Source of the DNA: Nitrospirota bacterium
Lineage (GTDB): Bacteria > Nitrospirota > 9FT-COMBO-42-15 > HDB-SIOI813
Direction of reading: 5' to 3'
DNA: 64,000 nucleotides
NCBI GenBank assembly: GCA_020846775.1
Contig: JADLDG010000035.1
Location: 31,569 to 95,568, forward strand
Shown: one piece after another, positions 1 to 64,000 of the stretch
How positions within the stretch are numbered: position 1 is the stretch's first letter
Layout: each line of letters begins with the position of its first letter
Notes under the pieces: model-generated
The model's database searches: none
The model's input: only the letters and a program-made list of their open reading frames with translations
Told to the model about the DNA's origin: nothing
Translations under genes and position numbers: made by a program

Positions 1-2287
1 GCTTCTTGTCGAGATATTAAGAGATAAAGAGATTGAAATAACCCCATTTGAGGCTACACTCTTTGCCATCGCAATATATGAAGAGACCGGCTCATTCACA
101 TTCCAGTCAACGACACAGCGAGACATCCTGGCTGCTGCATTTCTACTTTCATGCGGGCTTAATCTGAGGACATTATCACGATATATGGTACACGAAATGG
201 ATGCAGAGCAGATAGCCCTGCTGGACGAACTCATTCATAACGCAAAGACTATATATATTGACGGCGTCAAGGTAGTTATTGCAAAAGGAACAACTGATAA
301 ATATGTCTCGGAACTCTCGACCATTACACACAGAGTTCAGGATATGGAAAACCTTGACGTACTCTTTGTAATCGTAAGAATGGAAGATAAGATTCAGCTT
401 GTAGCCAGAGGCAGACTTTCTGAAATTGACCTGGGTGCAATCGCAAGATATTTCGGCGGCGGAGGTCATGCCACTGCAGCCTCCGCAAGCATTAAGGATC
501 TCACAACGATACAGGTAGAGGAAAAGATTTTAGAGCTCCTCAGAGAGACGATAAAACCGTTTAAAACCGCAAGGGATATAATGACAACCCCTGTTAAGAC
601 TATCAGTAATGACCTGACTATAAAAGAGGCAGGTGATCTTATGACCCGCTACAGCGTTAATGTGCTGCCCGTCATTGAGGGAGACAGTTTGATTGGCCTG
701 ATCTATCGGGAGATTATTCATAAGGCAATATTTCACAAGTTTGGAGAGGTACCGGTAACTGACTTCATGTCGACGGAGTTTGAAAAGGTCACGGGTGACA
801 CACCGTTCAGGGAGATAGAATCAAGCATGATTGAACATAATCAGCGGTTTATGCCGGTCGTTGAGGGTGACAGGGTAATAGGAGCGATTACCCGCACTGA
901 TATATTACGGGCGCTGCATGAGGATATATCAAGACCGTGGCTTTCATCCACTTTGGGTATAAGCAGTAAGGCTCATGAAAGAAATCTGAGAGTATTGCTT
1001 AAGGAACGGCTTCCGGCGAATATAGAAAAACTTCTCATGAGCATTGGAGAGGCCGCTGATTCATCCGGAGTTCATGCCTATGCCGTGGGTGGATTTGTAA
1101 GGGACCTCCTTTTTGGTTATAAAAACTATGACATTGACATAGTAATTGAGGGAAACGGTATAGAGTTTGCAGAAAAGTTCGCAGCAGATGCAGGCGCAAG
1201 GGTAAAGTGCCACCAGAAATTCGGCACAGCAGTAATCATTTTTCCGGATGGGTTCAAAATAGATGTTGCGACTGCACGGACAGAATATTATGAATATCCG
1301 ACGGCTCTGCCAAAGGTTGAAGTATCCTCCTTAAAAAAAGACCTGTACAGAAGGGACTTTACGATCAACACACTCGCAATAAAACTGAACGGGCCGGACT
1401 TCGGATTCCTTATAGATTATTTTGGAGGACAGAGGGATATAAAGGAGAGGACCATACGGGTGTTGCACAACCTTAGCTTTATTGAAGACCCCACACGTAT
1501 ATACAGGGCTATCAGATTTGAACAAAGATTCGGGCTCAGGATAGCGCGGCACACACAAAGCCTTATAAAAAGCACTGCAAAGATAGACCTTTTCCACAGA
1601 CTCTCTGGAAAGAGGTTATTTGCAGAAATTGTCCTGCTTCTGAGCGAAGATGACCCGGCAAAATCTCTTTCACGGCTCTCAGAGTTTGACCTCCTGAGGT
1701 TCATCCATCCTTCTCTTCAATGGGATGACAGATCAGTGACTATTTTTGAATCCATTAATGATGCCCTTGCATGGTACAGACTTCTTTTTCTTGATAAGAA
1801 ATATGATTCATGGAAAGTTTGCTTTTTCGGTTTTATTGACCAGCTGTCCTGCAAAGCAACAGAAGAAACATGCCTTCGGTTGGAAATCAGGGAGAGGCTT
1901 CTTGACGAAATACTATCTGTAAAAAAAGATACTCCTGATTTAACTCAAAAGCTCCTTAATATTAATGATCCCTCAAACAGTATGATATATGAGCTTCTGA
2001 ATAATCATTCTCAGGAACAGCTATTATACTTAATGGCCAGGACTGAAAAGGACGATGTAAAGAAATTTATCTCCATCTACCTGGATCATCTGCAGGATGT
2101 AAAACTCTTTATCACTGGTAAAGATATCGTACGACTTGGAGTTAAACCCGGCCCTGTATACACAAAGGCACTGAACCAGACTTTAAGTGCTAAACTCGAT
2201 GGAATAGTTAAAACCCGAGATGAAGAACTGGAATTTCTTAAAGGCATTATAATTAAGGATACACTACAGAATAGCCCCTGTGTATAG
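1..2287 (+). CDS. DHHA1-CBS pair-poly(A) polymerase/tRNA nucleotidyltransferase (CCA-adding) family protein, 5' end outside window
   Basis: The frame of ORF 185..2287 stays open back to nt 2, so the N-terminus lies upstream of the window. A GGGGH motif matches the DHHA1 signature. Two CBS-like repeats follow (LPVIEGD, MPVVEGD). The PolyA_pol head domain carries GGFVRDLL and DIDIVIE motifs. Confidence 0.6.
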   Translation, partial: LLVEILRDKEIEITPFEATLFAIAIYEETGSFTFQSTTQRDILAAAFLLSCGLNLRTLSRYMVHEMDAEQIALLDELIHNAKTIYIDGVKVVIAKGTTDKYVSELSTITHRVQDMENLDVLFVIVRMEDKIQLVARGRLSEIDLGAIARYFGGGGHATAASASIKDLTTIQVEEKILELLRETIKPFKTARDIMTTPVKTISNDLTIKEAGDLMTRYSVNVLPVIEGDSLIGLIYREIIHKAIFHKFGEVPVTDFMSTEFEKVTGDTPFREIESSMIEHNQRFMPVVEGDRVIGAITRTDILRALHEDISRPWLSSTLGISSKAHERNLRVLLKERLPANIEKLLMSIGEAADSSGVHAYAVGGFVRDLLFGYKNYDIDIVIEGNGIEFAEKFAADAGARVKCHQKFGTAVIIFPDGFKIDVATARTEYYEYPTALPKVEVSSLKKDLYRRDFTINTLAIKLNGPDFGFLIDYFGGQRDIKERTIRVLHNLSFIEDPTRIYRAIRFEQRFGLRIARHTQSLIKSTAKIDLFHRLSGKRLFAEIVLLLSEDDPAKSLSRLSEFDLLRFIHPSLQWDDRSVTIFESINDALAWYRLLFLDKKYDSWKVCFFGFIDQLSCKATEETCLRLEIRERLLDEILSVKKDTPDLTQKLLNINDPSNSMIYELLNNHSQEQLLYLMARTEKDDVKKFISIYLDHLQDVKLFITGKDIVRLGVKPGPVYTKALNQTLSAKLDGIVKTRDEELEFLKGIIIKDTLQNSPCV

Positions 2288-3383
2288 TCTGCAGGAACAC
2301 CTCATTTTCATCATAAAAGTAAACCCAAAGCCTTCTTGCAGAATAAACGGGGAATGAATATGATATTTCAGACGAACCTTTTGGTGACAATGACCTCAAC
2401 TCCCCTTTACCGTCATAGTATACTTTAATCTTCCGCTGCCTTTTTTCATTATTCCACATCCTGATTGTAATATTTGCTTTATCTCCGGCAAAATAAATCT
2501 CATTGTCTGAAAGCACTGAAAACCCGAGGGACGGCTGCGGAATGGGCTTTGCGGCCTTTCGACTTGCTGCCGGGACATTATGCGCGGATAATTCTTCAGT
2601 CGTCAAACCTGTCCAATTGATGAGTCCGCTGAAAAGGTTAATCTCGTCCCAGGTCGCCCGCTGATGCATATACGCCCAGTCTGTAAACAATGTTGTCGCA
2701 ATAACAGTCCCCTTCCCATATTTGTATACAACCATAACCGGCTGGCCGCTGATCCGGTTTCGAAGCAGAGGTTTACTCGTACTGGGAAAGATTTCTATAG
2801 ATCCGTCAACATTAATGTTAAGTTCTGAAGAAGTAAGCCTTGATGCTATAGGATGCGTCATTGACAGGATAGATGACGATGATAATTTACTCTGGTCTTC
2901 AATCCAGCCGTAAGCGGTAAGAGGTTTACCATCAGGGACCGGAAGAATAGAATAATCACTACCGACCCTCTGTGATAATACAAGCAGTGTCCCGCCGTCT
3001 TTAACATATTTCTTCAAAACGACCCTGAATCTCTCCCGGTCTTCTATTGATGTTAAACCACCCGAAGGGATAACAAGGAGCCGGATTGCTGAATAGATGT
3101 CTGGCGCTTCATTCTCTGCAATCATCCTTACCGGCAGAAACAATCCAAAAAACATCCCTGCATTCCTGCTGTATCCATTATCAAGTATTGCAATCCCGGA
3201 TTCATTATCAGTTTTAAGTCTAATATTCTCAAGATTTGTTGGATATAAATCATCGCCAAGGAGTGCACTGTCATCAGGCTGATCAGCGCCCGGATTATCA
3301 TTCTCTCGGAGTTGGGCCAACGATGATGAAGATATTGAAAATATAATAACCGCAAAAAAAATCGGAATGATACGTCTTAACAT
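2253..3383 (-). CDS. secreted hypothetical protein, possibly class I glutamine amidotransferase-like fold
   Basis: 376-aa ORF with an N-terminal signal-like hydrophobic segment. I recognise no clear catalytic motif. It overlaps the upstream CDS tail convergently by 35 nt. Confidence 0.35.
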   Translation of the reverse strand: MLRRIIPIFFAVIIFSISSSSLAQLRENDNPGADQPDDSALLGDDLYPTNLENIRLKTDNESGIAILDNGYSRNAGMFFGLFLPVRMIAENEAPDIYSAIRLLVIPSGGLTSIEDRERFRVVLKKYVKDGGTLLVLSQRVGSDYSILPVPDGKPLTAYGWIEDQSKLSSSSILSMTHPIASRLTSSELNINVDGSIEIFPSTSKPLLRNRISGQPVMVVYKYGKGTVIATTLFTDWAYMHQRATWDEINLFSGLINWTGLTTEELSAHNVPAASRKAAKPIPQPSLGFSVLSDNEIYFAGDKANITIRMWNNEKRQRKIKVYYDGKGELRSLSPKGSSEISYSFPVYSARRLWVYFYDENEVFLQTIHRGYSVVYP

Positions 3384-3407
3384 ATTCAGCCGTCCATATT
3401 TAACTCA

Positions 3408-4358
3408 CTATTTAACACTCAGGTGGTTATATAAGTCTGCCACCAATCCCTCCCGCAATCCGGAATCACTAACCGTCATCTCATCAAATCCAAACCATTC
3501 CATAACCTTATATGTGACCAACGCACCTGCGACAATCAGGTCCTCTCGTCCTTCCTCAACTCCTGGGAGATTGATCCTCTCTTCGTTGGTCATTCCTGCG
3601 AGAAGATTCAGGATATTTTTAATTCCACCTTTGCTGATCCTATAGCCGTTAATCTTCTCTGGATCGTATACCCGCATCTTCTGCTCTATGGCAGCAAGGC
3701 TTGTCACAGTGCCGGCGGTACCTATAAACTCGATACTTGCCAGGCTCCTGCCGCTATCTTTTAAACCAATGAAACTAACCTCTTTCTCAAGATGGTCAAC
3801 AATTGCAATTTCAAGCAATTTGATTTCTTTCGTCAGAGGGGGATCGGATTTAATATACCGCTCACTGAACCTGACAACACCAATATTTGTACTCTTCCTG
3901 AACACTATATTCCCTTTTGAAACCAATATAAACTCGGTACTGCCTCCCCCGATATCCATCATCAAAACATCATGTCCTGATATTTCTATCGCAGACGAAA
4001 CACCAAGCATTGTCAGTCTTGCCTCTTCCTCTCCGGAAATGACATTAACATCAATCCCTGTCTCAACTTTAACCCTGCTGATAAATTCTCTTCCATTGTC
4101 AGCCTCACGAACAGCGCTGGTGGCAACGGCATTAATACTTTCAACGTGCAAATCACTGCATTTGCCGGCGTATCCTTTAAGTACACTGATAACCCTATCC
4201 ACTGCCTCATCTTTAAGTATTCCGGCAGATGATATACCCTCACCAAGCCTTGCTATATGGCGGTCTGATTCTATTGTCCTGTATTTGCCTTCACCATAAT
4301 ATTCAGTAATCAGCAACCGTATGGTATTTGTACCAATGTCTATGCCAGCGAGTATCAC
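3408..4358 (-). CDS. ppx: Ppx/GppA family exopolyphosphatase / pppGpp phosphohydrolase (short form)
   Basis: N-terminus MILAGIDIGTNTIRLLI followed by actin-like ATPase motifs (DIGGGSTE). Length and motifs fit the single-module Ppx/GppA proteins. Confidence 0.7.
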   Translation of the reverse strand: MILAGIDIGTNTIRLLITEYYGEGKYRTIESDRHIARLGEGISSAGILKDEAVDRVISVLKGYAGKCSDLHVESINAVATSAVREADNGREFISRVKVETGIDVNVISGEEEARLTMLGVSSAIEISGHDVLMMDIGGGSTEFILVSKGNIVFRKSTNIGVVRFSERYIKSDPPLTKEIKLLEIAIVDHLEKEVSFIGLKDSGRSLASIEFIGTAGTVTSLAAIEQKMRVYDPEKINGYRISKGGIKNILNLLAGMTNEERINLPGVEEGREDLIVAGALVTYKVMEWFGFDEMTVSDSGLREGLVADLYNHLSVK

Positions 4359-4406
4359 TTGATGGCCCCATCGCTGTATCGCAACTCATTGCTCACTGCT
4401 TTATAC

Positions 4407-4730
4407 TCATTGCTTCTTCAACTCCCTTAAGCTCTCAATTTCCTTCTTAAACTGATCTTCTTCTATCATTACACTATCAATCATTTCGATTAGATTTTTT
4501 GTGTCGTCTCTGTTATTAAAGGAGCTGTCTTTTTTTTCAACTGCCTCCACAAACCTTTCCCCAAGCTCCCTGTAAAAAGCTGAAAGACGGTTATGGGTCT
4601 TGAATATATCCAGTCTGTATTTAACCAGGTCAACTTCCGTCATTGTCTTTAAAAAAAGGGAGGTACCCTCTTTTCTGATAACGGAAAGCCCTTCCGAAAG
4701 ATCATGCTGTATCCTGCTCAATATATCCAT
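4407..4730 (-). CDS. hypothetical protein
   Basis: 107-aa ORF, charged and helical in composition, on the same strand as its neighbours. No recognisable motif. Confidence 0.3.
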   Translation of the reverse strand: MDILSRIQHDLSEGLSVIRKEGTSLFLKTMTEVDLVKYRLDIFKTHNRLSAFYRELGERFVEAVEKKDSSFNNRDDTKNLIEMIDSVMIEEDQFKKEIESLRELKKQ

Positions 4731-4750
4731 TTGCTGATACTACATCGTTG

Positions 4751-6841
4751 TCAGGACAAAATCAACTTGTCCTTCCATCTGCGCTCAATTGCATTACGAA
4801 GTACTTTATGATCCGGATGTGTAAGCATTGGATCCTTTGCTACAAGGTCAAATGCCTCCCTGCGTGCAGTTTCCAGGACTTTAGAATTCCTGAGAATATT
4901 TGCGACCTTCAGTTCCGGAAGCCCTGCCTGTCTTGTACCAAAGAAGTCACCTGGTCCGCGTATAGACAGATCCTCCTCTGCTATCTCGAACCCGTTATTC
5001 GTCCTTTCCATAACTGTAAGTCTCCGTCTCCCATCTTCAGAGATAAAACCATCCGTTAAGAGGAGGCAGCAGGATTTACCACCGCCTCTTCCTACTCTGC
5101 CCCGCAGTTGATGTAGTTGAGAAAGCCCGAATCGTTCAGCATGTTCAATAACCATTGCAGTTGCATTGGGGACATCTATACCGACCTCAACAACAGTAGT
5201 AGATACAAGGATGTGAATATTATTATTTTTAAAATCTTCCATAATCATTTCTTTCTCTGTGTTTTTCATTCTTCCGTGCAGGAGACCGGTATTATATCCC
5301 TTAAATGCCTCACGCAGTTTTTCTGCCATTTCAACAGCACCTTTGAGGTCAACCTTCTCAGACTCTTCAACAAGAGGATAGATTACATAAACCTGCCTCC
5401 CTTTTCCAAGTTCTTCCTGCATTATATAGAAGGCATCTTTCCTGTTTTTTCCATACAGCCATCTCGTCTGAACAGGAGTTCGCTCAGGCGGCAACTCATC
5501 TATTACGGAGAGGTTGAGGTCACCATAAACCGTCAGGGCAAGTGTCCGTGGTATAGGTGTTGCCGTCATAATCAGGACATCAGGACTATACCCCTTTTTT
5601 TTAAGGGCTGCCCTCTGAAGCACGCCAAATTTATGCTGCTCATCTATCACGGAGAGGCCCAATCTCTGGAACTTTACCCCCTCCTCAAGGAGGGCATGAG
5701 TACCAACGATAATTCTTGCTCTTCCATTTGCTATATCATCAAGGATAGCGCTTTTTTCTCCCGGTTTTATGCTTCCCGTAAGAAGGGCTGACGGAATACC
5801 AAGTGTATCAAGGTATTTCTTAATGTTACGATAGTGCTGTTCAGCCAATATTCCTGTAGGCGCCATTATGACAGACTGATAGTCATTTTCTACAGCCATC
5901 AGCATAGCCCAAAGCGCCACTACTGTCTTTCCGCATCCCACATCTCCCTGAAGGAGTCTGTTCATAGGATGAGGCGCAGTCATATCCTCTTTGATTTCAC
6001 TAATAACCCTCTGCTGTGCATCCGTAAGTTTGAATGGCAAAAGTGAATAGAGTTTCTCAGTCATTTGGTCATTAATTTCAAAAGAAGTACCGCTCTCTTT
6101 CAAAACAATACCCTTTTTCAAGGCAAGCCCTGCCTCGAGAAGGAAAAACTCTTCAAATACAAGTCTTTTGTAGGCCAGGGTCTCACCATTATTAAGACTA
6201 TCCAAAGCTGAACCTTCAGGCGGAAAATGAACATCATTAATGGAATTATTCAATTCCGGAAGATTATACCTGACAAGAATCTCTGGTGAAAGCATTTCCG
6301 GGATATTTGTACTGTCGAGTACACCCTTGATTATAGCTCTAATAGTCTTTTGGGATAAACCATTAGTTACATGGTATACAGGCACAATCCTTCCTGTATG
6401 AATCAGATCATTATCTTCTGATCCTATGACCTCATATTCAGGCCCCTCCATACAGATGCCAGACCCGCGATAGTCGGATTTCACGTGACCACTGACTACT
6501 ACTGTAGTCCCTTTCCTCAGGACATCTTTAAGAAATGACTGATTAAACCACTTGGCCGTTATGTAACCGGTCTCATCTCCAATGACGGCCTCAAATATTT
6601 TCTTCCGTTGCCTTGGTGTAACTACGACCATTGCAGACACTATCTTTCCCTGGACAGTTGTAAACCCAGGGTTACTCGATCTATACAATTCTTTAATTGA
6701 AGTAAGGTTCCCCCTGTCCTCATACCTGAAAGGGAAATAATAGAGAAGGTCCTCCACTGTAAACAGGCCCAATCTGTTGAAAAGTCTGACCCTTGCAGGA
6801 CCGACCCCCTTTACATACTGTATATCACTATGAAATTCCAT
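4751..6841 (-). CDS. recG: ATP-dependent DNA helicase RecG
   Basis: Wedge domain followed by DEAD/DEAH helicase motifs (GDVGCGKT Walker A, DEQH, and a TATPIPRT motif). Start set at MEFHSDIQYVKGVG (ATG at 6839-6841) because the longer ORF would overlap rpmB on the opposite strand. Confidence 0.85.
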   Translation of the reverse strand: MEFHSDIQYVKGVGPARVRLFNRLGLFTVEDLLYYFPFRYEDRGNLTSIKELYRSSNPGFTTVQGKIVSAMVVVTPRQRKKIFEAVIGDETGYITAKWFNQSFLKDVLRKGTTVVVSGHVKSDYRGSGICMEGPEYEVIGSEDNDLIHTGRIVPVYHVTNGLSQKTIRAIIKGVLDSTNIPEMLSPEILVRYNLPELNNSINDVHFPPEGSALDSLNNGETLAYKRLVFEEFFLLEAGLALKKGIVLKESGTSFEINDQMTEKLYSLLPFKLTDAQQRVISEIKEDMTAPHPMNRLLQGDVGCGKTVVALWAMLMAVENDYQSVIMAPTGILAEQHYRNIKKYLDTLGIPSALLTGSIKPGEKSAILDDIANGRARIIVGTHALLEEGVKFQRLGLSVIDEQHKFGVLQRAALKKKGYSPDVLIMTATPIPRTLALTVYGDLNLSVIDELPPERTPVQTRWLYGKNRKDAFYIMQEELGKGRQVYVIYPLVEESEKVDLKGAVEMAEKLREAFKGYNTGLLHGRMKNTEKEMIMEDFKNNNIHILVSTTVVEVGIDVPNATAMVIEHAERFGLSQLHQLRGRVGRGGGKSCCLLLTDGFISEDGRRRLTVMERTNNGFEIAEEDLSIRGPGDFFGTRQAGLPELKVANILRNSKVLETARREAFDLVAKDPMLTHPDHKVLRNAIERRWKDKLILS

Positions 6842-6938
6842 AAACAGGTCTTCCAAATAAAAAGTTGCATTATTACCGTATCTTATGATAGTATTACGAG
6901 TCTTTTTATTCAAGGTTTTATTGATCAGGAGGGATAAA

Positions 6939-7130
6939 GTGGCAAGAGAATGTAAAGTATGTGGTAAAGGCAGGCGTTCTGGGAACAATGTTAGTCACGC
7001 AAACAACAGGACAAAAAGGGTGTTTCATCCAAATCTTCAGAGGGTACGGGTAATTGTAAACAGTGCACCAAAATACATCATGGCATGTACCCGTTGTCTT
7101 AGATCAAACCGTGTGCAAAAGGCGGTATAG
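6939..7130 (+). CDS. rpmB: 50S ribosomal protein L28
   Basis: The translation [37 protein letters not shown] is a typical L28 sequence. A GTG start at 6939 sits behind the RBS AGGAGGG at 6927-6933. Confidence 0.8.
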
Positions 7131-7131
7131 T

Positions 7132-7530
7132 TTAACGGCAGGCGATGGCTTCTATCTCAATACGAGCATCTTTGGGAAGGTTTGAAACTTCGACGGTAGA
7201 TCTCGCCGGTGGATTATCCGAAAAATAACTCTTATAAATATTATTAACCCTGTCAAAATCTTCAAGCCTTTTCAGGAATAACGTGGTTTTTACTATATCT
7301 GTCAACTCCATCCCGGCAGCTTCAAGAATGACTTTAATATTGGATATGACCTGCACCACCTGATCTTCTATTGGACCATTTACTGTTTCGTTTGTAGCAG
7401 GATTGACAGGTATCTGACCGGATATGAATAGAAACTTCCCAAATTTAATTGCCTGAGAATATGGACCTATTGCAACAGGCGCCTTTTTTGCCGAAACAAC
7501 CTTCTTGACATCATCACTCATCATTTTCAC
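7132..7530 (-). CDS. ridA: RidA/YjgF family reactive enamine/imine deaminase
   Basis: 132 aa. PVAIGPYSQAI and GQIPVNP motifs typical of YjgF/RidA. C-terminal EIEAIA motif. Confidence 0.8.
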   Translation of the reverse strand: MKMMSDDVKKVVSAKKAPVAIGPYSQAIKFGKFLFISGQIPVNPATNETVNGPIEDQVVQVISNIKVILEAAGMELTDIVKTTLFLKRLEDFDRVNNIYKSYFSDNPPARSTVEVSNLPKDARIEIEAIACR

Positions 7531-8119
7531 TTAACGCCTGCATTACCTCACCCTTTTCCAATGCCCGGTCCCTTAACATATCACGCTGTCTTTTAAAGAT
7601 GTACTTGATGAGGGTCTCTCTGTCATCCTCTTTTATTGTCAGGAAATTTATGACTGTCTCAAAATAGTTTTTTTCATCAGGTATTAGATCCTCTGACATA
7701 TCTCGTCTTATTACCTCGCCTGTTACAAAGATACTTGCAGGCGGGATAAAGGGGAGAACAATACATAAAATCATTAGCTGACCTGCCGTTGCAGGTGTAT
7801 CCAGGTGAATTCTTATACCAGAGGCACTGATACAGACATCCTGTTCCTTTGGTATCTCAACTATGGTCCTGCATTCAGGCGCTACGGTCTCAATAAGAAT
7901 ATCCATCTTCCTGTGTAAATCAATAATATGATTTAGCAACTTTGTATGATTCTCTTCTAATTCCTCTGAGGGCAGCAGTTGCGGGTATTTATTCCAAATA
8001 TAAGGGAAATATCTTTCAGGTCTGTTATTTTCTGCGATATCCTCTGCTGTAACAAACCTGTAGGCAAGCGGAATCTTATCTATGATCCTTACATTCTCTC
8101 TTCTGTCTATTGGCAGCAT
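7514..8119 (-). CDS. PilZ domain protein (putative c-di-GMP receptor)
   Basis: RxxxR motif (DRRENVR) at the N-terminus and a D/NxSxxG-like motif (CISASGIR). Its start overlaps the stop of the upstream GGDEF gene by a few nt, and its 3' end overlaps ridA. Confidence 0.55.
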   Translation of the reverse strand: MLPIDRRENVRIIDKIPLAYRFVTAEDIAENNRPERYFPYIWNKYPQLLPSEELEENHTKLLNHIIDLHRKMDILIETVAPECRTIVEIPKEQDVCISASGIRIHLDTPATAGQLMILCIVLPFIPPASIFVTGEVIRRDMSEDLIPDEKNYFETVINFLTIKEDDRETLIKYIFKRQRDMLRDRALEKGEVMQALSENDE

Positions 8120-8127
8120 ATTATATG

Positions 8128-9276
8128 TTAAAACACGAATGGTCCTAAAAATGAGTTGTCATGAGTAAATAAACGTCCACTCACCTCAATCCTGTTCCTG
8201 CCAGACTTCTTTGCATCATATAGGGCCTTGTCCGCCACGGAAATCATATCATCAACTGATTTGATTCCGGGACTAGGACAGCTTACAACACCAAAGCTTG
8301 CTGTCACCCTGATATTCTGCTCCTTAAAAAATACCGGTTGTTCTTCCAGAATTCTCTTAAGTCTTTTTGCGGCAAAAAATGCCTGTTCAACAGTTGTTTC
8401 CGGAAGGATAATTGCTATCTCATCTCCACCATAACGTGCAGGAACATCAATCTCTCTCAAACTCCTTATAAGCCTGTTTGAGATTTCATGTAATACAGCA
8501 TCACCTGCCTGATGTCCATGCTGATCATTAATATGCTTGAAATTATCCACATCTATCATCAGGAGTGAAACAGGATTTTGATACCTCATGGTGCTCTTAA
8601 ATGTTCTGGTAAGGCTCTCATAAAAATATCTGTTATTGAATAACCCGGTAAGGCTGTCAGTCGTTGCAAGTTCCTTTACTTCACGATGAATCTCTGAGTT
8701 CCTAAGTGCCAGCGCAAGGGTACTCACCAGCATAGATCCAAGATTATGCTCGTATCCTGTAAATTGTTTATCCATCTTCCTAATCAGGTGCAATGCTCCT
8801 ATTCTCGTATCACCAATTTCGATTGGATAACACAACCTGCCTGACAACTTTGAATTAAAACCCAAGCTCTCAGTCTGATCAGTTTTAATGCAATTTATTT
8901 CAACCTTGTAATCATCATTATCATCGGTCTCAACAACCTTCTTTATTGTTTGCAAGACATACTTCTTTATCTCTTCAGTATCTGCTACATATAACTGCAT
9001 TGTTGAGAATACCCATAACTTTTTTTGTTTGAATAGGACGACACAGAAAACATCGTGGGGCACTATATCCTGCATAATTGCAGCAGCGGAGGAAATGATT
9101 TTGTCGGAATCCAATGTACTTACTATTGCCTTACTCAGCTCATTTAAACAGCTTAAATCATCTCCCCATTTCTTCAAAGCATTCTTCTCTTCCAGAAGCT
9201 TCTTCTTTTGAATTCTTAATGCACTGTTTACCTTCTGAAGTTTCTTATATAGTTCCTGATCTATCTTTTTTTCCAT
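8128..9276 (-). CDS. GAF domain-containing diguanylate cyclase (GGDEF)
   Basis: N-terminal coiled-coil and GAF-like region. The C-terminal GGDEF domain has RYGGDEIAIILPE, so the final F of the signature is replaced by I. Confidence 0.75.
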   Translation of the reverse strand: MEKKIDQELYKKLQKVNSALRIQKKKLLEEKNALKKWGDDLSCLNELSKAIVSTLDSDKIISSAAAIMQDIVPHDVFCVVLFKQKKLWVFSTMQLYVADTEEIKKYVLQTIKKVVETDDNDDYKVEINCIKTDQTESLGFNSKLSGRLCYPIEIGDTRIGALHLIRKMDKQFTGYEHNLGSMLVSTLALALRNSEIHREVKELATTDSLTGLFNNRYFYESLTRTFKSTMRYQNPVSLLMIDVDNFKHINDQHGHQAGDAVLHEISNRLIRSLREIDVPARYGGDEIAIILPETTVEQAFFAAKRLKRILEEQPVFFKEQNIRVTASFGVVSCPSPGIKSVDDMISVADKALYDAKKSGRNRIEVSGRLFTHDNSFLGPFVF

Positions 9277-9491
9277 ATTGGCTTACATTATATGCACTAA
9301 CTATGCCATTACCTGAAGTCATTGTTGCGGTACAGCAGATAATCATTTCTAATTGATTTTATTCAATAAAATTGAAACTACCACGAGCTGCGTCAAACAA
9401 CAAATGCCAATTCGCCACTACTGTCGTCACATAATTGACGACTATTCGGCAGATTTGTCAACTCCCGGTGCAGTTTATGCCGCACGCCAAT

Positions 9492-10130
9492 TTAATAAGA
9501 ACCATAACCGATGCCCTGCTTCTCTATAAGCTGTGCAGTAATAGTGCCCACCTTAACCTTACTCTCCATCTTAACAGGCATCTTAACCTCGTCATCGGTA
9601 AACCAGATAAATACCTCTCCTTTATTGACAAATAATCCCTCAAATTTAATTAAGGTCTTAACTTTTAAAGTATCAAATGTGCCTGCTGGCACCACTACCT
9701 TCTCTTTATCCATAACAAGGAAAACCACTGTCCAGGTTTTCTTCCCGTCATGAACCTCAATGTTTACAGACTGCCCGGTCTGTAGTGGGATCGTCCGGAG
9801 AAAATATACCACTGATAACGGGTCATGAACACCGGAAGGTATTTTAGATATCTGTCTCTTGCCTCCGGATTTGTGGTTAATAAAAGTCGCCAGATTATCA
9901 TCTCTGTTAAAAACTATCTCCTTGTCACTCCTGTATGATCCTTCCTGTTGTCTTGAACGGTATTTATAAGGCTGAAGGCTCTTGATGTCAACATATGACT
10001 CGACGACATCCTTTACGGGATAAAACAATGAAATAACTGAATTTGATTTTAACTCAGAACTTATTTTAAGAACGGATTTATTATCATAAACTGCATTACT
10101 AACTTCAAAAACTGAGGTGCCTCCATTCAC
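9492..10130 (-). CDS. hypothetical protein (DUF3108-like beta-rich protein)
   Basis: 212-aa ORF. Family assignment is from memory of the motif pattern only. Confidence 0.35.
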   Translation of the reverse strand: MNGGTSVFEVSNAVYDNKSVLKISSELKSNSVISLFYPVKDVVESYVDIKSLQPYKYRSRQQEGSYRSDKEIVFNRDDNLATFINHKSGGKRQISKIPSGVHDPLSVVYFLRTIPLQTGQSVNIEVHDGKKTWTVVFLVMDKEKVVVPAGTFDTLKVKTLIKFEGLFVNKGEVFIWFTDDEVKMPVKMESKVKVGTITAQLIEKQGIGYGSY

Positions 10131-10249
10131 ACCATACCATGATACATCAAAAACCAGGCGTTCACCGGATGAAAATGGAATAGCTGAGGAGGAGGAAGAA
10201 AACGAAAGAGTTATGAATAAAAATATAACGATATAAGTCGTTATAGATT

Positions 10250-11191
10250 TTATATTGAAACCCTCATCTTTGCTTTAAAATATTCGATTGTCTTTGTTAG
10301 TCCCTCCGTTAATTCAACTGTCGGTTTCCACCCCAGGACAGAAGTTGCCCTTGCAATATCAGGCTGTCTTACCTTGGGGTCATCTTCAGGAAGGGGTGTA
10401 TTAATTATCCTGCTTTTACTGCCTGTAAGTGAGAGTATCTCTTTTGCCATGCCAACCACCGTCATTTCGTGCGGATTACCAATGTTGACAGGCATTTTAT
10501 AATCTGACATCAATAGCCTGTATATACCATCAACCATATCATCTATGTAGCAGAAACTCCTTGTCTGCAAACCGTCTCCAAAAACTGTTACATCCTCGTC
10601 CCTGAGTGCCTGAGCTATAAAGTTGGGAATAGCCCTCCCGTCCCTTATCCTCATCCTGGGTCCATAAGTATTAAATATCCTGACAATCCTTGTATCTACC
10701 TGGTGGTATCTGTGATATGCCATTGTCATAGCCTCTGCAAACCTTTTTGCCTCGTCGTAGACCCCTCGAGGGCCCACAGGATTCACATTGCCCCAGTAGT
10801 CTTCATTTTGAGGGTGGATTAGCGGATCACCATAAGTCTCAGATGTGGAAGCCAGAAGAAACCTCGCCTTTTTCTCTTTGGCCAGACCAAGAACTTTATG
10901 AGTGCCCAGGGAACCAACTTTTAGTGTCTGAATCGGATACTCCATGTAGTCAAGGGGACTAGCCGGACTTGCGAAGTGAAGTATATAGTCAAGATCCCCC
11001 TTAATATATATATAGTTTGTTACATCATAATTTATGAAAGAAAACCTGCTGCTTTGTATGTGACTTATATTATCCGATGAACCTGTGATGAGATTATCCA
11101 TGCAGATAACCTCATCTCCTCCGGCAAGAAACCTGTCACAGAGATGAGACCCTAAAAAACCTGCGCCGCCTGTTATTAATACCTTAGCCAT
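10250..11191 (-). CDS. NAD-dependent epimerase/dehydratase, UDP-glucuronate decarboxylase (UXS)-like
   Basis: Rossmann motif [18 protein letters not shown] YxxxK catalytic signature is present. Overall similarity to the UDP-xylose synthase family. Confidence 0.75.
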
Positions 11192-11309
11192 ATCTTTTAC
11201 CTCTTTATTCTGAACTCCCTGACCTTACCCGCATCCTCTCCCTGAGAAATTGCATATTCATCATTGTATTCTTCACATTGCTAATTGCTCTCTTTGACGC
11301 GGCTGTATC

Positions 11310-12089
11310 CTACTTCTGACCTTTGACGCCTTCAGCTTGACTGCCTCCTGACGTCGGTTTACCTGATCCCTGCAGAGGGCCCTTTGTTAAATCCGGGGAA
11401 TCTCCCCTAAGCTTGCCTAAACGGGCCTTTGCCTCCTGACTCCAGGCAGATGATGAATATGTCTTTATTAAATTATCGTATTGCTCTATCGCTGAAGCTG
11501 TATCACCTGAAGCCTCATAAGCCATGGCCATCTCATAAACAGCTCTGTCTTTTATCAATGCAGTCTTTAGCGAGAGCACCTTTTTGAATGTTGATAGGGC
11601 ATCAGTGTAATCACCCTTTGCCATGTATGCTGAACCAAGATTGATATATACCAGAGGAAGTATTGTATCCTGCTCAGGAAATTTGTCAATAAAGATCTTG
11701 TATACCCTGATGGCATCATCATATTGTCCAAGGGCTGAGTAACTATTGCCAATATAATAATAAGCTATACGTGCACTCTTGCTGCCTGAATATTTGTCAG
11801 CAATTTCCTGAAACATAGATATTGACTTTGAATAGTTTTCTTCCTGGAAGTAATTGTAAGCGCTATACTCCATAGCAGAGGCTTTCTTATCCCAATGAGA
11901 TGTCAGAAGTTTATATGATATCGCACCGGCAATAATGATAACGATAGCTGATACCGCTATAATCAGCGGCATTTTGTACTTTTCAAATATTCCGGTTGAC
12001 CTGGTCTCAATCTCCTGTAAAATGGCATGCAAGTCTTCTGGTTGACTTGATCCTTCTTTTTTTCTGGGTACCCGTTTCTTTATTTTCAC
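11310..12089 (-). CDS. TPR repeat protein with N-terminal membrane anchor (YbgF/Tol-Pal-like)
   Basis: One TM helix followed by several 34-residue TPR-like repeats (AxxYYxxG patterns). Gly/Ser-rich C-terminal tail. Confidence 0.55.
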   Translation of the reverse strand: MKIKKRVPRKKEGSSQPEDLHAILQEIETRSTGIFEKYKMPLIIAVSAIVIIIAGAISYKLLTSHWDKKASAMEYSAYNYFQEENYSKSISMFQEIADKYSGSKSARIAYYYIGNSYSALGQYDDAIRVYKIFIDKFPEQDTILPLVYINLGSAYMAKGDYTDALSTFKKVLSLKTALIKDRAVYEMAMAYEASGDTASAIEQYDNLIKTYSSSAWSQEAKARLGKLRGDSPDLTKGPLQGSGKPTSGGSQAEGVKGQK

Positions 12090-12195
12090 AAAATCACCTC
12101 TTTATATAGTTTGTAAATCAAATTCCTAAACTTATAAATACTATGTAATTCAACTTTCCTTGTCAAGTGGCCAATTGTATGGTATCTATTTATAA

Positions 12196-12993
12196 GTGAA
12201 TCAAACCTTTCATAACCTTAAGTACATTGAAAAAAAAAGATGGGAACTATTAAGTCTTGAATTATTAGTCCTCTCTTTCCTCACTATTTCCATCATAGTA
12301 TTGTCTCTCCTTGAACAAAAGTATTTAACTCTCTTATTTTTGCCAATTCTTACGGTATTATTCTCTGCCTACATAATTAACAAACAGCGGGAATTAAAGA
12401 AACTTGATGAAGACCTTTCAGAGGAGCTGTTCAGGAATGTTGAAGAGAAGATGAAGGCAGCCTCAATGCAAGAGAGACTAAGAGAAGTAACCCTGCTATA
12501 CAGGGCAGGCCGCATAACGGTTTCATCTCTAACACTGCAAATGAAGCTCGACAAGATGCTGCATCTTGCTTTCAATATGGTAAATGCCAATAGAGCGTCA
12601 ATCATGTTGATAAATGAGAGAATGGGGAACTTTGTAGTTGCAAGCTCTATAGGCAATTACCCGGACATAGTAAGGGCCAATTCGCAAAGGGTGGATGAAG
12701 GCGTAGCGGGATGGGTCTGCAAACACGGGACACCTCTGATCCTTACAGGGAAAGTTAATGATGACAGGTTTCACAACTTCCAGGACAAGCCTGAAGATAT
12801 CTCTTCTTCGATTTGCCTGCCCATAAAACTGAAAGGACAGGTAATAGGAGCGCTTAATTTAAATTATCAGCATGAACAAAAAAGGGTTTTTACAGAACAC
12901 GATGTACGTTTATTGTCCATCTTTGCAAGATATATCTCGACAACAATTGAGCAAACACAGATTTCTTTAAAGAAACAATCAATCCAGGCTTAA
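12196..12993 (+). CDS. membrane-anchored GAF domain protein
   Basis: Two N-terminal hydrophobic helices followed by a GAF-like domain (ASIMLINERMGNFVVASS ... LPIKLKGQVIGALNL). Confidence 0.5.
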   Translation: MNQTFHNLKYIEKKRWELLSLELLVLSFLTISIIVLSLLEQKYLTLLFLPILTVLFSAYIINKQRELKKLDEDLSEELFRNVEEKMKAASMQERLREVTLLYRAGRITVSSLTLQMKLDKMLHLAFNMVNANRASIMLINERMGNFVVASSIGNYPDIVRANSQRVDEGVAGWVCKHGTPLILTGKVNDDRFHNFQDKPEDISSSICLPIKLKGQVIGALNLNYQHEQKRVFTEHDVRLLSIFARYISTTIEQTQISLKKQSIQA

Positions 12994-13749
12994 TGAATTC
13001 CTTGTTTTTGCATTCTTGCAAAAGATCTTCGCACCTATAATACCGAGTTCATACAATATTATAAGTGGAACAGCCATTAATAATTGATTAAATACATCAG
13101 GAGTCGGTGTTAATACGGCTGCCACTATAAAATTGACAAGAATGGCATACTTGCGGTTCTTTGTTAAAAATCCTATGGTAAGAATCCCTGTTTTAGTAAG
13201 AAAAATAATCACAATCGGAAGTTCGAAAATTAAGCCAAATGCCAGCATGAACTTCATAACAAAATCCAGATATGAACCGATTGATATCATGGGAGTCAGG
13301 TTCGACGTCTTGTATGTAAACAGAAATTCAAGAGCATATCTGAGAATAACAAAATAACAGAAAAGAACTCCAAGTACGAAGGAAACTATACCTACAATCA
13401 GAAAGGGCAGTGCATATTTTCGTTCATTTCCATAAAGCCCGGGTGATGCAAACCTCCACAACTGGTAAAGAATTACAGGCATGGCAATAAAAAACCCTGC
13501 AAGAAATGCCACCTTAAAGTTAGTCCAGAGTGCCTCGGCAGGGGATAAGAACACGAAGCTATGCTTGTGCTCACTGCTTATAAGATCTGTTAGAATTTTA
13601 AGAAGATCTTCAGAAAAATAAAAGGAAATAACGAACCCGGCAACAACCGCTACTACGGATACAATCAGACAAGTCCTTAGCTCTGCCAGGTGCCCTGTCA
13701 GAGACATCTTCTTGTCTGAGAATGTCTCATTTACATTATCATTACTCAT
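12979..13749 (-). CDS. tatC: Sec-independent protein translocase TatC
   Basis: N-terminal LTGHLAELRTCLI motif and six predicted TM segments. Length (256 aa) is typical of TatC. Confidence 0.8.
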   Translation of the reverse strand: MSNDNVNETFSDKKMSLTGHLAELRTCLIVSVVAVVAGFVISFYFSEDLLKILTDLISSEHKHSFVFLSPAEALWTNFKVAFLAGFFIAMPVILYQLWRFASPGLYGNERKYALPFLIVGIVSFVLGVLFCYFVILRYALEFLFTYKTSNLTPMISIGSYLDFVMKFMLAFGLIFELPIVIIFLTKTGILTIGFLTKNRKYAILVNFIVAAVLTPTPDVFNQLLMAVPLIILYELGIIGAKIFCKNAKTRNSLSLD

Positions 13750-13772
13750 CTATTCCGCTTCTTACATCTTTC

Positions 13773-14021
13773 TTAGACGCTCTTCTTTCCTGCCTTCTGC
13801 TTACTTTCCTCTTCCCGGAATATCTTGAGCATTATATCCTTTGCAAGAAGTTTCTCCTTCTGTAGATTCTTTCGAAGAACCTCGTCTTCAGGTGTAAGTA
13901 CGTGCTTTCTGTTCAGACTCCGTATTTCCCGTTCAAGCCTGTCATGTTTTTCCTCCATTAGCAGATACTCATCATTCTCCCTGCGCAGTTTTTCTTTCAA
14001 AGCCACACGCTTCTCTTTCAT
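13773..14021 (-). CDS. small coiled-coil protein (DUF465/YdcH-like)
   Basis: 82 aa, highly charged and helical. Pattern resembles the DUF465 family. Confidence 0.35.
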   Translation of the reverse strand: MKEKRVALKEKLRRENDEYLLMEEKHDRLEREIRSLNRKHVLTPEDEVLRKNLQKEKLLAKDIMLKIFREEESKQKAGKKSV

Positions 14022-14042
14022 AAATCCCCCTCTCCGGCCCCA

Positions 14043-14504
14043 TTAAAGCTCAAGGGCCATAACAAGTGCATCTTCCACAGGATTCTTATAGTACTTGGTT
14101 CTGCATACAATAACATTAAATCCAAATTTTCTATACAATTCCTGAGCCGCCATATTAGACCGCCTCACTTCCAATAATACGGTCTTTACACCATCTATTT
14201 TCCAGTAATCAATTGCAAATAGTAAGATGATTCGAGCGATGCCTTTTCTTCTGTAATTCTTTAGTACTGCAATGTTCATAATATGTGCTTCATCAACTAC
14301 GCGCCAGAAGCAAAAATATCCAACTAATTTCCCTGAAATCTGCCTGGCCACCCAGAGACGCGAAAATGAATTAAACAATTCTGAATGAAACATCTCAATG
14401 GCCCATGGATCAGAAAAGGCCTCTCGTTCAATCTGCATAACATCAAAGAGGTCCTCTTCTTTCATATCTTCAATTACGATGTTGTCCTCTCTGATCAATA
14501 CCAT
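14043..14504 (-). CDS. rimI: ribosomal-protein-alanine N-acetyltransferase (GNAT)
   Basis: GNAT motifs (QIEREAFSDPW ... RRKGIARIIL). Start moved to MVLIRE (14504) because the longer ORF would run into tsaB. Location next to tsaB is typical. Confidence 0.7.
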   Translation of the reverse strand: MVLIREDNIVIEDMKEEDLFDVMQIEREAFSDPWAIEMFHSELFNSFSRLWVARQISGKLVGYFCFWRVVDEAHIMNIAVLKNYRRKGIARIILLFAIDYWKIDGVKTVLLEVRRSNMAAQELYRKFGFNVIVCRTKYYKNPVEDALVMALEL

Positions 14505-14535
14505 CCCTCTGCCGGCCTCCTGCTTCCCCGTACGA

Positions 14536-15228
14536 TTATCCCTGTCTTGCCATAAACTTAATCTCTGCCTCAGACTTACGTATATAGACAGGGACCAGAC
14601 TTCCGGAACCGGCCTTGCCCTTCTGAAAGTTTTGCAGACCCAATATTGCAACAGATATCCCGGAAGGCAGTATAGTATTGGCAGGGGCAAAAAATGCCAG
14701 ATCTCCCAGATGTCTCTTTAACAGATCCCTGTAGACATGTACCCCATCCCCTGTAAACATAACTGGTTCATTGAGCCTGTCAATGAGCTTATCGGGGGAT
14801 ATTACAAAATCATCTGTCTGCCTGATAATACTACCATTGTCCGTATATTTAAAGAGGGCCGTATAAACCTCACTTTTCTTAGCGTCGAGGAGTGGACAGA
14901 CGAGATACCTGCAAAACGGGGTATTAAATGCAAGCGCCTCGAGAGTAGATACAGGAACAACACTCTTTCCAGATACCAAACTGAGCCCTTTGACCGTACC
15001 CAGACCTATCCTCAGTCCTGTAAAAGAACCAGGCCCTATTGAGATTGCCAAACACTCTATCTGATCCAGGGTAATTTGTACACTCTCAATAAGACCGGAG
15101 ACAGCCTCCATCAATCTCTCAGAATGAGTTCTCTCAATATTGAGGCTAATCTGACCAAGGGGCCTGTCATCATCAATAATACCAACACTACCCATCATGG
15201 TGGATGTATCTACACCTATTACCTTCAT
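14536..15228 (-). CDS. tsaB: tRNA threonylcarbamoyladenosine biosynthesis protein TsaB (YeaZ)
   Basis: N-terminus MKVIGVDTSTMMGSVGI and an inactive Kae1/YgjD-like fold. Conserved tsaB-rimI pairing. Confidence 0.75.
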   Translation of the reverse strand: MKVIGVDTSTMMGSVGIIDDDRPLGQISLNIERTHSERLMEAVSGLIESVQITLDQIECLAISIGPGSFTGLRIGLGTVKGLSLVSGKSVVPVSTLEALAFNTPFCRYLVCPLLDAKKSEVYTALFKYTDNGSIIRQTDDFVISPDKLIDRLNEPVMFTGDGVHVYRDLLKRHLGDLAFFAPANTILPSGISVAILGLQNFQKGKAGSGSLVPVYIRKSEAEIKFMARQG

Positions 15229-15926
15229 TTCTTAACCTCATTATATACTATCTTCTTAAACCTCACCCTACCTATCTTTCGTCCTATTCCATTGTTTATT
15301 ATAATCTCAAACGGCGTCATTATGCCATTGACAGCCCTGAAGTCTCTGTAGATCGCATCAAAAATTCTGACACCATATTTGTCAGGAAGGCTTGAGTAAA
15401 GTTCTTTTTTTACTATCACCGTTTCTGTTTTGTCAATCCACCAGCGCCGTAGCGGATTGGCAATACCGCCTGAACAGATCAGCTGAGTCACCACATAGAG
15501 ATTACCTGTCTCCTCTGTAAACCAGCTATATTCCCTGGAATTATCACTTCCGTAAAAATCAATAACCTCCTTAATGATGTTTGGAGGTAGTGTATCCTTA
15601 TCCGGGAAATTACTAACATCACCGGAAATAACTCCATCTACAAGCTTGATATCAAATAGGGTAAAACCGGCCGGCGAGAGACCGACAAGCCGGAAGATGC
15701 CCTCTTTTTCATAACTTAAATATGCATCAATGGAAGGGCTGGCAACATCAGCAGGTTTAATATTCAGTTCAGCCCTTAAACTATTTACGGCCAGTAATCT
15801 CTCCTGAAGAAATTCAAAAGAACTTGTATCACTGCTTACAGAGAGATTAAGCGGCGGCCTCACTGATGTACATGATAGAAGAAACGGAATTGATAACAGT
15901 ATAAATAAATAAAATACAATTTTCAT
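15225..15926 (-). CDS. putative lipoprotein
   Basis: Signal peptide with lipobox (FLLSC). 233 aa. No catalytic motifs. Confidence 0.4.
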   Translation of the reverse strand: MKIVFYLFILLSIPFLLSCTSVRPPLNLSVSSDTSSFEFLQERLLAVNSLRAELNIKPADVASPSIDAYLSYEKEGIFRLVGLSPAGFTLFDIKLVDGVISGDVSNFPDKDTLPPNIIKEVIDFYGSDNSREYSWFTEETGNLYVVTQLICSGGIANPLRRWWIDKTETVIVKKELYSSLPDKYGVRIFDAIYRDFRAVNGIMTPFEIIINNGIGRKIGRVRFKKIVYNEVKK

Positions 15927-17281
15927 CAGAAAAACATCGCATCAATCGCACTCTTGACCGTTGAAACTCCAATTACCTCAACATTGGTATTTATGGAAAG
16001 CTGACCTGCATTACGCTCAGGAATTATACAACGTTTAAAACCCAACTTTGCGGACTCCTTTACCCTGACGTCCGCGGAGGTCACGCCACGAACTTCACCA
16101 CCCAGACCAACTTCCCCAAAAACCACCGTTTCCGGATCAATAGGAATCTCCCTGAAACTTGATGTCAGAGCGGCTATAATGCTCAGGTCAATAGCAGGCT
16201 CACTTAACTCAAGACCTCCAACGACATTGACAAAAATGTCCTGGCCCTGAATATGGATACCGACTCTTTTGTCAAGAACCCCGACCAGAAGCAGCAACCG
16301 GTTATAGTCAACACCGATTGCCCCCCTCTTAGGTATACCAAAAGGAGATGCGCTGACCAGTGCCTGAATCTCGGTCAGTATGGGCCGGCTACCCTCTATG
16401 CTGGCTGCTACAACTGAACCTGCTGAACCTGCTGTCCTCTCTGACAAAAAAAGACTTGAAGGATTTGATACCTCCTCAAGACCGCCTTCCCTCATTTCAA
16501 ACACCCCTATTTCATGGGTAGACCCAAAACGATTTTTTACTGACCTTAATATTCTGTATGGATGTCCCCTGTCACCTTCAAAATACAAAACAGTATCAAC
16601 GATATGCTCCAGCACCCTCGGACCCGCGATTGTCCCATCCTTTGTAACATGACCGACAATAAAAACAGGTACCCCGTTCTTTTTTGCATAATTCATCAGG
16701 ATAGAGGCTGTTTCACGCACCTGACTAACACTGCCCGGGGCTGAAGAAATAGCGGCAGTATACATGGTTTGTATAGAGTCAACTATCAGGGCATTGTATG
16801 CTGACTTCTGAAGGTGTATCAGTATTTCATCTAAGGAAGTCTCAGATACGATGTAAAGGCCTTTTGAAGAAACATCAAGCCTTTCAGACCGGAGCTTAAT
16901 CTGTGCAGGTGATTCTTCACCTGATATATACAGAACTTTTTTTGTAACGTCTGTTACTTTCTCAGCAACCTGCAGGAGAAGTGTTGACTTTCCAATTCCA
17001 GGGTCTCCGCCTATCAGAACAACTGATCCCGGGACAATTCCACCGCCCAGTACTCTGTCGAACTCCCCGATTCCGGTCAGCAGTCTGTCACCCTTCTCAT
17101 ACTCTATATCATCAAGTACACAGGGGATAATTTCTGAATCAGGGCTCCTGGTGGTAAGCGGTACGGCATTGACACTCTCTTCCGCTATAGTATTCCATCC
17201 GTTGCAATCGGGACACCGTCCCATCCATTTAGCTGAACTATAACCACAGGCTTGACATATAAACAGACTCTTCAGTTTCAT
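15926..17281 (-). CDS. radA: DNA repair protein RadA/Sms
   Basis: N-terminal zinc ribbon CxxC...CxxC (CQACGY...CPDCNGW). Walker A GDPGIGKST. KNRFG motif. Lon-like C-terminal domain. Confidence 0.9.
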   Translation of the reverse strand: MKLKSLFICQACGYSSAKWMGRCPDCNGWNTIAEESVNAVPLTTRSPDSEIIPCVLDDIEYEKGDRLLTGIGEFDRVLGGGIVPGSVVLIGGDPGIGKSTLLLQVAEKVTDVTKKVLYISGEESPAQIKLRSERLDVSSKGLYIVSETSLDEILIHLQKSAYNALIVDSIQTMYTAAISSAPGSVSQVRETASILMNYAKKNGVPVFIVGHVTKDGTIAGPRVLEHIVDTVLYFEGDRGHPYRILRSVKNRFGSTHEIGVFEMREGGLEEVSNPSSLFLSERTAGSAGSVVAASIEGSRPILTEIQALVSASPFGIPKRGAIGVDYNRLLLLVGVLDKRVGIHIQGQDIFVNVVGGLELSEPAIDLSIIAALTSSFREIPIDPETVVFGEVGLGGEVRGVTSADVRVKESAKLGFKRCIIPERNAGQLSINTNVEVIGVSTVKSAIDAMFF

Positions 17282-17307
17282 ATCCTGTCTTTATTAACTT
17301 TTAGACC

Positions 17308-17667
17308 CTACTCCCCTCCATCTGCATTGCCTCCCAGTGTCCGTGTGACTAATTCACTGATTTTTTTCTTATCCTTCGACGAAATATTTACGAATTTTAT
17401 ACCCATACCGGGAACAAAGTCCCTTGCAAATTCTATTCTGCTCCATACTACCAATCCTTTCATAACAGTCTTGTCAATATCTCCCGGCAGGAACAATTCC
17501 ATTGTAATGACATCGTCTATTGAGAACGGGTGAAAAGTCTCTATAAACAGACCACCTCCCCCGATAACTGAGGTGAAACCCTCCTCTATCACTATGCTTT
17601 CAGGACTATGGTACTTTATAATCAGGGAAAGAGGAGCGCGTAAAAATCGTCGTCGTTCCTTATTCAT
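17308..17667 (-). CDS. PilZ domain protein (putative c-di-GMP receptor)
   Basis: RxxxR (RRRFLR) and DxSxGG-like (TSVIGGGG) motifs. 119 aa. Immediately downstream of purF. Confidence 0.65.
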   Translation of the reverse strand: MNKERRRFLRAPLSLIIKYHSPESIVIEEGFTSVIGGGGLFIETFHPFSIDDVITMELFLPGDIDKTVMKGLVVWSRIEFARDFVPGMGIKFVNISSKDKKKISELVTRTLGGNADGGE

Positions 17668-17681
17668 ATATCAGAATTACT

Positions 17682-19058
17682 TCATACGTCAAAAAGACCA
17701 AGCTGATTTATTTCGTCATCACTAAACGGAATAGGATAATCCCCATTAAAACAAGCAACACAGAATTTATCCGGCGGGTTGCTGACGGCCTTTAACATCC
17801 CCTCTATACTCAGATATGCGAGGGTATCTGCCGTTATTTGCCTGCCGATATCTTCAACCTCCATATTCGAGGCAATAAGCTCCCTTCTTGTAGGTGTATC
17901 TATACCATAAAAACAGGAGTATTTTACAGGCGGTGATGCTATCCGCATATGAACCTCGACTGCCCCTGCCTCCCGTATCATTGTTACTATCTTCTTGCTT
18001 GTGGTACCCCTGACGATGGAATCATCCACAACTACGACCCTTTTTCCTTTCAACACTTCTTTAACAGGGTTCAGTTTCAGTCTTACGCCAAAGTTTCTAA
18101 TGGATTGCTTTGGAACAATGAATGTCCGACCAACATAATGACTCCTGATAAGTCCGTTGTCAAACGGAATACCGCTGCCCTCGGCAAAGCCCATGGCAGC
18201 AGGGGTTCCGGAGTCAGGAACAGGGATAACAATATCAGCATCAACCGCCGATTCTTTAGCCAGTTCTACACCCATCTTCTTCCGTATACTATTGACGCTC
18301 TCACCATACACATAACTGTCAGGACGTGCAAAGTAGATATGCTCAAAAATACAAAACGCCTCATTTACTTTATCAAATGGCATATATGATGTCAGTCCAT
18401 TATTATTTATGACTACAACTTCTCCCGGCAGGATGTCCCGAATAAAACGTGCGCCTATCAACTCAAAGGAACTTGTCTCGGAAGAAAGTACAAGAGACCC
18501 GTTGATTTCACCAAGTGACAGTGGACGAAAACCATAGGAATCCCTTACACCAATCATCTCCTTATCCGTAAGTATCAGCATCGAGTATGCGCCTTTTACC
18601 TTTTTCAGTGCATCTATTATTCTATCAAGTATAGTCTTCTCTCTGGAAAGCGCTATCAGGTGGACAATGACCTCACTGTCAATAGAAGACTGAAAGATTG
18701 AGCCATGTGCCTCCAGCTCACGCCTGAGAAAGGATGCGTTGACTAAATTACCGTTATGGGCCAGTGCAAGAGAGCCCATTGCAAAGTTTACAACTACAGG
18801 CTGCACATTTTCGATGATACTATCGCCGCAAGTTGAGTATCTGTTGTGACCTATAGCGCTCCTCCCCTTCAGAAATTCGAAATTATCATCCTTGAAGATC
18901 TCGGAAACAAGTCCCATCCCTTTTTTGCTGTAAAGTTTACTGCCATCACATGATACTATTCCTGACCCTTCCTGCCCTCTGTGTTGAAGACCATGGAGCC
19001 CCAGATATGTGAGGTTTGCTGCCTCGTTATGATTAAAGATGCCAAATATTCCGCACAT
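17682..19058 (-). CDS. purF: amidophosphoribosyltransferase
   Basis: Catalytic N-terminal cysteine in MCGIFGI. PRTase motif VVVVDDSIVRGTT. Start set at MCGIFG, so the ORF-track N-terminal extension was discarded. Confidence 0.9.
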   Translation of the reverse strand: MCGIFGIFNHNEAANLTYLGLHGLQHRGQEGSGIVSCDGSKLYSKKGMGLVSEIFKDDNFEFLKGRSAIGHNRYSTCGDSIIENVQPVVVNFAMGSLALAHNGNLVNASFLRRELEAHGSIFQSSIDSEVIVHLIALSREKTILDRIIDALKKVKGAYSMLILTDKEMIGVRDSYGFRPLSLGEINGSLVLSSETSSFELIGARFIRDILPGEVVVINNNGLTSYMPFDKVNEAFCIFEHIYFARPDSYVYGESVNSIRKKMGVELAKESAVDADIVIPVPDSGTPAAMGFAEGSGIPFDNGLIRSHYVGRTFIVPKQSIRNFGVRLKLNPVKEVLKGKRVVVVDDSIVRGTTSKKIVTMIREAGAVEVHMRIASPPVKYSCFYGIDTPTRRELIASNMEVEDIGRQITADTLAYLSIEGMLKAVSNPPDKFCVACFNGDYPIPFSDDEINQLGLFDV

Positions 19059-19066
19059 ATATGACC

Positions 19067-21286
19067 CTATTCTTCCCCAAGATATCCCTGCATAGCATTT
19101 TCCCATGCGTCAGCTATGACATCCACCGGCATATCAATTAAAACAGTTGTTTTATGTCGAATCACGAGTTTGTCTCCCACAACTTTTCCAATGACGGTAA
19201 AAGGAACCCCTCTGTTCACGGCAACTCCCTCCAACTCTTTAACCCTCTCAGGGCTTACAGTAATTATAATCCTTGATTGTGTCTCCCCAAAGAGAATGGC
19301 ATCCGCTCTTATTTCATCTGAAAGCCCTATTTCTGCTCCCATATTTCTCTTATCATCAGGCCTTATGCAACACTCGGAAAGGGCCACCGCCAGTCCACCC
19401 TCTGATGTATCATGTGCTGACTTTATTATACCCTGTTTAATTCCGTAAAGACAAAGTTCCTGCACATTTTTTTCAAGGTCAAGGTCAAGAAATGGAGGAA
19501 CTCCCCTGACCTTATAATGTATTTCCCTGAGATATTCACTCATTCCAAGTTCTTCAATATTGTTCCCTAAGAGGATTATTATGTCCCCTTCTTTTTTAAA
19601 GTAGTGCGTCATGCATTTAGATATATCTTCAATTATACCAGCCATTCCAATTACTGGAGTTGGATAAATGGATATATCGTTTGTCTCATTATAAAAACTT
19701 ACATTACCGCTTATAACAGGTATGTTAAATTTCCTGCAGACTACTGATATGCCTTCTATTGCCTGCTGAAACTGCCACATAATCTCAGGCTTTTCAGGAT
19801 TTCCGAAGTTGAGACAATCTGTGAGCCCAACAGGTTCGCCTCCTGCACATACAATATTTCTCGCGGCCTCTGCAACGGCTATTGCACCTCCGGCATAAGG
19901 ATCAGAGAAACAGTAACGACTGTTACAGTCTGTTGTAATGGCTATCCCTTTATTAGTCCCCTTTATCCTGATAACAGCAGAGTCAGAGCCAGGGCCAACG
20001 ACGGTATCTGTGCGCACCATATGATCATACTGCCTGTATACGCATTCTTTGGATGCAATCGTGGGGGAAGAGAGAATCGTCAGGAGAGCTTTATTCAGAT
20101 CCTCAGGTACCGGGAGATTGTCCATGTCAAGGTCATGAAGGATATCAAGATAAGGCGGAGGGGCCAGGCTCCTGTCATAAAGCGGGGCCTCATCAGTCAA
20201 GGACTCAATCGGGATTTCTGCAACCAATTCATCCATGTTAATTACCCGGATCTTTTTGCTACCAGTAACCTCACCTATAACAACTGCATCAAGGTCCCAT
20301 TTATGAAATATCTCCATAACTTCCTTTTCTTTTGCAGGTTCAGTCACTATCAGCATCCTTTCCTGAGATTCTGACAGCATTACCTCATAAGGGGTCATAC
20401 CGGATTCCCTCATGGGGACACGGTCAATATGAATATCAATGCCAGTTCCTGCCCTTCCTGCCATCTCGCAGGATGAACTTGTAAGCCCTGCGGCCCCCAT
20501 ATCCTGTATACCGACAATGAGTCCCTTGTTCATGACCTCAAGGCAAGCCTCGAGAAGAAGCTTTTCTGTAAATGGGTCTCCAACCTGCACTGTAGGCCTC
20601 TTTGCATCGGATGTTTCATCAAACACATCAGAAGCCATTGTAGCGCCATGAATACCGTCCCTGCCTGTCTTTGATCCAACATAAATAACAGGATTACCAA
20701 CACCGCTTGCCACGCCTTTAAATATCCTGTCCTTTTTGACTATTCCAAGGGCAAATACATTTACAAGTATGTTGTTGTTGTAAATCTCATCAAAATATAT
20801 TTCTCCACCGACTGTAGGAACCCCCATACAATTACCATAGCCTGCGATTCCACTTACTACACCGGTGAAAAGATATCTGTTGCGAGGTATCTTTATATCA
20901 CCAAAACGAAGTGAATTAAGTATTGCTACCGGCCTTGCCCCCATAGTGAAAATATCCCTCAGGATACCACCCACTCCGGTAGCAGCGCCCTGATATGGCT
21001 CAATAAATGACGGGTGATTATGGCTCTCCATCTTAAAGACTGCTGCAAGTCCATCACCAAGGTCTATAATCCCGGCATTCTCGCCGGGTCCCTGCAATAC
21101 CCTGTCACCTTTGGTAGGAAACTTCTTCAGGTGTATTCTTGAGCTCTTATAACTACAGTGCTCGCTCCACATTACAGAAAAGATACCCAACTCTACAATG
21201 CGAGGTTCCCTTCCAAGGATCTTTAATATCCTCTCGTATTCATCAACAGTAAATCCATGTGATTCTATTATTTCATTAGATAACAA
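19067..21286 (-). CDS. purL: phosphoribosylformylglycinamidine synthase subunit PurL
   Basis: 739 aa with duplicated AIRS-like domains typical of PurL, sitting between purQ and purF. Confidence 0.9.
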
Positions 21287-21299
21287 GGGTATCCCTCAA

Positions 21300-22007
21300 T
21301 CATGATTTATGCTTCATCTTTTCCACATAATATACCATTGACTCAAAAAGGGTATATCCATCCGTCCCGCCAAGTATCTTTTCCCCGCATCGCTCAGGAT
21401 GCGGCATCATTCCCAGCACATTTCCCTTATCATTGCATACCCCTGCAATATTACCGATTGATCCATTAGGATTAAAATCATCATCTGTATTTCCATCATT
21501 CCCCGCATATCTGAAAACAATCTGATTATTCTTCCTAAGCTGAGAATATGACTCCTGGTCTATGTAATAATTACCTTCTGCGTGTGCAATCGGCATCTTT
21601 ACAATCTGATTTTCAAAATATTTAAGGGTAAAAGGTGTATTAATATTATCAACTCTTAGATAAACATCCTTACAGATAAACTTTAAGGATTTATTCCGTA
21701 ACATCACACCTGGAAGGAGCCCTGCCTCGAGGAGTATCTGAAAACCATTACATATGCCAAGGACAAGCCCTCCACTTTCTGCAAATTGCCTTACAGCTGT
21801 CATGATCGGGGAAAGCCGGGCTATAGATCCCGTTCGAAGGTAATCACCATAAGAAAAACCGCCGGGCAGGATGACTGCATCATATTGAGAGAGATCATTT
21901 TCCTTGTGCCATACAAAACTTGCAGGCCTGCCTAATACATGCTTTACTATATTATAGCAATCATGGTCACAATTAGAACCGGGAAATACGATTATGGCAA
22001 ATTTCAT
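21300..22007 (-). CDS. purQ: phosphoribosylformylglycinamidine synthase glutaminase subunit PurQ
   Basis: [16 protein letters not shown] start and a GICNGFQ glutaminase nucleophile motif. Start set at MKFAIIV. Confidence 0.9.
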
Positions 22008-22069
22008 TTTTAAAGAAGATTCGCTGCGAATCACACACCTTTTCGTTTATTATAACAGGAATTAAACTT

Positions 22070-22705
22070 TTACGGCAAGACCAAATTACACTGCTGGCTT
22101 TTATTGATAAAATCAACTATTGCTTCATTGAAATAATCTGGCAGAGGCGGCAGGATTACTGAAGTTCGCTGCCGATACAGTGCCCTGCCTTTTTCAATCT
22201 CTTTACTCAGGATATCATAGAATGTACCATCTGCAGCGCTCATATACGCTGTTTCATGGTTATAATGCACAATATCTGAAACAATGGCCCGTGCCAATCT
22301 CTTCATATCCTCTTTTATCTGCATATCCGAATCGCATGTGTAATACTTACAAACTGCCGCGAGGAGTTTAGTACTGACCAAATCTCTGTCAATAACATCA
22401 TCTGCATACTGATGCGCATCCTTACTGCTTTGAACATCGTACCCCGTTATCAGGACGACTCTTGTATTCCTGAAACGCTCCACACCCTTGATTATCTCGC
22501 ATGGTGAAAATCCCATTATCCTGGATAGTCCGGAGTCTGCGATTACTACAGCAGGACAGTACGATTCAATCAAACTGAAAAGCATATGCTGGTTTAATGC
22601 GGAAATAAATCTGAACCATTTAGGTTCAAGGATACGGGTAATAATTTCATTCAACCCCGGCTCAGTCGTGCATATCAAAATTACATCTGACGACGCATAA
22701 CTCAT
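22070..22705 (-). CDS. atypical/degenerate receiver (REC-like) domain protein with unknown C-terminal domain
   Basis: N-terminal roughly 120 aa follow the REC topology (DVILICTTEPGL ... PAVVIADSG ... VVLITGYD ... KLLAAV) but lack the canonical acidic DD pocket. The C-terminal roughly 90 aa are unknown. Its stop overlaps the cheW start (ATGA). Confidence 0.4.
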   Translation of the reverse strand: MSYASSDVILICTTEPGLNEIITRILEPKWFRFISALNQHMLFSLIESYCPAVVIADSGLSRIMGFSPCEIIKGVERFRNTRVVLITGYDVQSSKDAHQYADDVIDRDLVSTKLLAAVCKYYTCDSDMQIKEDMKRLARAIVSDIVHYNHETAYMSAADGTFYDILSKEIEKGRALYRQRTSVILPPLPDYFNEAIVDFINKSQQCNLVLP

Positions 22706-23202
22706 ATGTGCTCCATCCTGGTCTCAATCAATAATATTAAGTTATTATTGAATTTAAAAGCTGCCTTAAAATATTTTAAGCTCTCTTTTCCAATAAAATC
22801 AGGAACAGGCAAATATCTGCCTAAAGGTACAGACACGATCCCTTCAACTGAATCAGCAAGTATACCTATAAAGAAATCATCATAATGCACTATCAGAATA
22901 CGAGTGCTCCCGGTGACATTTGTAGCTGATCTTCCGATATATTCCATAAAATCAAGCACTGGAATTACTATCCCTCTTAAAGGCAAAACACCTTTGACAT
23001 ATGAGCACGTGTTGGGAACTGCTGTAAGCCCTGTGTAGTGAATCACTTCCTTTACCATTGAAACTCCCATGGCATATTCCTGACGGGATAGCCTGAAAAT
23101 CAGACATTTTTCTGCTGAATATTCAGAACTGATATCTGAGCTGCCTGCGATAGATGTGTCGTCTTTTCCCCGTAAATTAGGACGATATGTCATAATTGTC
23201 AT
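22702..23202 (-). CDS. cheW: chemotaxis coupling protein CheW
   Basis: 166 aa. CheW-like domain pattern (LIFRLSRQEYAMGVSMVKEV ... GVLPLRGIVIPVLDF ... RILIV). Confidence 0.75.
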   Translation of the reverse strand: MTIMTYRPNLRGKDDTSIAGSSDISSEYSAEKCLIFRLSRQEYAMGVSMVKEVIHYTGLTAVPNTCSYVKGVLPLRGIVIPVLDFMEYIGRSATNVTGSTRILIVHYDDFFIGILADSVEGIVSVPLGRYLPVPDFIGKESLKYFKAAFKFNNNLILLIETRMEHI

Positions 23203-23208
23203 AAACCT

Positions 23209-24135
23209 TCATATCCCGCTGCCATATGCAACTCGGTTTCTGCCATCACGTTTTGCCCTGTACAATGCCTGATCAGCCTTATTAATCAATGCATCACAAC
23301 CCTCCTTGGTGTCATCAGGGAATGTCGATACTCCTATGCTTGCTGTCACCGGTCTGCCACCATTCAACTCAATCAGGAGCGGGTTATCTTCTATGATTTT
23401 TCGGATTCTTTCAGCCACAATGTGAGACCCGATAACTGTATTTTGTGACAGGACGATAATAAATTCATCACCTCCATATCTAACTGCAAAATCATATCCT
23501 CTAACCATTACCTGCAGAAGTTTTGCGACTTCCTTGATAATTTCATCACCACGCTGATGTCCAAAGGTATCGTTAATGTCTTTGAAATTATCAATATCCA
23601 TGATTATCAGGGAAAGCTTAAGGTTAAAACGATCACTTCTATTATATTCTCTCCTGAGTGTATCGTATAGATATCGCTGATTATATAAACCAGTTAGTGA
23701 ATCTACTACAGTTACATGTTCCAACTCTGCTATTTTGGTTTTTAGTTCTTTCTGAAGGCTTTTCATCCTCAATAATATACTTACCCTTAAAGACAATTCA
23801 TGCGGATGAAATGGTTTAGTCATGTAATCTATGGCCCCGCTTTCGAGGCCTTTAATCCTGTCATATATTTTCCGGTTGGAAGACAACATGATAACCATGA
23901 TATCCTCAAACCTCTTTTCCTTGTTTATCATTTCCATTAACCGGAATCCATCCATTCCCGGCATCACTACATCGCAGACTATCATATCAATATTTTCTTT
24001 AGATAAGATCTTTAAAGCGCTGAAACCATCATTTGCCTCAAAATAACGTACAAACAGGTTTGCATTCCTGAGACTTTCGATTACTTTCTGTCGCAAAAGT
24101 GGGGAATCATCAATTATTAATACACTGTTATTCAT
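23209..24135 (-). CDS. response regulator-diguanylate cyclase (REC-GGDEF, WspR/PleD-like)
   Basis: REC domain (LIIDDSPLLRQ, phospho-acceptor D in IVCDVVMPGMDG, conserved K in TKPF). GGDEF domain with an intact GGDEF signature and an RxxD I-site five residues upstream (RGYD). Start set at MNNSVLIIDD. Confidence 0.8.
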   Translation of the reverse strand: MNNSVLIIDDSPLLRQKVIESLRNANLFVRYFEANDGFSALKILSKENIDMIVCDVVMPGMDGFRLMEMINKEKRFEDIMVIMLSSNRKIYDRIKGLESGAIDYMTKPFHPHELSLRVSILLRMKSLQKELKTKIAELEHVTVVDSLTGLYNQRYLYDTLRREYNRSDRFNLKLSLIIMDIDNFKDINDTFGHQRGDEIIKEVAKLLQVMVRGYDFAVRYGGDEFIIVLSQNTVIGSHIVAERIRKIIEDNPLLIELNGGRPVTASIGVSTFPDDTKEGCDALINKADQALYRAKRDGRNRVAYGSGI

Positions 24136-24288
24136 TAAACGACTTTTCGGTAACTGATTGAATATCTTAAGAAAGAGAACACGGTAAAAGCGCAAACCCG
24201 ATTAGTCGGGAAATCACTCCGGGGAATTAGTTAACTGCCTGAGAAATCGTCTGAATATTGTTCTAAAGTGGATACAGGATAGTCTATT

Positions 24289-26376
24289 TCAGGCAAAAAC
24301 TCTTTCTGCAAGTCCGATGACGTCTATAACTGGTACAACCTTTCTGGCATCTATCTCTGCAAACCCTTCAATACCCTGAATTTCTTTTAGGAACTTACCG
24401 GGAGGTTTAATAAGGATCTCTCTCTGACCATGTATTTTATCAACTATAATACCCATTCTCTTCTGTGCCAAGCCCGCTATAATTACGTATTCATTCTTGC
24501 TGTATGACTCCCAGTGACCTTCATGGTATTTCAGGACATCCTTTAATCTAACCAGAGGCAAGAAATCTCCTCTAAGGTTAATACTTTCTCTATCCCTGAT
24601 AATTTTTATTTCGCATTCCTTTAAGCTGAGATTTTCCGATATCAAATTTACAGGTATTGCAAATTCCCGTCCTGACTCTGAAACTATCAGAGCCCTGACT
24701 ATAAGCAATGTTACAGGAAGTGTAATACGGAAAGTAGTTCTCTTACCATAAACTGTTTCAACTTCTATCATACCAGACAAATCCTCTATGCTCTTTGCTA
24801 CCACATCAAGGCCTACCCCTCTGCCGGATATGTCATCTATTGTGTTTTTTGTGGTAAAGCCCGGCATAAAAAGCATCTTCAGGAGTGTCTTTTCATCCAT
24901 TTCATCATTTCTAAGCAGACCCATGATAAGCGCCCTGTTTTTAATAACATCAAAATCAATACCACATCCATCATCTTCAATGTCAATCACCACAGTCCCA
25001 TCTCTCTGCACAGACGTAATTCTTATTGTCCCTGCAGGATCCTTACCTCTTTTTCTCCGTACTTCATCATCCTCTATACCATGATCAATTGCGTTACGTA
25101 TTATATGCATTAGTGGGTCTGCAATTTCTTCTATAATTGACTTGTCCAGTTTAGTATCACCACCGGACACTTCAAACTTTATTTTCTTCGACAAGTCCTT
25201 TGAAAGCACTTCCACTATTCTATTTAGCCTTGTGTACAAATACTCTATGGGTACCAACCTTATATCTATGAGTTTATCTCTCAAGAATGCTATTTTCTTG
25301 TGCAGCTGCCTGGTAGATCTATGAATGTCAAGGAAAACCAGGTCTTTGCCGTACTTCATCTTCAGGTCATTCATCAGGTGTGTTACAGTACTATTTAATA
25401 ATAATATTTCTCCTACGGTATCAAGCAGTGTCTCCAGCCTTTCAATATCAACCCTGACTGTCTTGGCTATGCTTTTTACCGTCTGTGGAGGAGGTTCGAC
25501 CTGATCAATAATTTGTTCCTGTATTTGAGTTTCAAATGGGTCACCTTCCAAGTCTATATTCTGGATACTTATTATTTCACCAGAAAATAGAGGATCCCGC
25601 TCACTAACCCTGTCTTCCGCAACTTGTTCAAGAAACTCCTGCCCCTGCATCATTTGAGTCCCTGAGACCAGTTCATAACGACGCAAAATATCTTCATGTT
25701 GCGAGGAATAAAGAAGTTCAAAAGATGCCATGTCATCCTCGGAAAACCCGGAGACTGGCATTACTGTGATAACCTCTCCGTAGCATGTAAGATTCGCCCT
25801 GAGTTCTGTCATCGCATCATCAACAGTGTCAATATGCGTTCGTACAATAATCCTGAAAATCCTGCGCCCTTCTTTAACAGACTCCATAAGTCTGTGTTGC
25901 TCAAATTCAGGCAGCCTCCCTAACAGAGCATACGGTAATCCGGCAAATCTATTGTTCTTAAAAGTTTCATCATGTATCCCGCTATCAAGGTATAGCCCCA
26001 TTTTTTCAATTACCGGCCCTATCTCAGTATACTCTTCTCCCTGATCATTAATATTGTTAAGGAGCTCCGTAAAGACATCAGCAACTTCAAATAACGTATC
26101 TACAACTTTATAATTTAGCTGAATCCTGCCGAACCTGAGACAATCCAACAAATCTTCGAGGTTGTGACTTAATGAGCTTATCCTTGGAAACCCGGATATC
26201 TCAGAAATTCCTTTCAAGGTATGGATTTCACGAAACACAGCATTAACTACATCCGGATATTGTACCGTTGCTGTATTGCATGTTGATTTCAGTATATAGA
26301 GGTTTTTGTTGAAATTACTGACAATATCCTCTGCCTCAGCCAGGAAGTCCTTGTGATTATTATATTGTTTATTCAT
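24289..26376 (-). CDS. cheA: CheA-type histidine kinase (Hpt - atypical linker - dimerization - HATPase - CheW-like)
   Basis: Hpt motif HTLKG. H-kinase dimerization region (VRVDIERLETLLDTVGE). HATPase_c (DHGIE...DDGCGID, GRGVGLDVV). C-terminal CheW-like domain. A roughly 200-aa segment between Hpt and dimerization is not a canonical P2. No fused REC. Confidence 0.8.
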   Translation of the reverse strand: MNKQYNNHKDFLAEAEDIVSNFNKNLYILKSTCNTATVQYPDVVNAVFREIHTLKGISEISGFPRISSLSHNLEDLLDCLRFGRIQLNYKVVDTLFEVADVFTELLNNINDQGEEYTEIGPVIEKMGLYLDSGIHDETFKNNRFAGLPYALLGRLPEFEQHRLMESVKEGRRIFRIIVRTHIDTVDDAMTELRANLTCYGEVITVMPVSGFSEDDMASFELLYSSQHEDILRRYELVSGTQMMQGQEFLEQVAEDRVSERDPLFSGEIISIQNIDLEGDPFETQIQEQIIDQVEPPPQTVKSIAKTVRVDIERLETLLDTVGEILLLNSTVTHLMNDLKMKYGKDLVFLDIHRSTRQLHKKIAFLRDKLIDIRLVPIEYLYTRLNRIVEVLSKDLSKKIKFEVSGGDTKLDKSIIEEIADPLMHIIRNAIDHGIEDDEVRRKRGKDPAGTIRITSVQRDGTVVIDIEDDGCGIDFDVIKNRALIMGLLRNDEMDEKTLLKMLFMPGFTTKNTIDDISGRGVGLDVVAKSIEDLSGMIEVETVYGKRTTFRITLPVTLLIVRALIVSESGREFAIPVNLISENLSLKECEIKIIRDRESINLRGDFLPLVRLKDVLKYHEGHWESYSKNEYVIIAGLAQKRMGIIVDKIHGQREILIKPPGKFLKEIQGIEGFAEIDARKVVPVIDVIGLAERVFA

Positions 26377-26389
26377 CTTTCCAACTTTG

Positions 26390-27409
26390 TTACTTTGATG
26401 CCATTAATACAATACCTGCTACCTTGATAAAAGCCTCAAGGGTTGAAGTATCACCTATTTGCCCCCTTCCAGGCAGATTGTCTCCATATAGTATCGCTGT
26501 AACCGTTTTATCTTCTATTAAAGGAGCTACGAAGACCTCTTCAGGTAATCCTGCGCCAAGATGTTTAAAAAGGTATGAATTCCAATCAGATTCAGGCAAC
26601 TGCCCTTTGTAACTCATTCTATTAGTTATAACATCTTTAATTACAGAAGGCTTATCAAGGGGAATACAAAGCCCCTCTATCCTTATTTCAGCTGAATCCA
26701 ACGATATTCCAACTTGTCCAAACCCAACTGCCTTCTCTCCGTCAAGCTTGAATATAACCGCTCTGCTCATCATTTCTCCTGCAAACCTCAGAAGCATGAC
26801 TAACATCTCAGTACTCGCTGCAGGAACTGACAGCTCTTCAATCAATGAAATCAGGGTGTTGGGATAAGCTCCATACTCTACGGCTGAAGATCCTGAGGGC
26901 ATGTTTTCTATAGGTACTTGAACCATCTTTTTGCCCTCGTCCCTCAGTCTGGTTCCTTCGAGCAGGATATACTCAGTACTCACACTTATATTTTGAGGAA
27001 TTTTAGGCATTGGCTGTTCCGGTTCAAAGCGAAACACCCCTTCTTCCCAAGACAACATTTCATATATGATTTCTTTTATCTGCGACTGGATAAAGGATTC
27101 AAGTGCATCTTTTTCAATCAACTTGTTCTCTGTCAGTATGGCGCCCAAGGGTTCATAAATCTTCCTGTCCCGTTGAATCCTCAAGGCTGCTTCGAGGTCG
27201 CCTTCCATCAAGACACCTTCCCTGATCAGCCTTTCTCCAAGTTTTTCTTTGCCATGCATTGAGGCATACAGCATCTTCCCGTCGTGAAATACAACTCTCC
27301 CACTTCCGGCAGGGCTTTCTAATTTCAAGATTCCGCTTTTCTTGCTCAAATGGACTATCTGAAGTATATCCGGAAGGCTAAGATCTGATAAGTGTCCTTC
27401 GAGGCTCAT
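26390..27409 (-). CDS. DUF4388-like N-terminal domain plus GAF-like domain protein
   Basis: N-terminus LSDLSLPDILQIVHLSKKSGILKL matches, from memory, the DUF4388 domain seen in Che-associated proteins. The C-terminal half resembles a GAF fold. Sits between purS and cheA. Confidence 0.4.
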   Translation of the reverse strand: MSLEGHLSDLSLPDILQIVHLSKKSGILKLESPAGSGRVVFHDGKMLYASMHGKEKLGERLIREGVLMEGDLEAALRIQRDRKIYEPLGAILTENKLIEKDALESFIQSQIKEIIYEMLSWEEGVFRFEPEQPMPKIPQNISVSTEYILLEGTRLRDEGKKMVQVPIENMPSGSSAVEYGAYPNTLISLIEELSVPAASTEMLVMLLRFAGEMMSRAVIFKLDGEKAVGFGQVGISLDSAEIRIEGLCIPLDKPSVIKDVITNRMSYKGQLPESDWNSYLFKHLGAGLPEEVFVAPLIEDKTVTAILYGDNLPGRGQIGDTSTLEAFIKVAGIVLMASK

Positions 27410-27441
27410 AATTAATAAGGGTTCTATGAAAACAATAAGGT

Positions 27442-27687
27442 CTATTTTTCAATTTCATATCGGAAATCCTCTACAATAGTATTAGCGAGGAGCTTATTAC
27501 ACATCTCCTTAATCTGAGAATCCAAATTCTCCCCGGATGTATCATCGAAACTTAACTCTATATACTTTCCTATCCTGACATCAGCAACAGATGCATACCC
27601 CAGAGTCTTTAATGAATGTTTAACCGCCTTACCCTGCGGATCCAAGATACCATTTTTTAACGTAACATATACTCGTGCCTTCAACAA
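27442..27687 (-). CDS. purS: phosphoribosylformylglycinamidine synthase subunit PurS
   Basis: 81 aa. MLKARVYVTLKNGILDPQGKAV is a typical PurS sequence. Confidence 0.85.
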   Translation of the reverse strand: MLKARVYVTLKNGILDPQGKAVKHSLKTLGYASVADVRIGKYIELSFDDTSGENLDSQIKEMCNKLLANTIVEDFRYEIEK

Positions 27688-27730
27688 TCAACCTCCCTCC
27701 GGCCGATAGATTACACCTACCAACCTTTCA

Positions 27731-29020
27731 TCAGAATATCCTGTTAAAAATATAATCTACATGCTTCAAATGATAATCCATATCAAAGCATGACCTTACA
27801 TCAGCCTCACTCAACTGCGACATTACATCTGAATCATGAAGAAGCAGATTCTGAAATTCCTCGCCTTTGTTCCATGCACTCATGGCATTTTTCTGTACCA
27901 GCCTGTATGCCTTATCCCTGTCCATTCCTTTTCTTACAAGCTCGAGCAATACCCTTTGTGAATTAATAAGTCCACGGGTCAAGTTTAGATTCTTCATCAT
28001 ATTTTCAGGGTAGACGACCATATCCCTCATGATACTTATCAACCTGTTGAGCATATAGTCTATAAGAATCGTACTATCAGGCATAATAATGCGTTCCGCT
28101 GAAGAGTGGCTGATATCACGCTCATGCCACAGCGGGATGTTCTCCAGCGCCGCAACACAATTGGACCGGACAATCCTCGCCAGGCCGCAGATATTTTCAG
28201 ATCCTACCGGATTCCTCTTGTGCGGCATTGCAGAAGAACCCTTCTGTCCTTCGGTAAAAGGTTCCTCAACCTCCAGCACCTCTGTTCTTTGGAGATGCCG
28301 GATCTCAGTAGCAATTTTATCAAGTGTACCTGATATAATGCCGAGCGTACACATGAATTCGGCGTGCCGGTCTCGCTGCAAAATCTGGGTAGATACGGGC
28401 GCTGGTTTTAAGCCCAGCTTTTGACACACATATTCTTCAACAAATGGTGGTATGTTGGCAAAGGTTCCAACCGCACCTGATATCTTGCCACAGGCAATCG
28501 TATCCCTTGCCCTGACAAGGCGATCTATATTCCTCTTTGTCTCTTCGTACCATAAGGCCATTTTAAGCCCAAACGTCACCGGCTCTGCATGAATGCCGTG
28601 AGAACGTCCCATCATGACGGTATTCTTGTAGACATTTGCCTTTTCCTTTAACACATCCAGAAGCCTGTACAGATCATCAAGGATAATGTCTGACGCATCC
28701 ATTAATTGCAGGGCAAGCCCTGTATCAAGGATATCAGATGATGTCAGTCCCAGATGGAGGTATTTTGCTTCATCACCGATACACTCGGAAACTGCAGTGA
28801 GAAAGGCTATAACATCATGTTTAACATCAAGTTCAATCTCATTGATCCGTTCCGTATTTATTCTACCCTTTTCTTTAATTACTTTGACTGCACCCTCAGG
28901 TATCTCACCCTTTTGGGCCAATGCCTCACAAACCAGAACTTCAATGGCAAGCCACTTACTATATTTATTTTCCGGTTCCCATACATGCTTCATCTCAGGC
29001 AGTGCATAACGATCTATCAT
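27731..29020 (-). CDS. purB: adenylosuccinate lyase
   Basis: 429 aa. Fumarate lyase superfamily signature (GSSAMPHKRNP). Confidence 0.9.
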   Translation of the reverse strand: MIDRYALPEMKHVWEPENKYSKWLAIEVLVCEALAQKGEIPEGAVKVIKEKGRINTERINEIELDVKHDVIAFLTAVSECIGDEAKYLHLGLTSSDILDTGLALQLMDASDIILDDLYRLLDVLKEKANVYKNTVMMGRSHGIHAEPVTFGLKMALWYEETKRNIDRLVRARDTIACGKISGAVGTFANIPPFVEEYVCQKLGLKPAPVSTQILQRDRHAEFMCTLGIISGTLDKIATEIRHLQRTEVLEVEEPFTEGQKGSSAMPHKRNPVGSENICGLARIVRSNCVAALENIPLWHERDISHSSAERIIMPDSTILIDYMLNRLISIMRDMVVYPENMMKNLNLTRGLINSQRVLLELVRKGMDRDKAYRLVQKNAMSAWNKGEEFQNLLLHDSDVMSQLSEADVRSCFDMDYHLKHVDYIFNRIF

Positions 29021-29076
29021 AATATTCTTCCCTCATCCTTCCTATAACTTACGCAGCGCTGTCAGCCCCGGGCTAA

Positions 29077-29499
29077 TTATAATTTCCAATCCAGTATCTC
29101 CTGATGATCTTTAACTATCCTGTCAAGTATACCGTTTACAAATGAGCCCGACTCTTCTTCACCAAATCTCTTGGCAATCTCAATTGCCTCATTTATGGTC
29201 ACCTTAACAGGGATATCCTGGATATAGAGCAATTCAAATACAGACATCCTCAATATATTACGATCTACAACGGCCATCCTGTCAATGCTCCAGTTACTTG
29301 CAGACAGTCTGATCTTATCATCTATCTCATCAAGATTCTTAATTACTCCATCAACAAGGTTATTGGCGAATTCTACTATATTCTCCGGCGCCTCATGATC
29401 TTCCCAAAAACCGTCGGCAAGACCGGCAGACTGATGACTGACATCATATTGATACAACATCTGCAACGCGAACTCTCTTGATTTTCTGCGATATCCCAT
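29077..29499 (-). CDS. nusB: transcription antitermination factor NusB
   Basis: RRKSREFALQMLYQ N-terminus. 140 aa. Classic position after ribH. Confidence 0.85.
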   Translation of the reverse strand: MGYRRKSREFALQMLYQYDVSHQSAGLADGFWEDHEAPENIVEFANNLVDGVIKNLDEIDDKIRLSASNWSIDRMAVVDRNILRMSVFELLYIQDIPVKVTINEAIEIAKRFGEEESGSFVNGILDRIVKDHQEILDWKL

Positions 29500-29978
29500 T
29501 ATGTGAGCAATTTATAGAGGTTGGCCATCTCAATTGCCTGAAGAGCGGCATCCCATCCTCTGTTTCTGCTCTTGGTGCCTGCCCTCTCAATTGCCTGATC
29601 CACACTATCTGTGGTCAGGACACCATATATAACAGGAACGCCGGACTCAAGCGCAATATTCGCTATACCCTTCGTAACTTCTGAAGATATATATTCGAAG
29701 TGTGGTGTAGCTCCCCGGATAACCGCGCCAAGGCAGATAATTGAGTCATACTTATCAGACACAGCCATCTTCTTGGCAACCATTGGAATTTCAAATGAGC
29801 CAGGCACCCTCACAACGGTAATATTACTATCATCTACATCACATTGTTTAAGTGCATCCAAAGCGCCCGTCAGGAGCCTGCTCGTAATGAAATCATTAAA
29901 CCTGCTTACGACAATTCCAAACTTTAAACCCTTTCCAGCTATAGCACCCTCTATCGGTTCAGGCATAAATCCCTCCAA
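29499..29978 (-). CDS. ribH: 6,7-dimethyl-8-ribityllumazine synthase
   Basis: [14 protein letters not shown] motif. About 155 aa. Confidence 0.85.
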
Positions 29979-29992
29979 TATATTATTTTAAT

Positions 29993-31192
29993 TCATATTT
30001 TACTTAACATGTGCCCTAATTTTCTCTTCTTGGCTGTAAGATAATCAATATTTTCCTTATGTGGAGTAACTTCAATAGGGACACGCTCAATCACATCCAA
30101 GCCAAACCCCTCCAGACCAACAATCTTTCTTGGATTGTTGGTCATCAACCGTAAATGTTTCACATTAAGATCAACCAGTATCTGCGCCCCGACGCCATAT
30201 TCCCGCAATACAGGCTTGTCCCCACCCATCACATTGTCCTTTGCACCCTCTATCTCTTCATCCTGCAACTTGTATAATGTTATCTTTCCGATCATTGTTT
30301 CTTTCAGGTCATGATTAATATAGAGGATTATACCAACACCTTCATTCTCTATTATCTCCATAGCCTTTTGAAGCTGTTCGCCGCAGTCACACCTCCTGGA
30401 TCTGAAGATGTCCCCCGTGATACAGGCGGAATGTACACGCACGAGAACGCTCTTCAAATTGCTAATATCTCCTTTTATAAGGGCAAGATGTATATTATGG
30501 TCAAGTTCATCTTCATAAACAATTACCTTAAAATCACCGAAATCCGTGGGCAGCTTCGAATCAGCTACCCTCCTTACAAAGGATTCTTTCTGCAGCCGGT
30601 ACTCAATCAGATCCTTTACAGTAACAACCTTAAGAGCATAATCCTCGGCAAACTTAATCAGCTCCGGCAGTCTGGACATGCTGCCGTCTTCATTCATTAT
30701 TTCGCAAATGACACCGGATGGATGTAACCCTGCAAGCCTTGACAGGTCCACTGACCCTTCCGTCTGGCCGGCCCTTTTCAGGACACCACCCTTTTGCGCT
30801 TTGATAGGAAAGATATGCCCCGGCCTCGCCAAATCAAGAGGTCTGGTTTCAGGGTCTATAGTCTTCAGTATTGTTACTGCCCTGTCTTGCGCTGATATGC
30901 CTGTTGTAATCCCATGCCTGGCGTCTATGGAAACAGTAAATGCGGTCCCAAAAGGGGCTGTATTGTCGTTCGTCATGGGCTGAAGAGATAGTTCCTCTAC
31001 ACGTTCTGGCGTGAGTGTCAGACATATTAGCCCTCTGCCAAAGCGGGCCATAAAATTAATAGCCTCAGGGGTAACCTTTTCAGCAGCCATAACGAGGTCA
31101 CCTTCATTCTCTCGGTCCTCATCATCAACTAAAATAACCATCTTCCCCTGCCGAATATCTTCTATTGCCTCTTCTATAGAGTTAAGTCCCAT
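29993..31192 (-). CDS. ribBA: bifunctional 3,4-dihydroxy-2-butanone-4-phosphate synthase / GTP cyclohydrolase II
   Basis: DHBP synthase N-terminal half (DRENEGDL). GTP cyclohydrolase II half with a CxxC...C zinc motif ([10 protein letters not shown]). Confidence 0.9.
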
Positions 31193-31826
31193 GATTTCTG
31201 CTCCTTATTTGCTCCTTGATCTCTTCCAACTCCCTCTCAATCCTGTCAATCCTGTCAGATACCGGGTCAGGGAGATGAACATGATCCAACATGGTTTCTG
31301 TAAGCCTCCTCCCGCCCTGTTTAACAATACGACCTGGAACACCAACAACAGTAGAGTCAGGTGGAACAGACTCCAGCACAACTGAATTAGCTCCAATCTT
31401 TACATTGTCTCCAATTACAATATTTCCAAGGATCTTCGCGCCCACGCCGACAACTATATTATTCCCTAATGTCGGGTGACGCTTTCCTCTCTCCTTACCG
31501 GTCCCGCCTAATGTAACACCCTGAAAGATGGTAACATTGCTGCCAACCACTGTCGTCTCTCCAATTACAACGCCCATGCCATGATCTATAAAAAAGGATG
31601 AACCAATCCTTGCACCAGGATGTATTTCTATCCCTGTCAGAAATCTGCTTAAATGCGATATAATCCTTGGTAAAAGAGGGATACCCCTTCTCCATAACCC
31701 GTGTGCCATCCTGTGAAACATAACTGCGTGAAAACCCGGACATGTAAGAAAAACCTCAACTTTTCCGGAAGCAGCCGGATCCCTTTCGAAAACTGCATTT
31801 AAATCCTTCGATAAATTATCAAACAT
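31182..31826 (-). CDS. cysE: serine O-acetyltransferase
   Basis: SATase N-terminal helical domain and left-handed beta-helix hexapeptide repeats ([25 protein letters not shown]). Overlaps ribBA and ispF by a few nt. Confidence 0.8.
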
Positions 31827-32292
31827 ATGTTAGAACACAAACTGCGTATGCAGATATACCTTCACCCTTTCCAATTGCTCCAATACCTTCACTGGTCGTA
31901 GCCTTGACATTTACCTGACTCACATTAATTTCCAGGGCTTTGGCAATGTTGCCCATCATTGCATCTCTGTATGGCAGAACCCTGGGCGCCTCAGCAATTA
32001 TTACAGAATCCAAATTTGAAACACAGAACCCTTTTTGCGTTATAATGCTATTTGTCCTCTTCAATAATTCAATACTTGAGATACCCTTTAAAGATAGGTC
32101 TGTGTTAGGGAAATGTATTCCTATATCTCCCTCGCCAGCAGCGCCAAGCATAGCATCACAAAGGGCATGGAGTAATACATCTGCATCCGAGTGTCCTATA
32201 AGTTTCTTGTCAAAGGGGATACGCACATTACCAAGTATCACTGCATCACCCTCTCCAAACCTGTGGATATCAAAACCGATGCCAGTCCTCAT
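31819..32292 (-). CDS. ispF: 2-C-methyl-D-erythritol 2,4-cyclodiphosphate synthase
   Basis: [12 protein letters not shown] ... [10 protein letters not shown] metal-binding motifs. 157 aa. Confidence 0.9.
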
Positions 32293-32993
32293 TTCATGCT
32301 CTTTTTCCCACGCATCATTAATATCATGTCAGCAACCAGCAGGTCCTCTTTTGTAGTAATCTTTATATTGTCCGGGGTTCCTTCCACTATTTTAACCTTA
32401 TAACCGAGTCTCTCCACCAATGATGACTCATCTGTACCTGTAAATTTGTCATTATATGCCCTGACATACGCCTCCTCCAATATACGCCTCTTAAATACCT
32501 GCGGAGTCTGCGCATACCACATAACAGAACGGTCCGGGGTAGATATTATTATACCATCAACACCAACATTCTTAATCGTGTCCTTAACAGGGACTGCAGT
32601 AACGACCCCGTCAGTAAACATAGCCAGCTTTATTGCCTCACTTATTGTCTTCTGAGACACAAATGGTCTAACCCCGTCATGTACTACGACGATTTCCGTA
32701 TCTTCATCAAGCTCTTTAATCCCCCTGTAAACTGAATCCTGACGCCTTTCTCCTCCTATGACAATCTTTAAGACCTTCTTAAACCCATACCTCTCAACAA
32801 CTTCTTTTAGACAATAATTCTCCTCTCCTGACCTTGTAACGACAAGTATCTGATTGACATCAGGACATCTTTCAACCGCATCAAGAGTATACGCAAGTAC
32901 CGGTTTGTCTCCGAGGTGGATAAAGTGTTTGGGTGTGGAATGAAGCATCCGCGTCCCTTTACCTCCCGCCGGTATTATTGCAGTTACCTTCAC
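32289..32993 (-). CDS. ispD: 2-C-methyl-D-erythritol 4-phosphate cytidylyltransferase
   Basis: AIIPAGGKGTRM nucleotidyltransferase motif. 4-nt overlap with ispF. Confidence 0.85.
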   Translation of the reverse strand: MKVTAIIPAGGKGTRMLHSTPKHFIHLGDKPVLAYTLDAVERCPDVNQILVVTRSGEENYCLKEVVERYGFKKVLKIVIGGERRQDSVYRGIKELDEDTEIVVVHDGVRPFVSQKTISEAIKLAMFTDGVVTAVPVKDTIKNVGVDGIIISTPDRSVMWYAQTPQVFKRRILEEAYVRAYNDKFTGTDESSLVERLGYKVKIVEGTPDNIKITTKEDLLVADMILMMRGKKSMK

Positions 32994-33013
32994 TCGAAAT
33001 AGCCTTTCAAATC

Positions 33014-33093
33014 CCCCCTGCCCCCCTTTTCTAAAGTGGGGTAACTAATTCCCCCCTTTGAAAAAGGGGGATTAAGGGGGATTAAGGGGGATT
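33014..33093. repeat. G/C-tract palindrome plus tandem decamer repeat (GGGGGATTAA)x3
   Basis: Visible directly in the sequence: cccccctttgaaaaaggggg followed by gattaaggggg three times. It lies in the htrA-ispD intergenic region and stands out in an AT-rich genome. Confidence 0.6.
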
Positions 33094-33107
33094 ATTTTCA
33101 TGTACCT

Positions 33108-34622
33108 TTATGGAGACAGTGTAACGTAAATCGTCATTCCGTCACGATAAATGAGGATTAAAACACTATCCCCTGATTTTATTTCTTCTGCAATCTTATT
33201 AAAATCTTTGACCGACTTAATATCCTTCCGGTTTATTTGCAAAATTACATCACCTGCCTTAAGTCCGTAGTCTTCAGCAGGAGTATCTGCATTCACTCCT
33301 GCAACTATTATCCCTTTGATTTTTTCTGGGATATCATATCGCTGCCTTAATTCAGGAGTAAGGCTCTGTATTGTTAATCCCTGAAAAAAGCCGCCCGCAC
33401 TTCCTTCTCCGTTTTCTCCCTTAGCCATTTCTGCAGGAAGTTCTCCAATAACAACTTTGATCAGCTCTGTCCTTCCATCCCTAATTACCTTAACGTCAAT
33501 AGTCTTTCCAACTTGTGTCTGAGCAACGATATTTCTGAGATGTGAATTATTCTCAACCTCTTTACCATTGTACTGTAATATTACATCACCCCTCTGAAGC
33601 CCCGCCTTATCCGCCGGACTGCCTTCCATAACATCACTGACAAGCGCCCCCCTGTTGCTGCTGAGCTTAAACTGTTTTGCCAGCTCCGGGGTAATGTCCT
33701 GTATATAAACCCCAAGCCATCCCCGGGTAACCCTTCCCTCTTTGACCAGACTGTCCATGACAGATTTAGCCATGTTACTCGGCACAGCAAAACCTATCCC
33801 CATATAGCCGCCGCTTCTCGTAAATATGGCGGTATTTATTCCTATCAACTCACCCCTTATATTTACGAGGGCGCCGCCGGAATTACCGGGATTAATTGCA
33901 GCATCTGTCTGAATAAAATCCTCATAATCAGCAATACCTACATTTGCCCTTCCTTTAGCGCTTATGATACCACTCGTAACCGTCTGATTGAGACCGAACG
34001 GACTGCCTATTGCAAGGACAAACTCTCCAACCTCAATATTATCAGAATCTCCCCACACTATAGCCGGCAGATCGCTGGCCTTAATTTTTACTATTGCGAG
34101 ATCAGTCTTTGGGTCTGCACCAACCACCTTACCGACATATTCCTTTCTGTCAGACAGCACAACCTTTATTTCATCAGCACCCTCAACTACATGGTTATTT
34201 GTCACAATATAGCCATCATCAGTGACAATTACTCCGGAACCGAGACTCTGCTCTTTATGTTTTCGAGGCATCTCATGCTCTCTGAAAAGGTCATCGCCAA
34301 AAAAACGCCTGAAAAAAGGGTCATTAAAGAAGGGGGACAACTGTCCTTTTTCCATCCCTCTCATCGTCTTGGTAGTTGAGATGTTTACTACAGCCGGAGT
34401 TACACGCTTGGAAATTTCAACAAAGGCCTTTTCAGTTTCAGCCAATTGCTGAGTGATCCTGGGTGGAATGGGTTCAACCTTGGCCTGACCAAGGGGAATC
34501 CAGCCAAGATTAGAAGAAATAATAACGCCGGCCGTTACACCAATAGAAATAAGTATAATTGCAATTACGACATTTTTCTTTTCAAGTCTCTTTAAAAAAC
34601 CCATTATAAATCCCCTCCTCAA
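33108..34622 (-). CDS. htrA: periplasmic serine endoprotease DegP/HtrA with two PDZ domains
   Basis: Catalytic triad context (HVVEGAD ... DLAIVKI ... GNSGGAL) plus two PDZ-like segments. N-terminal TM/signal segment. Confidence 0.85.
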   Translation of the reverse strand: MRRGFIMGFLKRLEKKNVVIAIILISIGVTAGVIISSNLGWIPLGQAKVEPIPPRITQQLAETEKAFVEISKRVTPAVVNISTTKTMRGMEKGQLSPFFNDPFFRRFFGDDLFREHEMPRKHKEQSLGSGVIVTDDGYIVTNNHVVEGADEIKVVLSDRKEYVGKVVGADPKTDLAIVKIKASDLPAIVWGDSDNIEVGEFVLAIGSPFGLNQTVTSGIISAKGRANVGIADYEDFIQTDAAINPGNSGGALVNIRGELIGINTAIFTRSGGYMGIGFAVPSNMAKSVMDSLVKEGRVTRGWLGVYIQDITPELAKQFKLSSNRGALVSDVMEGSPADKAGLQRGDVILQYNGKEVENNSHLRNIVAQTQVGKTIDVKVIRDGRTELIKVVIGELPAEMAKGENGEGSAGGFFQGLTIQSLTPELRQRYDIPEKIKGIIVAGVNADTPAEDYGLKAGDVILQINRKDIKSVKDFNKIAEEIKSGDSVLILIYRDGMTIYVTLSP

Positions 34623-34721
34623 GAGTTAAGATATTAATTCACATTATATTATTATTCAGATTAAATTGTAAAGAAGACTTGAGTATTGACATTGCAGTTG
34701 TTTTTAGGATAGTTTGCAATC

Positions 34722-36098
34722 ATGAACCATAAGCCTGTCAGCCTGGAAGAAAAAGACAAGAGATACATATGGCATCCCTTTACACAGATGAAGGAGTGGC
34801 TGGCTGAAACCCCTCTTGTAATTGATAAGGGGGCCGGCTCGTACATTTTCGACACAAAAGGGAGGAAATATATAGACGGGTCATCTTCCATATGGGTTAA
34901 CATTCATGGGCACAGAAAAAAAGAGATTGACACGGCAATTCAGGGACAACTCAAAAAAATAGCCCACAGCACTCTACTCGGCCTTTCAAATACAGCCTCA
35001 ATACTGTTGGCTGAAAAACTAATCGGACTGGCACATAACTCCGGACTTCATTCCATGTCAAAGGTTTTTTACTCAGATAATGGCTCAACTGCAGTTGAAG
35101 TAGGACTAAAGATGGCATTCAGCTACTGGCAGCTTAAAGGAGGCAGATATAAGAAGAAGACTAAATTTCTTGCATTGGAAAATGCATATCATGGAGATAC
35201 GATCGGCTCTGTGAGCCTCGGAGGTATAGACCTGTTTCACAAATTATATAAACCCCTGCTGTTTGAAACCATAAGAATCCCCTCACCTGACTGCTACAGG
35301 TGTAAGGCTGGCAGCGCTTATCCTGATTGCGACCTGACATGTGCGAGAGAGACAGAAAGGATATTCAGACGACATCATAAGGAGATAGCAGCTATCATTA
35401 TTGAGCCGATAGTACAGGCTGCTGCGGGAATAATCATATCTCCACCAGGGTATCTCAGTCTGATTAGTTCAATATGTAAGCAATATGATATCTTATTCAT
35501 CGCGGATGAGGTTGCAACTGGGTTTGGACGTACCGGGAAAATGTTTGCATGTGAACATGAAGGGATCCATCCTGATATGATGGCAATTGCCAAAGGGATT
35601 ACCGGCGGGTATCTTCCGCTAGCAGCCACATTAGTCACTGACGATATATACAATGCATTCCTTGGAGAGTATAGGGAGTTTAAGACTTTTTTCCATGGTC
35701 ACAGCTACACAGGTAATCCCCTTGGATGTGCTGCTGCCATAGCAAACATTGATATTTTTGAACATGATAAAGTCCTTGAGAAGGTCAGGATGAAAGGCCG
35801 CCTGCTTGAGAAGCTGCTTGCCCCATTGAAGGATCACCCCCATATCGGAGATATCAGGCAAAAGGGGCTGATGGCAGGCATAGAGCTTGTACAAGATAAA
35901 TCAGCAAAGACACCATACCCACTGGAAGATAAAACCGGCTACCGGGTATGCACAAGAGCAAGAGATATGGGGCTTATATTAAGGCCTATCGGAAATGTTA
36001 TTGTATTAATGCCGCCTCTTAGTATATCATCAGCAGCTTTAAAAAAAATGGCCTCCATAATTGTCCATGCTATAGACTCAGTCACAGGCAGTGGATAA
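34722..36098 (+). CDS. bioA: adenosylmethionine-8-amino-7-oxononanoate aminotransferase
   Basis: YIWHPFTQM N-terminus. Class III aminotransferase with PLP lysine context (AIAKGITGGYLPL). 458 aa. Confidence 0.85.
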   Translation: MNHKPVSLEEKDKRYIWHPFTQMKEWLAETPLVIDKGAGSYIFDTKGRKYIDGSSSIWVNIHGHRKKEIDTAIQGQLKKIAHSTLLGLSNTASILLAEKLIGLAHNSGLHSMSKVFYSDNGSTAVEVGLKMAFSYWQLKGGRYKKKTKFLALENAYHGDTIGSVSLGGIDLFHKLYKPLLFETIRIPSPDCYRCKAGSAYPDCDLTCARETERIFRRHHKEIAAIIIEPIVQAAAGIIISPPGYLSLISSICKQYDILFIADEVATGFGRTGKMFACEHEGIHPDMMAIAKGITGGYLPLAATLVTDDIYNAFLGEYREFKTFFHGHSYTGNPLGCAAAIANIDIFEHDKVLEKVRMKGRLLEKLLAPLKDHPHIGDIRQKGLMAGIELVQDKSAKTPYPLEDKTGYRVCTRARDMGLILRPIGNVIVLMPPLSISSAALKKMASIIVHAIDSVTGSG

Positions 36099-36233
36099 CG
36101 GAAACCATTAAAAACAAATCAATAAATATCGTTTACACCTATACATGCGTTGGCATAACCAATAAAACTTCTTGAAATTTACATGGCTAATATGTTATCA
36201 ATACAGATTGCTAATATTTGCAGGAGGGAATAA

Positions 36234-36590
36234 TTGACACGGACAATACAGTATTACATTGACAGACATGCAAAAAAAACTCTAAAACAAATAAACAACA
36301 AACTAAGAAGATTTGTGTTATGCACCTTTAATCAAAAATATATCGAGGAGAAACAGAAGGCAAGATTTGGAGATTGCTTCCAGTGCGGAAAGTGCTGCAG
36401 CCTGATATTGAAATGTCCTTTCCTTGAGGGTACTGACGGAAACACTAAGTGTGCAATTTATAATACTGGAAGGCCAAAACAGTGCGAGGCATTTCCTATT
36501 GACCATAAAGATTTACGTGATGTAGATTTCCTCTGCGGTTATTTTTTTAGCGAAGAGTTAAAAAAACCACAATTCAGTATGACAGAATGA
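36234..36590 (+). CDS. YkgJ/UPF0153-family putative Fe/Zn-chelating protein (CxxCxxCC)
   Basis: CFQCGKCCS motif plus further Cys pairs. 118 aa. Confidence 0.45.
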   Translation: MTRTIQYYIDRHAKKTLKQINNKLRRFVLCTFNQKYIEEKQKARFGDCFQCGKCCSLILKCPFLEGTDGNTKCAIYNTGRPKQCEAFPIDHKDLRDVDFLCGYFFSEELKKPQFSMTE

Positions 36591-36673
36591 CCATAATTCA
36601 CAATCCGATATAAATCTTAATTACATTAGAACGTCAAATATTGATTTAATTGAAACGAATTGCCTTGCCTCCT

Positions 36674-38755
36674 TTAATCACTATTTATTATACCTTCAAT
36701 CTTCTTCAGGAGTTCTTCCATGTTGTAAGGTTTAATAATATAATTTCCCCCGATCTTCCTGATTAATGCATCAGCCCTCCCCCCAAGCACATCACCCGTA
36801 GAAAAAAGCATCTTGTTCTCCATATACGGCTTATTTTTGCTTACCCATTCGAATACCCCTGCTCCATCTATCCCCGGCATCTTAAAATCACATATGATCA
36901 TGTCGAAATCTTCATTATTCAATTTGCTGATTGCCTCATTACCTGAATTTGCCCCTTCAACAATATATTTGTTCCCTACTATGTGTATCATTACGTCAAG
37001 CTGGTCTTCTTCATCATCAACTATCAGAATTTTCTTCAGCTTCACATCAGGAACATTAACAACTTCTTCAATAGAGGTCAGAAGAGAGTGATACACTGCA
37101 TCTTCTGCAGAAGGTATGGGCATTCGAATAGTAAATTGCGTCCTGCCGTTTTCACTGCTGGCAGTTATGTCGCCGCCATGCTCACGTATTATACCGTAAC
37201 ACAGACTGAGTCCAAGTCCGGTGCCCCTGCCAACTTCTTTGCTTGTATAGAATGGATCAAAGATTTTGCTTATAGCCTCCTTAGGTATTTCCGGTCCATT
37301 GTTAATAAATTCAATATTGATTTCATCATCCTTTACACTCGATTTAATTTCCAGAATTCCACCGGCACCCCCTTTTTCTTCAATGGCATCACAGGCATTG
37401 TTGATAATATTTACAAAGACCTGTTCAATCTGTCTTTCATCAGCAAATGTCAACGGCATAGTATCATCAAGATCTGACTTAAGGGTTATGGCAGTTGATG
37501 ACAGCCTGTAATGAAGCAGTGATATTACACTTTGCAGTATACTATTAATATTAACAGAACTTTTGTGAGGTTTATCCTGTCTTGAAAAGCGCAACAATGA
37601 TTCAACAATACGTTTTGCGCCAATTGCCGAACGATTTACGGTCTTTATCAGCTTTAATTCATTCTCCTCAAGCGATGACTGCTGGAGAAGTTCAGAATAG
37701 ACTAATATAGGGAGGAGCCTGTTATTGAGTTCATGCGCAATGCCCGAGACAAAAGTAACAAGTGAAGCGAGTTTTTCAGTCTGCAAGAGCCTTTTCTCAA
37801 GCATCTTACGCTCAGTAATATCCTTTGCCACCCCGAGTAAACCAATTATCCCCTGACCGCTGCTCCTAAGGGGGGTAAAACTGCACAATGTCTGCCATAC
37901 GGTTTCGTCCTTGCCTTTAAGATCCATCTCAAGGGTCTTCTTCCCACCCTGTTTGAGCACCTGAACAAAGGCACGTATAGCCTCCTCACTCATTAACAGG
38001 GTATCAAACACCTGACCGACAAGTTCATCCTTAGTATATCCAAGGTCCTCCACTCTTTTATTAAGGAAGATGAATCTGCCTTCATTGTCTATGGTAAATA
38101 TTATATCACTGGCGTTCTCAAAGATATTTTTCAGATATTCGTGAGACTCCTCTATTTCTTTAGTCCTCTCAATAACCGTCAATTGCAGGTGTTTGTTTAA
38201 CAGCTCAAGGTCTTTCTGAAGACGGACAAGATTTATAAGATGGCCAATAGTTGTAGAAAGAATAGAGAAGACCTTCTCATGGTGCTTACTGAAAAACTTA
38301 TGTTTACTGTGAGAAAGGTTTAACACACCCAAACACCGCCCGCCGGCAGAAACCGGCAGACAGAGTAAAGACCCTATGTCAACGGCTGATTTTAGTTTCA
38401 CAAATCTGACATCGTTATCTACATCTGATATGAGTATAGGGGCATTGTTTTTTGCAACCATACCTGCGACCCCTTCGCCTACTCTGAATGCCCTGTCATG
38501 AACCTCCTCATTCCTATCTGCCTCCGGAGGTGAAACGCCTGCCTGATTTACTACGTAATTACCACTATCATCGAGAAGCATAATTGAACAATGTTCAAGG
38601 CCAAGCTCATCAGACAGTATTTTCACAACCTCATCACATATAGACTTCACGTCGGACTTCTTATTCAGCATCGCGACAATACGCTGGAAGGCTGATAGAC
38701 TTTGCATGACGTCGCTGTAAAACTGTTGTAGTTCTGAATTAATATCCAAACTCAC
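36674..38755 (-). CDS. hybrid sensor histidine kinase (GAF-PAS-HisKA-HATPase-REC)
   Basis: N-terminal GAF. PAS region. H-box (IAHELNNRL). HATPase N/G boxes (INNACDA ... GRGTGLGLS). C-terminal receiver (KILIVDDEEDQ ... MIICDFKMPGIDG). RBS TAAGGAGTG upstream. Confidence 0.75.
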   Translation of the reverse strand: MSLDINSELQQFYSDVMQSLSAFQRIVAMLNKKSDVKSICDEVVKILSDELGLEHCSIMLLDDSGNYVVNQAGVSPPEADRNEEVHDRAFRVGEGVAGMVAKNNAPILISDVDNDVRFVKLKSAVDIGSLLCLPVSAGGRCLGVLNLSHSKHKFFSKHHEKVFSILSTTIGHLINLVRLQKDLELLNKHLQLTVIERTKEIEESHEYLKNIFENASDIIFTIDNEGRFIFLNKRVEDLGYTKDELVGQVFDTLLMSEEAIRAFVQVLKQGGKKTLEMDLKGKDETVWQTLCSFTPLRSSGQGIIGLLGVAKDITERKMLEKRLLQTEKLASLVTFVSGIAHELNNRLLPILVYSELLQQSSLEENELKLIKTVNRSAIGAKRIVESLLRFSRQDKPHKSSVNINSILQSVISLLHYRLSSTAITLKSDLDDTMPLTFADERQIEQVFVNIINNACDAIEEKGGAGGILEIKSSVKDDEINIEFINNGPEIPKEAISKIFDPFYTSKEVGRGTGLGLSLCYGIIREHGGDITASSENGRTQFTIRMPIPSAEDAVYHSLLTSIEEVVNVPDVKLKKILIVDDEEDQLDVMIHIVGNKYIVEGANSGNEAISKLNNEDFDMIICDFKMPGIDGAGVFEWVSKNKPYMENKMLFSTGDVLGGRADALIRKIGGNYIIKPYNMEELLKKIEGIINSD

Positions 38756-39011
38756 TCCTTATTTAACCTGTTTATCACGCTGATTTTAACTTAAATTGAT
38801 CTATCTCACAAGCAAAACGAGTTCAATGCGTTTTACGGGTAATTCAATATATTCAAGAGTTACATTAGATGTTTTGAATGACATGCAGACTTGTTGGCAT
38901 TGCAGAATGGGCGATTACCACATCGCGCAGCATTTCTTAATCAGGTAAGATGATATTTTTTGGCCTTGGCTTAACGGGGCCGATAATTTTAGAGAACGGA
39001 CCCGTCTCTAT

Positions 39012-39428
39012 CTATTGTCCCACCAATTTTTCATTAAGTTCAGATAAACCATTTTTACCTTCTAAAAGAATTGGATTCAATTCATACTCTATAAGGTCCG
39101 CGAGGGTTATCCAATCCTTTCCTTCAAAGGCAGAGAGCATCTCTTTAAAGATATCAATGGATTTATTCCACGATGAAAGGGATTCTGATGAGATTTCGGA
39201 CTGTTCCAGACCATTCCTCAATTCCCTGATAAAATCCATAAGGTCGCTGAGATTGTCCATCAAGCCTGATATTTCATTAAAGACCCTCTCAGTTTGTTCA
39301 ATCCTGAGGGAATTGGCACAATCCATTAATCTGGCGCTGATCTGCCCAATACTCTCACAGGTGCTTATAATGCCATCAGTTATAGCTGTCAATAATTCCT
39401 CCCTTTTCTTAACATCTATGTTTGCCAT
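39012..39428 (-). CDS. hypothetical protein
   Basis: 138-aa acidic helical ORF. Its start overlaps the stop region of the upstream GT9-like gene (39416..39428), suggesting co-transcription with the flagellar modification island. Confidence 0.35.
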   Translation of the reverse strand: MANIDVKKREELLTAITDGIISTCESIGQISARLMDCANSLRIEQTERVFNEISGLMDNLSDLMDFIRELRNGLEQSEISSESLSSWNKSIDIFKEMLSAFEGKDWITLADLIEYELNPILLEGKNGLSELNEKLVGQ

Positions 39429-41134
39429 ACGCCTCTCCCTTCTAATGTTAAAGTGCTATTGTTGTTAAACGGTTCAATAAGCTGAATCATTGCAGAGGTC
39501 TGGATTATAAGATTCTTGTATAAGGTGCATGCTGCACTGGCTAAGACCGCTACGTCTTCGCCTTCAAGACTTTCTCTCCCGAATTTAAAGTAAATCACAA
39601 TGGGACGCAGTGCAATATTAGTAAAACCAATTATATCTATATCCTGATCAATTAGTGGTACATCTGCCCAGATATCTTTAATCTTTGCGATATCAGGATT
39701 TTCCCTCTTAGCCTCTTCCGCTATCAGGCTGACTTTTTCAAGTGCCCTCCCGGCTAATTCCTTAAGGCTCCTGAGTGCATCAATCTCATTACTAATTTCC
39801 CAACCGTTAATCCCTTCTGTCACCACTTTTGAAAAAAGGGATTTATCGGGATGATGGCGTAGCGGGGAATTCTCCGGCACAATGGAAGCAGCATTGTGAT
39901 CAAGGGTCTGCAGCCACACCAGTCTGTACAAGTGACGGAAAAAGTCTTCCCTGGTAATGGGCCTTTTGATCCTTGGTATGTACTCTAATAATCCATCATC
40001 AGAAAAGACGGCCTCATTAACCTGCATACCATCCCATAAAGGGGAGTCATCAACCTCCTTTAAACGACCATCGTTATAAAGCATCTCAATAACCCTGTAG
40101 ACACCATCCACACTGACAGTGTCATTACAGATCATGTCCTGACACTTTACATGAAAGCTGCAAGGGTGACAAGGGAGATTCGACTCTATTACTATATGTC
40201 CTTTCCCATATGGGCCGGTCTCACGGAAATAGGCCGCACCGAGGGAGATTCCTATAACCCTTGTCCCTACGGCCGTCGCAATATGCATTGTACCTGAATC
40301 GTTAGAAACAAGAAGATTACAGCACTTCAGATAGGCAGCAAGCTCCTTCAGCGATGTCTTGCCGACCATATCTATTACATCGCTTCCAACCCCCATCTTT
40401 ATTTCTTCACCCAGCGCCCTTTCGCCGCCTGAACCGAAGACTATAACCTTTGCTCCAAGCCTGCTCGTTAATTTCTTTGCAAGTTCAACATATCGTCCTG
40501 TGGCCCACATCTTATGTCTGTCACTAGCGCCCGGCTGAAATCCTATTACAAAATCACCACCGCTGACCCCCGATTTCCGTAATTGCGATTTAGCGGTATC
40601 AAAGACTTCTTCCGGGACTTCCAGAAAAAGTCCTTTTTCTTTCGGCATGGCCCCACCGGCCTTAATATATATGTCACATAGATGAAAAGGATTGTAAATC
40701 CTTCCAGGGACTATATTGAAGAAATATCTTAACCATGGATGTTTTATAAGGGAATGTCCTTTATTATCAGCAATGTATCCCCTGAACTCTTTAGAGCTGA
40801 CGAGAGACATTATGGCTGCACTCACTGTTGTATGAGTGAAGTTTATCACACAGTCATACCCGACCCTGTTTATATCCTCCAACATCTCTTCCATATACCT
40901 GTATTTGCTGACAAGACCGGGGAACTCACCACGCCCGCCCGCTATGAATCCATCCATATTGAAGCTTATGAGCCTGTCTACAAATGGGATGTAGTTACAT
41001 ATTTCGGCAAAGGCGGAGTTTATCAGCAACGTAATCCTGACATCAGTGTAGGCGTCTTTTAGACCTGCCATCACAGGGGTAGTTTGAACAAGGTCTCCCA
41101 TACGTGTAAGATTGATTATCAGGACATTTTTCAT
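39416..41134 (-). CDS. glycosyltransferase family 9 (heptosyltransferase-like) fused to a roughly 230-aa C-terminal domain of unknown function
   Basis: N-terminal NVLIINLTRMGDLVQTTPV pattern typical of GT9/RfaF-WaaC. C-terminal third has no recognisable motif. Confidence 0.5.
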   Translation of the reverse strand: MKNVLIINLTRMGDLVQTTPVMAGLKDAYTDVRITLLINSAFAEICNYIPFVDRLISFNMDGFIAGGRGEFPGLVSKYRYMEEMLEDINRVGYDCVINFTHTTVSAAIMSLVSSKEFRGYIADNKGHSLIKHPWLRYFFNIVPGRIYNPFHLCDIYIKAGGAMPKEKGLFLEVPEEVFDTAKSQLRKSGVSGGDFVIGFQPGASDRHKMWATGRYVELAKKLTSRLGAKVIVFGSGGERALGEEIKMGVGSDVIDMVGKTSLKELAAYLKCCNLLVSNDSGTMHIATAVGTRVIGISLGAAYFRETGPYGKGHIVIESNLPCHPCSFHVKCQDMICNDTVSVDGVYRVIEMLYNDGRLKEVDDSPLWDGMQVNEAVFSDDGLLEYIPRIKRPITREDFFRHLYRLVWLQTLDHNAASIVPENSPLRHHPDKSLFSKVVTEGINGWEISNEIDALRSLKELAGRALEKVSLIAEEAKRENPDIAKIKDIWADVPLIDQDIDIIGFTNIALRPIVIYFKFGRESLEGEDVAVLASAACTLYKNLIIQTSAMIQLIEPFNNNSTLTLEGRGVWQT

Positions 41135-41137
41135 TGA

Positions 41138-42952
41138 TCAATCCTTCTTCGCAGCAAACTGCTTACCGATCTCATTTATCAATACAAATATCTTATCCAC
41201 TCTCGAAAGTTCACCCACACCGGACGCCATATCATCAACGATATCAGAGATAGTAATAGCTCCTTTATTTCTGAACCGTTCCAGATACCTGCCAAGTTCA
41301 GTATGCCTGTCAGCCTCTGCGATAAGCCCCTCCACATCCTCTTTTCTTGAATCCCATGAAGGACGCTCATATCCCCTTTCAAGGATAAACTCAAACATCT
41401 TTTCCATCCTGTGCTCATAAGTATGTTCTTTTATCACCCTTTCCATTCCTCTTTGCGCTATCGCAGCCATTTCTTCATGATTTTCCAGATAATAGTTGAT
41501 CTTTCTCCTCGCATCAGTGAGATCTTTAAAGCATATAATCTCTTCATCCATATTGAACAGTTCTAACAAATTAGACCGGCAATCAACCAATTGAAAAGAC
41601 CCGCATGCTGCTATTTCAAATGTCCTTGGATTGACAAAATCACCGTGAGGGTTAACCCCTTCGTGATATGTGGAAGAATGGATGTTAATATTTATCTTCG
41701 AAGCATTAAATATCTTTACTGTCTCTTCTGTATCTATCCATTCACCGCCTCTTTGAATATGCCTCAGCAATGGCAGGCCGACATCCCACTCGCTCCCCCA
41801 TATCTTAAGATCAAAATCAAGCAATCCGCTGAAGAAAAACCTCCTGTTATGGTATCCGGCCCCAACAAACGATATATCACTTCCGTAAGTGTCTATTTCT
41901 TCTTTTGTCAGGTAAAGCCTCCGGTGAACTTCCTGAGATGCAGCCATAGGAAGATATGAGTAGTTTCTAACGCCACTCGCATCTAATTTGTCAAAAAACT
42001 GGTCCCTCTGGATGGTGAAGAAATAATCATAAAGGGGCGCTATCCTCTCCCAGTAGTTCATAAACCTGAAGTCCTCAACAAACCAGAAGGCGGTGGGTAT
42101 CCTGTTCTCTTTAAGCTTCTGCAGACTTCCTTCGGTTAAAGGGGCCTGTGCAAGGGCAAAAACGAGGTCTGGCTTAAACTCTGCGCACCGTGCTATGGCT
42201 GCCTCTGACAGAAAGGAGATAAACATGGAGCGCAGTTGATTCTGATGGGCCTTTTCACCTGTTATCCCGGGGATTGACTGAAAGACTTCGTTATACTTAC
42301 TGTTGTCTACATAATCAACCTGATGACCCAGTTTTTTCAAGGCAGAGACGCAGTATCCTGCAACAGGGAGAGAGCCGCCGTAGATCGGCCCTACGACCAT
42401 GATCTTCAAACCACTCTTCACAGTCTGACGTAATCTTAGTTTCTTATGGAGGTTCTTTAAACATGATTCACTTACCATGACAGATGGACTATGCTCTACT
42501 ATTGTAAAGCATTTTGGCAACAACGGTATTTTATCCCCTGTTAACAGTTTCACCCTTGTGAGGACATGAGTTAAATCAAAATGTTCCAGAGCTGTTTTCA
42601 GGATATCGAGCCTTGGCTCATAGACAATTATCTCCATACCTGAAATATTGCAAATATCGAGCTCGCAAAGCCCGGCAACATGGTACCCAAGTCCAAAACC
42701 GAGGACGACAACAGCAGATCCCATTTCAACCTTTTCCCGCTGATATTCAACCCACTTGCCAGCCTCCTTCTCAGGATCATACAGGCTATGCAGGGTGATA
42801 TCCCCTACCTTCAAAGAAAGTTTCCCTGACTTAGATGTATGCAGCTTCAAATCATCACTGACACATGCCTCAATAACTGAAGTTGCAAGTGCAGGGTCAT
42901 ATTTCTTCATGACCTCTAAATTTCTATCGAATATGAGGTTATTGGCAGACAT
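41138..42952 (-). CDS. Maf-like (DUF115/MptE-like N-terminal) - CgeB-like (DUF3880 + GT1) putative flagellin glycosyltransferase
   Basis: N-terminal HSLYDPEKEA and VVLGFGLGYH motifs recur in the paralog at 46778..48460. The C-terminal half resembles the CgeB/YkvP glycosyltransferase-like domain. Confidence 0.5.
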   Translation of the reverse strand: MSANNLIFDRNLEVMKKYDPALATSVIEACVSDDLKLHTSKSGKLSLKVGDITLHSLYDPEKEAGKWVEYQREKVEMGSAVVVLGFGLGYHVAGLCELDICNISGMEIIVYEPRLDILKTALEHFDLTHVLTRVKLLTGDKIPLLPKCFTIVEHSPSVMVSESCLKNLHKKLRLRQTVKSGLKIMVVGPIYGGSLPVAGYCVSALKKLGHQVDYVDNSKYNEVFQSIPGITGEKAHQNQLRSMFISFLSEAAIARCAEFKPDLVFALAQAPLTEGSLQKLKENRIPTAFWFVEDFRFMNYWERIAPLYDYFFTIQRDQFFDKLDASGVRNYSYLPMAASQEVHRRLYLTKEEIDTYGSDISFVGAGYHNRRFFFSGLLDFDLKIWGSEWDVGLPLLRHIQRGGEWIDTEETVKIFNASKININIHSSTYHEGVNPHGDFVNPRTFEIAACGSFQLVDCRSNLLELFNMDEEIICFKDLTDARRKINYYLENHEEMAAIAQRGMERVIKEHTYEHRMEKMFEFILERGYERPSWDSRKEDVEGLIAEADRHTELGRYLERFRNKGAITISDIVDDMASGVGELSRVDKIFVLINEIGKQFAAKKD

Positions 42953-42989
42953 AATTTCCTGAATTATCTTCTTCCTTTTCTCATTAAGT

Positions 42990-43991
42990 CTAAACTATTG
43001 CTTTTGACGAAGCCCTGTTTATTATGCCTTTAAGCCCAATGGCATCACTTCTTTCGGGCTCAAACAGGAGAAGTTTATCTATGCTATCAAGTGCCTTATC
43101 AAGTTGCCCGAGCTTGAAGCTCACATCTGCATGCCGATAAAGAAAATCAGTATCAGCCGGATGATGTACCAAATACTCCTCCAGGATATCAATAGCCTTA
43201 TTGAAATCCTGGGAATCGATTGCTGACATCAGGGTATTACACATCTTTTTATTTCCAGACTTTTCTGCCTTTATCAGGTATTGAATTATAAAGAGATCTT
43301 TAAGTTCTTCATGTGACAGACCTTTCAGATTAACCCTGCCAAAGGATATCTCTCCTGAAAGAGGATCATGCAAGGAACTATAAGCAGGATCAATATTGGC
43401 AGTTATCCCTGTTATCTCATATCCAGCCTCTGTAAACAGGGATTCCATATCTTTCATCGTAAAGAATCTCAGATGGGTTCTATCGAGGATACCCGAGTCC
43501 TGATACTTCCAATGCCCTTCCACCAGCATGTTTAGAACCCCGTAATACCGTACATTCGGAATGCTTGCGACAATAGAACCAGAATCAGCAAGATAGTGTT
43601 TGAATCTCCTGAGTGTTGACAATGGTTCCTTCAGGTGTTCCAGTATGTCGGCAAATATAATACAGTCAAAATAACCATCTTCATATTGAAGTTCCAGACA
43701 CGTCACATCTCCCTTTATAACCCGTGACAGATTCTCATTTGCCCTCTTACTCGCAATTGGATCAACTTCAATACCAACAACTTCTTCAGCCCCTTTTTCC
43801 AGCAGCCTTTTCCCGAGTATACCCTCTCCGCAACCCACATCAAGAATCCTCATGGCTTCCTCGGGCACAAGAGTCTCGACTTCTTTTCTTCCCTGGCGAA
43901 AGTATTCCCTGTCAACAGTCTTATCTAATCCATTTTGCGTCTGACTCCTCGTATCGTTAATCACTTTATCTCCTGCGCTACATGGATACAT
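42990..43991 (-). CDS. class I SAM-dependent methyltransferase fused to TPR repeats
   Basis: SAM-binding motif I ILDVGCGEGILG. Motif post-I/II (DCIIFADILEHL). C-terminal TPR-like repeats. Confidence 0.6.
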   Translation of the reverse strand: MYPCSAGDKVINDTRSQTQNGLDKTVDREYFRQGRKEVETLVPEEAMRILDVGCGEGILGKRLLEKGAEEVVGIEVDPIASKRANENLSRVIKGDVTCLELQYEDGYFDCIIFADILEHLKEPLSTLRRFKHYLADSGSIVASIPNVRYYGVLNMLVEGHWKYQDSGILDRTHLRFFTMKDMESLFTEAGYEITGITANIDPAYSSLHDPLSGEISFGRVNLKGLSHEELKDLFIIQYLIKAEKSGNKKMCNTLMSAIDSQDFNKAIDILEEYLVHHPADTDFLYRHADVSFKLGQLDKALDSIDKLLLFEPERSDAIGLKGIINRASSKAIV

Positions 43992-46767
43992 AGCCTTCTA
44001 TCTGTCTTTTAAGTTCCACCGCCCCTGTCATTTCTTTATTGAACAATAAAACCTTTTCCAGATTGTCCAGCGCGGTGTCATAGTCATGAAGCTTAGAACA
44101 AACCTCCGAATATTTAATGATAATTGACAAATCAAGTGGATGTAACTCTAAATATGATTCTATTAGTCCCCTGGCGTCTGCATGCCTTCCTTCTGCAATG
44201 GTGGCATCAATCTCAGCTATCAGATCCGCTGGCTCTTCAAATGCCTTTCTGAAAAACCTGAGTGGCGCGCTATTCAACATTTCCAGACCCATTTCTTTTA
44301 CAATGTTATAAAACCCTTCGTTGGTATAACGTTCCACATTCAGATGCCATCCGGCCTCACCATTGTTATTATAAAATGAAGCAAACATAATTAAATAACC
44401 ATTAGGGTTTAAGTGTTCAATCAGGTATTTGACGGTTTTCTCCGGTTCTACCAAATGTTCAACCACATCCAGCATGATCACAACATCATATCTATTTGAA
44501 CCGAGGAAATCATCCTTGTATGCATCAATCATGTTCACATCAAGGCATCTCCTTCCAAACCGCCATTTTGCATAATTGAAGGTCTTGCCGGGGATATCTG
44601 CATAATTAAGTCGTATGTCACTTATCCTGGACAGATTGATGATCTGACTCCCTATCCCGCCGCCAAAATCAAGAATGTCAAGCTTTCCACGTTCAGAGGA
44701 GACTTGCCGACAAAATCTGGTTATCTCATCAATCCCCTGCATATACATGGGATTCTCATAATTGTATTGGACCAGATCATAGAGATATGAATCCGTATTG
44801 ATGTAAAACTCGTTGACCTTTTCCTGGGTCAGAATGCATTTAGAGATGTCACCCCAATCTTTAATCTGTTGGTCATAAACACACCTTATACGACTTATAA
44901 CCTCATCAACATCTACGCCGGTATAACGTGCCAATTCCTGGACCGCTCCTCTAAAAGAGGACTGTACCAGTTCTTCAAAAAGAAGACTGAACTTCTGGGC
45001 TATCTTTTGTGAGTCAAATTCATTAATAGCCCGCTCCCTTCCTTTTATACACAACTCTTTTTTTAATGTGTCATCTTTCAGAAGATTTATAATCGCAGAA
45101 GAAAGTCCTCTCGGATCATTGGATTGAACAAGTATTCCTGCATCACCCACCACCTCCGGAATAGAGCCGGAATAAGTTGAGATAACTGGAAGACCGCAGG
45201 CCATAGCCTCTGTCAAAACCATTCCGAACTGTTCCTTCCATGTTCTTGTAGAAATACTTGGAAGAACAAATATATCGGCCATGTTAAACATTTCATGCAT
45301 TCTGTGGTAAGGGTAGCCCTCTATAAATGTAAACATTGAGCCGACTCCAAGCTCCTCAACCCTGCTTTTAATCCCAGCTGATTCAGATCCTTTTCCAATG
45401 ACTACAAACCTGAAGTGAACATCCTTAACACTATCCTCCTGGGTAACCAATTTTGCAGCGTATAGCAGGTCATAGATACCCTTTTCCCAGACTATTCTTC
45501 CTGTAAACAACACAACTCGCTCCTCTTTGCCGATACCAAATTCTTTTCTTAACCTCCATCTTGCCTCGTTATCCGGCCTGAACCTGTTTACATCAATTCC
45601 CATTGGAATGACAGTTATCTTGTCTTCCGGTACCCCTTCTATGATCAGGGCATCTTTTGCTCTTTCGGTCACGGCAACAAAGTGATCCACCATCTGCCGG
45701 TTAAACCGCTTCATCTCTCTCATCTGCTCATCTTCCTCGTAGGCGAAGGGGATATTTTCCCATTCGAGAGCAATGATCCTCTTTCCAAATTTTTGTTTCA
45801 TAACTGCTGCCTGATATGTAAATATCCAGGTAATATCAGCTGTATAAATAATATCCTTATCGAGGAGTTCTGCCTCAAGGCCTATCATATAGGCAGGGTT
45901 TTGAGGATGGGGAGGAAGTTTAACAACAGGAAGAGTAATATGGGATAGATCAAAACTTGATTGAGTTGTCGTATAAGAAGTTATGTCAAATGTTTTGTAC
46001 AGAGGTTCATAATTCTGCATCTCCCAGTGATTAAGATTAGGCCCCCTTAATATCGCAACCCTGGGACGTTCAGACATCTTTTCAGAAGTATATGGTGGAA
46101 CCCAACGGCTAACCATAGTCCTAAGCGGCCTGACCTGGACATCATATTCCCTGTAAAAAAGTTCTTCCGGATTATTGAAACCACTTTCTTCCATTTGTGA
46201 ATATTGCTCACTTTTTTTCCAATACTTTTCCTTATCCAGGAAACCATAATGTACAACGTATGCATCCCAGTGTTTGTCTAATCCATCGTAAGGTTTCGTC
46301 AATAGTTCATGTAACTGCCCCTCCCATTTGACCTCCTTGCGGTTACGCCAAATCCTCGGAATATTTTCATAATCATCAGCTCCCCTGGAATAATACTTTT
46401 CATTTCCAATGAGATTACACTGACGGATGAAATAACCGGTAGTGTCTCCCGGAGTTGATTCAAGCAGGGTTCTTATATTTTCTTCGAAGTACTGCGAAAA
46501 TGCCTCATCTGCATCAAGGCGCACCACCCAGTCACCTGTGCAATTGTCAAGAGAGATCTGCCGCTGCTTCCCAAAATGGCCTTCCCATATATGTTGAATC
46601 AACGTAACATTCCGGTAAGACCTGAGTATTTCCAGCGTGCCATCAGTACTGCCACCATCAACAACTACGATCTCGTCGGCAAATGTACATGAGCTCAACG
46701 CCCTTGCAATATTCTTTTCCTCATTCATTGTAATCATCGAAACGGAAATCTTCATAACTTCCTCCAA
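43978..46767 (-). CDS. multidomain glycosyltransferase: GT2 - GT4(GT1-fold) - SAM methyltransferase - TPR (929 aa)
   Basis: N-terminal GT-A (ISVSMITMNEEKNI ... VVDGGSTDGT ... DADE). Central GT-B/GT4 segment (VLFTGRIVWEKGI ... EQFGMVLTEAMACGLPVI). C-terminal SAM MTase motif I (ILDFGGGIGSQ ... MLDVVEHL). TPR tail. Confidence 0.6.
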   Translation of the reverse strand: MEEVMKISVSMITMNEEKNIARALSSCTFADEIVVVDGGSTDGTLEILRSYRNVTLIQHIWEGHFGKQRQISLDNCTGDWVVRLDADEAFSQYFEENIRTLLESTPGDTTGYFIRQCNLIGNEKYYSRGADDYENIPRIWRNRKEVKWEGQLHELLTKPYDGLDKHWDAYVVHYGFLDKEKYWKKSEQYSQMEESGFNNPEELFYREYDVQVRPLRTMVSRWVPPYTSEKMSERPRVAILRGPNLNHWEMQNYEPLYKTFDITSYTTTQSSFDLSHITLPVVKLPPHPQNPAYMIGLEAELLDKDIIYTADITWIFTYQAAVMKQKFGKRIIALEWENIPFAYEEDEQMREMKRFNRQMVDHFVAVTERAKDALIIEGVPEDKITVIPMGIDVNRFRPDNEARWRLRKEFGIGKEERVVLFTGRIVWEKGIYDLLYAAKLVTQEDSVKDVHFRFVVIGKGSESAGIKSRVEELGVGSMFTFIEGYPYHRMHEMFNMADIFVLPSISTRTWKEQFGMVLTEAMACGLPVISTYSGSIPEVVGDAGILVQSNDPRGLSSAIINLLKDDTLKKELCIKGRERAINEFDSQKIAQKFSLLFEELVQSSFRGAVQELARYTGVDVDEVISRIRCVYDQQIKDWGDISKCILTQEKVNEFYINTDSYLYDLVQYNYENPMYMQGIDEITRFCRQVSSERGKLDILDFGGGIGSQIINLSRISDIRLNYADIPGKTFNYAKWRFGRRCLDVNMIDAYKDDFLGSNRYDVVIMLDVVEHLVEPEKTVKYLIEHLNPNGYLIMFASFYNNNGEAGWHLNVERYTNEGFYNIVKEMGLEMLNSAPLRFFRKAFEEPADLIAEIDATIAEGRHADARGLIESYLELHPLDLSIIIKYSEVCSKLHDYDTALDNLEKVLLFNKEMTGAVELKRQIEGYVSM

Positions 46768-46777
46768 AACCAGCTGT

Positions 46778-48460
46778 TCAGGAATAGCGCTTCTTCATGC
46801 TGTCAATCAGCATCTTTATCCGGTGGACATACGTATGTTCCCTCGAGATCCTTTCTCTTCCACATTCCGATATTCGCTTTCTTTCCTGAGAATTGTTCAG
46901 ATAAAACTTTAAAAGTCCCGGTATCTCCTCCCTGTTTTTATAGGTTATAACCTCTTTCCCTATATCAAAGAGATCACCTAACGCATCCTGATCATCAGTC
47001 AATAGAAATGCACCACATGCCGGGACATCAAAGACCCGCTGATTAACGGCGCTACCCATCTGCAGATTAGTAGCGTTGAAATTTATCTTGCAGGCATTGT
47101 AAAAGCGGGGAAGTTCACTGTAATAGTTTAACGGAGGCCTGATATTGAAATCTCTGCTTAAGAGTTCATGCCAGCCTTTATCCCCGTAAACCCTCGGACT
47201 GTATTCTTTAAGTCTTTCTATGCAAGAGAGTCTGTATATAAGTGTTGATCTCCAGAGAACAGCGGCCTCAAGATCAAGCCTCTCCTGAACAGGAAGGGCT
47301 CTTACTTTTTCTTGCTCATCATTATTCAACATTCTCAATAATTCATCGAAAGACAGATGAGAGGAACCAAGGCGCTGCGATAACCTTTCAGTAATAGAGC
47401 GCAATTTCACTGGTACCTTTTTCAGCTTTTCTGCTGCCGGTTCGACCATAGAGTTGCCTACAAAACCTATGACTGTATTGAATCTGTTTTTATCCTTCTG
47501 ACTTAAATTTAAAGGTTTAAAGACATCAGTGTCCGCTGCAAGTGGCAGGTATTCAACTAACTCAAAACCCATAGCCTTCATATCGTTTATATATCCCTTA
47601 TCCCATAAATAAAGTGAGACATATGGAGATACATTTTTTTCAAAGGCCTTGACTATAAGATTCGGGCTGTCAACATACCACGATGCCACAGGCATCTCAA
47701 TTGATTTTAAAAAAGATGTCAAGACCCCGTCTTCATCAAAGCCAAGATGGTTAATGGTGAGGAGGAAATCCGGTTTGAATTCAAGGATGGTACTCAACAT
47801 GCGCGATACAATGGCCTCCCCATCTTCTCCCTTCTTTAAAGGAACTTTTACGACCTCTTGACCAAGGCGTTTAATAGCGTCTGCCACCTCGGAGGTCAGG
47901 AAATAGCCATAATCTATAAAGGCGATCTTAGTCTTTTCCTCCTTAAACCTTGGGTATCTGAGCCTTTCCCAGAGCCTGACTGATGTTGTGTTTTTTAAGG
48001 AGATAAGGATAGGATTATAGTAGTCTGGCATGGCTGAAACGACCGGAGCCAGGGGAAAGGAGGCAACAGAAGGCATTCCAGACGTTAACTGATACCTGGT
48101 AATCTCTCTTATAGCCGCATCAGAAGTGACTCCGATTATGAATCTAACCCTATCTTCGATCTCTCCCATCCTACCATATTCCTTTGCCAGTCCATACATC
48201 TCATGACTTGATTCAACCACAATAATCCTGGCCTCCGGAAACCTGCGGACAAGCTCCATCAGATGATAACCAAGCCCCAATCCTAATACCACTAATAGCC
48301 CTTTCCCATCAAAATAAAAGGCATCTGCAATTGCCCTGGCTTCTGCCTCGGGGTCATAGAGGCTGTGAAGTGTTTTTAAAGAGCCGTCTTCATACGTAAC
48401 CCTTATTGAATAACTGCCATTTTTCGTTTCTACTAAGGAATGATTATTGATAACAGACAC
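46778..48460 (-). CDS. Maf-like (DUF115) - CgeB-like putative glycosyltransferase, paralog of 41138..42952
   Basis: HSLYDPEAEA and VVLGLGLGYH N-terminal motifs. C-terminal CgeB-like region. Same architecture as the first paralog. Confidence 0.5.
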   Translation of the reverse strand: MSVINNHSLVETKNGSYSIRVTYEDGSLKTLHSLYDPEAEARAIADAFYFDGKGLLVVLGLGLGYHLMELVRRFPEARIIVVESSHEMYGLAKEYGRMGEIEDRVRFIIGVTSDAAIREITRYQLTSGMPSVASFPLAPVVSAMPDYYNPILISLKNTTSVRLWERLRYPRFKEEKTKIAFIDYGYFLTSEVADAIKRLGQEVVKVPLKKGEDGEAIVSRMLSTILEFKPDFLLTINHLGFDEDGVLTSFLKSIEMPVASWYVDSPNLIVKAFEKNVSPYVSLYLWDKGYINDMKAMGFELVEYLPLAADTDVFKPLNLSQKDKNRFNTVIGFVGNSMVEPAAEKLKKVPVKLRSITERLSQRLGSSHLSFDELLRMLNNDEQEKVRALPVQERLDLEAAVLWRSTLIYRLSCIERLKEYSPRVYGDKGWHELLSRDFNIRPPLNYYSELPRFYNACKINFNATNLQMGSAVNQRVFDVPACGAFLLTDDQDALGDLFDIGKEVITYKNREEIPGLLKFYLNNSQERKRISECGRERISREHTYVHRIKMLIDSMKKRYS

Positions 48461-49973
48461 CCTTTGCTAAAATCTCATCTATTTTATTTAATTCCGAAGT
48501 AACTCTGTTGAGGGATTCCGCCTCCAGGTAATACGCTCCTATAGCATCACCCACAGTCATAGCATATATTTTATAAATACATGCTACAAAGTCTTCCTCC
48601 CGGCCGGATAACGTATTATGTCTGGCCAAAAGATATTCGGAAAACTGATTAAGGTAGTTCATGATATTCGGGATCAATATATTCTGTTTAAAATTATACA
48701 TATTTTGGGGGGAGCGAACGGCATTTTCAAACAACATAGAATACAAAATATTCAGGCCCTCGTCTCCCTGTATTCTCATTCTTTTCAAACCTTTTTCTAT
48801 CCCGTCAGGATGCTTATTTATATTCTTCTGAATAGCACTTAGTAGTGATTTTAATGCTGTCATGGGATTGCTGTTCACGGGGTTAGACTCAGAAATTGAG
48901 AGGTTAATAAGGTTATAGGTACCAATAATCACAGCTACTAACTGGTCCCAGGTAATGTTATATCTTGAAAATAAATAGGGCAGTTCGTTTTGCAAAGTAT
49001 GAACATTGGCCTTTGAACCTATACTATGCCGTTTTAATACGTCAACCGCACCCCTTTCATGCCAATGATAAACGCCCGTTGAATTTAAGTAGCCGATAAC
49101 CTTACGTTTGTGCAGGAGTTTTACACCAAAGTCAATATCCTCTGCATTCATCATGGGGGTGAATTTGACCTCTCCAAATATATCCCTTCTCACACATGAT
49201 GAAACGTTGTCAAAGAATGTCAGCCTCCTTTTCGTAGCCCCATCAAATGCCCTCAGGCCTATTCCCCCAATGTCCATCAAGAGGGTGTACATGGAGTCCT
49301 GCTCAAACCCCAGTATTGTACCCAGCAATTCATTCTTCCATAAACTGAAGAGGTCAGCTTCAGGTTTAACAAACTGCTTTGACGAAAGGGCAGCTAATCG
49401 CGGGTATTCGATTAATGGGCATACCATGTTGTAAAGCCAATAATTATTGATAGGAAGAGCGTCTTGCACTGTAAAGACGAGGTAATCACCTGTCGCTTTT
49501 GCAGCCCCTGTATTTCGGGTCATACCATGATTGAATTCCTTCTGAGGGATATCTATAATTACCGCTCCGAACCCGGCAGCTATCTCTTTTGAATTGTCTG
49601 AAGATCCAGAATCGATCACAATAATTTCTATATCATTTACCTTTCTCTGAGACCTTATCATACCGAGTAAACCCTTTAATTTCTCTCCGCCATTATTGAC
49701 CGGTATAATAACTGAGACTTTATCCGCTATGGCAGACGGCCTTGTTCTTACATCAATTGGCGTTATCTCAAAGAGCAGACTCAATGCATTCCGCAGGGAA
49801 TCATCTTTTTCGACCAGTTTATTGCTCAAATCGGATATCGTACGTTCTGCAGCCATTACTTTCTTTAGATATCTTGTGGCTGCTTCATGTTTTTCCTTGA
49901 ATATGCGACTGGCACATTCCAGGGCCCATTCCATCTCCCGCACTTTGTCTTTTATCACCATATCATTTTGCAT
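48444..49973 (-). CDS. family 2 glycosyltransferase with N-terminal coiled coil and C-terminal unknown domain
   Basis: GT-A motifs VSVIIPVNNGGEKL ... IIVIDSGSSDNS ... DxD-like VQD. Confidence 0.55.
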   Translation of the reverse strand: MQNDMVIKDKVREMEWALECASRIFKEKHEAATRYLKKVMAAERTISDLSNKLVEKDDSLRNALSLLFEITPIDVRTRPSAIADKVSVIIPVNNGGEKLKGLLGMIRSQRKVNDIEIIVIDSGSSDNSKEIAAGFGAVIIDIPQKEFNHGMTRNTGAAKATGDYLVFTVQDALPINNYWLYNMVCPLIEYPRLAALSSKQFVKPEADLFSLWKNELLGTILGFEQDSMYTLLMDIGGIGLRAFDGATKRRLTFFDNVSSCVRRDIFGEVKFTPMMNAEDIDFGVKLLHKRKVIGYLNSTGVYHWHERGAVDVLKRHSIGSKANVHTLQNELPYLFSRYNITWDQLVAVIIGTYNLINLSISESNPVNSNPMTALKSLLSAIQKNINKHPDGIEKGLKRMRIQGDEGLNILYSMLFENAVRSPQNMYNFKQNILIPNIMNYLNQFSEYLLARHNTLSGREEDFVACIYKIYAMTVGDAIGAYYLEAESLNRVTSELNKIDEILAKGVCYQ

Positions 49974-49984
49974 TATTTCTCCCC

Positions 49985-51319
49985 TTACGCCAGAAAGGTA
50001 TCATTGATCATTATGGATTCTAAAAAGTCATAATCCACATTTCTAACCTTTGGAGCCATCGCACCTCTATCACTCAAAGACTCTGTATTGTCATCTCCAA
50101 CAATGAGGTTATTGGTTTTATAAAAGTCATATAATGCGCTTCCAGGGACCGGGGTATAAAAGGCAGGGGAAAAATGGACAGGTTTGACCCGTAAAACACC
50201 TTCAACAGTCATCAGATCATCTTCTTTGTGCCATCCGGTATCTGTTGGTATACCAAGGATATAGTTTGCCCAGACCTTTACACCATGTTTATGACAAATC
50301 TCCGCTGCCTTGAAGTTTTGATCTACCGTAACCCCTTTATTGAACCACTTCAATACCCTCGGGCTGAATGACTCAAATCCTACTATCAATAAGAGAAGAC
50401 CTGCAGCTGCCATATCCCCTATGAGTTTATCATTTTTACATATGTTATCAGCCCTGCTTGATGTGACCCATTTAAGACCATATTTCACGATTCCGCTGGA
50501 ATGAAGGGCAGTTATGAACTCTTCAACCCATTTTGGAGATACTATGAACTGATCATCATGGAACATAACGGATTTAATGCCATACCTGTCTATCAGCATC
50601 TTCAGTTCAGCTATGACATTTGACACGCTTCTCCCCCGAATATAAGTTTTTCGAGTCCCGTTTTCTCTTAATTTCGTATAGAGCTGATGCTCTCCAGGCC
50701 CACAACAGAACTTGCATGTATAAGGACATCCCCTTACGTTGATCATCTCAGCCATAGGTAAGGGAAACCTGAAACCAGTTAATCCAAATGGTTCGGAAAA
50801 CATTCTCCTTTTAAAGTCCGGCCAAATTTCCCTTTCCGGGAATGGGATCGTATCAAGATCCGGAGTTTCACCCCAAAAGCATTTAGGGAACATAGACGGA
50901 TCTTCTACCAATTCCACGAAGCTGATTTCTCCTTCACCCTGGATAACATAATCGAAATTGCCGCTATCAATGCACTCCTGCGGGAACATGGTTGGGTGAA
51001 CTCCGCCAGCGACCACAATTACCCCTGGTAAGACCTCTTTGGCTCTTTTGGCAGCTTCCAGAGCTATAGAATATTCTACAGAATGTATGGATATTCCTAT
51101 GAACTCCGGAGAGATAGCCTTTACAACCTGTTCATATTCACTCCAACCTGACAATGTCCTTAAGTCAGCAAGATGAACATCGTGCCCCCTTGCCTTTAAC
51201 GACCCTGCCAGATATGCAAGACCAAGGCGAATGAATGTTGTATCTGGTGATGGTTTGCTTATGTCCGCATTCCATGTGCTATATGCTATTGATGGATTAA
51301 CCAGTAAGACCTTTGCCAT
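49985..51319 (-). CDS. B12-binding domain radical SAM protein (class B rSAM)
   Basis: N-terminal cobalamin-binding-like Rossmann segment. CxxxCxxC cluster motif (CPYTCKFC). Confidence 0.65.
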   Translation of the reverse strand: MAKVLLVNPSIAYSTWNADISKPSPDTTFIRLGLAYLAGSLKARGHDVHLADLRTLSGWSEYEQVVKAISPEFIGISIHSVEYSIALEAAKRAKEVLPGVIVVAGGVHPTMFPQECIDSGNFDYVIQGEGEISFVELVEDPSMFPKCFWGETPDLDTIPFPEREIWPDFKRRMFSEPFGLTGFRFPLPMAEMINVRGCPYTCKFCCGPGEHQLYTKLRENGTRKTYIRGRSVSNVIAELKMLIDRYGIKSVMFHDDQFIVSPKWVEEFITALHSSGIVKYGLKWVTSSRADNICKNDKLIGDMAAAGLLLLIVGFESFSPRVLKWFNKGVTVDQNFKAAEICHKHGVKVWANYILGIPTDTGWHKEDDLMTVEGVLRVKPVHFSPAFYTPVPGSALYDFYKTNNLIVGDDNTESLSDRGAMAPKVRNVDYDFLESIMINDTFLA

Positions 51320-51353
51320 TTGAAGCCTCCATTAAAGAAGTAATTGAATATTT

Positions 51354-52988
51354 TCATTCCAATTGACCGGAATGCTCCCTGCACTCTTTAAATGACCTTA
51401 ATCCGCTTCCCCTGATGAGTTTTATTGTCTCTATTCTTTTAGGTGTCAGCCATGCATCCCTGACAGACATCTCTGTTATATTTGCTTCTGGCTTATCCCA
51501 GGCACCGGCTTCGCATGGGCAAAGCACCACGTCACCATCCGTTGTTATCGCCATCTCATTTTCTATGAAATAGCACAGATTGAAATTTGGCACCTCTTGT
51601 GAGACTTCAGCATCCATTTCCCCTCCTCTTATCCTGTATGCCGGGAACTGAACCTTATTAATGCCCAATTTTTCAAAATAATCTGTAAATTCCTTTCTAC
51701 TTTCAGACATGGTTAGAGGGAGTTGAATCTTTGTCACCCATACATCAGTTTTTGAGTTAAGTCGTTCTCTTATGGAGAGGAAGTTTTTAATATTAGTTAA
51801 AACTACATCAAGATCCAGACCCCGTCTTATCCTTTTGTATAAATCTTTATTCAATGTATCTATAGAAAATACGACAATATCAACATTTCCATCCAATAAC
51901 TGATTTGCCTTATACGTATCCAATAAATATCCAGGCGTCGCTATCCAGTTTTCAAATCCAAGTTTTTTTGCTCTCTTCATAAACCTGTATATCCTGTCGT
52001 CATACAATGGATCATTAATCCACTCCCAGTTTATTTTACACTTCCAGTCAACTTCATCAAAGATTTTATCAACCAGCCTCTCTGGCATCAATTTGTTTTT
52101 TCGTTTTTTTAAAACCATTTTCCTGGGACACATCAAACAACTCGAGGGACATCCAATAGCTGTTTCGAGAGAAAAATATGTGGGCAGCAAAATAGATTTA
52201 TCCAGAATATCCGCACAATCCTCCGAATTAGTACACTTATTGAAAGTATCTGCCTCGTCCTGAGTTAGTCTGATCTTTGAATTATCAGTTTTGATAAAAT
52301 ATCTGTCTTCAACTTGCCTGTCATCTTTCGTCTTATATGCAATGCTTACTTCATGGATACCATCTATCAGAACCAGCGTATTTATGTAAAACCTAAATCC
52401 GCTGCAGCTTGAGTTATTTATGTCGGGATAGATCAATGCGACATCATCCCTCTGCAACCCATATTCTGCCCGCAACAAGTGCCTGCCATCAACATATACT
52501 TCGATAGATCCAATGCCTGTAATGGATATCGCCCATCCTTCAAAGCGCTTGATACCCTGAAGAGGTTGGAGCAATTCCGGCAAATCAAGATGTCTGTGAA
52601 CATTCTCCTCAATTTCAAAATCCTTGTAAATTTTCTTGCATATTTCACGGAGATTAATTGTAGCCTCCGAATATGCAGGGGCCAAATCCAGCGCCTTTGT
52701 GAACTGAAATATTGCATCTATAGACTTTCCTTTAATAAATAAACACGCCCCGTAATTATTTCTTATCTCCGGATTATCCGGATACCTCTCTGTCAAATAC
52801 CCAAATATCCTTTCTGCCTCATCAAATAATCCTGATCCATATTTCCCCATGGCTTGTTCCATCAAGGTAAAATCCTCTGAATTGATATTAAGACCTGCCC
52901 TATGACTGTTGTCTAACATGAGTAAACGACTCCAAATGGTATCTTCTTGACTCCCGCCGCAGTTTAGACGCAGAGGAGTGACTGACAT
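51354..52988 (-). CDS. TPR - radical SAM / SPASM-like domain protein
   Basis: N-terminal TPR. CxxxCxxC motif (CPSSCLMC). C-terminal Cys-rich auxiliary-cluster-like segment (CYFIENEMAITTDGDVVLCPCEAG). Confidence 0.55.
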   Translation of the reverse strand: MSVTPLRLNCGGSQEDTIWSRLLMLDNSHRAGLNINSEDFTLMEQAMGKYGSGLFDEAERIFGYLTERYPDNPEIRNNYGACLFIKGKSIDAIFQFTKALDLAPAYSEATINLREICKKIYKDFEIEENVHRHLDLPELLQPLQGIKRFEGWAISITGIGSIEVYVDGRHLLRAEYGLQRDDVALIYPDINNSSCSGFRFYINTLVLIDGIHEVSIAYKTKDDRQVEDRYFIKTDNSKIRLTQDEADTFNKCTNSEDCADILDKSILLPTYFSLETAIGCPSSCLMCPRKMVLKKRKNKLMPERLVDKIFDEVDWKCKINWEWINDPLYDDRIYRFMKRAKKLGFENWIATPGYLLDTYKANQLLDGNVDIVVFSIDTLNKDLYKRIRRGLDLDVVLTNIKNFLSIRERLNSKTDVWVTKIQLPLTMSESRKEFTDYFEKLGINKVQFPAYRIRGGEMDAEVSQEVPNFNLCYFIENEMAITTDGDVVLCPCEAGAWDKPEANITEMSVRDAWLTPKRIETIKLIRGSGLRSFKECREHSGQLE

Positions 52989-53065
52989 GGTAATAAAGCA
53001 AATACCTTGCCATGTATTATAAGAGGTAATATAAGTAGAATTAAAAGGATAAGTCTGGAAATAAA

Positions 53066-53461
53066 TCAGATGCTTATGCTTATAGTGGAGCCATTCTGAT
53101 TACATTTATTATGACGGGAAAATAATTTAAAGTTCTCAAGAACACTTATCTGGTCCAATAAAGAAGCCATTTCTAACTGAAGTGTATTCTTCATCTCATT
53201 GTTACGGGTCAGAATTTTCTCGATGTTTATAACCATCTCCCTTGAACCATTATTACGGTGATTATGGGCCTCCTCATTCAATGGGAGTAACTGTGTATTC
53301 ATTACTTCTCTGTCAATATTTTGGATGTCATCAATAATTCTCTGACGTTTTTCGAGTATTTCTAACGCCTCATCAAACCTTTCATCCCGAAGTGCATTTA
53401 ACTGATCCTCTGCCAGTCCAAGCAGTTTTTTGTACAGACTTAAGACTCTTTCACTACTCAT
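53066..53461 (-). CDS. putative flagellar export chaperone FliT-like protein
   Basis: 131-aa helical protein immediately after fliS (4-nt overlap), in the fliD-fliS-fliT position of Bacillus-type operons. No diagnostic motif. Confidence 0.3.
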   Translation of the reverse strand: MSSERVLSLYKKLLGLAEDQLNALRDERFDEALEILEKRQRIIDDIQNIDREVMNTQLLPLNEEAHNHRNNGSREMVINIEKILTRNNEMKNTLQLEMASLLDQISVLENFKLFSRHNKCNQNGSTISISI

Positions 53462-53874
53462 ACCCTCAACTCCATCCCTGCAGAAACTGCCTCTTTTGGA
53501 ATATTAACAATGTTATTCTTGCCAATATCTTTCCATGCAGATCGTAATACCTCGAGGACCTTAACAGCATCGTCAAGCGCTTTTTCGTCGTTCTTCATAT
53601 TGGCTGTTATTAATCTGTCTAAGACAAAATCATAGAGCCTGCTCAGATTTTTAGCGATCTCCCCGCCTGCCTCCATGTTGATCGAGCTTAATAGCTCCCC
53701 AACCACTGAGGAAGCCTTTCCTATATAAAGCCCCTTACCTGCGATGTCACCAAGCTCTATTCTCTTCCTTGCAACCTTGATAAAATTGATGGCCCCATCA
53801 TACATCAGGGAAATGACTTTTACACTATCGGAAGTATTCACTTCTGCCTTCCTGTAATCTGACACTTGTTGCAT
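53458..53874 (-). CDS. fliS: flagellin-specific chaperone FliS
   Basis: VISLMYDGAINFIKVA pattern. 138 aa. Position after fliD. Confidence 0.8.
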   Translation of the reverse strand: MQQVSDYRKAEVNTSDSVKVISLMYDGAINFIKVARKRIELGDIAGKGLYIGKASSVVGELLSSINMEAGGEIAKNLSRLYDFVLDRLITANMKNDEKALDDAVKVLEVLRSAWKDIGKNNIVNIPKEAVSAGMELRV

Positions 53875-53895
53875 GTTATATACCTCCCGATTATT

Positions 53896-55293
53896 TTACT
53901 GTGAATTCCATTTTGTAATCTGATTATTCAGAAATGTCCCCTGAGAAGTCAGTCCATTTAGCAGTGATTCCAATGCCGAAAATCGTCTCCGCAGATCATC
54001 TTCTACTTTCACCAATCTTGTTTCAAGAGAAGTTATATTACTTGCAATATTATTGACAACAGATTGAAGACCGCTTTTCCTTATGGTCAGAGCTCCGTCG
54101 GTTGATTTTGTGATAGTGTCAGCGTAACTCCATATCTGATTGGCTATGCCGGTAGTGGCAGTTGCAAATAGTTTGGACACATCGTCAATCCTAGCTGAAA
54201 GCTTGTCGCTCAATGTCGTGCTGTTAATCGTTAGTGTCCCATCCTTTGAGTTAGTAGTTATGCCTATCCCTGCGAGTGAATCTACATCAGATGAAGCAGC
54301 TGAAACCGTGCCTATTACCATTGCCTTCATGCTTCTAACCACATCCCTTGCCGTCGCATCACCGAGTAAGGGACCTCCAGTCTTGGTAGTGCTGTCCCAT
54401 GAAGACTTCGAAGCGGCATAATTTATAGCATTGTTATATGCCGTTACAAAGTCCTCGATCTTTTTCTTTATCGAGTCTGTATCATTTGTAACCGCAACAG
54501 TAGCAGAGCTTGTAGATTCCTTTTTAAGGGTAAGGGTTAAACCTGATATTACACCTGATACGTTATTTGAACTGCTTGTAATGTCAATGCCGTTAATCCT
54601 GAGTTTGGCATCCTGGGCGGTCTGATTAGTGGTAAAGGCGCTGCCGGTTAAATCTACTGTACTGCCTGTGCCATCCAGGGTTGTTCCGGAATCGATACTG
54701 ATAGTCTTTGTGCTGCCGCTATCATTACCGGTTAGCGCCAGCTTGTAAACAGAACCATCATATATTATTGTAGCATTAACCCCGGGATTACCAGAGTCGC
54801 TATTGATAAGGTCCCTAAGTCCCTCAAGAGTAGTTCCGTCTGCGACGGTGATGGAACTCTGGGAGCCTGCATAGGTATATTGAAATATTTTATCAGAGCC
54901 GCTGCTGTTAACGCTTGTATTGATGGCAGCAGTCCCAGCAGTATGCGATTTCTGCTCTGACTGGGCGAGCTGTATCTTACCTGCGGTGGAATGAGATGCT
55001 ATCGTATAGCTCCCGGCAGGTGCAGAGTTCGTAGCCGATGCATCAAGGATAGTGCTATCACTGACTGATGCCTTTTTTGCAAAAAAGTTGGATGTTGTCC
55101 TCAATTCATCAGCAGCAGTCTTTAATGACAAGATCTTTGATTGAAAGTCACTATAAGCCGTTATTTTATCGTTGTAGGCCGTCTGTTTGCTTTGAAGCAG
55201 GGTCACCGGACGACGCTCCAACTCCATCAGCTTGGTTATTATATCATTTGCGTTAATGCCGGAACTAAGACCGGAAACAGAAAAAGTAGACAT
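53896..55293 (-). CDS. fliD: flagellar filament capping protein FliD
   Basis: N-terminus SGLSSGINANDIITKLMELERRP is a typical FliD sequence, with a C-terminal coiled coil. 465 aa. Confidence 0.85.
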   Translation of the reverse strand: MSTFSVSGLSSGINANDIITKLMELERRPVTLLQSKQTAYNDKITAYSDFQSKILSLKTAADELRTTSNFFAKKASVSDSTILDASATNSAPAGSYTIASHSTAGKIQLAQSEQKSHTAGTAAINTSVNSSGSDKIFQYTYAGSQSSITVADGTTLEGLRDLINSDSGNPGVNATIIYDGSVYKLALTGNDSGSTKTISIDSGTTLDGTGSTVDLTGSAFTTNQTAQDAKLRINGIDITSSSNNVSGVISGLTLTLKKESTSSATVAVTNDTDSIKKKIEDFVTAYNNAINYAASKSSWDSTTKTGGPLLGDATARDVVRSMKAMVIGTVSAASSDVDSLAGIGITTNSKDGTLTINSTTLSDKLSARIDDVSKLFATATTGIANQIWSYADTITKSTDGALTIRKSGLQSVVNNIASNITSLETRLVKVEDDLRRRFSALESLLNGLTSQGTFLNNQITKWNSQ

Positions 55294-55323
55294 CCATTAC
55301 ACCCCTTCATCCTGAAAAACAAT

Positions 55324-55698
55324 CTAGGCAAATACATCTAACATATGCCATTTATGTCCCTTGATCTTCTTGGAAAGCTCAATAAGCTCCTCCGAAGGTA
55401 TCTGTCTGATGACGTCCCCGCTCTCTTTATCTACAACCTTGACTATCACGGCATCCAACTCATTATCAATCTCAAATCTAATTTCCTTGTTGAAAGAGTT
55501 TTCAAGATTGGTAATGGCATCTGACAGCTGTTCCTTTCTGTTCTTTTTGACTTCTACATCTTTCGACGGAGGCTTCCCTGAGTTCTGTTTAACCGCATCT
55601 CCACGATTGTTTTCTGTTCTTAACGGGACAGTAGTGTCATGTATTCCCACCACTGCTACATTCATGCTGCTATTATCGCTCATCATAGCTGACTCCAT
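55324..55698 (-). CDS. flaG: flagellar protein FlaG
   Basis: C-terminal FlaG pattern (VVKVVDKESGDVIRQIPSEELIEL). Start proposed at MESAMMSDN (55698) because the longer ORF would run through an apparent terminator hairpin. Confidence 0.6.
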   Translation of the reverse strand: MESAMMSDNSSMNVAVVGIHDTTVPLRTENNRGDAVKQNSGKPPSKDVEVKKNRKEQLSDAITNLENSFNKEIRFEIDNELDAVIVKVVDKESGDVIRQIPSEELIELSKKIKGHKWHMLDVFA

Positions 55699-55704
55699 GT
55701 AAAT

Positions 55705-55736
55705 ATGGGGACGGCACTGTTGGCAGGCCGCCCCCA
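55705..55736 (-). terminator. putative rho-independent terminator downstream of flagellin gene
   Basis: Minus-strand ggggcggcctgccaacagtgccgtcccc forms an imperfect GC stem followed by atattt. It is conspicuously GC-rich and lies about 30-60 nt after the fliC stop. Confidence 0.4.
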
Positions 55737-55763
55737 TATCCTTATTAATTTCAGATTAACACC

Positions 55764-56618
55764 CTACTTCAAGAGCTGAAGCGCAATCTGTGGAAGCGTA
55801 TTAGCCTGGGCTAAGACTGCCGTTGAGGCCTGCATCAATATCTGATTCTTGGTAAATACAGCTGTCTCGTAGGCAAAATCAGCATCTCTGATACGTGACT
55901 CTGCAGCCGTGAAATTCTCAGAAGCTACACTCAAATTGGAGATGGTTATCTCAAGTCTATTCTGAGAAGCACCAATATCACCTCTCTTACCAGCAACGTT
56001 TGAGATTGCACTGTCAATCATGGACAGCGCAGCTGCTGCACTTGCGACGACAGAGATAGTCGTAGCAGCGCCTGTAAGTCCAAGGGCGCTCTGGGCGTGC
56101 AGTGATGCCGCCCCGCTGAGTCCCGAAAGAACATTGACTGTATTGCCGGATCCATTCTGGAATCCAACCTGCAATGATATGCCTGTTCCGCTGAGTGAAC
56201 CATCCAGCAGTTTCGTGCCGTTAAATTCGGTAACATCGGCGATCCTGTTTATCTCAGCAGTCAGGGACTGATATTCCTGATCCAGTTTTGCCCTTTCAGT
56301 ATCGCCAAGGCTTCCATTGGCAGACTGTTGTGCGAGCTCCCTCATCCTTATCAGGATGTTGCTTACCTCTCCCATAGCGCCTTCTGCCACCTGAGTAAGA
56401 CTCATCCCATCCTGAGAGTTTCTAATGGCCTGGCCGATGCTGCGGACGTGGGCCCTTAACTTCTCAGATATTGCCAGACCTGCGGCATCATCCTTTGCTG
56501 TATTAATCCTCAATCCTGAAGACAGTCTCTGTATGGATTGGGTCAAAGCTTCGTTGTTCTTAGAAAGTGTTTTTTGAGCCGTCAGAGATGCGAAGTTGGT
56601 GTTGATTACTAATGACAT
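55764..56618 (-). CDS. fliC: flagellin (short form, D0/D1 only)
   Basis: N-terminus INTNFASLTAQKTLSKNNEALTQSIQRLSSGLRINTAKDDAAGLAISEKL. Conserved C-terminus. 284 aa. Strong SD AAGGAGGA. Confidence 0.9.
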   Translation of the reverse strand: MSLVINTNFASLTAQKTLSKNNEALTQSIQRLSSGLRINTAKDDAAGLAISEKLRAHVRSIGQAIRNSQDGMSLTQVAEGAMGEVSNILIRMRELAQQSANGSLGDTERAKLDQEYQSLTAEINRIADVTEFNGTKLLDGSLSGTGISLQVGFQNGSGNTVNVLSGLSGAASLHAQSALGLTGAATTISVVASAAAALSMIDSAISNVAGKRGDIGASQNRLEITISNLSVASENFTAAESRIRDADFAYETAVFTKNQILMQASTAVLAQANTLPQIALQLLK

Positions 56619-56623
56619 GTTAT

Positions 56624-56686
56624 AATCCTCCTTGTTATTTATTGATACCGGCAGCCATGCCGGTATTGGGCATCCTTGCCCATGTT
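56624..56686 (-). promoter_or_regulatory. flagellin 5' leader with putative CsrA binding sites (GGA-loop hairpin plus SD-overlapping site)
   Basis: Minus-strand hairpin tgggca-AGGA-tgccca (56667-56682). Adjacent 9-bp-stem hairpin (56645-56666). SD caAGGAGGA (56627-56632). This matches the known two-site CsrA binding architecture of hag leaders. Confidence 0.45.
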
Positions 56687-56753
56687 AGTCACTCTTTTTT
56701 TCACCTCCTTTTTCTCTTATTATTTATATTTGTTAAATTATCCATTGGATTCA

Positions 56754-56780
56754 TTTTCGGAATCTTCTCAGTAAACTTAA
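56754..56780 (-). promoter_or_regulatory. putative sigma-28 (FliA/SigD) promoter of flagellin gene
   Basis: Minus-strand TTAAGTTT-N11-TCCGAAAA versus the consensus TAAAGTTT-N11-GCCGATAA (7/8 and 6/8). Confidence 0.4.
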
Positions 56781-56917
56781 GAAACCATCTTTTATCCCAT
56801 ACTCACTATCAAAATAGGCCTTACAGGGATCCAAAGAGACATAGATAGACAAAATAATCACCTGTAAACTCCTTAATCAACGACGTGATATTATGAGAGT
56901 ATAATAAGCACTTTCTT

Positions 56918-57370
56918 CTATGGATTGGAGACAGGAATATCTTGTAATAATGGATAGCGAAGTGGATATTTATCATCTAAGAGGACAAACTGTTTTGCCT
57001 CTCCCGTCTTCAGATTTACAATAAGCGGTCCCTGGAGATTTGCTGTCATCATCTCTGGCATCTCATGGGGTATAGTTACAATTACAAATATGCAGCAGTC
57101 GGCGAGGCCGTTCATATTAAGTTCCCGCAAGACGTGCTCATCTATTTCACTATTATAATCAGGACATAAGAGCAACGGATCTATTACCACAAATACCAGA
57201 TCAGGTTCATTAACAGCCTGAAGCCATTTGAATGGTATATCAGGGTTATTCATATTGTCTAATAAAACGTAGTGTTTTACATCAGCAAAGCCAAGCAGAC
57301 CACTGTGAAATATGATAACCTTGTCTTCGTCTATCTCAATTTCGCCAAATCTGGATGTATAGAGTTTCAT
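56918..57370 (-). CDS. fliW: flagellar assembly factor FliW
   Basis: 150 aa. N-terminus FGEIEIDEDKVIIFHSGLLGF typical of FliW. Adjacent to csrA and flagellin. Confidence 0.85.
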   Translation of the reverse strand: MKLYTSRFGEIEIDEDKVIIFHSGLLGFADVKHYVLLDNMNNPDIPFKWLQAVNEPDLVFVVIDPLLLCPDYNSEIDEHVLRELNMNGLADCCIFVIVTIPHEMPEMMTANLQGPLIVNLKTGEAKQFVLLDDKYPLRYPLLQDIPVSNP

Positions 57371-57428
57371 TGGCCCCCTCTCTCACCATACACCCTCACT
57401 CTCAGGTGAAAGGGTTAGAAGTGAGAAG

Positions 57429-57674
57429 TTATTCATGTCCTTTTTTATCCTCTGTCCAAAGTTTGAAGAGTCTTTGCAGATTCTCAGCAGTTAAAGATGC
57501 TGCCTTTATGTTTTCTGCTTTAATCTTTTCATAAACCTCGTCGCGATGAACCTGTGTATCCTTTGGGGCCTCAATCCCAATCCTGACCTGATTCCCATGA
57601 ATCTCCAGGATTACAACCCTTATATCTTCTCCAATTCTTATCCCTTCATCTGACTTCCTTGTCAGAATTAACAT
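57429..57674 (-). CDS. csrA: carbon storage regulator CsrA (FliW-partnered type with C-terminal extension)
   Basis: [20 protein letters not shown] ... [19 protein letters not shown]. Start set at MLILTRK. Confidence 0.85.
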
Positions 57675-57765
57675 CGCAGCCCTCCGTGGCATTAGGTTTA
57701 TGCTGTATCCATCTCCCCGATTAATCAGTTCGGCAATGACATAAAAGCATCGGTATCATATCATA

Positions 57766-58659
57766 TTACCTCATAAAATCTAAAATAGATTGCTGAAGCA
57801 CCTTGGCTGCTGTTGCCCTGGATACTTCAAGCATGGATTGCTGTAAGGCAAGTTGAGATATAATATTAGTAATATCTGCATCTTCAGTATCACTTTTGTA
57901 TTTTGCCAGATCATTCAGTAATTTGTCAAAATGACTTTTTGCAATATCAAGCCTGTTTAATCTTGCGCCAATATATGATCGTGCATCATTCACCTGATCC
58001 ATACCTGCATCTATTTTAGTCATTGCTCCCTGAATCGCTGCACTATCGTTACTTTCCATGGCTGACTTCAGATCGGCCAGCGATGCAAGTATGTCTGTAC
58101 CATCTGCAGAGGAACCAAATACAGCATAACCGGGCATATTCATTGACATGGTGTTCCCGGCATCTATCTCCACATCCATATATCCATCAGGAGAAGCTGT
58201 ACCTGTATAACTGCCGGTATTATCATAAGGCGCAACATCCGTCCTGAAACCAGCAAAGATGTATCTGTTATCATACTTCGAATTTGCAATCTGCTTTACC
58301 TGTTCATATAACTGCTCAACCTCCTTAGCCATAGTCATCTTGTCAGACGCACTATTAGTCCCGTTGAGGGCTGATACTGCAAGTTCTCTTGCCCGTTGAA
58401 GGACATCCAGTGTAGATGACGCAGCAGTTTCCGTTGCATTCAAAAAGGCAGTACCATTATTAATGTTCCGCTGGTATTGATCTGCTTTCGATATTGCCGA
58501 ATTATAATTGATTATCCTGGCTGCTCCTGCAGGGTCATCGGAGGGTCTGGTTATCTTTTTACCGGACGAGGCGCTGTTTTGGAGCTCCATCAGCTTATCT
58601 AAATTCCGCTGCATGTTCCCCATAACAGTATTAAACATTAAATTATTTGAAACGCGCAT
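57766..58659 (-). CDS. flgL: flagellar hook-associated protein 3 FlgL
   Basis: Flagellin-like N-terminus (MRVSNNLMFNTVMGNMQRN ... LSSGKKITRPSDDPAGAA). 297 aa. Position after flgK. Confidence 0.8.
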   Translation of the reverse strand: MRVSNNLMFNTVMGNMQRNLDKLMELQNSASSGKKITRPSDDPAGAARIINYNSAISKADQYQRNINNGTAFLNATETAASSTLDVLQRARELAVSALNGTNSASDKMTMAKEVEQLYEQVKQIANSKYDNRYIFAGFRTDVAPYDNTGSYTGTASPDGYMDVEIDAGNTMSMNMPGYAVFGSSADGTDILASLADLKSAMESNDSAAIQGAMTKIDAGMDQVNDARSYIGARLNRLDIAKSHFDKLLNDLAKYKSDTEDADITNIISQLALQQSMLEVSRATAAKVLQQSILDFMR

Positions 58660-58680
58660 CTCTATTTCCCTTAATTAACC

Positions 58681-60363
58681 CTATCTCACTATATCCAGCA
58701 GGGTCTGCATCAACTCATCACCTATTCTCAGAAGTCTTGCAGATGCCTCATACGCATGCTGATACTTCATTAGGTTTGTCATCTCTTCATCAATTGATAC
58801 CCCTGAGACAGACTCCCTCATATTAGTCAACTGCTCTGAAGAGAACTCCTGTGCCGCATACTGATTGTTAATAGATTGAGATTTGACGCCAATAGTACTC
58901 ACTATCGAACTGTAATAACTGCTGAAGCTGGAGTTCCCGTCTATCGTCAAGGCATCCTGAAGATTTACGAGCGCAAGTGAATTCCTGTTATCACCCCTGT
59001 TGTCGTTTGCAGAAGTAGCTGCTGCTATTTTAGCAGTATCATTCATACCTAAAGCTACTTTAATATCCTTTGCCGTATTTTTGTGTGCGCTTATATCAAA
59101 TTTGTCCCCAGCGGAAAAACTTCCTGATAACGTCACAGCAAGCCCTTCAAAAGTAAAGCTTGCAGGATCAGAATAAGCTGCGGTGATTGAGGTATTAGTA
59201 CTTTTATTAATTAGTGTATAGTTTCCGCCTGAAAATGTGAGTCCATAATTATTAAATTTCAAGGCGGCTGGATCATCTATCGTGATATTCAAATTCCCTG
59301 TACCAGTATTTGTGCTCAATGCCTTTATGGACCCAACATCCTGAGACAGCACATCTCCCGCTTCAAATGCGGGAGAAAATAAATTCGTCCCTGTGGAACC
59401 ATCAAGTCCGTACCCTTCCCTGTGGACCTGATTTATCTGGGTTGCAATTGAGGAAGCAACTCTGTCCAGTTCATCCATGGCATTCTTTGTCTCTGTGTCT
59501 CTTATAGTAAGAAATCCCTTAAGCCTGCCATTGGAAATGCTGTCTGTCAGATTAAGTATATTGTTGTTATCCGGAGAAAATACAACATCATAGTAGCCAT
59601 TGTTGTCAGGATTACTTTTAATATCCAGTGCCCATGAATTTCCCTTTTCAACCAGAGTGGCCATCCCTCCGCCAATAACGGTGATCTGTCCTGAGTTATC
59701 CTCAAAATATTGAACATCTATTTTCTCAGCAAGATCATTAAGTAGTCTTCCGCGCATGTCCCTGAAATCATTTGCATTCTGACCGCTGACCTCAGCCCTG
59801 TTTATTTCAACATTAAGTGACGATATCTGCTTTGAAATATTGTTAATATCGTTGACAGCCTGTCTGACCTGCGAATTCGTATCCTTCTGCAACTGTTCCA
59901 GACTTGTGTAGACGCTATTTATTGTATCTGAAAGTGCATCAGCACTGGATAAGACTGAGCTCCTTTCTGCCGTGCCTGCAGGATTTGCTGATAAATCATG
60001 CATGGAATTAAAAAACTGGGTCAACATTTCATTAATACCGGTTCCCGAAGAGTCGTAAAACAGGTCCTCAATCTTAGAAATAGCGTTTTTTTGAACATCC
60101 AGATTTCCAAGGGTCTCACGGTTGTCTGTAAGTTGTCCTTCTAAGAAGCTATCGTATTTTCTTTGTATATTAACCGCATTTACCCCAGTCCCTGACTGCC
60201 CCGGCTGACTATTAAGAGGCATACCCTCTTCTAATATTACTTCCTGCCTTGAAAATCCCTTTGTGTTTACATTGGCAAGATTATGTGCAGTCACCTGGAT
60301 GGCCTTCTGCTGTGCCATCATCCCGTGTTTACCTATATTAAAAATGTCATAAATACTGCTCAT
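58681..60363 (-). CDS. flgK: flagellar hook-associated protein 1 FlgK
   Basis: N-terminus LNIGKHGMMAQQKAIQVTAHNLANVNTKGFSRQ typical of FlgK. 560 aa. Confidence 0.85.
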   Translation of the reverse strand: MSSIYDIFNIGKHGMMAQQKAIQVTAHNLANVNTKGFSRQEVILEEGMPLNSQPGQSGTGVNAVNIQRKYDSFLEGQLTDNRETLGNLDVQKNAISKIEDLFYDSSGTGINEMLTQFFNSMHDLSANPAGTAERSSVLSSADALSDTINSVYTSLEQLQKDTNSQVRQAVNDINNISKQISSLNVEINRAEVSGQNANDFRDMRGRLLNDLAEKIDVQYFEDNSGQITVIGGGMATLVEKGNSWALDIKSNPDNNGYYDVVFSPDNNNILNLTDSISNGRLKGFLTIRDTETKNAMDELDRVASSIATQINQVHREGYGLDGSTGTNLFSPAFEAGDVLSQDVGSIKALSTNTGTGNLNITIDDPAALKFNNYGLTFSGGNYTLINKSTNTSITAAYSDPASFTFEGLAVTLSGSFSAGDKFDISAHKNTAKDIKVALGMNDTAKIAAATSANDNRGDNRNSLALVNLQDALTIDGNSSFSSYYSSIVSTIGVKSQSINNQYAAQEFSSEQLTNMRESVSGVSIDEEMTNLMKYQHAYEASARLLRIGDELMQTLLDIVR

Positions 60364-60365
60364 AT

Positions 60366-60866
60366 CTACCCTTTCTTGCAGACCATTGTACCGACCATGC
60401 TTTCCTGATGAGCTATCCTGCCTGACTGATGATACACTGGCAATTGATTGACGAGACGATTAAGAAAGGATAAAGAGTTTCTTGTATAATTGATCGCCCT
60501 GTCTGCAAGTATCCCGTTTATCTGATTAATCTCTCGTATGCTGTCAATCAGTGATTTAAGATTAGACTGACATGATTCCATCACTTTTTTGTATCTCATA
60601 GGCGCTTTATTTATTATGATTGATAACGTCGTTGTAATGTCCGTCTCATTATGGCCCTGTATCTCAGCGATAAGTTCAACCCTTGCATCTTCCAGCACTT
60701 TTAGATTGAATATTATAGTCTCCTTCTGATTGTGACATTCATGCAGTTTTTCCAGGGATAGATCAATCATATATTGTCTTTCTTTCTGGAGAATAGTAAG
60801 GAAGTCCCTGAAAATCCCCACTTCCTTTTCCAGAATTTCCAGAAGATCTGAATATTTATCGTCCAT
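60366..60866 (-). CDS. flgN: flagellar export chaperone FlgN
   Basis: 166-aa helical protein between flgM and flgK. Its N-terminus (LLEILEKEVGIFRDFLTILQKERQ) resembles FlgN. Confidence 0.6.
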   Translation of the reverse strand: MDDKYSDLLEILEKEVGIFRDFLTILQKERQYMIDLSLEKLHECHNQKETIIFNLKVLEDARVELIAEIQGHNETDITTTLSIIINKAPMRYKKVMESCQSNLKSLIDSIREINQINGILADRAINYTRNSLSFLNRLVNQLPVYHQSGRIAHQESMVGTMVCKKG

Positions 60867-60869
60867 TGA

Positions 60870-61196
60870 TTATTCCTCTGTCATCCCTTTATACATAAGT
60901 TCACCTAATAATTTTGATGCCACATTCTCCGGATTTACTTTATATTTGCCCAGTTGCAAGTCATTTCCGATAGACTTAATTTTATCATCTCTGACTTCAG
61001 GCAAGCGATTGATGACATCCCTTATCTTGCTGAAGATTAAAGCCCGGTCCGAGATATTTACATCATTACTTGTTAATGACTTATTTATCCCTTCACTTTT
61101 TTTCGTCCTGGACAGCGTTTCTCTTATTACAGATGATCTTCCTGCCTCTATACCATTAAGGATATTGTTTTCTGTTATCTTTTCAGTAATCTTCAT
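60870..61196 (-). CDS. flgM: anti-sigma-28 factor FlgM
   Basis: C-terminal FlgM pattern (RALIFSKIRDVINRLPEVRDDKIKSIGNDLQLGKYKV). Start set at MKITEK (or at MRGPYMKIT, 61211), because the longer track ORF would contain its own promoter. Confidence 0.65.
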   Translation of the reverse strand: MKITEKITENNILNGIEAGRSSVIRETLSRTKKSEGINKSLTSNDVNISDRALIFSKIRDVINRLPEVRDDKIKSIGNDLQLGKYKVNPENVASKLLGELMYKGMTEE

Positions 61197-61232
61197 ATAA
61201 GGACCTCTCATGATAAATGTTCTTAAACATTG

Positions 61233-61259
61233 TATCGGCGAGCGTGCATGCAATGTTTA
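61233..61259 (-). promoter_or_regulatory. putative sigma-28 promoter upstream of flgM-flgN-flgK-flgL
   Basis: Minus-strand TAAACATT-N11-GCCGATAC versus the consensus TAAAGTTT-N11-GCCGATAA (6/8 and 7/8, exact spacing). It sits between the rod-binding gene stop and the flgM start. Confidence 0.5.
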
Positions 61260-61601
61260 TTATAGTTTCCCGTCCTTTTCATTTGCGCCTGATGTCCATT
61301 GTCTGATGAGGAGTTGTGAGAGCCCCAGACCTCCGCTACCTGCAATTCCCTGAGCAACGTTATCATCCATCAGAGATGTATAAACATCTCCGCCAGTGCC
61401 GGGGTCAAGGAGACCACCTTTAGGTACTGTATCCCTCATCTTCTTGAGAAGGTATGCAACAAAATATGCCTCAAATTCCTTTGCAGCCTTCTCAAACCCC
61501 TTCACATCTTTCTTTCCTTTTAAATCCGTTAACTGGTTCTGGTTGAGCTGTAACTGATCTATTTTCATTATATAATCCCACCCTTGCTTCTTCGACTCCA
61601 A
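61260..61601 (-). CDS. flagellar rod-binding protein (FlgJ N-terminal-domain-like)
   Basis: FEAYFVAYLLKKMRDT motif typical of the rod-binding domain. No muramidase domain. 113 aa. Follows flgI. Confidence 0.6.
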   Translation of the reverse strand: MESKKQGWDYIMKIDQLQLNQNQLTDLKGKKDVKGFEKAAKEFEAYFVAYLLKKMRDTVPKGGLLDPGTGGDVYTSLMDDNVAQGIAGSGGLGLSQLLIRQWTSGANEKDGKL

Positions 61602-61640
61602 TCAGTTGTGTTCAAAAATGCACCTATTAATCAACATCAG

Positions 61641-62756
61641 CTAAATAATCTCGAGATCTGCCTGCAGCGCTCCTCCAGCCTTGATAGCCTGCAAAATAGC
61701 TATTAGATCTCTGGGTGTAACCCCTACAGAATTTAATGCCCTTACTACCTCATCAACAGTAACACCGGACTGCAATACCATCAGTCTGGCCTCCTGTTCA
61801 TCCACAGAAACATCTTTCTGCGGTACAACAACAGTCTGCCCCTTTGAAAAAGCCCCTGGTTGTGATACGTCCAACTGTGTTTTAACCTGGATTGTAAGGC
61901 TTCCATGAGAAATTGCCACTGTTGAAATACGCACGTTCTCACCCATGACAACTGTACCTGTACGTTCATTCAGGATAATCCTGGCACGGGAATCTACTCT
62001 GACATCAAGATTTTCAATGTCAGCAATTAGCTCAACCGCCTTGTTCTCATATTCCGGAGGAATTGAAATGAGAACTGTACTTGCATCCTGAGGACGAGCA
62101 ACCCCCTGTCCAAGATTCTGATTGACTATATCAGCAAGTCTCACAGCAGTACTGAAGTCATGGTTTCGCAGGGTAATAGTAAGATCCTTCCTGCTGTTAA
62201 GATCCATCTCTACTTCCCGTTCTATGATAGCGCCATCTGCAATTCTCCCGACTGTTGAATGGTTTTTCTGGACACTATCACCTCCGCTGCCTCCGATATA
62301 TCCGCCGAGAGAGACTGGTCCCTGGGCAATTGCATATACCAACTGGTTTGCCCCTTTAAGAGGTGTAAACAGCAAGGTTCCACCCTGAAGACTGGTTGAA
62401 TCACCAATGGATGAAACTATCACATCTATCCTGCTCCCTTTTTTTGCAAAGGGTGGTAGTTTTGCAGTAACCATAACTGCTGCTACATTCTTAACACTTA
62501 CATCTGCCGGATCAATTGTAATACCCAACTTTGTCAACATAGACGTAACACTTCGAATTGTAAACTCCGTCCCCTTCTTATCACCTGTTCCATTAAGACC
62601 AATTATCAATCCATATCCAATTAATTGATTGTCCCGGACCCCTCCGATATTGGCGATATCTTTTATACGGGCTGCATGAAGAGGAGCTGCAACCAGAAAT
62701 AATGTTAATATTGTTATAATTGCAGTTATTTTCTTATTTGATATATTCATTCCCAT
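61641..62756 (-). CDS. flgI: flagellar P-ring protein FlgI
   Basis: Signal peptide then ARIKDIANIGGVRDNQLIGYGLIIGLNGTGDK. Start moved to MGMNISNKK to avoid a 40-nt overlap with flgH. Confidence 0.85.
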   Translation of the reverse strand: MGMNISNKKITAIITILTLFLVAAPLHAARIKDIANIGGVRDNQLIGYGLIIGLNGTGDKKGTEFTIRSVTSMLTKLGITIDPADVSVKNVAAVMVTAKLPPFAKKGSRIDVIVSSIGDSTSLQGGTLLFTPLKGANQLVYAIAQGPVSLGGYIGGSGGDSVQKNHSTVGRIADGAIIEREVEMDLNSRKDLTITLRNHDFSTAVRLADIVNQNLGQGVARPQDASTVLISIPPEYENKAVELIADIENLDVRVDSRARIILNERTGTVVMGENVRISTVAISHGSLTIQVKTQLDVSQPGAFSKGQTVVVPQKDVSVDEQEARLMVLQSGVTVDEVVRALNSVGVTPRDLIAILQAIKAGGALQADLEII

Positions 62757-62782
62757 ATCCCCAACTTCATTACAGGGTTTTA

Positions 62783-63445
62783 CTAGAACGGCCATACCGC
62801 ATCCATTATCCGTATAAACCACCCAACCTTCTGTTTATCTCCTATAACGCCTTCTCCTGTATAAATTATCTTTGCGTCTGATATATAAGTAGACAATACC
62901 ATATTACTCGGGCCTATATCCTCAGGCCTGATAATTCCACTGAGAGAGATATGCTGCGTCTCATTGTTTACTATTACCTCCCGCCTGCCGTCTATAACCA
63001 GGTTACCATTAGGAAGTCTGTCAATGACCTTTGCTGTGAGCATGGCAGTAAGGTCACTGCTCCTTGATGTCGAGCCTGAACCATCATGTTTTTCACTGGT
63101 CTCCGCGCCTACCCCACCCTGAGATAATTTATCAGGCGACATTCCGAAAAATGCCGATATTGACGTTGACAGGCTTGAGTCTTTTTCCGTTTTAGTTGAA
63201 GCGTTCTTGTTCCCCCTCGAGCTTTCAACTATCCGCACAGTAACTACATCACCGACATTATGCGCTTTCAGATCTCCAAATAGAAAGCCATCCTGCCTGT
63301 CTTCAGACCAGAGTGAACCGTCACTACCAGCCTTTGTAACCCGTTCAGCCGAGCCTTCTGAGAGAATCTGTTTTTTATCTTCTGCCGTTGTAAATACCGG
63401 AGATAAAGTAAGTACAAGTCCAATCACCATTATCAAATATTTCAT
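62783..63445 (-). CDS. flgH: flagellar L-ring lipoprotein FlgH
   Basis: Signal peptide and GDIITVxIxE-like motif (GDVVTVRIVESS). 220 aa. Confidence 0.85.
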   Translation of the reverse strand: MKYLIMVIGLVLTLSPVFTTAEDKKQILSEGSAERVTKAGSDGSLWSEDRQDGFLFGDLKAHNVGDVVTVRIVESSRGNKNASTKTEKDSSLSTSISAFFGMSPDKLSQGGVGAETSEKHDGSGSTSRSSDLTAMLTAKVIDRLPNGNLVIDGRREVIVNNETQHISLSGIIRPEDIGPSNMVLSTYISDAKIIYTGEGVIGDKQKVGWFIRIMDAVWPF

Positions 63446-63457
63446 ACTACCCCCTTA

Positions 63458-64000
63458 TCACCATTTAACACTCACTGAACCATCACCATCAACCTCGCCA
63501 ATCACCTCTTTTCGGGATTGCGTGTTGGTAATCCTTACAGGCCGGCCCCTGTACCCGTCTTCATCTGCCACGCCAACAGCAATAACCTTAAGCGACGCTG
63601 ACTCGGCAACAATAAATACCTTTTCTCCTTTTTTAAATAATGGCGGCTCCTCTAATATATTTTCAGTCAGTATTGAATTGGTCCCGACAAATCGTTTAAC
63701 CCGCTTTCCAGGAATCTGGTTGATATCACTAATGTAACCTGCCGGTAATCTTGACAGGTCCTTTCTCCCAATATAAATATCATCAGCTCCAACCATCTGT
63801 CTTTCCTTCAGAGGTTTGGATGCAAGGACAACTTCTACCAATACCTCAATCTCTGCAGTTACCCATGATGACTGAAATGAATTGTCTGAACCAGCTATGT
63901 CCAGCAGGAATGATGACCTTCCTATCATCGAAGATGACGGGGCTACTTTAATGTTATAACTCCAGCCTGCCGGTAGAGCTAATTTATTTGAAATATTGAC
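63458..64000 (-). CDS. flgA: flagellar P-ring assembly chaperone FlgA (5' end beyond window)
   Basis: SAF-domain C-terminus (IAVGVADEDGYRGRPVRITN). The reading frame stays open from the track start (63928) to the window edge, so the N-terminus is probably outside the window. Confidence 0.65.
   Translation of the reverse strand, partial: VNISNKLALPAGWSYNIKVAPSSSMIGRSSFLLDIAGSDNSFQSSWVTAEIEVLVEVVLASKPLKERQMVGADDIYIGRKDLSRLPAGYISDINQIPGKRVKRFVGTNSILTENILEEPPLFKKGEKVFIVAESASLKVIAVGVADEDGYRGRPVRITNTQSRKEVIGEVDGDGSVSVKW

Follow-up and report, generated by a model that had tools for sequence, protein, structure and literature searches.

Between purS and purQ of a Nitrospirota bacterium lie five co-directional signalling genes, which we interpret, with moderate confidence, as a streamlined and still functional derivative of an old PATAN-type chemosensory cassette, in which the CheA kinase would signal to a REC-GGDEF diguanylate cyclase and whose position among the pur genes would be inherited synteny. 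In the window (the whole stretch of 64,000 nucleotides that was analysed), these genes make up the 5.4-kb purS-purQ interval, and the gene order on the minus strand is purB, purS, PATAN(DUF4388)-GAF, CheA, REC-GGDEF, CheW, atypical REC, purQ, purL, purF, PilZ. An earlier note on this DNA had proposed this order together with the domain content (DUF4388/GAF, CheA, REC-GGDEF, CheW, a degenerate receiver and PilZ). The order was confirmed, with 11 of 11 genes on the minus strand at the stated coordinates, and the domain calls all held in searches with Pfam and NCBIfam profiles, which back each gene identity; the GAF assignment came from fold comparison, the only method that showed it. The gaps from purB to PilZ are 43, 32, 13, 93, 6, -4, 35, 13, 8 and 14 nt; the 93-nt gap between CheA and REC-GGDEF becomes 153 nt with the ATG start used by relatives, and the 35-nt gap between the atypical REC and purQ becomes 62 nt with the ATG start that gives MKFAIIVF. 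We found the same order again in independent assemblies (L001/L006, L002, L007 and L008; L numbers denote loci of related genomes), indicating that the arrangement is neither a chance juxtaposition nor an assembly artefact.

On the upstream flank, purB (adenylosuccinate lyase; 27731..29020; TIGR00928, 555 bits) is followed by purS (FGAM synthase subunit; 27442..27687; PF02700 112.7 bits, NF004630 117.7 bits), which starts with TTG and, as read from the sequence, has the ribosome-binding site GGAGGGAGG. Downstream of the five genes are purQ (FGAM synthase glutaminase subunit; 21300..22007, or to 22034 with a GTG start; NF002957, 334.6 bits), purL (FGAM synthase large subunit; 19067..21286; NF002290, 1065.6 bits) and purF (amidophosphoribosyltransferase; 17682..19058 in an ORF extending to 19106; GATase_6/7 and Pribosyltran domains). 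The likely start of purQ is the ATG at 22007 (MKFAIIVF...) rather than the GTG at 22034, and its N-terminus is conserved across eight loci; that of purF is likely the ATG at 19058 (MCGIFG), from which the protein is 94% identical to its L001 orthologue. In a canonical pur operon, such as purEKBCSQLFMNHD of Bacillus subtilis, purS, purQ and purL are contiguous. Compared with that operon, the order purB, purS ... purQ, purL, purF is preserved here, but purS is split from purQ by five genes in the window and by up to 14 in relatives.

We observed a PATAN-CheA cluster directly after purB-purS in 23 of 80 species-level Nitrospirota genomes. At these loci, as in the window, the cluster occupies what we call the type A location, directly downstream of the conserved block ribBA-ribH-nusB-purB-purS, the synteny of which is kept in all 23. 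About 70 of the 80 genome loci reach far enough to show the next genes, and in these CheA comes after PATAN, either directly or behind an intervening CheY gene; the PATAN gene opens the cassette in every relative. The PATAN-type chemosensory cassette of Nitrospirota is a class defined in this analysis and known from its genes alone. In Ca. Manganitrophus noduliformans (L086), a 14-gene cassette of 16.4 kb fills the purS-purQ gap in the order PATAN, CheY, CheA, MerR, CheW, MCP, CheW, MCP, Zn-ribbon-REC, HEAT, CheR, CheB, GAF, CheY; the CheA-to-purF part of a full cassette is visible in L087 and L088, and L021 has a shorter, 9-gene version. The window cassette occupies the same slot between purB-purS and purQ-purL-purF as that of L086 and opens with the same gene, PATAN-GAF, and the CheA, CheW and Zn-ribbon-REC members of the two are orthologous. 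Compared with L086, it lacks both CheYs, MerR, the two MCPs, the second CheW, HEAT, CheR, CheB and GAF; it adds REC-GGDEF, which is also present in some full cassettes, and a PilZ gene after purF, and its atypical REC is without the Zn-ribbon. A tblastn search of the 64-kb window found no MCP, CheR, CheB or HEAT gene, the CheB query matching a receiver domain only. The source contig is 108 kb long and the genome is a MAG, and MCPs could be encoded beyond the window.

The missing MCPs, CheR, CheB, HEAT and CheYs mark the window cassette as a reduced variant, and window-type reduced cassettes also occur in L001/L006, L007, L008, L003 and L010. The description of the locus as a minimal module inserted into a purine operon is replaced by that of a cut-down form of a large and old PATAN-type cassette, found at the purS-purQ junction across Nitrospiria-level distances. 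We propose that, in one clade of Nitrospirota, the cassette came to lie directly after purB-purS, originally before purQ-purL-purF, prior to the split between the window lineage and Ca. Manganitrophaceae, and that the MCPs, CheR and CheB then disappeared from the window lineage together with the HEAT and GAF proteins, MerR and both CheYs. The cassette retains neither receptors nor adaptation enzymes, 9 of the 14 ancestral genes are gone and its last receiver is degenerate, so that the five genes might instead be regarded as a decaying, non-functional relic. We find this scarcely credible, since no reading frame is broken, none of the catalytic motifs is missing, the five genes are under purifying selection (dN/dS 0.045-0.28 at dS ~1), and the same reduced gene set is kept in at least four species-level lineages. 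PATAN-GAF, CheA, REC-GGDEF and the atypical REC are kept throughout the lineage of the window.

The CheA-type histidine kinase (24289..26376) has Hpt (HTLKG), dimerisation, HATPase and CheW-like P5 domains in Pfam, and scores 345 bits against NF041336 and 278 bits against NF007835, both under the equivalog cut-offs. No C-terminal receiver was matched by the REC profile, and the CheW-like domain ends at residue 691 of 695. The REC-GGDEF diguanylate cyclase (23209..24135, alternative start 24195; Pfam GGDEF 162.8 bits, REC 91.3 bits) is 308 aa long from the ATG at 24135. Its receiver has the DD pair, the acceptor Asp, Ser and Lys, the GGDEF motif is intact, the I-site RxxD reads RGYD, and all of these motifs are conserved in six orthologues. 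Its dN/dS of 0.045 indicates constraint equal to that on purQ and purF. The closest solved structures are PleD, WspR (3bre) and Leptospira DgcR (6zxm). PleD and DgcR are the best sequence matches over receiver and GGDEF (E 3.6e-60 and 1.3e-39, respectively), with catalytic and I-site residues all present, although the window protein falls under the NCBIfam equivalog cut-offs for both (PleD 259 vs 474; DgcR 180 vs 500); it also differs from PleD in having just one receiver, and a CheA, not a classical sensor kinase, is presumed to phosphorylate it.

The Wsp system of Pseudomonas (WspA-F, WspR) uses a hybrid CheA-REC (WspE), an MCP (WspA), CheR and CheB, and its kinase output becomes c-di-GMP. 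In the window, CheA and CheW are likewise encoded beside a REC-GGDEF protein with active site and I-site, and, since the module has no canonical receiver other than that of this protein, the proposed Wsp-like route from CheA to the cyclase is a reasonable inference. By analogy, CheA would autophosphorylate on the Hpt histidine, the phosphate would pass to the receiver of REC-GGDEF, c-di-GMP synthesis would be switched on as in Wsp, and the RxxD I-site would mediate product inhibition; the logic probably common to both is that the kinase output goes to c-di-GMP and not to motor switching. The parallel does not extend to the parts, because no receiver is fused to the window CheA, MCP, CheR and CheB genes are missing from the cluster, and Wsp is without two of the window proteins, namely PATAN-GAF and the atypical REC with its helical domain. 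Since the window cassette is evolutionarily related to a PATAN-type cluster that signals mainly through CheYs, it would work like Wsp without belonging to the Wsp family. We infer the partnership of CheA and cyclase from the adjacency of their genes alone. In the full-type clusters L004, L013, L016, L020, L085 and L090, REC-GGDEF sits at the same position, ahead of CheW, and full-type relatives have four other receivers (two CheYs, CheB and Zn-ribbon-REC), so that the cyclase may lie on a side branch, or its phosphate may come from a different kinase.

What would feed into CheA? The PATAN (DUF4388/PatA_N) protein (26390..27409), which aligns over its full length with 14 relatives, has an MshEN-like helical segment inserted at residues 53-110, and its C-terminal domain, at about 183-339, has the GAF fold; Pfam searches gave no REC match in it. 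As in MshEN domains (Vibrio MshE 5htl, Thermus PilF, Geobacter PilB), the insertion has two tandem motifs of ~24 residues, xLGxxLxxxGxLxxxxLxxxLxxQ, that align position by position, but it lies within the PATAN domain, whereas the known cases form the N-terminus of a secretion ATPase. The PATAN family profile matches MshEN of Thermus PilF with an E-value of 2.9e-13, the motif's Gly, Leu and Gln residues do not vary within the family, and the hydrophobic positions are kept. The window insertion scores 33.3 bits against NF053729 (cut-off 38), and both lead arginines are missing: in motif 1 the window protein has Lys at this position, where distant relatives have Arg, and in motif 2 the whole family has Pro. 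Both the score and the missing arginines make c-di-GMP binding by the window protein uncertain. With a dN/dS of 0.28, the gene for the CheW coupling protein (22702..23202; PF01584, 85.2 bits) is under weaker constraint than any other in the module. It is kept in the window, L001 and L007, the orthologous cluster of L008 has a 124-nt gap in its place, and on gene content CheW is dispensable in that relative. Because the cluster has no MCP and L008 has no CheW, we regard the cytoplasmic PATAN-GAF protein as the strongest candidate for a partner that feeds into or regulates CheA, and it could be an input or a c-di-GMP-responsive partner; the MshEN-like insertion may allow c-di-GMP feedback on it.

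A less probable explanation, though one to be taken seriously, is an ordinary receptor-coupled array, with CheA and CheW docking to MCPs encoded elsewhere, the cyclase as one of several outputs, and PATAN-GAF as an output or localisation factor on a motility machine, as for cyanobacterial PATAN on PilB, and not as an input. Cyanobacterial Pix/Tax (type IV pilus) systems with PatA-type regulators likewise encode a PATAN (DUF4388) protein with CheA, CheW and CheY, the helical insertion of PATAN and the N-terminal domain of PilB/GspE are relatives, and in Synechocystis the pilus motor is a binding partner of PATAN-REC proteins (bioRxiv 10.1101/2021.06.11.447907). The two MCPs, two CheWs, CheR and CheB of the ancestral cassette, the retention of CheW noted above, the flagellated state of the host organism and the likeness of the window PilZ to a pilus-assembly PilZ are also in keeping with such an array. 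However, the 64 kb hold no MCP gene, CheW is weakly constrained and lost in L008, and no CheY is left to reach the motor. Moreover, the cyanobacterial PATAN carries a fused receiver and is itself phosphorylated, whereas that of the window is fused to a GAF-fold domain and has no receiver, so that CheA cannot control it by phosphorylation. The output of the window module, unlike that of the cyanobacterial systems, would be a diguanylate cyclase.

The last gene of the module encodes an atypical REC of 211 aa (22070..22705; REC 25.6 bits, under the Pfam cut-off of 30.2). It retains Asp57 and Thr86, T-T-E stands at the site of the acidic pair, and the whole family has Arg in place of Lys. The receiver is followed by a conserved helical domain of ~80 aa with the motif RLARxIVSDIxxYN...EIExG, which has no Pfam match, and the AF2 model of the protein has a pLDDT of 85.5. 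Alignments place it in a family of Zn-ribbon-REC proteins with this C-terminal helical domain, the Zn-ribbon having been lost in the window protein; in the full cassettes compared, the homologues lie inside the Che cassette, after MCP/CheW genes and before HEAT-CheR-CheB. The gene after purF, which occurs there in the reduced-cassette lineage only, encodes a small PilZ-domain protein (17308..17667; PF07238 42.5 bits, cut-off 22.5; TIGR02266 53.4 bits, under its cut-off of 68.7). Its description as a PilZ receptor stands as far as the domain and the RxxxR motif (RRFLR, residues 6-10, conserved in an alignment of four orthologues) are concerned. The second c-di-GMP motif is non-canonical, FT[S/G]V[I/M]GGGG instead of (D/N)xSxxG, with no D/N and a Ser that is not conserved among the four orthologues. 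The best PDB match is the Xanthomonas type IV pilus PilZ 3cnr (E 0.0017), a non-binding pilus-assembly PilZ. No pilus genes were seen in the window.

The locus had also been read as one transcript from purB to purF and PilZ that couples c-di-GMP synthesis, transcriptionally and functionally, to the de novo purine (GTP) supply. Short gaps and the lack of any convincing terminator in sequence predictions agree with a single transcript, and read-through from purS to purQ may occur despite predicted promoters. However, 57 of the 63 ORFs of the window share the strand of the module and, in a run of ~22 consecutive genes (14.5-34.6 kb), every gap except that between CheA and REC-GGDEF is <115 nt, so that co-direction and tight spacing are the local background. 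Ahead of purQ we found a sigma-70-like promoter element (22049..22078, minus strand; -35 TTGCCG at 22078-22073, an 18-nt spacer and the extended -10 TGnTATAAT at 22057-22049) with 10 of 12 consensus matches plus the TG in a promoter scan; its -35 overlaps the last codons of the preceding gene, and it is invariant in the window, L001, L007 and L008 despite dS >=1. In addition, the 153-nt gap between CheA and the cyclase gene contains conserved non-coding motifs (24140..24170, minus strand; T(T/C)AAGAT at 24170-24164 and CCGAAA at 24150-24145) that are invariant in five genomes (the window, L001, L007, L008 and L003) amid diverged flanking sequence and that may be a -10-like element and a leader element. 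The conserved elements argue for internal promoters: the cyclase gene and purQLF appear to have promoter-like elements of their own, and PATAN-CheA are probably transcribed together with ribBA...purB-purS. Only ~14 nt separate purQ from the last Che gene in full-type clusters, suggesting that purQLF probably share a transcript with the Che genes there.

Such coupling could also draw on the physiological ties between purine metabolism and c-di-GMP in other bacteria (PMC11197132) and on the purS-PATAN junction, which is kept in the 23 species-level genomes through every rearrangement seen. Nevertheless, we consider it unlikely. Embedded cassettes of Manganitrophus, L021 and others have no diguanylate cyclase; a related cassette lies in unrelated contexts in other genomes, between era-der and infA-leuS or beside cytochrome genes; L003 and L014 keep purS-PATAN-CheA but have lost the purQLF neighbour; the promoter-like element before purQ is conserved in exactly the lineage with the supposedly minimal module; and no purine, ZTP or c-di-GMP riboswitch was found. 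The frequent lack of a cyclase, the contexts outside the pur genes and this promoter-like element leave the proposed purine/c-di-GMP coupling unsupported.

On the interpretation that we favour, a streamlined cassette in an inherited position, the conserved feature is a Che cassette after purS, and not c-di-GMP synthesis among genes for the GTP precursor, given that the ancestral embedded cassette is often without a cyclase. Our literature search found no published description of a pur-embedded Che/c-di-GMP arrangement. The survival of the purS-PATAN junction could be more than neutral synteny. One quite improbable account is that the PATAN-MshEN-GAF protein replaced the membrane receptors as a cytoplasmic sensor that directly controls CheA, binding c-di-GMP through the MshEN-like element and a purine-derived ligand through GAF, and that it would form a closed-loop c-di-GMP homeostat with a CheA-dependent cyclase. 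If this were true, the persistent purS-PATAN junction would represent real co-regulation of the sensor-kinase pair with purine biosynthesis.

The region at 17308-29020 on the minus strand contains eleven open reading frames, all in the same direction, and searches against Pfam and NCBIfam returned the same domains that the earlier note had read from the sequence. Family models matched purB, purS, purQ, purL, and purF, the first four above the NCBIfam equivalog thresholds. The five-gene module between purS and purQ encodes a PATAN-GAF protein of the DUF4388 family (339 aa), a CheA with Hpt, dimerisation, HATPase, and CheW-like domains (695 aa), a REC-GGDEF cyclase (308 or 328 aa, depending on the start), a CheW (166 aa), and an atypical REC protein (211 aa) whose receiver scored 25.6 bits, below the threshold of 30.2; a PilZ domain protein (119 aa) is encoded 3' of purF. 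DUF4388 has been renamed PatA_N, the PATAN domain (bioRxiv 10.1101/2021.06.11.447907). Using relatives, we revised the start of the cyclase gene to the ATG at 24135, which leaves a preceding gap of 153 nt, and those of purQ and purF to 22007 and 19058, respectively, the latter abolishing the apparent purL/purF overlap. A Nitrospirota MAG encodes a protein (MCC6544038.1) with 100% identity to the PATAN protein of the window, and the identical eleven-gene order was found in the independent assemblies L001/L006, L002, L007 (RBG_16_43_11), and L008 (L numbers denote homologous loci in other genomes or assemblies), with PATAN identities to the window of 73%, 68%, and 61%. Since the order recurs in independent assemblies, mis-assembly and chance juxtaposition can both be set aside.

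All module frames are intact. CheA carries the phospho-histidine motif HTLKG. The cyclase receiver has the DD pair together with the acceptor Asp, Ser, and Lys, and in the GGDEF domain the signature motif is intact, with an RxxD I-site five residues before it; these cyclase motifs are kept in six orthologues. Comparison of the window with L001, for which dS is near saturation (~1), gave dN/dS values of 0.16 for PATAN, 0.15 for CheA, 0.045 for REC-GGDEF, 0.28 for CheW, 0.18 for the atypical REC, and 0.13 for PilZ (pur enzymes: 0.03-0.08), so that within the module constraint is strongest on the cyclase and weakest on CheW. On these values we rejected the reading as a decaying relic; so far as sequence tells, the module is functional.

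Scanning a PATAN-GAF alignment against one genome per species yielded 80 loci, almost all from Nitrospirota. CheA follows PATAN in the loci that reach far enough (about 70 of 80), usually with a CheY in between. Directly upstream of PATAN, 23 of the 80 loci carry ribBA-ribH-nusB-purB-purS (type A); 50 lie in another context and have an AAA gene instead of MerR (type B), and 7 were too short for assignment. The downstream side was read by anchoring on the module's last gene, the atypical REC, for which a single-sequence search found close relatives only and an alignment-based search was needed for wider reach. In Ca. Manganitrophus noduliformans (L086), the slot between purS and purQLF is filled by a cassette of fourteen genes and ~16.4 kb (PATAN, CheY, CheA, MerR, CheW, MCP, CheW, MCP, Zn-ribbon-REC, HEAT, CheR, CheB, GAF, CheY). 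The L087 and L088 contigs have the same order from CheA to purF, plus two opposite-strand genes between CheA and MerR, and in a Nitrospiria MAG (L021) a version of nine genes likewise ends at purQ. Identity between the window and the full-cassette lineages is ~36% for PATAN and 52-60% for purB. Because Manganitrophus, L087, L088, and L021 all hold the cassette there, the slot was filled before these lineages split. Signalling genes thus do separate purS from purQ, as first noticed, in the same order in independent assemblies and by up to 16 kb in relatives; the idea of a minimal module inserted into the operon did not survive the neighbourhood comparison, in which the module is what an old, large cassette has been reduced to. 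Related cassettes also occur between era-der and infA-leuS (L084 and L089) and, in L029, next to DUF520 and MtrC/MtrB-like cytochrome genes. The latter, a type B cassette (PATAN-CheY-CheA-AAA-CheW; L029 3846-20462), has a divergent sCache-HAMP-HD-GYP gene and the DUF520 (YajQ-family) gene upstream, and MtrC-like multihaem cytochromes and an MtrB/PioB-like porin downstream, neighbours that hint at some connection with extracellular electron transfer in such genomes.

On the evidence of gene order, the five genes of the window are what is left after loss of the MCPs, CheR, CheB, HEAT, GAF, MerR, and both CheYs. L008 has lost CheW as well, L003 keeps the five genes with purQLF no longer downstream, and L014, L015, and L017 keep purS-PATAN-CheY-CheA alone; in L014, the annotated one of these three, a PAS protein comes after CheA, and beyond it lie unrelated housekeeping genes. 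In L008, spacers at 6530-6655, at 2366-2454, and upstream of purB are full of short low-complexity or inverted repeats (e.g., aggatttag, ggggtcaag/cttgacccc) that resemble small repeat elements, and one such spacer stands where the lost CheW gene would be. A gene at 12196-12993 (+) was considered as a displaced copy of the cassette GAF gene and rejected, its 25% identity reflecting generic GAF similarity only.

The REC-GGDEF protein is the sole canonical receiver remaining in the module, its gene precedes CheW in at least six full-type clusters (large cassettes with MCP, CheR, CheB, and CheY; L004, L013, L016, L020, L085, and L090) and in all reduced ones, and its nearest solved structures are PleD, WspR, and Leptospira DgcR. 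Taken together these favor the cyclase as the target of CheA: by analogy with the Pseudomonas Wsp system, the most likely output would be phosphotransfer from CheA to REC-GGDEF that turns on c-di-GMP synthesis. The cytoplasmic PATAN-GAF protein may act as the regulatory partner of CheA, because no MCP, CheR, or CheB gene is present within the 64-kb window and CheW is dispensable in L008, whose cluster lacks it. An alternative phosphodonor nearby may be the hybrid sensor kinase (GAF-PAS-HisKA-HATPase-REC, 693 aa) encoded at 36674-38755 (-), 8 kb upstream of purB. The module shares its working logic with Wsp but lacks three of the defining features of that system, namely a hybrid CheA, an MCP, and CheR/CheB; with the cyanobacterial Pix/Tax systems it has the PATAN domain in common but not the PATAN-REC fusion. 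We class it as an alternative-function chemosensory pathway with cyclase output.

The PATAN-GAF protein has an insertion at residues 53-110 that can be aligned, position for position, with the MshEN domains of PilF, PilB, and MshE, which bind c-di-GMP. The family profile matched 6f8l with an E value of 2.9e-13, and NF053729 scored 33.3 bits on the window protein, under its cut-off of 38. Across the family, the MshEN-like Gly, Leu, and Gln positions do not vary. In the window protein, however, Lys and Pro stand in place of the lead arginines, so that c-di-GMP binding by the insertion is no more than plausible. In the 211-aa protein, Asp57 and Thr86 are retained; the acidic pair is missing, and Arg takes the place of Lys. 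Its residues ~127-207 (22070-22330 (-)) form a conserved helical domain of ~80 aa (RLARxIVSDIxxYN...G.F..L..EIExG...Y..R; alignments A2 and A3) with no Pfam match even at E up to 1. This domain is the C-terminus of (Zn-ribbon-)REC proteins in Nitrospirota Che cassettes and is also present in proteins annotated from Deltaproteobacteria and Thermoanaerobaculia. As for the PilZ receptor gene that the earlier note placed after purF, the domain and the position hold and the receptor role is in doubt: RxxxR is present, (D/N)xSxxG is absent, and the protein is most like the non-binding pilus-assembly PilZ. Since the gene lies 3' of purF solely in the reduced lineage, its assignment as the module's receptor is not secure.

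Some 8 kb downstream, the module is followed by a second c-di-GMP pair (7514-9276 (-)), which comprises a 382-aa GGDEF protein (8128-9276 (-); 162 bits; 42% identity with the GGDEF domain of the module; first 200 aa unannotated) and, 8 nt after it, a 201-aa PilZ-domain protein (7514-8119 (-)). Close to these c-di-GMP genes are two genes of nucleotide- or alarmone-related metabolism, a 700-aa fusion of DHHA1, two CBS domains, and a poly(A) polymerase/CCA-adding head domain (185-2287 (+)) and a Ppx/GppA phosphatase (3408-4358 (-)). The stretch 39416-64000 (-) is a flagellar region, so the organism is flagellated; it holds flgA, flgH, flgI, flgN, flgK, two flagellin-family genes, flaG, fliD, and fliS (53.4-63.9 kb) and a large island putatively for flagellin glycosylation (39.4-53 kb), which includes Maf-like, GT1/GT2/GT9, methyltransferase, and two radical-SAM genes.

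A single transcript had been proposed from the short intergenic gaps. The gaps are short; the argument is weak because 57 of 63 ORFs lie on the minus strand and ~22 genes in a row are tightly packed, such packing being usual in the window, where GC skew is negative across nearly all 64 kb. Promoter and terminator scans (42 and 11 sites, vs. 37.8 and 9.8 in shuffled sequence, respectively) did not rise above the shuffled counts and are uninformative alone. The only scan site to gain weight, because it is conserved across genomes, is at 22078-22049: before purQ, the window, L001, L007, and L008 share an unchanged TCTTGCCGT...TTCCTGnTATAAT in a spacer that has otherwise diverged (alignment A4). 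It reads as a -35 TTGCCG (22078-22073) that overlaps the final codons of the gene before it and, after a spacer of 18 nt, an extended -10 TGnTATAAT (22057-22049). A terminator-like hairpin at 22032-22018 was discounted, as it is not conserved in L007 or L008. Five genomes share T(T/C)AAGAT and CCGAAA unchanged before the cyclase gene (alignment A5), and the purS-PATAN spacer (32 nt in the window, 10-97 nt elsewhere) has no comparable conserved element. This pattern suggests that PATAN-CheA probably share a transcript with purB-purS and that the cyclase-CheW-REC group and purQLF probably have separate promoters of their own, with read-through possible because no terminator is evident. In full-type clusters, two or three opposite-strand genes often lie between CheA and MerR, and a conserved palindrome, TTGCA...CCCACA-N6-TGTGGG, stands upstream of the small MerR-family gene with which the second half of the cassette begins (L004 ~16850-16900; also L090, L086, L087, L088, and L005). 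The CCCACA-N6-TGTGGG site is probably the MerR operator and promoter; gene and site are both missing from the window. The last CheY of full-type clusters is only ~14 nt from purQ, and purQLF probably ride on a Che transcript in those genomes.

These junctions bear on the proposal that c-di-GMP synthesis is coupled to purine supply. The purS-PATAN junction is kept in 23 of 23 type A genomes regardless of downstream change, and the first cassette gene encodes a GAF domain, nucleotide binding being common for this fold. However, the embedded cassette is often without the cyclase, other genomes carry the cassette elsewhere, its connection to purQ on the downstream side has been disrupted on at least two occasions, and purQ in the window's lineage is preceded by a conserved promoter-like element of its own. 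Rfam searches of the window gave no purine-responsive RNA element: neither the whole stretch at the gathering threshold nor 15.5-31.5 kb at E up to 1 yielded a purine, ZTP, or c-di-GMP riboswitch, an attenuator, or a leader. Coupling to purine flux would matter if true; it is unsupported here and we consider it unlikely.

In our literature search we found no description of a Che cluster within a pur operon, or of this cassette in Nitrospirota, in agreement with the earlier impression that the arrangement was undescribed. What appears to be new is the phylum-level PATAN-GAF-headed cassette with its repeated natural reduction, and the separation of purS from purQ by as much as 16 kb of signalling genes. 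The latter, an unusual layout, parts the genes for FGAM-synthase subunits and raises the testable question of how purQLF are expressed there. The analysis thus defines, as a type not described before, a chemosensory cassette headed by PATAN. It is widespread in Nitrospirota, the manganese-oxidising Ca. Manganitrophus among them, and has been cut down repeatedly, one end-point being a four- or five-gene CheA-to-diguanylate-cyclase module without receptor, adaptation enzymes, or CheY. Such natural minimal versions could reveal what regulation of the CheA kinase requires, and they propose the PATAN-GAF protein with its MshEN-like motif as a candidate non-MCP partner of CheA.

Follow-up and report, generated by a model that had tools for sequence, protein, structure and literature searches.

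Positions 22070-27409 of a 64 kb stretch of DNA from a Nitrospirota bacterium (here called the window) hold a module of five co-oriented and tightly spaced minus-strand genes, which encode a PATAN-GAF protein, CheA, a REC-GGDEF diguanylate cyclase, CheW, and a pseudo-receiver fused to a RomX-like domain. The explanation that best accounts for the module as a whole, and to which we give about an even chance of being right, is that CheA drives the cyclase with the PATAN-GAF protein as its partner, that the RomX-like domain provides a link to cell polarity, and that the receptor most likely lies elsewhere. Domain identities, intact catalytic motifs, and the gene order with its conservation are observed directly, whereas the mechanism built on them is a proposal. 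An earlier note on this DNA had described a receptor-independent Che-like system with the intracellular DUF4388 (PATAN) and GAF protein as the likely sensor, an interpretation that is partly supported by the present analysis.

The kinase and the adaptor of the classical Che pathway are both present at the locus. CheA (24289..26376, minus strand; 695 aa) comprises the domains P1-P5 (Pfam Hpt, H-kinase_dim, HATPase_c, and CheW) and has no receiver domain according to Pfam. Both its HTLKG phospho-histidine site and its N, G1, and G2 boxes are intact, with conservation extending to relatives. CheW (22702..23202, minus strand; 166 aa; Pfam CheW, E 4e-24) is encoded by a gene whose stop codon lies in a 4-bp overlap with the start of the gene that follows. 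Missing are the MCP input, from the window and the 10 kb to its left, and, from the window, the adaptation enzymes CheR and CheB and a single-domain CheY. Pfam scans of all other ORFs in the 64 kb yielded no MCPsignal, CheB_methylest, CheR, CheC, CheD, or CheZ domain, and when MCP, CheR, and CheB queries were compared with the six frames of the window (tblastn), the only match was a receiver domain. MCP, CheB, CheR, and stand-alone CheY are also absent from the 10 kb to the left (74 kb in total). The earlier observation that CheA and CheW occur here without MCP, CheB, and CheR is thus borne out, and an MCP with cognate cheB/cheR just outside the window, which would have spoken against receptor independence if shown to partner this CheA, is not found in the 10 kb on the left side. 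Neither type IV pilus genes nor an MCP are located near the module; flagella are encoded by the organism.

Between cheA and cheW lies a gene that had been overlooked before and codes for a REC-GGDEF diguanylate cyclase (23209..24195, minus strand; Pfam GGDEF, E 7.5e-48, and Response_reg, E 6e-26; NCBIfam matches to PleD and DgcR-like). The ORF starts from a TTG at 24195, but, as read from the sequence, the ATG at 24135 is the probable start, giving 308 aa (range 308-328 aa). The earlier statement that the module lacks CheY is hence correct for single-domain CheY and misses this receiver, whose residues DD/D/S/K are intact, as are the GGDEF motif and the RxxD I-site. Within its subclade, the cyclase is better conserved than the other genes of the module, with 90% identity to its counterpart in the related locus L012 and 72% to that in L004 (68% and 38%, respectively, for CheA). 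Since the REC-GGDEF cyclase is the obvious phospho-acceptor, the module appears Wsp-like, with c-di-GMP as output, and phosphotransfer from CheA to the cyclase is predicted with high confidence. CheA would autophosphorylate and transfer the phosphoryl group to the REC-GGDEF protein, which, like WspR in the Wsp system, would then form c-di-GMP.

The Wsp system of Pseudomonas is composed of WspA-F and WspR, including the membrane MCP WspA, the CheR WspC, the CheB WspF, and the hybrid CheA-REC kinase WspE. Both systems combine a CheA-type kinase and CheW with a REC-GGDEF cyclase that carries an RxxD I-site, and they share an output (predicted for the module) of c-di-GMP rather than flagellar switching. 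However, counterparts of WspA, WspC, WspF, and WspE are all missing from the module (no Wsp-type membrane MCP, CheR, CheB, or hybrid CheA-REC kinase was found in the window), and Wsp contains neither a PATAN-GAF nor a RomX-like protein. Among the family loci with 8 kb or more of downstream sequence, 17 of 25 have no in-cluster cyclase, so the PATAN-GAF protein cannot depend on a cis-encoded cyclase.

The PATAN-GAF protein itself (26390..27409, minus strand; 339 aa) is a conserved upstream partner of CheA. The profile search confirmed the DUF4388 assignment of the earlier note with a match to PF14332 over aa 4-159 (E 4e-34; 117.6 bits vs a gathering cutoff of 25). The alignment spans 156 residues over the 122-position model and includes an alpha-helical insertion, which appears in the AlphaFold model as four helices at aa 57-119. 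The GAF assignment holds by fold and fails by Pfam models, as GAF, GAF_2, and GAF_3 do not match the protein at E <= 0.1. In the AlphaFold model, the divergent GAF-fold domain (aa 182-339; 26393..26866, minus strand) has a pLDDT of 80-95, and Foldseek matched it to many solved GAF domains in the PDB (E about 1e-6, target TM 0.6-0.74); the best 50 PDB matches listed are almost all GAF or GAF-containing structures (PDE regulatory segments, phytochromes, and free methionine-R-sulfoxide reductase). Library-wide, 1067 representatives of this GAF-fold domain were found, and its placement is C-terminal in nearly all of the best 150 of them. Among 100 sampled representatives, ten match the Pfam model GAF_2 (best E 4e-7), 91 carry PATAN, and 47 have a REC domain between PATAN and GAF. 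The PATAN-REC-GAF relatives sit in CheA clusters, and the REC domain gives these relatives a place downstream of CheA. Pfam detects no REC domain in the 339-aa protein, which thus does not have the PatA-type PATAN+REC architecture.

Homologues of the protein (264 in total) belong mostly to the Nitrospirota. In 36 of 42 related loci, CheA is encoded within two genes downstream of the PATAN-GAF gene; the other six comprise three contig-truncated loci and three from Desulfuromonadales. This adjacency spans the Nitrospirota and one deltaproteobacterial MAG (L065). Of the 25 loci for which at least 8 kb of downstream sequence exists, 14 have one or two sCache MCPs and CheWs alongside the PATAN-GAF gene, so the protein is not a receptor replacement across the family. 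Taken together, the adjacency to CheA, the co-occurrence with MCPs, and the REC domain in about half of the representatives point to a conserved CheA partner or effector and not simply to a receptor substitute. In relatives, a CheY gene adjoins CheA, and CheR and CheB are present in sister clusters. The full set of the class consists of PATAN-(REC)-GAF, CheY, CheA, CheW, sCache MCP, and Zn-ribbon-REC-RomX; the module, here located between purS and purQ, may be a stripped-down member of this widespread and uncharacterised class of 'alternative-function' chemosensory clusters, a classification we hold to be evenly balanced. The reduced layout without MCP, CheB, and CheR in cis also occurs in the closest relatives (L004, L012, L013, L014, and L016) and is stable over six species-level relatives with 53-100% identity. 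The subclade of the window has lost its in-cluster MCPs, and, as one relative (L014) has also lost cheW, receptor independence is conceivable.

The cyanobacterial Tax/Pix/Pil systems with PatA-type PATAN-REC regulators resemble the module in that a PATAN gene comes first in a Che-like cluster, in the two-repeat helical insert, and, for the relatives of the module, in the CheY gene that follows the PATAN gene as pixH follows pixG (10.1101/2021.06.11.447907; PMC11181946). Unlike these regulators, the PATAN protein of the module has a GAF-fold domain and no REC domain, type IV pilus genes and an MCP are not nearby, and the organism is flagellated.

Within the PATAN domain, the alpha-helical insert (aa 56-110; 27080..27244, minus strand) contains two MshEN-type 24-residue motifs separated by a 7-residue spacer. 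The profile of the PATAN family matches PilF 6f8l (E 1e-15), PilB 5tsg (1e-8), and MshE-N 5htl (6e-7). The NCBIfam model NF053729 c-di-GMP_motif spans aa 56-110 over its full 53 positions with a score of 33.3 bits, below the cutoff of 38, and is matched by all 42 family members. The MshEN consensus consists of two tandem RLGxx(L/V/I)(L/V/I)xxG(L/V/I)(L/V/I)xxxxLxxxLxxQ motifs with a 5-residue spacer (PMC5013675). Motif I of the window protein is canonical except for K in place of R; it fits the published consensus strictly in 19 and in relaxed form in 36 of the 42 sequences, and its RLG, G, L, L, and Q positions show little or no variation down to 33% identity. Motif II of the window protein retains the skeleton only (P for R, K for G). 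In 40 of the 42 sequences, its first residue is Pro where the consensus has the guanine-stacking Arg, and none of the 42 fits even the relaxed motif. The insert thus shares with the MshEN/GSPII domains of MshE, PilB, and PilF two tandem 24-residue helical-hairpin motifs, significant profile matches, and a motif I of the form RLGxxLLxxGLLxxxxLxxxLxxQ (PMC5013675; PMC11731258). It differs in that its motifs lie inside a PATAN domain and not at the N-terminus of a secretion ATPase, in its Pro-initial motif II without Gly, in the spacer of 7 vs 5 residues, and in that binding is a prediction. From these motifs, c-di-GMP binding by the insert can be proposed with slightly less than even confidence. 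The MshEN-type motifs may let the PATAN-GAF protein read c-di-GMP, with the GAF domain possibly recognising a second ligand, and the protein might then feed back on CheA or pass its state to a motility or polarity target. The binding of cyanobacterial PATAN domains to PilB/PilC is a precedent for such a relay.

The last gene of the module encodes a pseudo-receiver fused to a RomX-like domain (22070..22705, minus strand; 211 aa). The N-terminal part matches Response_reg weakly (E 1.5e-5, below the Pfam cutoff) and adopts a REC fold (AlphaFold and Foldseek). Both acidic Mg-binding residues are missing and K109 is replaced by R, so the protein had rightly been called a degenerate receiver, but its proposed role as input does not fit the RomX-like C-terminus, which was additionally found and indicates an output or adaptor protein. 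This three-helix domain (aa 126-206; 22088..22330, minus strand) was identified by a PDB profile search, in which the profile of the protein matched RomX (8zna_A) with E 4.7e-25 over 77 residues. Its R136, R139, and D144, which are invariant or nearly so, are the counterparts of RomX R11, R14, and D19, which contact MglA-GTP (preprint 10.1101/2024.02.20.581209); whether RomX acts as GEF or as effector is disputed (PMC13408092). As in the RomR/RomX-MglA module of Myxococcus xanthus, a receiver is paired with a RomX three-helix bundle with conserved helix-1 Arg/Arg/Asp, and a CheA pathway is genetically connected, the counterpart in M. xanthus being the action of Frz on MglA/RomR (10.1101/2024.02.20.581209; PMC13408092; PMC3441718). 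In contrast to that module, receiver and RomX form one polypeptide, the receiver is devoid of phospho-acceptor chemistry, MglA/MglB are not found nearby, and the host is a flagellated Nitrospirota bacterium instead of a gliding myxobacterium. The RomX preprint had already mentioned this fusion architecture and called it uncharacterised (10.1101/2024.02.20.581209). Neither in the window nor in the family loci could we find an MglA or MglB gene, and with an approximate M. xanthus MglA query, an MglA homologue was detected only in L066 among the window and 68 loci. A GTPase partner for the RomX domain is proposed tentatively, and the protein might link the module to a polarity switch of the MglA-type small GTPases. 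Of the 25 clusters for which 8 kb or more of downstream sequence is available, 11 end with a gene that has this RomX-like C-terminus, and an N-terminal Zn-ribbon precedes the receiver in all three relatives scanned against Pfam.

Regarding the input, cheW and the P5 domain of CheA are retained and as conserved as the catalytic domain. The primary signal would most likely arrive through them from a receptor encoded elsewhere, with the PATAN-GAF protein as modulating input; a remote receptor is slightly favoured over none, with the loss of cheW in L014 arguing against it. The earlier note proposed instead that there is no transmembrane receptor and that a small molecule is sensed by the GAF domain of the cytoplasmic PATAN-GAF protein, which directly sets the activity of CheA. 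The absence of MCP, CheB, and CheR in 74 kb, the stability of the reduced layout (in L014 even without cheW), the confirmed GAF fold, and the position next to CheA in 36 of 42 loci all agree with this proposal, as does, weakly, the fact that the cluster-type sCache MCP has no close orthologue on the long contigs with reduced clusters. We nevertheless consider it unlikely, given that 14 of 25 loci have MCPs and two CheWs in addition to this protein, that the intervening REC domain in about half of the family representatives implies control by CheA and not of CheA, that cheW and P5 are conserved, and that known PATAN domains serve as output or interaction modules. The wider receptor-independent reading survives in so far as MCP, CheB, and CheR are lacking in cis and this layout is kept in the closest relatives, and has to be amended by the REC-GGDEF receiver output. 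An extended version is a self-contained receptor-free CheA circuit, where the PATAN-GAF protein is the sole input and binds both the c-di-GMP made by the cyclase and a GAF ligand, so that a feedback loop or oscillator acts on an MglA-like polarity GTPase via the pseudo-receiver-RomX protein. This is quite improbable; if true, a flagellated Nitrospirota bacterium would have turned a chemosensory kinase into a cytoplasmic controller of cell polarity that works by second messenger.

It is also conceivable, if somewhat doubtful, that the PATAN-GAF protein binds no nucleotide and is a scaffold or localisation factor positioning CheA and the cyclase, for example at the pole or at a motility machine, with the MshEN-like insert mediating contacts between proteins, as has been suggested for the PatA-type regulators of cyanobacteria. 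A likeness of the PATAN insert to the N-terminus of the GspE/PilB ATPases was recognised long ago and was read as a common interaction surface, and GSPII-A is a precedent of a homologue that lacks c-di-GMP binding, and calls for caution. The degenerate motif II, the NF053729 score below cutoff, and the lack of the first Arg of both motifs in PATAN-REC-GAF relatives point in the same direction. A near-invariant motif I across 42 sequences, the dedicated cyclase in the module, and a PilZ gene in the same gene string favour nucleotide binding instead. That the module is a functionless, decaying remnant of a full chemosensory cluster is very hard to believe: although, compared with other Nitrospirota, the cluster has lost MCPs, CheY, the second CheW, and the Zn-ribbon, none of the five ORFs is broken, the catalytic motifs are preserved, relatives at 53-83% identity show the same layout of five genes, and the cyclase is 70-90% conserved.

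The module is embedded in a string of co-oriented minus-strand purine biosynthesis genes. Directly upstream lie purB and purS (27442..29020; Pfam Lyase_1/ADSL_C and PurS), with a gap of only 32 bp between purS and the PATAN gene; the pur context had prompted the earlier suggestion of a nucleotide as a possible ligand. This synteny is found in most Nitrospirota loci and is absent from non-Nitrospirota loci; being lineage-specific, it gives no evidence for purine sensing. Directly downstream follow purQ, purL, purF, and the small PilZ gene (17308..22034; Pfam), the last of which is also kept after purF in L012, L013, and L014.

The five-gene module at 22070-27409 belongs to a broad, uncharacterised chemosensory class, of which it is a reduced form; c-di-GMP is its predicted local output. 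Judged by the best homologues, the DNA comes from an uncultured bacterium of the Nitrospirota. The module lies within a tight string of genes, all co-oriented on the minus strand, that starts with purB (27731-29020) and purS (27442-27687). These are followed by the genes for a 339-aa DUF4388 (PATAN) protein (26390-27409), cheA (24289-26376), a REC-GGDEF gene (23209-24195, with the probable start ATG at 24135), cheW (22702-23202), and the gene for a 211-aa protein with a weak receiver domain (22070-22705). The downstream end of the string is formed by purQ, purL, purF, and a small PilZ gene (17308-17667). The spacing between genes ranges from 4-bp overlaps to about 35 bp, with the exception of cheA and the cyclase gene. 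The approximately 150 bp of non-coding DNA between cheA and the probable cyclase start (24136-24288) is the only sizeable gap of the module and could contain an internal promoter or regulatory element. Scanning 17-30 kb for sigma-70 promoters and terminators gave no more sites than in shuffled sequence, and the operon structure is therefore deduced solely from gene spacing and orientation. The stand-alone PilZ protein (119 aa) is encoded directly 3' of purF, a position kept in three relatives (L012, L013, and L014; 61-78% identity). It carries the RxxxR motif, while its D/NxSxxG motif seems non-canonical by eye.

An earlier note on this DNA had claimed that the window encodes no MCP, methylesterase, or methyltransferase, and this was borne out. 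When all other substantial window ORFs were scanned against Pfam as concatenated pseudo-proteins, no MCPsignal, CheB_methylest, CheR, CheC, CheD, or CheZ domains were found among them. Likewise, tblastn searches of the window in all frames with MCP, CheR, and CheB queries from related loci returned a single match, the receiver domain of an unrelated hybrid kinase, and no genes of these types occur within 10 kb beyond the left edge of the window. The absence of MCP, CheB, and CheR in cis is therefore real. The gene inventory of the note was nonetheless incomplete, as the REC-GGDEF gene inside the module had been overlooked.

It is this gene that suggests the output of the module. Aligned to E. 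coli CheY, its receiver retains the acidic pair together with the phospho-acceptor Asp and the Ser/Thr and Lys positions; the GGDEF catalytic motif and the RxxD inhibitory site are intact, and NCBIfam groups the protein with PleD/DgcR-type cyclases. CheA possesses the HTLKG phospho-histidine site as well as the N, G1, and G2 boxes. The cyclase is also the best-conserved gene in the subclade, with 90% identity to its counterpart in L012 versus 68% for CheA. As a Che-to-c-di-GMP module the system is Wsp-like, to which it adds PATAN-GAF and REC-RomX accessories; it differs in having no in-cis receptor or adaptation genes.

DUF4388/PATAN (aa 4-159, E 4e-34) is the sole Pfam domain recognised in the 339-aa protein, which gives no GAF match. 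An AlphaFold model built from an alignment of 42 family sequences has a mean pLDDT of 78 (80-95 in the C-terminal half), and a Foldseek search of aa ~182-339 against the PDB returned almost exclusively GAF domains (E about 1e-6, target TM 0.6-0.74). The GAF domain proposed in the earlier note thus holds at the level of the fold but not of the Pfam profile. Searched alone against 1.84 billion representatives, the GAF-fold domain yields 1067 relatives, of which 391 reach E <= 1e-10; nearly all of the 150 best listed have it at the C-terminus. Of 100 sampled relatives, 91 have PATAN, 47 have a receiver as well, and 10 give a match to Pfam GAF_2.

The PATAN domain carries an insert over which (aa ~52-117) the profile of the 42-sequence family matches solved MshEN/GSPII c-di-GMP-binding domains, namely those of T. 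thermophilus PilF (1e-15), Geobacter PilB (1e-8), and the V. cholerae MshE N-domain (6e-7). The NCBIfam model 'c-di-GMP_motif, MshE-related' (53 positions) is matched over its full length by aa 56-110; the window protein scores 33.3 bits against a cutoff of 38, and the model matches all 42 family members (best 8e-13). Motif I (K56-LGERLIREGVLMEGDLEAALRIQ79) agrees with the published consensus (PMC5013675), and across the family alignment its key positions vary little or not at all. Of motif II (P87-...-Q110) the skeleton alone is kept: in 40 of the 42 sequences Pro stands in place of the guanine-stacking Arg, and 7 residues separate the two motifs versus 5 in the consensus. Judged from sequence, the insert may bind c-di-GMP, to which we assign a chance slightly short of even. 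The likeness of PATAN inserts to the N-termini of GspE/PilB ATPases is already known; a statement that they bind c-di-GMP was not found in the searchable literature. If the insert does bind, PATAN proteins would form a new branch of c-di-GMP receptors, which would take in cyanobacterial phototaxis regulators.

The 211-aa protein had been described as a degenerate receiver, which is accurate for its N-terminal half but misses a RomX-like domain at its C-terminus. Since the receiver fold has lost both acidic Mg-binding residues and carries Arg at the Lys109 position, it is probably a pseudo-receiver. A profile of the C-terminal 80 residues and the equivalent domains from related loci matches RomX of Myxococcus xanthus (PDB 8zna) with E 4.7e-25 over 77 residues. 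Because the top 50 Foldseek matches listed for the model of the protein were receiver domains only, with RomX not among them, the assignment is based on the sequence profile and three predicted helices. In RomX, R11, R14, and D19 of helix 1 bind MglA-GTP and helix 3 binds the RomR receiver; the preprint also notes receiver-RomX-like architectures as uncharacterised (10.1101/2024.02.20.581209). The counterparts of the three MglA-binding residues, R136, R139, and D144, show little or no variation. Whether RomR/RomX acts as a GEF or an effector is contested (PMC13408092). The longer relatives examined consist of a Zn-ribbon, a receiver, a Pro/Ala-rich linker, and the RomX-like domain; accordingly, a CheB identity for the 300-375-aa cluster-end proteins was rejected. 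With an M. xanthus MglA sequence as query, no homologue was found in the window or the family loci except in L066, a Desulfobacteraceae MAG. There, a gene for an MglA-like GTPase (9359-9952; 50% identical to the query) lies immediately upstream of a PATAN-domain gene, an adjacency in keeping with the Geobacter annotation 'PATAN domain GTPase-activating protein'. Should the RomX fusion bind a small GTPase, the control of Ras-like polarity switches by Che-like systems would extend well beyond myxobacteria.

For comparison, 56 loci from a scan of species-representative genomes and four from metagenomes were collected, and their ORFs were called and labelled with seed proteins from the window and its relatives. 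CheA lies within two genes downstream of the PATAN-GAF gene in 36 of the 42 loci that have such a gene, usually with a stand-alone CheY in between; the remainder are three contig-truncated and three Desulfuromonadales loci. Of the 25 loci for which 8 kb or more of downstream sequence is available, 14 have one or two sCache-HAMP MCPs together with CheWs and eight have a REC-GGDEF gene, and in 11 a REC-RomX gene ends the cluster. The reduced layout of PATAN-GAF, CheA, REC-GGDEF, CheW, and REC-RomX is common to the window and its nearest relatives (L004, L012, L013, L014, and L016; 53-83% identity). In L027, a Nitrospiria MAG, a full cluster (10001-21021) sits between purB and purQ in the order PATAN-GAF, CheA, CheW, MCP, CheW, MCP, Zn-ribbon-REC-RomX, and the purS/purQ insertion is therefore older than the receptor loss in the lineage of the window. 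The earlier note had also proposed nucleotide sensing from the pur context. As purB or purS precedes PATAN-GAF in the majority of Nitrospirota loci but in no locus from another phylum, this linkage is lineage-specific synteny and lends purine sensing no support, so that the proposal was rejected. Sister clusters with a PATAN-REC-GAF protein hold CheY, CheA, CheW, Zn-ribbon-REC, a HEAT-repeat protein, CheR, and CheB. In two of them (L068, 10001-21683; L069, 10001-19583), CheR and CheB stand beside a 600-670-aa HEAT-repeat protein with no MCP within 10 kb, which raises the question of the substrate of the methylation enzymes.

The observation behind the earlier note is thus partly confirmed and its interpretation partly supported. 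At the family level, PATAN-GAF looks like a regulated effector or adaptor and not a receptor substitute, because half of the family has a receiver domain and MCPs coexist with it in most full clusters. In this subclade, however, the in-cluster receptors are gone, which leaves PATAN-GAF as the only protein with ligand-binding-type domains. The note had gone further, with PATAN-GAF as the likely sensor that signals directly to CheA in a receptor-independent system. Such an arrangement is favoured by L014 (5589-7269), a 61%-identical relative in which the stand-alone cheW is gone and only 125 bp lie between the cyclase gene and the REC-RomX gene that comes next. Elsewhere, cheW is retained and P5 is constrained (decay of CheA P5 in the receptor-less subclade was rejected, its conservation being equal to that of P4), which points to a receptor encoded at another site. 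Four long contigs of reduced-type genomes contain none of the 120 best homologues of the cluster-type sCache MCP, a weak result that is blind to divergent MCPs and other contigs. On balance we consider the sensor model unlikely, and prefer the effector or adaptor role for the family, while the CheA of the module is possibly receptor-free.

Three poorly understood elements, namely PATAN domains, fusions of receivers with RomX-like domains, and MshEN-type motifs outside secretion ATPases, are constantly associated here with one CheA kinase, in a family of more than a thousand sequence clusters. The five-gene version is compact, and every step is open to in vitro tests with five soluble proteins. 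The leads open to such tests are that the PATAN insert may bind c-di-GMP, that a RomX-type module may be under Che control outside myxobacteria, and that the CheA is possibly receptor-free.

Elsewhere in the window, a GAF-PAS-HisKA-HATPase-REC hybrid histidine kinase (36674-38755, minus strand) is another cytoplasmic GAF sensor nearby, not linked to the module. A second c-di-GMP gene pair (7514-9276, minus strand) consists of a weak PilZ protein (7514-8119) and a GGDEF cyclase (8128-9276), and is followed by a DUF3108 protein. Finally, a block of approximately 13 kb (39416-52988, minus strand) upstream of fliS, fliD, and the flagellin gene encodes glycosyltransferases, SAM methyltransferases, Maf-like/DUF3880 proteins, and B12-radical-SAM enzymes, and looks like a flagellin glycosylation island.

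Follow-up and report, generated by a model that had tools for sequence, protein, structure and literature searches.

A degenerate receiver fused to a RomX-like helical bundle is a conserved component of PATAN-CheA-CheW gene clusters

We found that the last gene of a small chemotaxis-like cluster in a Nitrospirota genome encodes a degenerate receiver (REC*) fused to a RomX-like helical bundle, and that PATAN-CheA-CheW clusters of several phyla have this REC*-RomX fusion as a conserved member. To our knowledge, the only RomX described so far is the small protein of the Myxococcus polarity module, where it stands alone and partners RomR, and no paper joining RomX-like domains to chemosensory clusters was found in the literature on RomX/CheW, PATAN/CheA/CheW or the Geobacter HEAT-repeat che cluster. 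A preliminary description of the window (the whole 64-kb stretch of DNA that was analysed) had read the protein as a degenerate receiver translationally coupled to cheW, and overlooked both the RomX homology and the membership of a large family conserved in PATAN-CheA-CheW clusters of multiple phyla. Here, we propose, with a probability of about one half, that the protein is a two-domain adaptor, composed of a pseudo-receiver and a RomX bundle, which acts as a core accessory subunit of the PATAN-CheA-CheW system and whose partner may be a MglA-type GTPase. The features on which the analysis is based are listed in Table 1.

Table 1. Features of the REC*-RomX gene and of the cluster that carries it, in window coordinates
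Feature	Position	Strand	Basis or remark
REC*-RomX ORF, 211 aa	22070..22705	-	ORF list and translation; stop codon 22070-22072
ATGA start/stop overlap of the REC*-RomX gene and cheW	22702..22705	-	read from the sequence
Shine-Dalgarno-like GGAG	22711..22714	-	inside the cheW coding sequence, 5 nt before the REC*-RomX ATG; read from the sequence
Degenerate receiver REC*, residues 7-121	22343..22687	-	T13-T14, Asp57, Thr87, Arg107
RomX-like three-helix bundle, residues 126-207	22085..22330	-	PDB profile search and AF2 helices
Helix-1 motif R136-L-A-R139-A-I-V-S-D144-I-V-H-Y-N149	22259..22300	-	alignment to RomX
C-terminal tail QQCNLVLP, residues 204-211	22073..22096	-	close orthologues only; in place of the Trp87-bearing tail of RomX
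CheW, 166 aa	22702..23202	-	Pfam CheW, 85 bits
REC-GGDEF response regulator-diguanylate cyclase	23209..24195	-	Pfam Response_reg 91 bits, GGDEF 163 bits
CheA histidine kinase, 695 aa	24289..26376	-	Pfam Hpt, dimerisation, ATPase and CheW-like domains
PATAN (DUF4388) protein, 339 aa	26390..27409	-	Pfam DUF4388, 118 bits, residues 4-159 against a 122-position profile

The C-terminal 90 residues had been left unassigned. A profile search of the PDB matched residues 133-204 (72 residues) to RomX (8zna_A) with an E value of 7.3e-14, and RomX was the sole match when the PDB was searched with a single sequence (E 6e-9), while no Pfam or NCBIfam model covers the domain. AF2 placed helices at residues 126-159, 162-181 and 191-207, with a 10-residue block-mean pLDDT of about 80-93 over the bundle and dips near 181-190 and 201-210. 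These results identify the C-terminal part as a RomX-like three-helix bundle. In the alignment with RomX, residues R11, R14 and D19 of the latter correspond to R136, R139 and D144 of the window protein. Among the 17 orthologues, R136 and D144 never vary, and R139 is at least 90% conserved; in the wider set, 78-79 of 80 genome loci retain the R/L/A/R/I/S/D/Y positions of helix 1, against 76 of 80 for the final N, the conservation of IVSDI..Y being partly an ascertainment effect since these 80 loci were fetched with a pattern that included it. It was reported that the R11A/R14A substitution abolishes the binding of RomX to MglA-GTP, and that both this mutant and D19A are without nucleotide-exchange activity (bioRxiv 10.1101/2024.02.20.581209). 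The biochemical role of RomX is disputed, with a GEF proposed in one study and an effector in another (PMC13408092). Moreover, the basic residue of RomX helix 3 that touches the receiver of RomR (Arg76, often Lys) has its counterpart in K202, at least 90% conserved. At the other positions of the RomR-REC interface, the helix-3 Leu of RomX is Asn201 here, Trp87 has no counterpart, and the chain ends at residue 211. The tail found instead carries invariant residues Q204, L208, L210 and P211 in the close-orthologue alignment A1, and it is missing from more distant relatives.

The N-terminal domain had been described as receiver-like, and this was borne out. Pfam Response_reg matched residues 9-116 with an E value of 1.5e-5, although the 25.6 bits remained below the gathering score of 30.2 bits, and the CheY-like (beta-alpha)5 fold was recovered for residues 7-121. 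Helix alpha-4 is absent from the AF2 prediction, with residues 88-102 of low confidence. We also looked for the absence of a CheY-like fold and for a placement in an unrelated family, and found neither for the N-terminal domain. As had been noticed, the acidic pair that binds Mg2+ in CheY (D12/D13) is lost, and T13-T14 takes its place (CTTEPG, codons 22664-22669); T/A/D variants occur at this position among close orthologues, and mostly N/H (also D) and E/P in the 80 related genome loci. The conserved Asp of the preliminary description was likewise recovered: Asp57 of VVIADSG (codon 22535-22537), at the position of CheY D57, is invariant in the 17 orthologues, and 57 of 71 wider relatives have Asp there. 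Thr87 is present in the window protein, but most members of the wider family (the set of 80 genome loci) have A/G instead. The putative Lys, in contrast, was not confirmed, since the position of the conserved receiver Lys (K109) is Arg107, and is R, M or I among close orthologues; just 31 of 71 wider relatives have Lys there. From the receiver signature D-x-G-L...G, L60 was kept in 71/71 and G65 in 67/71 wider relatives. Given that Asp57 is invariant in close orthologues and that an acidic residue (E/D15) always adjoins the lost pair in them, some phosphorylation or metal binding at the degenerate pocket may be conceivable; two orthologues (P0016 and P0017) carry Asp at positions 14-16.

The REC*-RomX gene begins at an ATG (22703-22705) that shares nucleotides with the TGA (22702-22704) ending the 166-aa CheW ORF, in agreement with the preliminary description. 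The same 4-nt overlap with cheW was observed in two orthologue loci (L001 and L003), a third (L005) showed an overlap of 17 nt, and in about 13 further loci from other phyla the end of cheW is overlapped by the start of the REC*-RomX gene by a few nt. The REC*-RomX protein would be co-produced with CheW through translational coupling. The fixed stoichiometry claimed earlier had been deduced from the overlap only, and a related lineage with 43% identity (L011) has the gene without any cheW. The 17 full-length orthologues, 56-100% identical, all come from MAGs of Nitrospirota type or from metagenomes.

The cluster of five genes in the window, PATAN, CheA, REC-GGDEF, CheW and REC*-RomX, is located inside a purine operon, with purQ as the next gene. 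Orthologues with identities as low as 56% have exactly the same order of purS, PATAN, CheA, REC-GGDEF, CheW, REC*-RomX and purQ, and among the intermediate relatives P0025, P0029 and P0034, all on contigs shorter than 2 kb, purQ was seen downstream in P0025 and REC-GGDEF upstream in P0034. The operon boundaries could not be called, because a promoter and terminator scan of 15.5-30 kb gave counts no different from those of shuffled sequence. The 64-kb window showed no RomR-like gene. The REC-GGDEF gene, two genes upstream of the REC*-RomX gene, has a probable start at 24135, which yields 308 aa and matches the 308-aa orthologues. In its translation the receiver residues DD, D, S and K are complete, and the GGDEF and RxxD I-site motifs are readable. 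Judged by these residues, REC-GGDEF is likely the phospho-acceptor of CheA, and the presence of a GGDEF and I-site protein beside CheA and CheW suggests that the output is likely c-di-GMP. The PATAN protein contains an inserted, putative MshEN-like c-di-GMP-binding motif at residues 56-110, read from the translation as KLGERLIREGVLMEGDLEAALRIQ, and the protein matched NCBIfam NF053729 with 33.3 bits (cut-off 38) and an E value of 3e-8. The presence of CheA, CheW and REC-GGDEF in one operon recalls Wsp, in which a CheA-like kinase acts on the diguanylate cyclase WspR, and this likeness concerns the neighbour of the REC*-RomX gene. However, the WspA-type receptor and WspC/WspF are missing from the window cluster, while PATAN and REC*-RomX are foreign to Wsp.

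The association with PATAN, CheA and CheW extends well beyond this lineage. In the 51 informative loci, defined by at least 8 kb of upstream sequence and the presence of both domains, upstream genes on the same strand encoded CheA in 47/51, CheW in 47/51 and PATAN in 48/51. Clusters of REC*-RomX with PATAN, cheA and cheW occur in Nitrospirota, Geobacteraceae, Myxococcota and Spirochaetota, and the HMM spans the receiver and the RomX-like domain in 72 of 80 loci, with alignments A1 and A2 agreeing on the tandem. Most family members in other genomes carry an extra N-terminal zinc ribbon of the GltJ/ZitP type (Cys 5, 8, 28 and 31), and Pfam Zn_ribbon_4/5 was matched in L026 and in at least 120 relatives among the matches listed. 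This ribbon is absent by Pfam from the window protein, whose chain starts 6 residues before beta-1. In databases, the family proteins are named 'hypothetical' or 'zinc-ribbon domain-containing'. Full clusters, as in L026, L017 and L083, include HEAT-repeat, CheR and CheB genes; none of these lies downstream of the window gene, where purQ is found instead. The REC*-RomX gene is retained in reduced clusters without HEAT, CheR, CheB and MCP, and in L011 even without CheW, indicating that the gene travels with PATAN and CheA. The window system is such a chemotaxis-like type, reduced to five genes in this Nitrospirota lineage.

The nearest characterised relative is RomX of M. xanthus (PDB 8ZNA), with which the window protein shares a homologous bundle, the R11/R14/D19 residues and the basic residue of helix 3. 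As in RomR/RomX, a receiver is paired with a RomX bundle, here within a single chain of 211 aa, whereas RomX is free-standing, has about 90 aa and binds a separate multi-domain RomR. The window protein differs further in that its receiver is degenerate, it has neither a RomR-like disordered or C-terminal region nor the Trp87 of RomX, and its gene lies in a CheA/CheW operon, with MglA binding being putative. Proteins with zinc ribbon, receiver and RomX fold in the AlphaFold DB, for example A0A2N6E6P0 from Desulfuromonas, were previously listed as uncharacterised, without an analysis of gene neighbourhood (bioRxiv 10.1101/2024.02.20.581209). They share with the window protein the receiver/RomX-like tandem, the signature D-x-G-L...G...RF/L, the invariant helix-1 motif and the same kind of PATAN-CheA-CheW cluster, but they are 280-460 aa long, with a long linker and an N-terminal zinc ribbon of the GltJ/ZitP type, both of which are missing from the window protein and its closest relatives, and the number of RomX-like repeats reaches five in some. 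The FrzS pseudo-receivers have lost the Asp arrangement in a different way, carry a long coiled coil and no RomX-like domain, and show no specific sequence relationship with the window protein beyond the fold.

Two chemosensory clusters described before resemble the full clusters. According to published tables, che8 of M. xanthus (MXAN_4759 to 4751) encodes CheY, CheA, CheW, CheW, two unnamed genes, CheR, CheB and CheY, and Geobacter 'group beta' comprises cheA, cheW, cheB and cheR without mcp. By gene order and taxa only, the full clusters match che8, with the ZnR-REC*-RomX and HEAT-repeat genes at the place of the unnamed pair, and they are probably the Geobacter 'group beta' on the same grounds. 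The M. xanthus orthologue is accordingly predicted to be MXAN_4755, with MXAN_4754 as the candidate HEAT-repeat gene. A profile search with Myxococcota members for a named M. xanthus orthologue returned uncultured relatives only, so that the che8 equivalence rests on the published gene order. The window cluster, a reduced derivative, lacks CheY, CheR, CheB, HEAT, GAF and MCP, has one CheW, and contains REC-GGDEF in the place of CheY.

With regard to the proposed partner, the search for mglA and mglB was negative across the 64-kb window, and negative up to 10 kb from each of the 80 related loci; phmmer queries with MglA and MglB matched 0 of 89 fetched loci, the MglB query in these searches being an unvalidated sequence. 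In a database search with an MglA query 97% identical to annotated MglA, the best 120 of 8000 matches were essentially all myxobacterial, and a 2014 survey of three or so Nitrospirae genomes reported only a Rup GTPase. The missing linkage says little, because mglA of M. xanthus is also not encoded beside its known partners. PATAN genes are known neighbours of mglA/mglB, and MglA-MglB operons exist in Geobacter and Myxococcus, two carriers of the full cluster. Further, the zinc ribbon of GltJ binds MglB and has the same Cys spacing as the ribbon of the longer REC*-RomX relatives.

On the adaptor reading, the REC*-RomX protein would itself take no phosphate, and CheA would phosphorylate the adjacent REC-GGDEF instead. 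Phosphorylated REC-GGDEF would make c-di-GMP, for which the MshEN-like motif of the PATAN protein and PilZ proteins encoded nearby would be the readers. The REC*-RomX protein would then serve as a docking or output adaptor of the kinase complex. By analogy with RomR-REC and RomX, the receiver-like domain might hold the bundle in cis via helix 3, leaving the invariant helix-1 face (R136, R139, D144) free for partner binding; this cis docking is drawn as an analogy only, because the geometry between the domains is uncertain in the AF2 model (pTM 0.54). By homology, the partner would most likely be a MglA-type small GTPase in the GTP form, and through its binding a switch for cell polarity or localisation would be joined to the kinase complex. 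The absence of mglA/mglB from the surroundings (10 kb, 80 loci) and from the window, and the loss of the zinc ribbon and of any Trp87 counterpart in this compact form, speak against the GTPase reading.

The same domains could also serve as a structural scaffold without a GTPase, in which the bundle binds the cluster-encoded PATAN protein or CheA and assembles, localises or tunes the kinase complex, like CheV or an accessory CheW. Only PATAN and cheA always accompany the gene, while HEAT-repeat, cheR, cheB and even cheW can be lost, and the overlap with the cheW end at many loci suggests assembly into one complex. The lack of mglA/mglB near the loci (10 kb, 80 loci) is in line with a scaffold, as is the reported lack of correlation between ZnR-type switch modules and MglA/MglB outside Myxococcales (PMC11135422). 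However, the residues invariant across phyla are exactly those with which RomX meets MglA-GTP, the Cys spacing of the GltJ ribbon, which binds MglB, recurs in the zinc ribbon of the longer relatives, and the unlinked mglA of M. xanthus deprives the missing genes of much of their weight. We consider a scaffold less probable than the adaptor.

The preliminary description had offered a phosphorylation-independent adaptor, a phosphate sink or a CheY-like variant, and of these the first fits best. A phospho-accepting protein would have Asp57 phosphorylated by CheA, and would either signal or drain phosphoryl groups from REC-GGDEF. The invariant Asp57, the Thr87, the acidic residue 15 of close orthologues with the Asp residues of P0016 and P0017, and the location of the gene inside a CheA operon are consistent with such a role. 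Nevertheless, it is improbable, because both metal-binding Asp are Thr and the Lys is missing here, with the acidic pair lost family-wide and the Lys present in fewer than half of the relatives, and because the REC-GGDEF, whose gene lies two genes upstream, has a receiver that is intact. The mostly A/G residue at the Thr87 position, the sub-threshold Pfam score and the absent alpha-4 argue in the same direction. A DNA-binding response regulator is suggested by the NCBI name of P0016, 'response regulator transcription factor', and by weak NCBIfam matches to PhoB, NblR and YycF. These matches reached at most 22 bits against cut-offs near 300 and lay essentially on the receiver part, whereas RomX was the one PDB match of the C-terminal domain, for which Pfam and NCBIfam gave no DNA-binding family. 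The transcription-factor reading is effectively refuted and hardly credible.

Taken together, these results show that a widespread chemotaxis-like cluster has, among its conserved genes, one for a RomX-like domain joined to a pseudo-receiver, and they correct a misleading 'transcription factor' annotation. The natural single-chain REC-RomX would be useful for structural work on the RomR-RomX interface. If the 'odd CheY' is an adaptor and does not accept phosphate, the most plausible output of CheA signalling is c-di-GMP synthesis. More speculatively, and with doubt prevailing, the fused RomX/pseudo-receiver might be the missing output adaptor of the Che8/group beta class, including Nitrospirota and Spirochaetota, coupling CheA/CheW/PATAN to a MglA/MglB-type switch, here as a single chain in a c-di-GMP-producing complex. 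This gives a testable hypothesis for what the Che8/group-beta systems talk to and, if true, would provide a direct chemosensory-to-GTPase link outside myxobacteria.

As the preliminary description had stated, the REC*-RomX gene, which encodes a degenerate receiver (REC*) followed by a RomX-like bundle, is joined to cheW by an ATGA overlap: its ATG (22703-22705) shares bases with the TGA of the upstream cheW, and a GGAG lies 5 nt ahead of the ATG within the cheW coding sequence. Both genes belong to a five-gene signalling module that interrupts a run of purine genes (purB-purS...purQ-purL-purF; 21300-29020, minus strand) after purS and before purQ. The five genes are separated by -4 to about 150 bp, and their co-transcription is plausible; a promoter/terminator consensus scan gave site counts no higher than in shuffled sequence and so marks no operon limits.

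Signalling module and other features of the window
Feature	Position	Strand	Placement or basis
purB	27731-29020	minus	first in same-strand order
purS	27442-27687	minus	after purB
PATAN/DUF4388 protein	26390-27409	minus	after purS
CheA	24289-26376	minus	after PATAN
REC-GGDEF response regulator	23209-24195	minus	after CheA, before CheW
CheW, 166 aa	22702-23202	minus	directly upstream of REC*-RomX gene
REC*-RomX ORF, 211 aa	22070-22705	minus	ORF and translation
purQ	21300-22034	minus	next after REC*-RomX gene
purL, purF		minus	between purQ and PilZ gene (gene order)
PilZ protein, 119 aa	17308-17667	minus	directly after purF
radA		minus	after PilZ gene (gene order)
Coiled-coil + GAF protein, 265 aa	12196-12993	plus	beside tatC
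GGDEF and PilZ-domain pair	7514-9276	minus	
Glycosyltransferase run	39416-52988	minus	just upstream of flagellar genes
Late flagellar cluster	53066-63928	minus	

We found that the C-terminal 90 residues, previously left unassigned, are RomX-like by both profile and single-sequence matches. When the orthologue profile was compared with all PDB sequences, the top match was Myxococcus xanthus RomX (8ZNA, E 7.3e-14), with residues 133-204 pairing with RomX 8-79 and receiver matches far behind, and the C-terminal 85 residues alone matched RomX only (E 6e-9). Chakraborty and Gayathri (bioRxiv 10.1101/2024.02.20.581209) described RomX as a bundle of three helices. An AlphaFold2 model of the window protein built from 17 orthologues (mean pLDDT 78, pTM 0.54) likewise places helices at 126-159, 162-181 and 191-207, with good confidence over most of their length. 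RomX helix 1 (R11, R14, D19) binds MglA solely in the presence of GTP and helix 3 (L75, R76, plus W87) contacts E108 and V17 of the RomR receiver, so that RomX is sandwiched between RomR-REC and MglA-GTP (bioRxiv 10.1101/2024.02.20.581209); a 2026 paper argued that RomRX is an effector of MglA-GTP, not an exchange factor (PMC13408092). The helix-1 residues correspond to R136, R139 and D144 in the window protein, R136 and D144 being invariant in orthologues and R139 at least 90% conserved, and the helix-3 basic residue corresponds to K202 (at least 90% conserved). In contrast, W87 has no counterpart, and close orthologues share the tail QQCNLVLP in place of the W87-bearing end. Pfam and NCBIfam lack a model for this domain, which accounts for the public names of the family: 'hypothetical protein', 'zinc-ribbon domain-containing protein' and the erroneous 'response regulator transcription factor'. 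We consider the domain and family assignment very likely to be right.

The REC beta-alpha pattern described for the N-terminal part holds except for alpha-4. Pfam Response_reg matches residues 9-116 (E 1.5e-5) at 25.6 bits, under the gathering score of 30.2, and the model forms five strands (8-12, 32-35, 53-57, 83-87 and 103-106) with intervening helices, but alpha-4 is absent and residues 88-102 are of low confidence. Residues were mapped through the HMMER alignment to PDB 3b2n and an alignment of 17 close orthologues. The acidic pair is T13-T14, in agreement with the claimed loss of the acidic pocket; the conserved Asp is D57, at the phospho-acceptor position and invariant in the 17 orthologues; and T87 occupies the receiver Thr position. 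However, there is no 'putative Lys', because its position is R107 (R, M or I among orthologues). An acidic residue is conserved at position 15 in orthologues, and two of them (P0016 and P0017) carry Asp at positions 14-16, so that metal binding by REC* is conceivable. In the wider family (80-locus set), N/H and E/P prevail at the acidic pair, D57 is present in 57/71, the T87 position is mostly A or G, and the receiver Lys is retained in 31 of 71 and replaced by R in 16. A family-specific beta3-alpha3 signature was also found (L60 in 71/71, G65 in 67/71). The acidic-pair, T87 and Lys changes across loci indicate that the receiver is degenerate throughout the family, not in the window protein alone.

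Searched exhaustively with HMMER (E<=1e-3), 1.84 billion cluster representatives yielded 493 family proteins. A few share the compact layout; the majority span 280-460 aa and are extended at the N terminus, and in the zinc ribbon (ZnR) of these longer relatives Cys is invariant at 5, 8, 28 and 31. Members of 600-990 aa carry up to five RomX-like repeats: seven metagenomic proteins (P0020-P0024, P0026, P0030) have one ZnR and one REC*, then 3-5 tandem bundles separated by acidic low-complexity linkers, and these tandem bundles suggest multivalent binding of the helix-1 partner. Many AlphaFold-DB models, reported from a Foldseek search and termed uncharacterised, pair a receiver with a RomX-like fold and often include a zinc finger as well, A0A2N6E6P0 being one example (bioRxiv 10.1101/2024.02.20.581209). 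The RomX-like bundle also occurs in another architecture, since five Acidobacteriota loci (L056, L068, L071-L073) encode ~750-aa proteins that end in it, with REC* absent and che genes absent nearby.

Close orthologues (56-77% identity) all keep the order purS, PATAN, CheA, REC-GGDEF, CheW, REC*-RomX, purQ, and thus the module position between purS and purQ. One genome of each GTDB species was scanned with a sequence pattern, which yielded 80 loci; these were annotated locally by phmmer with the window's own proteins as seeds, and 72/80 proteins have both REC* and the RomX-like domain. Helix-1 residues R, L, A, R, I, S, D and Y are present in 78-79/80 loci and the final N in 76/80; of this motif the retrieval pattern took in IVSDI..Y alone, with R-L-A-R outside it, and the sample is still biased to close matches. 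Among loci with both domains and at least 8 kb upstream, CheA (47/51), CheW (47/51) and PATAN (48/51) lie upstream on the same strand. The loci come from Nitrospirota (including Ca. Manganitrophus), Geobacteraceae and other Thermodesulfobacteriota, Myxococcota and Spirochaetota, and from Acidobacteriota with the RomX-like domain only. The REC*-RomX gene is within 35 bp of a cheW in about half of loci, and its start overlaps the end of cheW in about 13. However, a Nitrospirota locus (L011, 43% identity) retains PATAN, CheA, REC-GGDEF and the REC*-RomX gene with cheW absent; therefore, the invariant companions are PATAN and CheA.

Full clusters, annotated with Pfam in Geomobilimonas (L026), Manganitrophus (L017) and Myxococcota (L083) as representatives, run PATAN(-REC-GAF), CheY, CheA, (AAA ATPase), CheW, (MCP or REC), CheW, (MCP), ZnR-REC*-RomX, HEAT-repeat protein, CheR, CheB, GAF protein, CheY. 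Because the full-size Manganitrophus cluster likewise ends directly before purQ, the five-gene module appears to have arisen by reduction of such a cluster at this chromosomal site. The coiled-coil + GAF gene beside tatC, a placement conserved in orthologous loci, encodes a protein resembling the GAF protein between cheB and cheY of full-size clusters (26% identity to L017:14324-15175, E 7e-13) and may represent a displaced relic of that cluster's ancestral form. In Geobacteraceae clusters, a gene for a 266-aa AAA_22 P-loop ATPase (L026:7154-7954), absent from the window, lies between cheA and cheW; its product could be another nucleotide-dependent partner. The gene order of M. xanthus che8, CheY8a (4751), CheB8 (4752), CheR8 (4753), 4754 and 4755 (not listed), CheW8a (4756), CheW8b (4757), CheA8 (4758) and CheY8b (4759) (PMC3945109), is exactly that of full clusters, with 4754 and 4755 where the HEAT-repeat and ZnR-REC*-RomX genes would fall. 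Geobacter 'group beta' clusters are common to Myxococcus, Stigmatella, Anaeromyxobacter and Plesiocystis (Tran et al., PMC2577667). From gene order and taxa, we infer that full clusters are equivalent to che8 and group beta.

The REC-GGDEF regulator, two genes upstream of the REC*-RomX gene, has an intact GGDEF and an RxxD I-site, and is the obvious candidate phospho-acceptor of CheA since its receiver has the full DD, D, S, K set. Residues 56-110 of the PATAN protein form an insertion whose MshEN-type c-di-GMP-binding motif is near-perfect (KLGERLIREGVLMEGDLEAALRIQ; 33.3 bits to NCBIfam NF053729 vs a cut-off of 38). Since the operon also encodes REC-GGDEF, this motif suggests that c-di-GMP acts in a feedback loop. 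In Geobacter, the PATAN protein has an insertion of similar size within its DUF4388 match. The PilZ gene after purF, conserved at the same position in four orthologous loci (L001, L003, L005, L011), could encode a reader of REC-GGDEF c-di-GMP. A second c-di-GMP pair encodes a 382-aa GGDEF protein, then a 201-aa PilZ-domain protein. The organism is flagellated, given its late flagellar cluster (FliS, FliD, FlaG, flagellin, FliW, a second flagellin-like gene (FlgL?), FlgK, FlgN, FlgM, rod-binding protein, FlgI, FlgH, FlgA), and flagellar motility may be a target of the c-di-GMP/PilZ genes. The adjoining genes encode large glycosyltransferases (GT9, GT1, GT2, DUF3880/Glyco_trans_1_2, a Maf-like N-terminal domain) along with methyltransferases and two radical-SAM/B12 proteins, and may be an island for the glycosylation of flagellin.

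We propose that the REC*-RomX protein would be a phosphorylation-independent adaptor, produced together with CheW, with a probability of about 0.5 for this model, in which MglA is only the most likely partner. CheA would most plausibly phosphorylate REC-GGDEF to give a c-di-GMP output, which may feed back through the MshEN-like motif of PATAN and the nearby PilZ proteins. REC* probably keeps the RomX bundle docked in cis, and the invariant face of helix 1 would be the binding site for a partner that outlasted the loss of HEAT, CheR, CheB and MCP. Candidates for this partner are hence PATAN, CheA or an unlinked protein, for example an MglA-type GTPase. The phosphate-sink and CheY-like options raised earlier fare worse: D57 persists, but with the acidic pair and Lys lost, a phospho-accepting role is improbable.

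An MglA-type GTPase as the specific partner is favoured by the conserved helix-1 residues and by the Cys spacing of the longer relatives' ZnR, which is that of the GltJ ZnR, an MglB-binding domain similar to the PopZ-binding ZnR of ZitP (PMC11135422). It is also favoured because PATAN genes have been documented in the neighbourhood of mglA and mglB (PMC4316618) and because Geobacter and Myxococcus have MglA-MglB operons. Against it, searches with a validated MglA seed and with an MglB seed found no mglA or mglB in the 64-kb window or within 10 kb of any of the 80 loci, and a 2014 survey listed only a Rup GTPase for Nitrospirae; in M. xanthus, mglA is likewise unlinked to its partner genes (PMC4316618). 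We regard this reading as doubtful. A scaffold acting independently of any GTPase would fit PATAN or CheA as the partner but leaves aside the MglA-binding residues kept in helix 1, and it is possible, though not likely.

The tandem of receiver and RomX fold was previously listed without function (bioRxiv 10.1101/2024.02.20.581209). As far as the literature was searchable, we found no paper making three links that are new here: a compact form without the ribbon, a family that is systematically part of che8/group-beta-type clusters with PATAN, and a reduced c-di-GMP-output version inside a purine operon.
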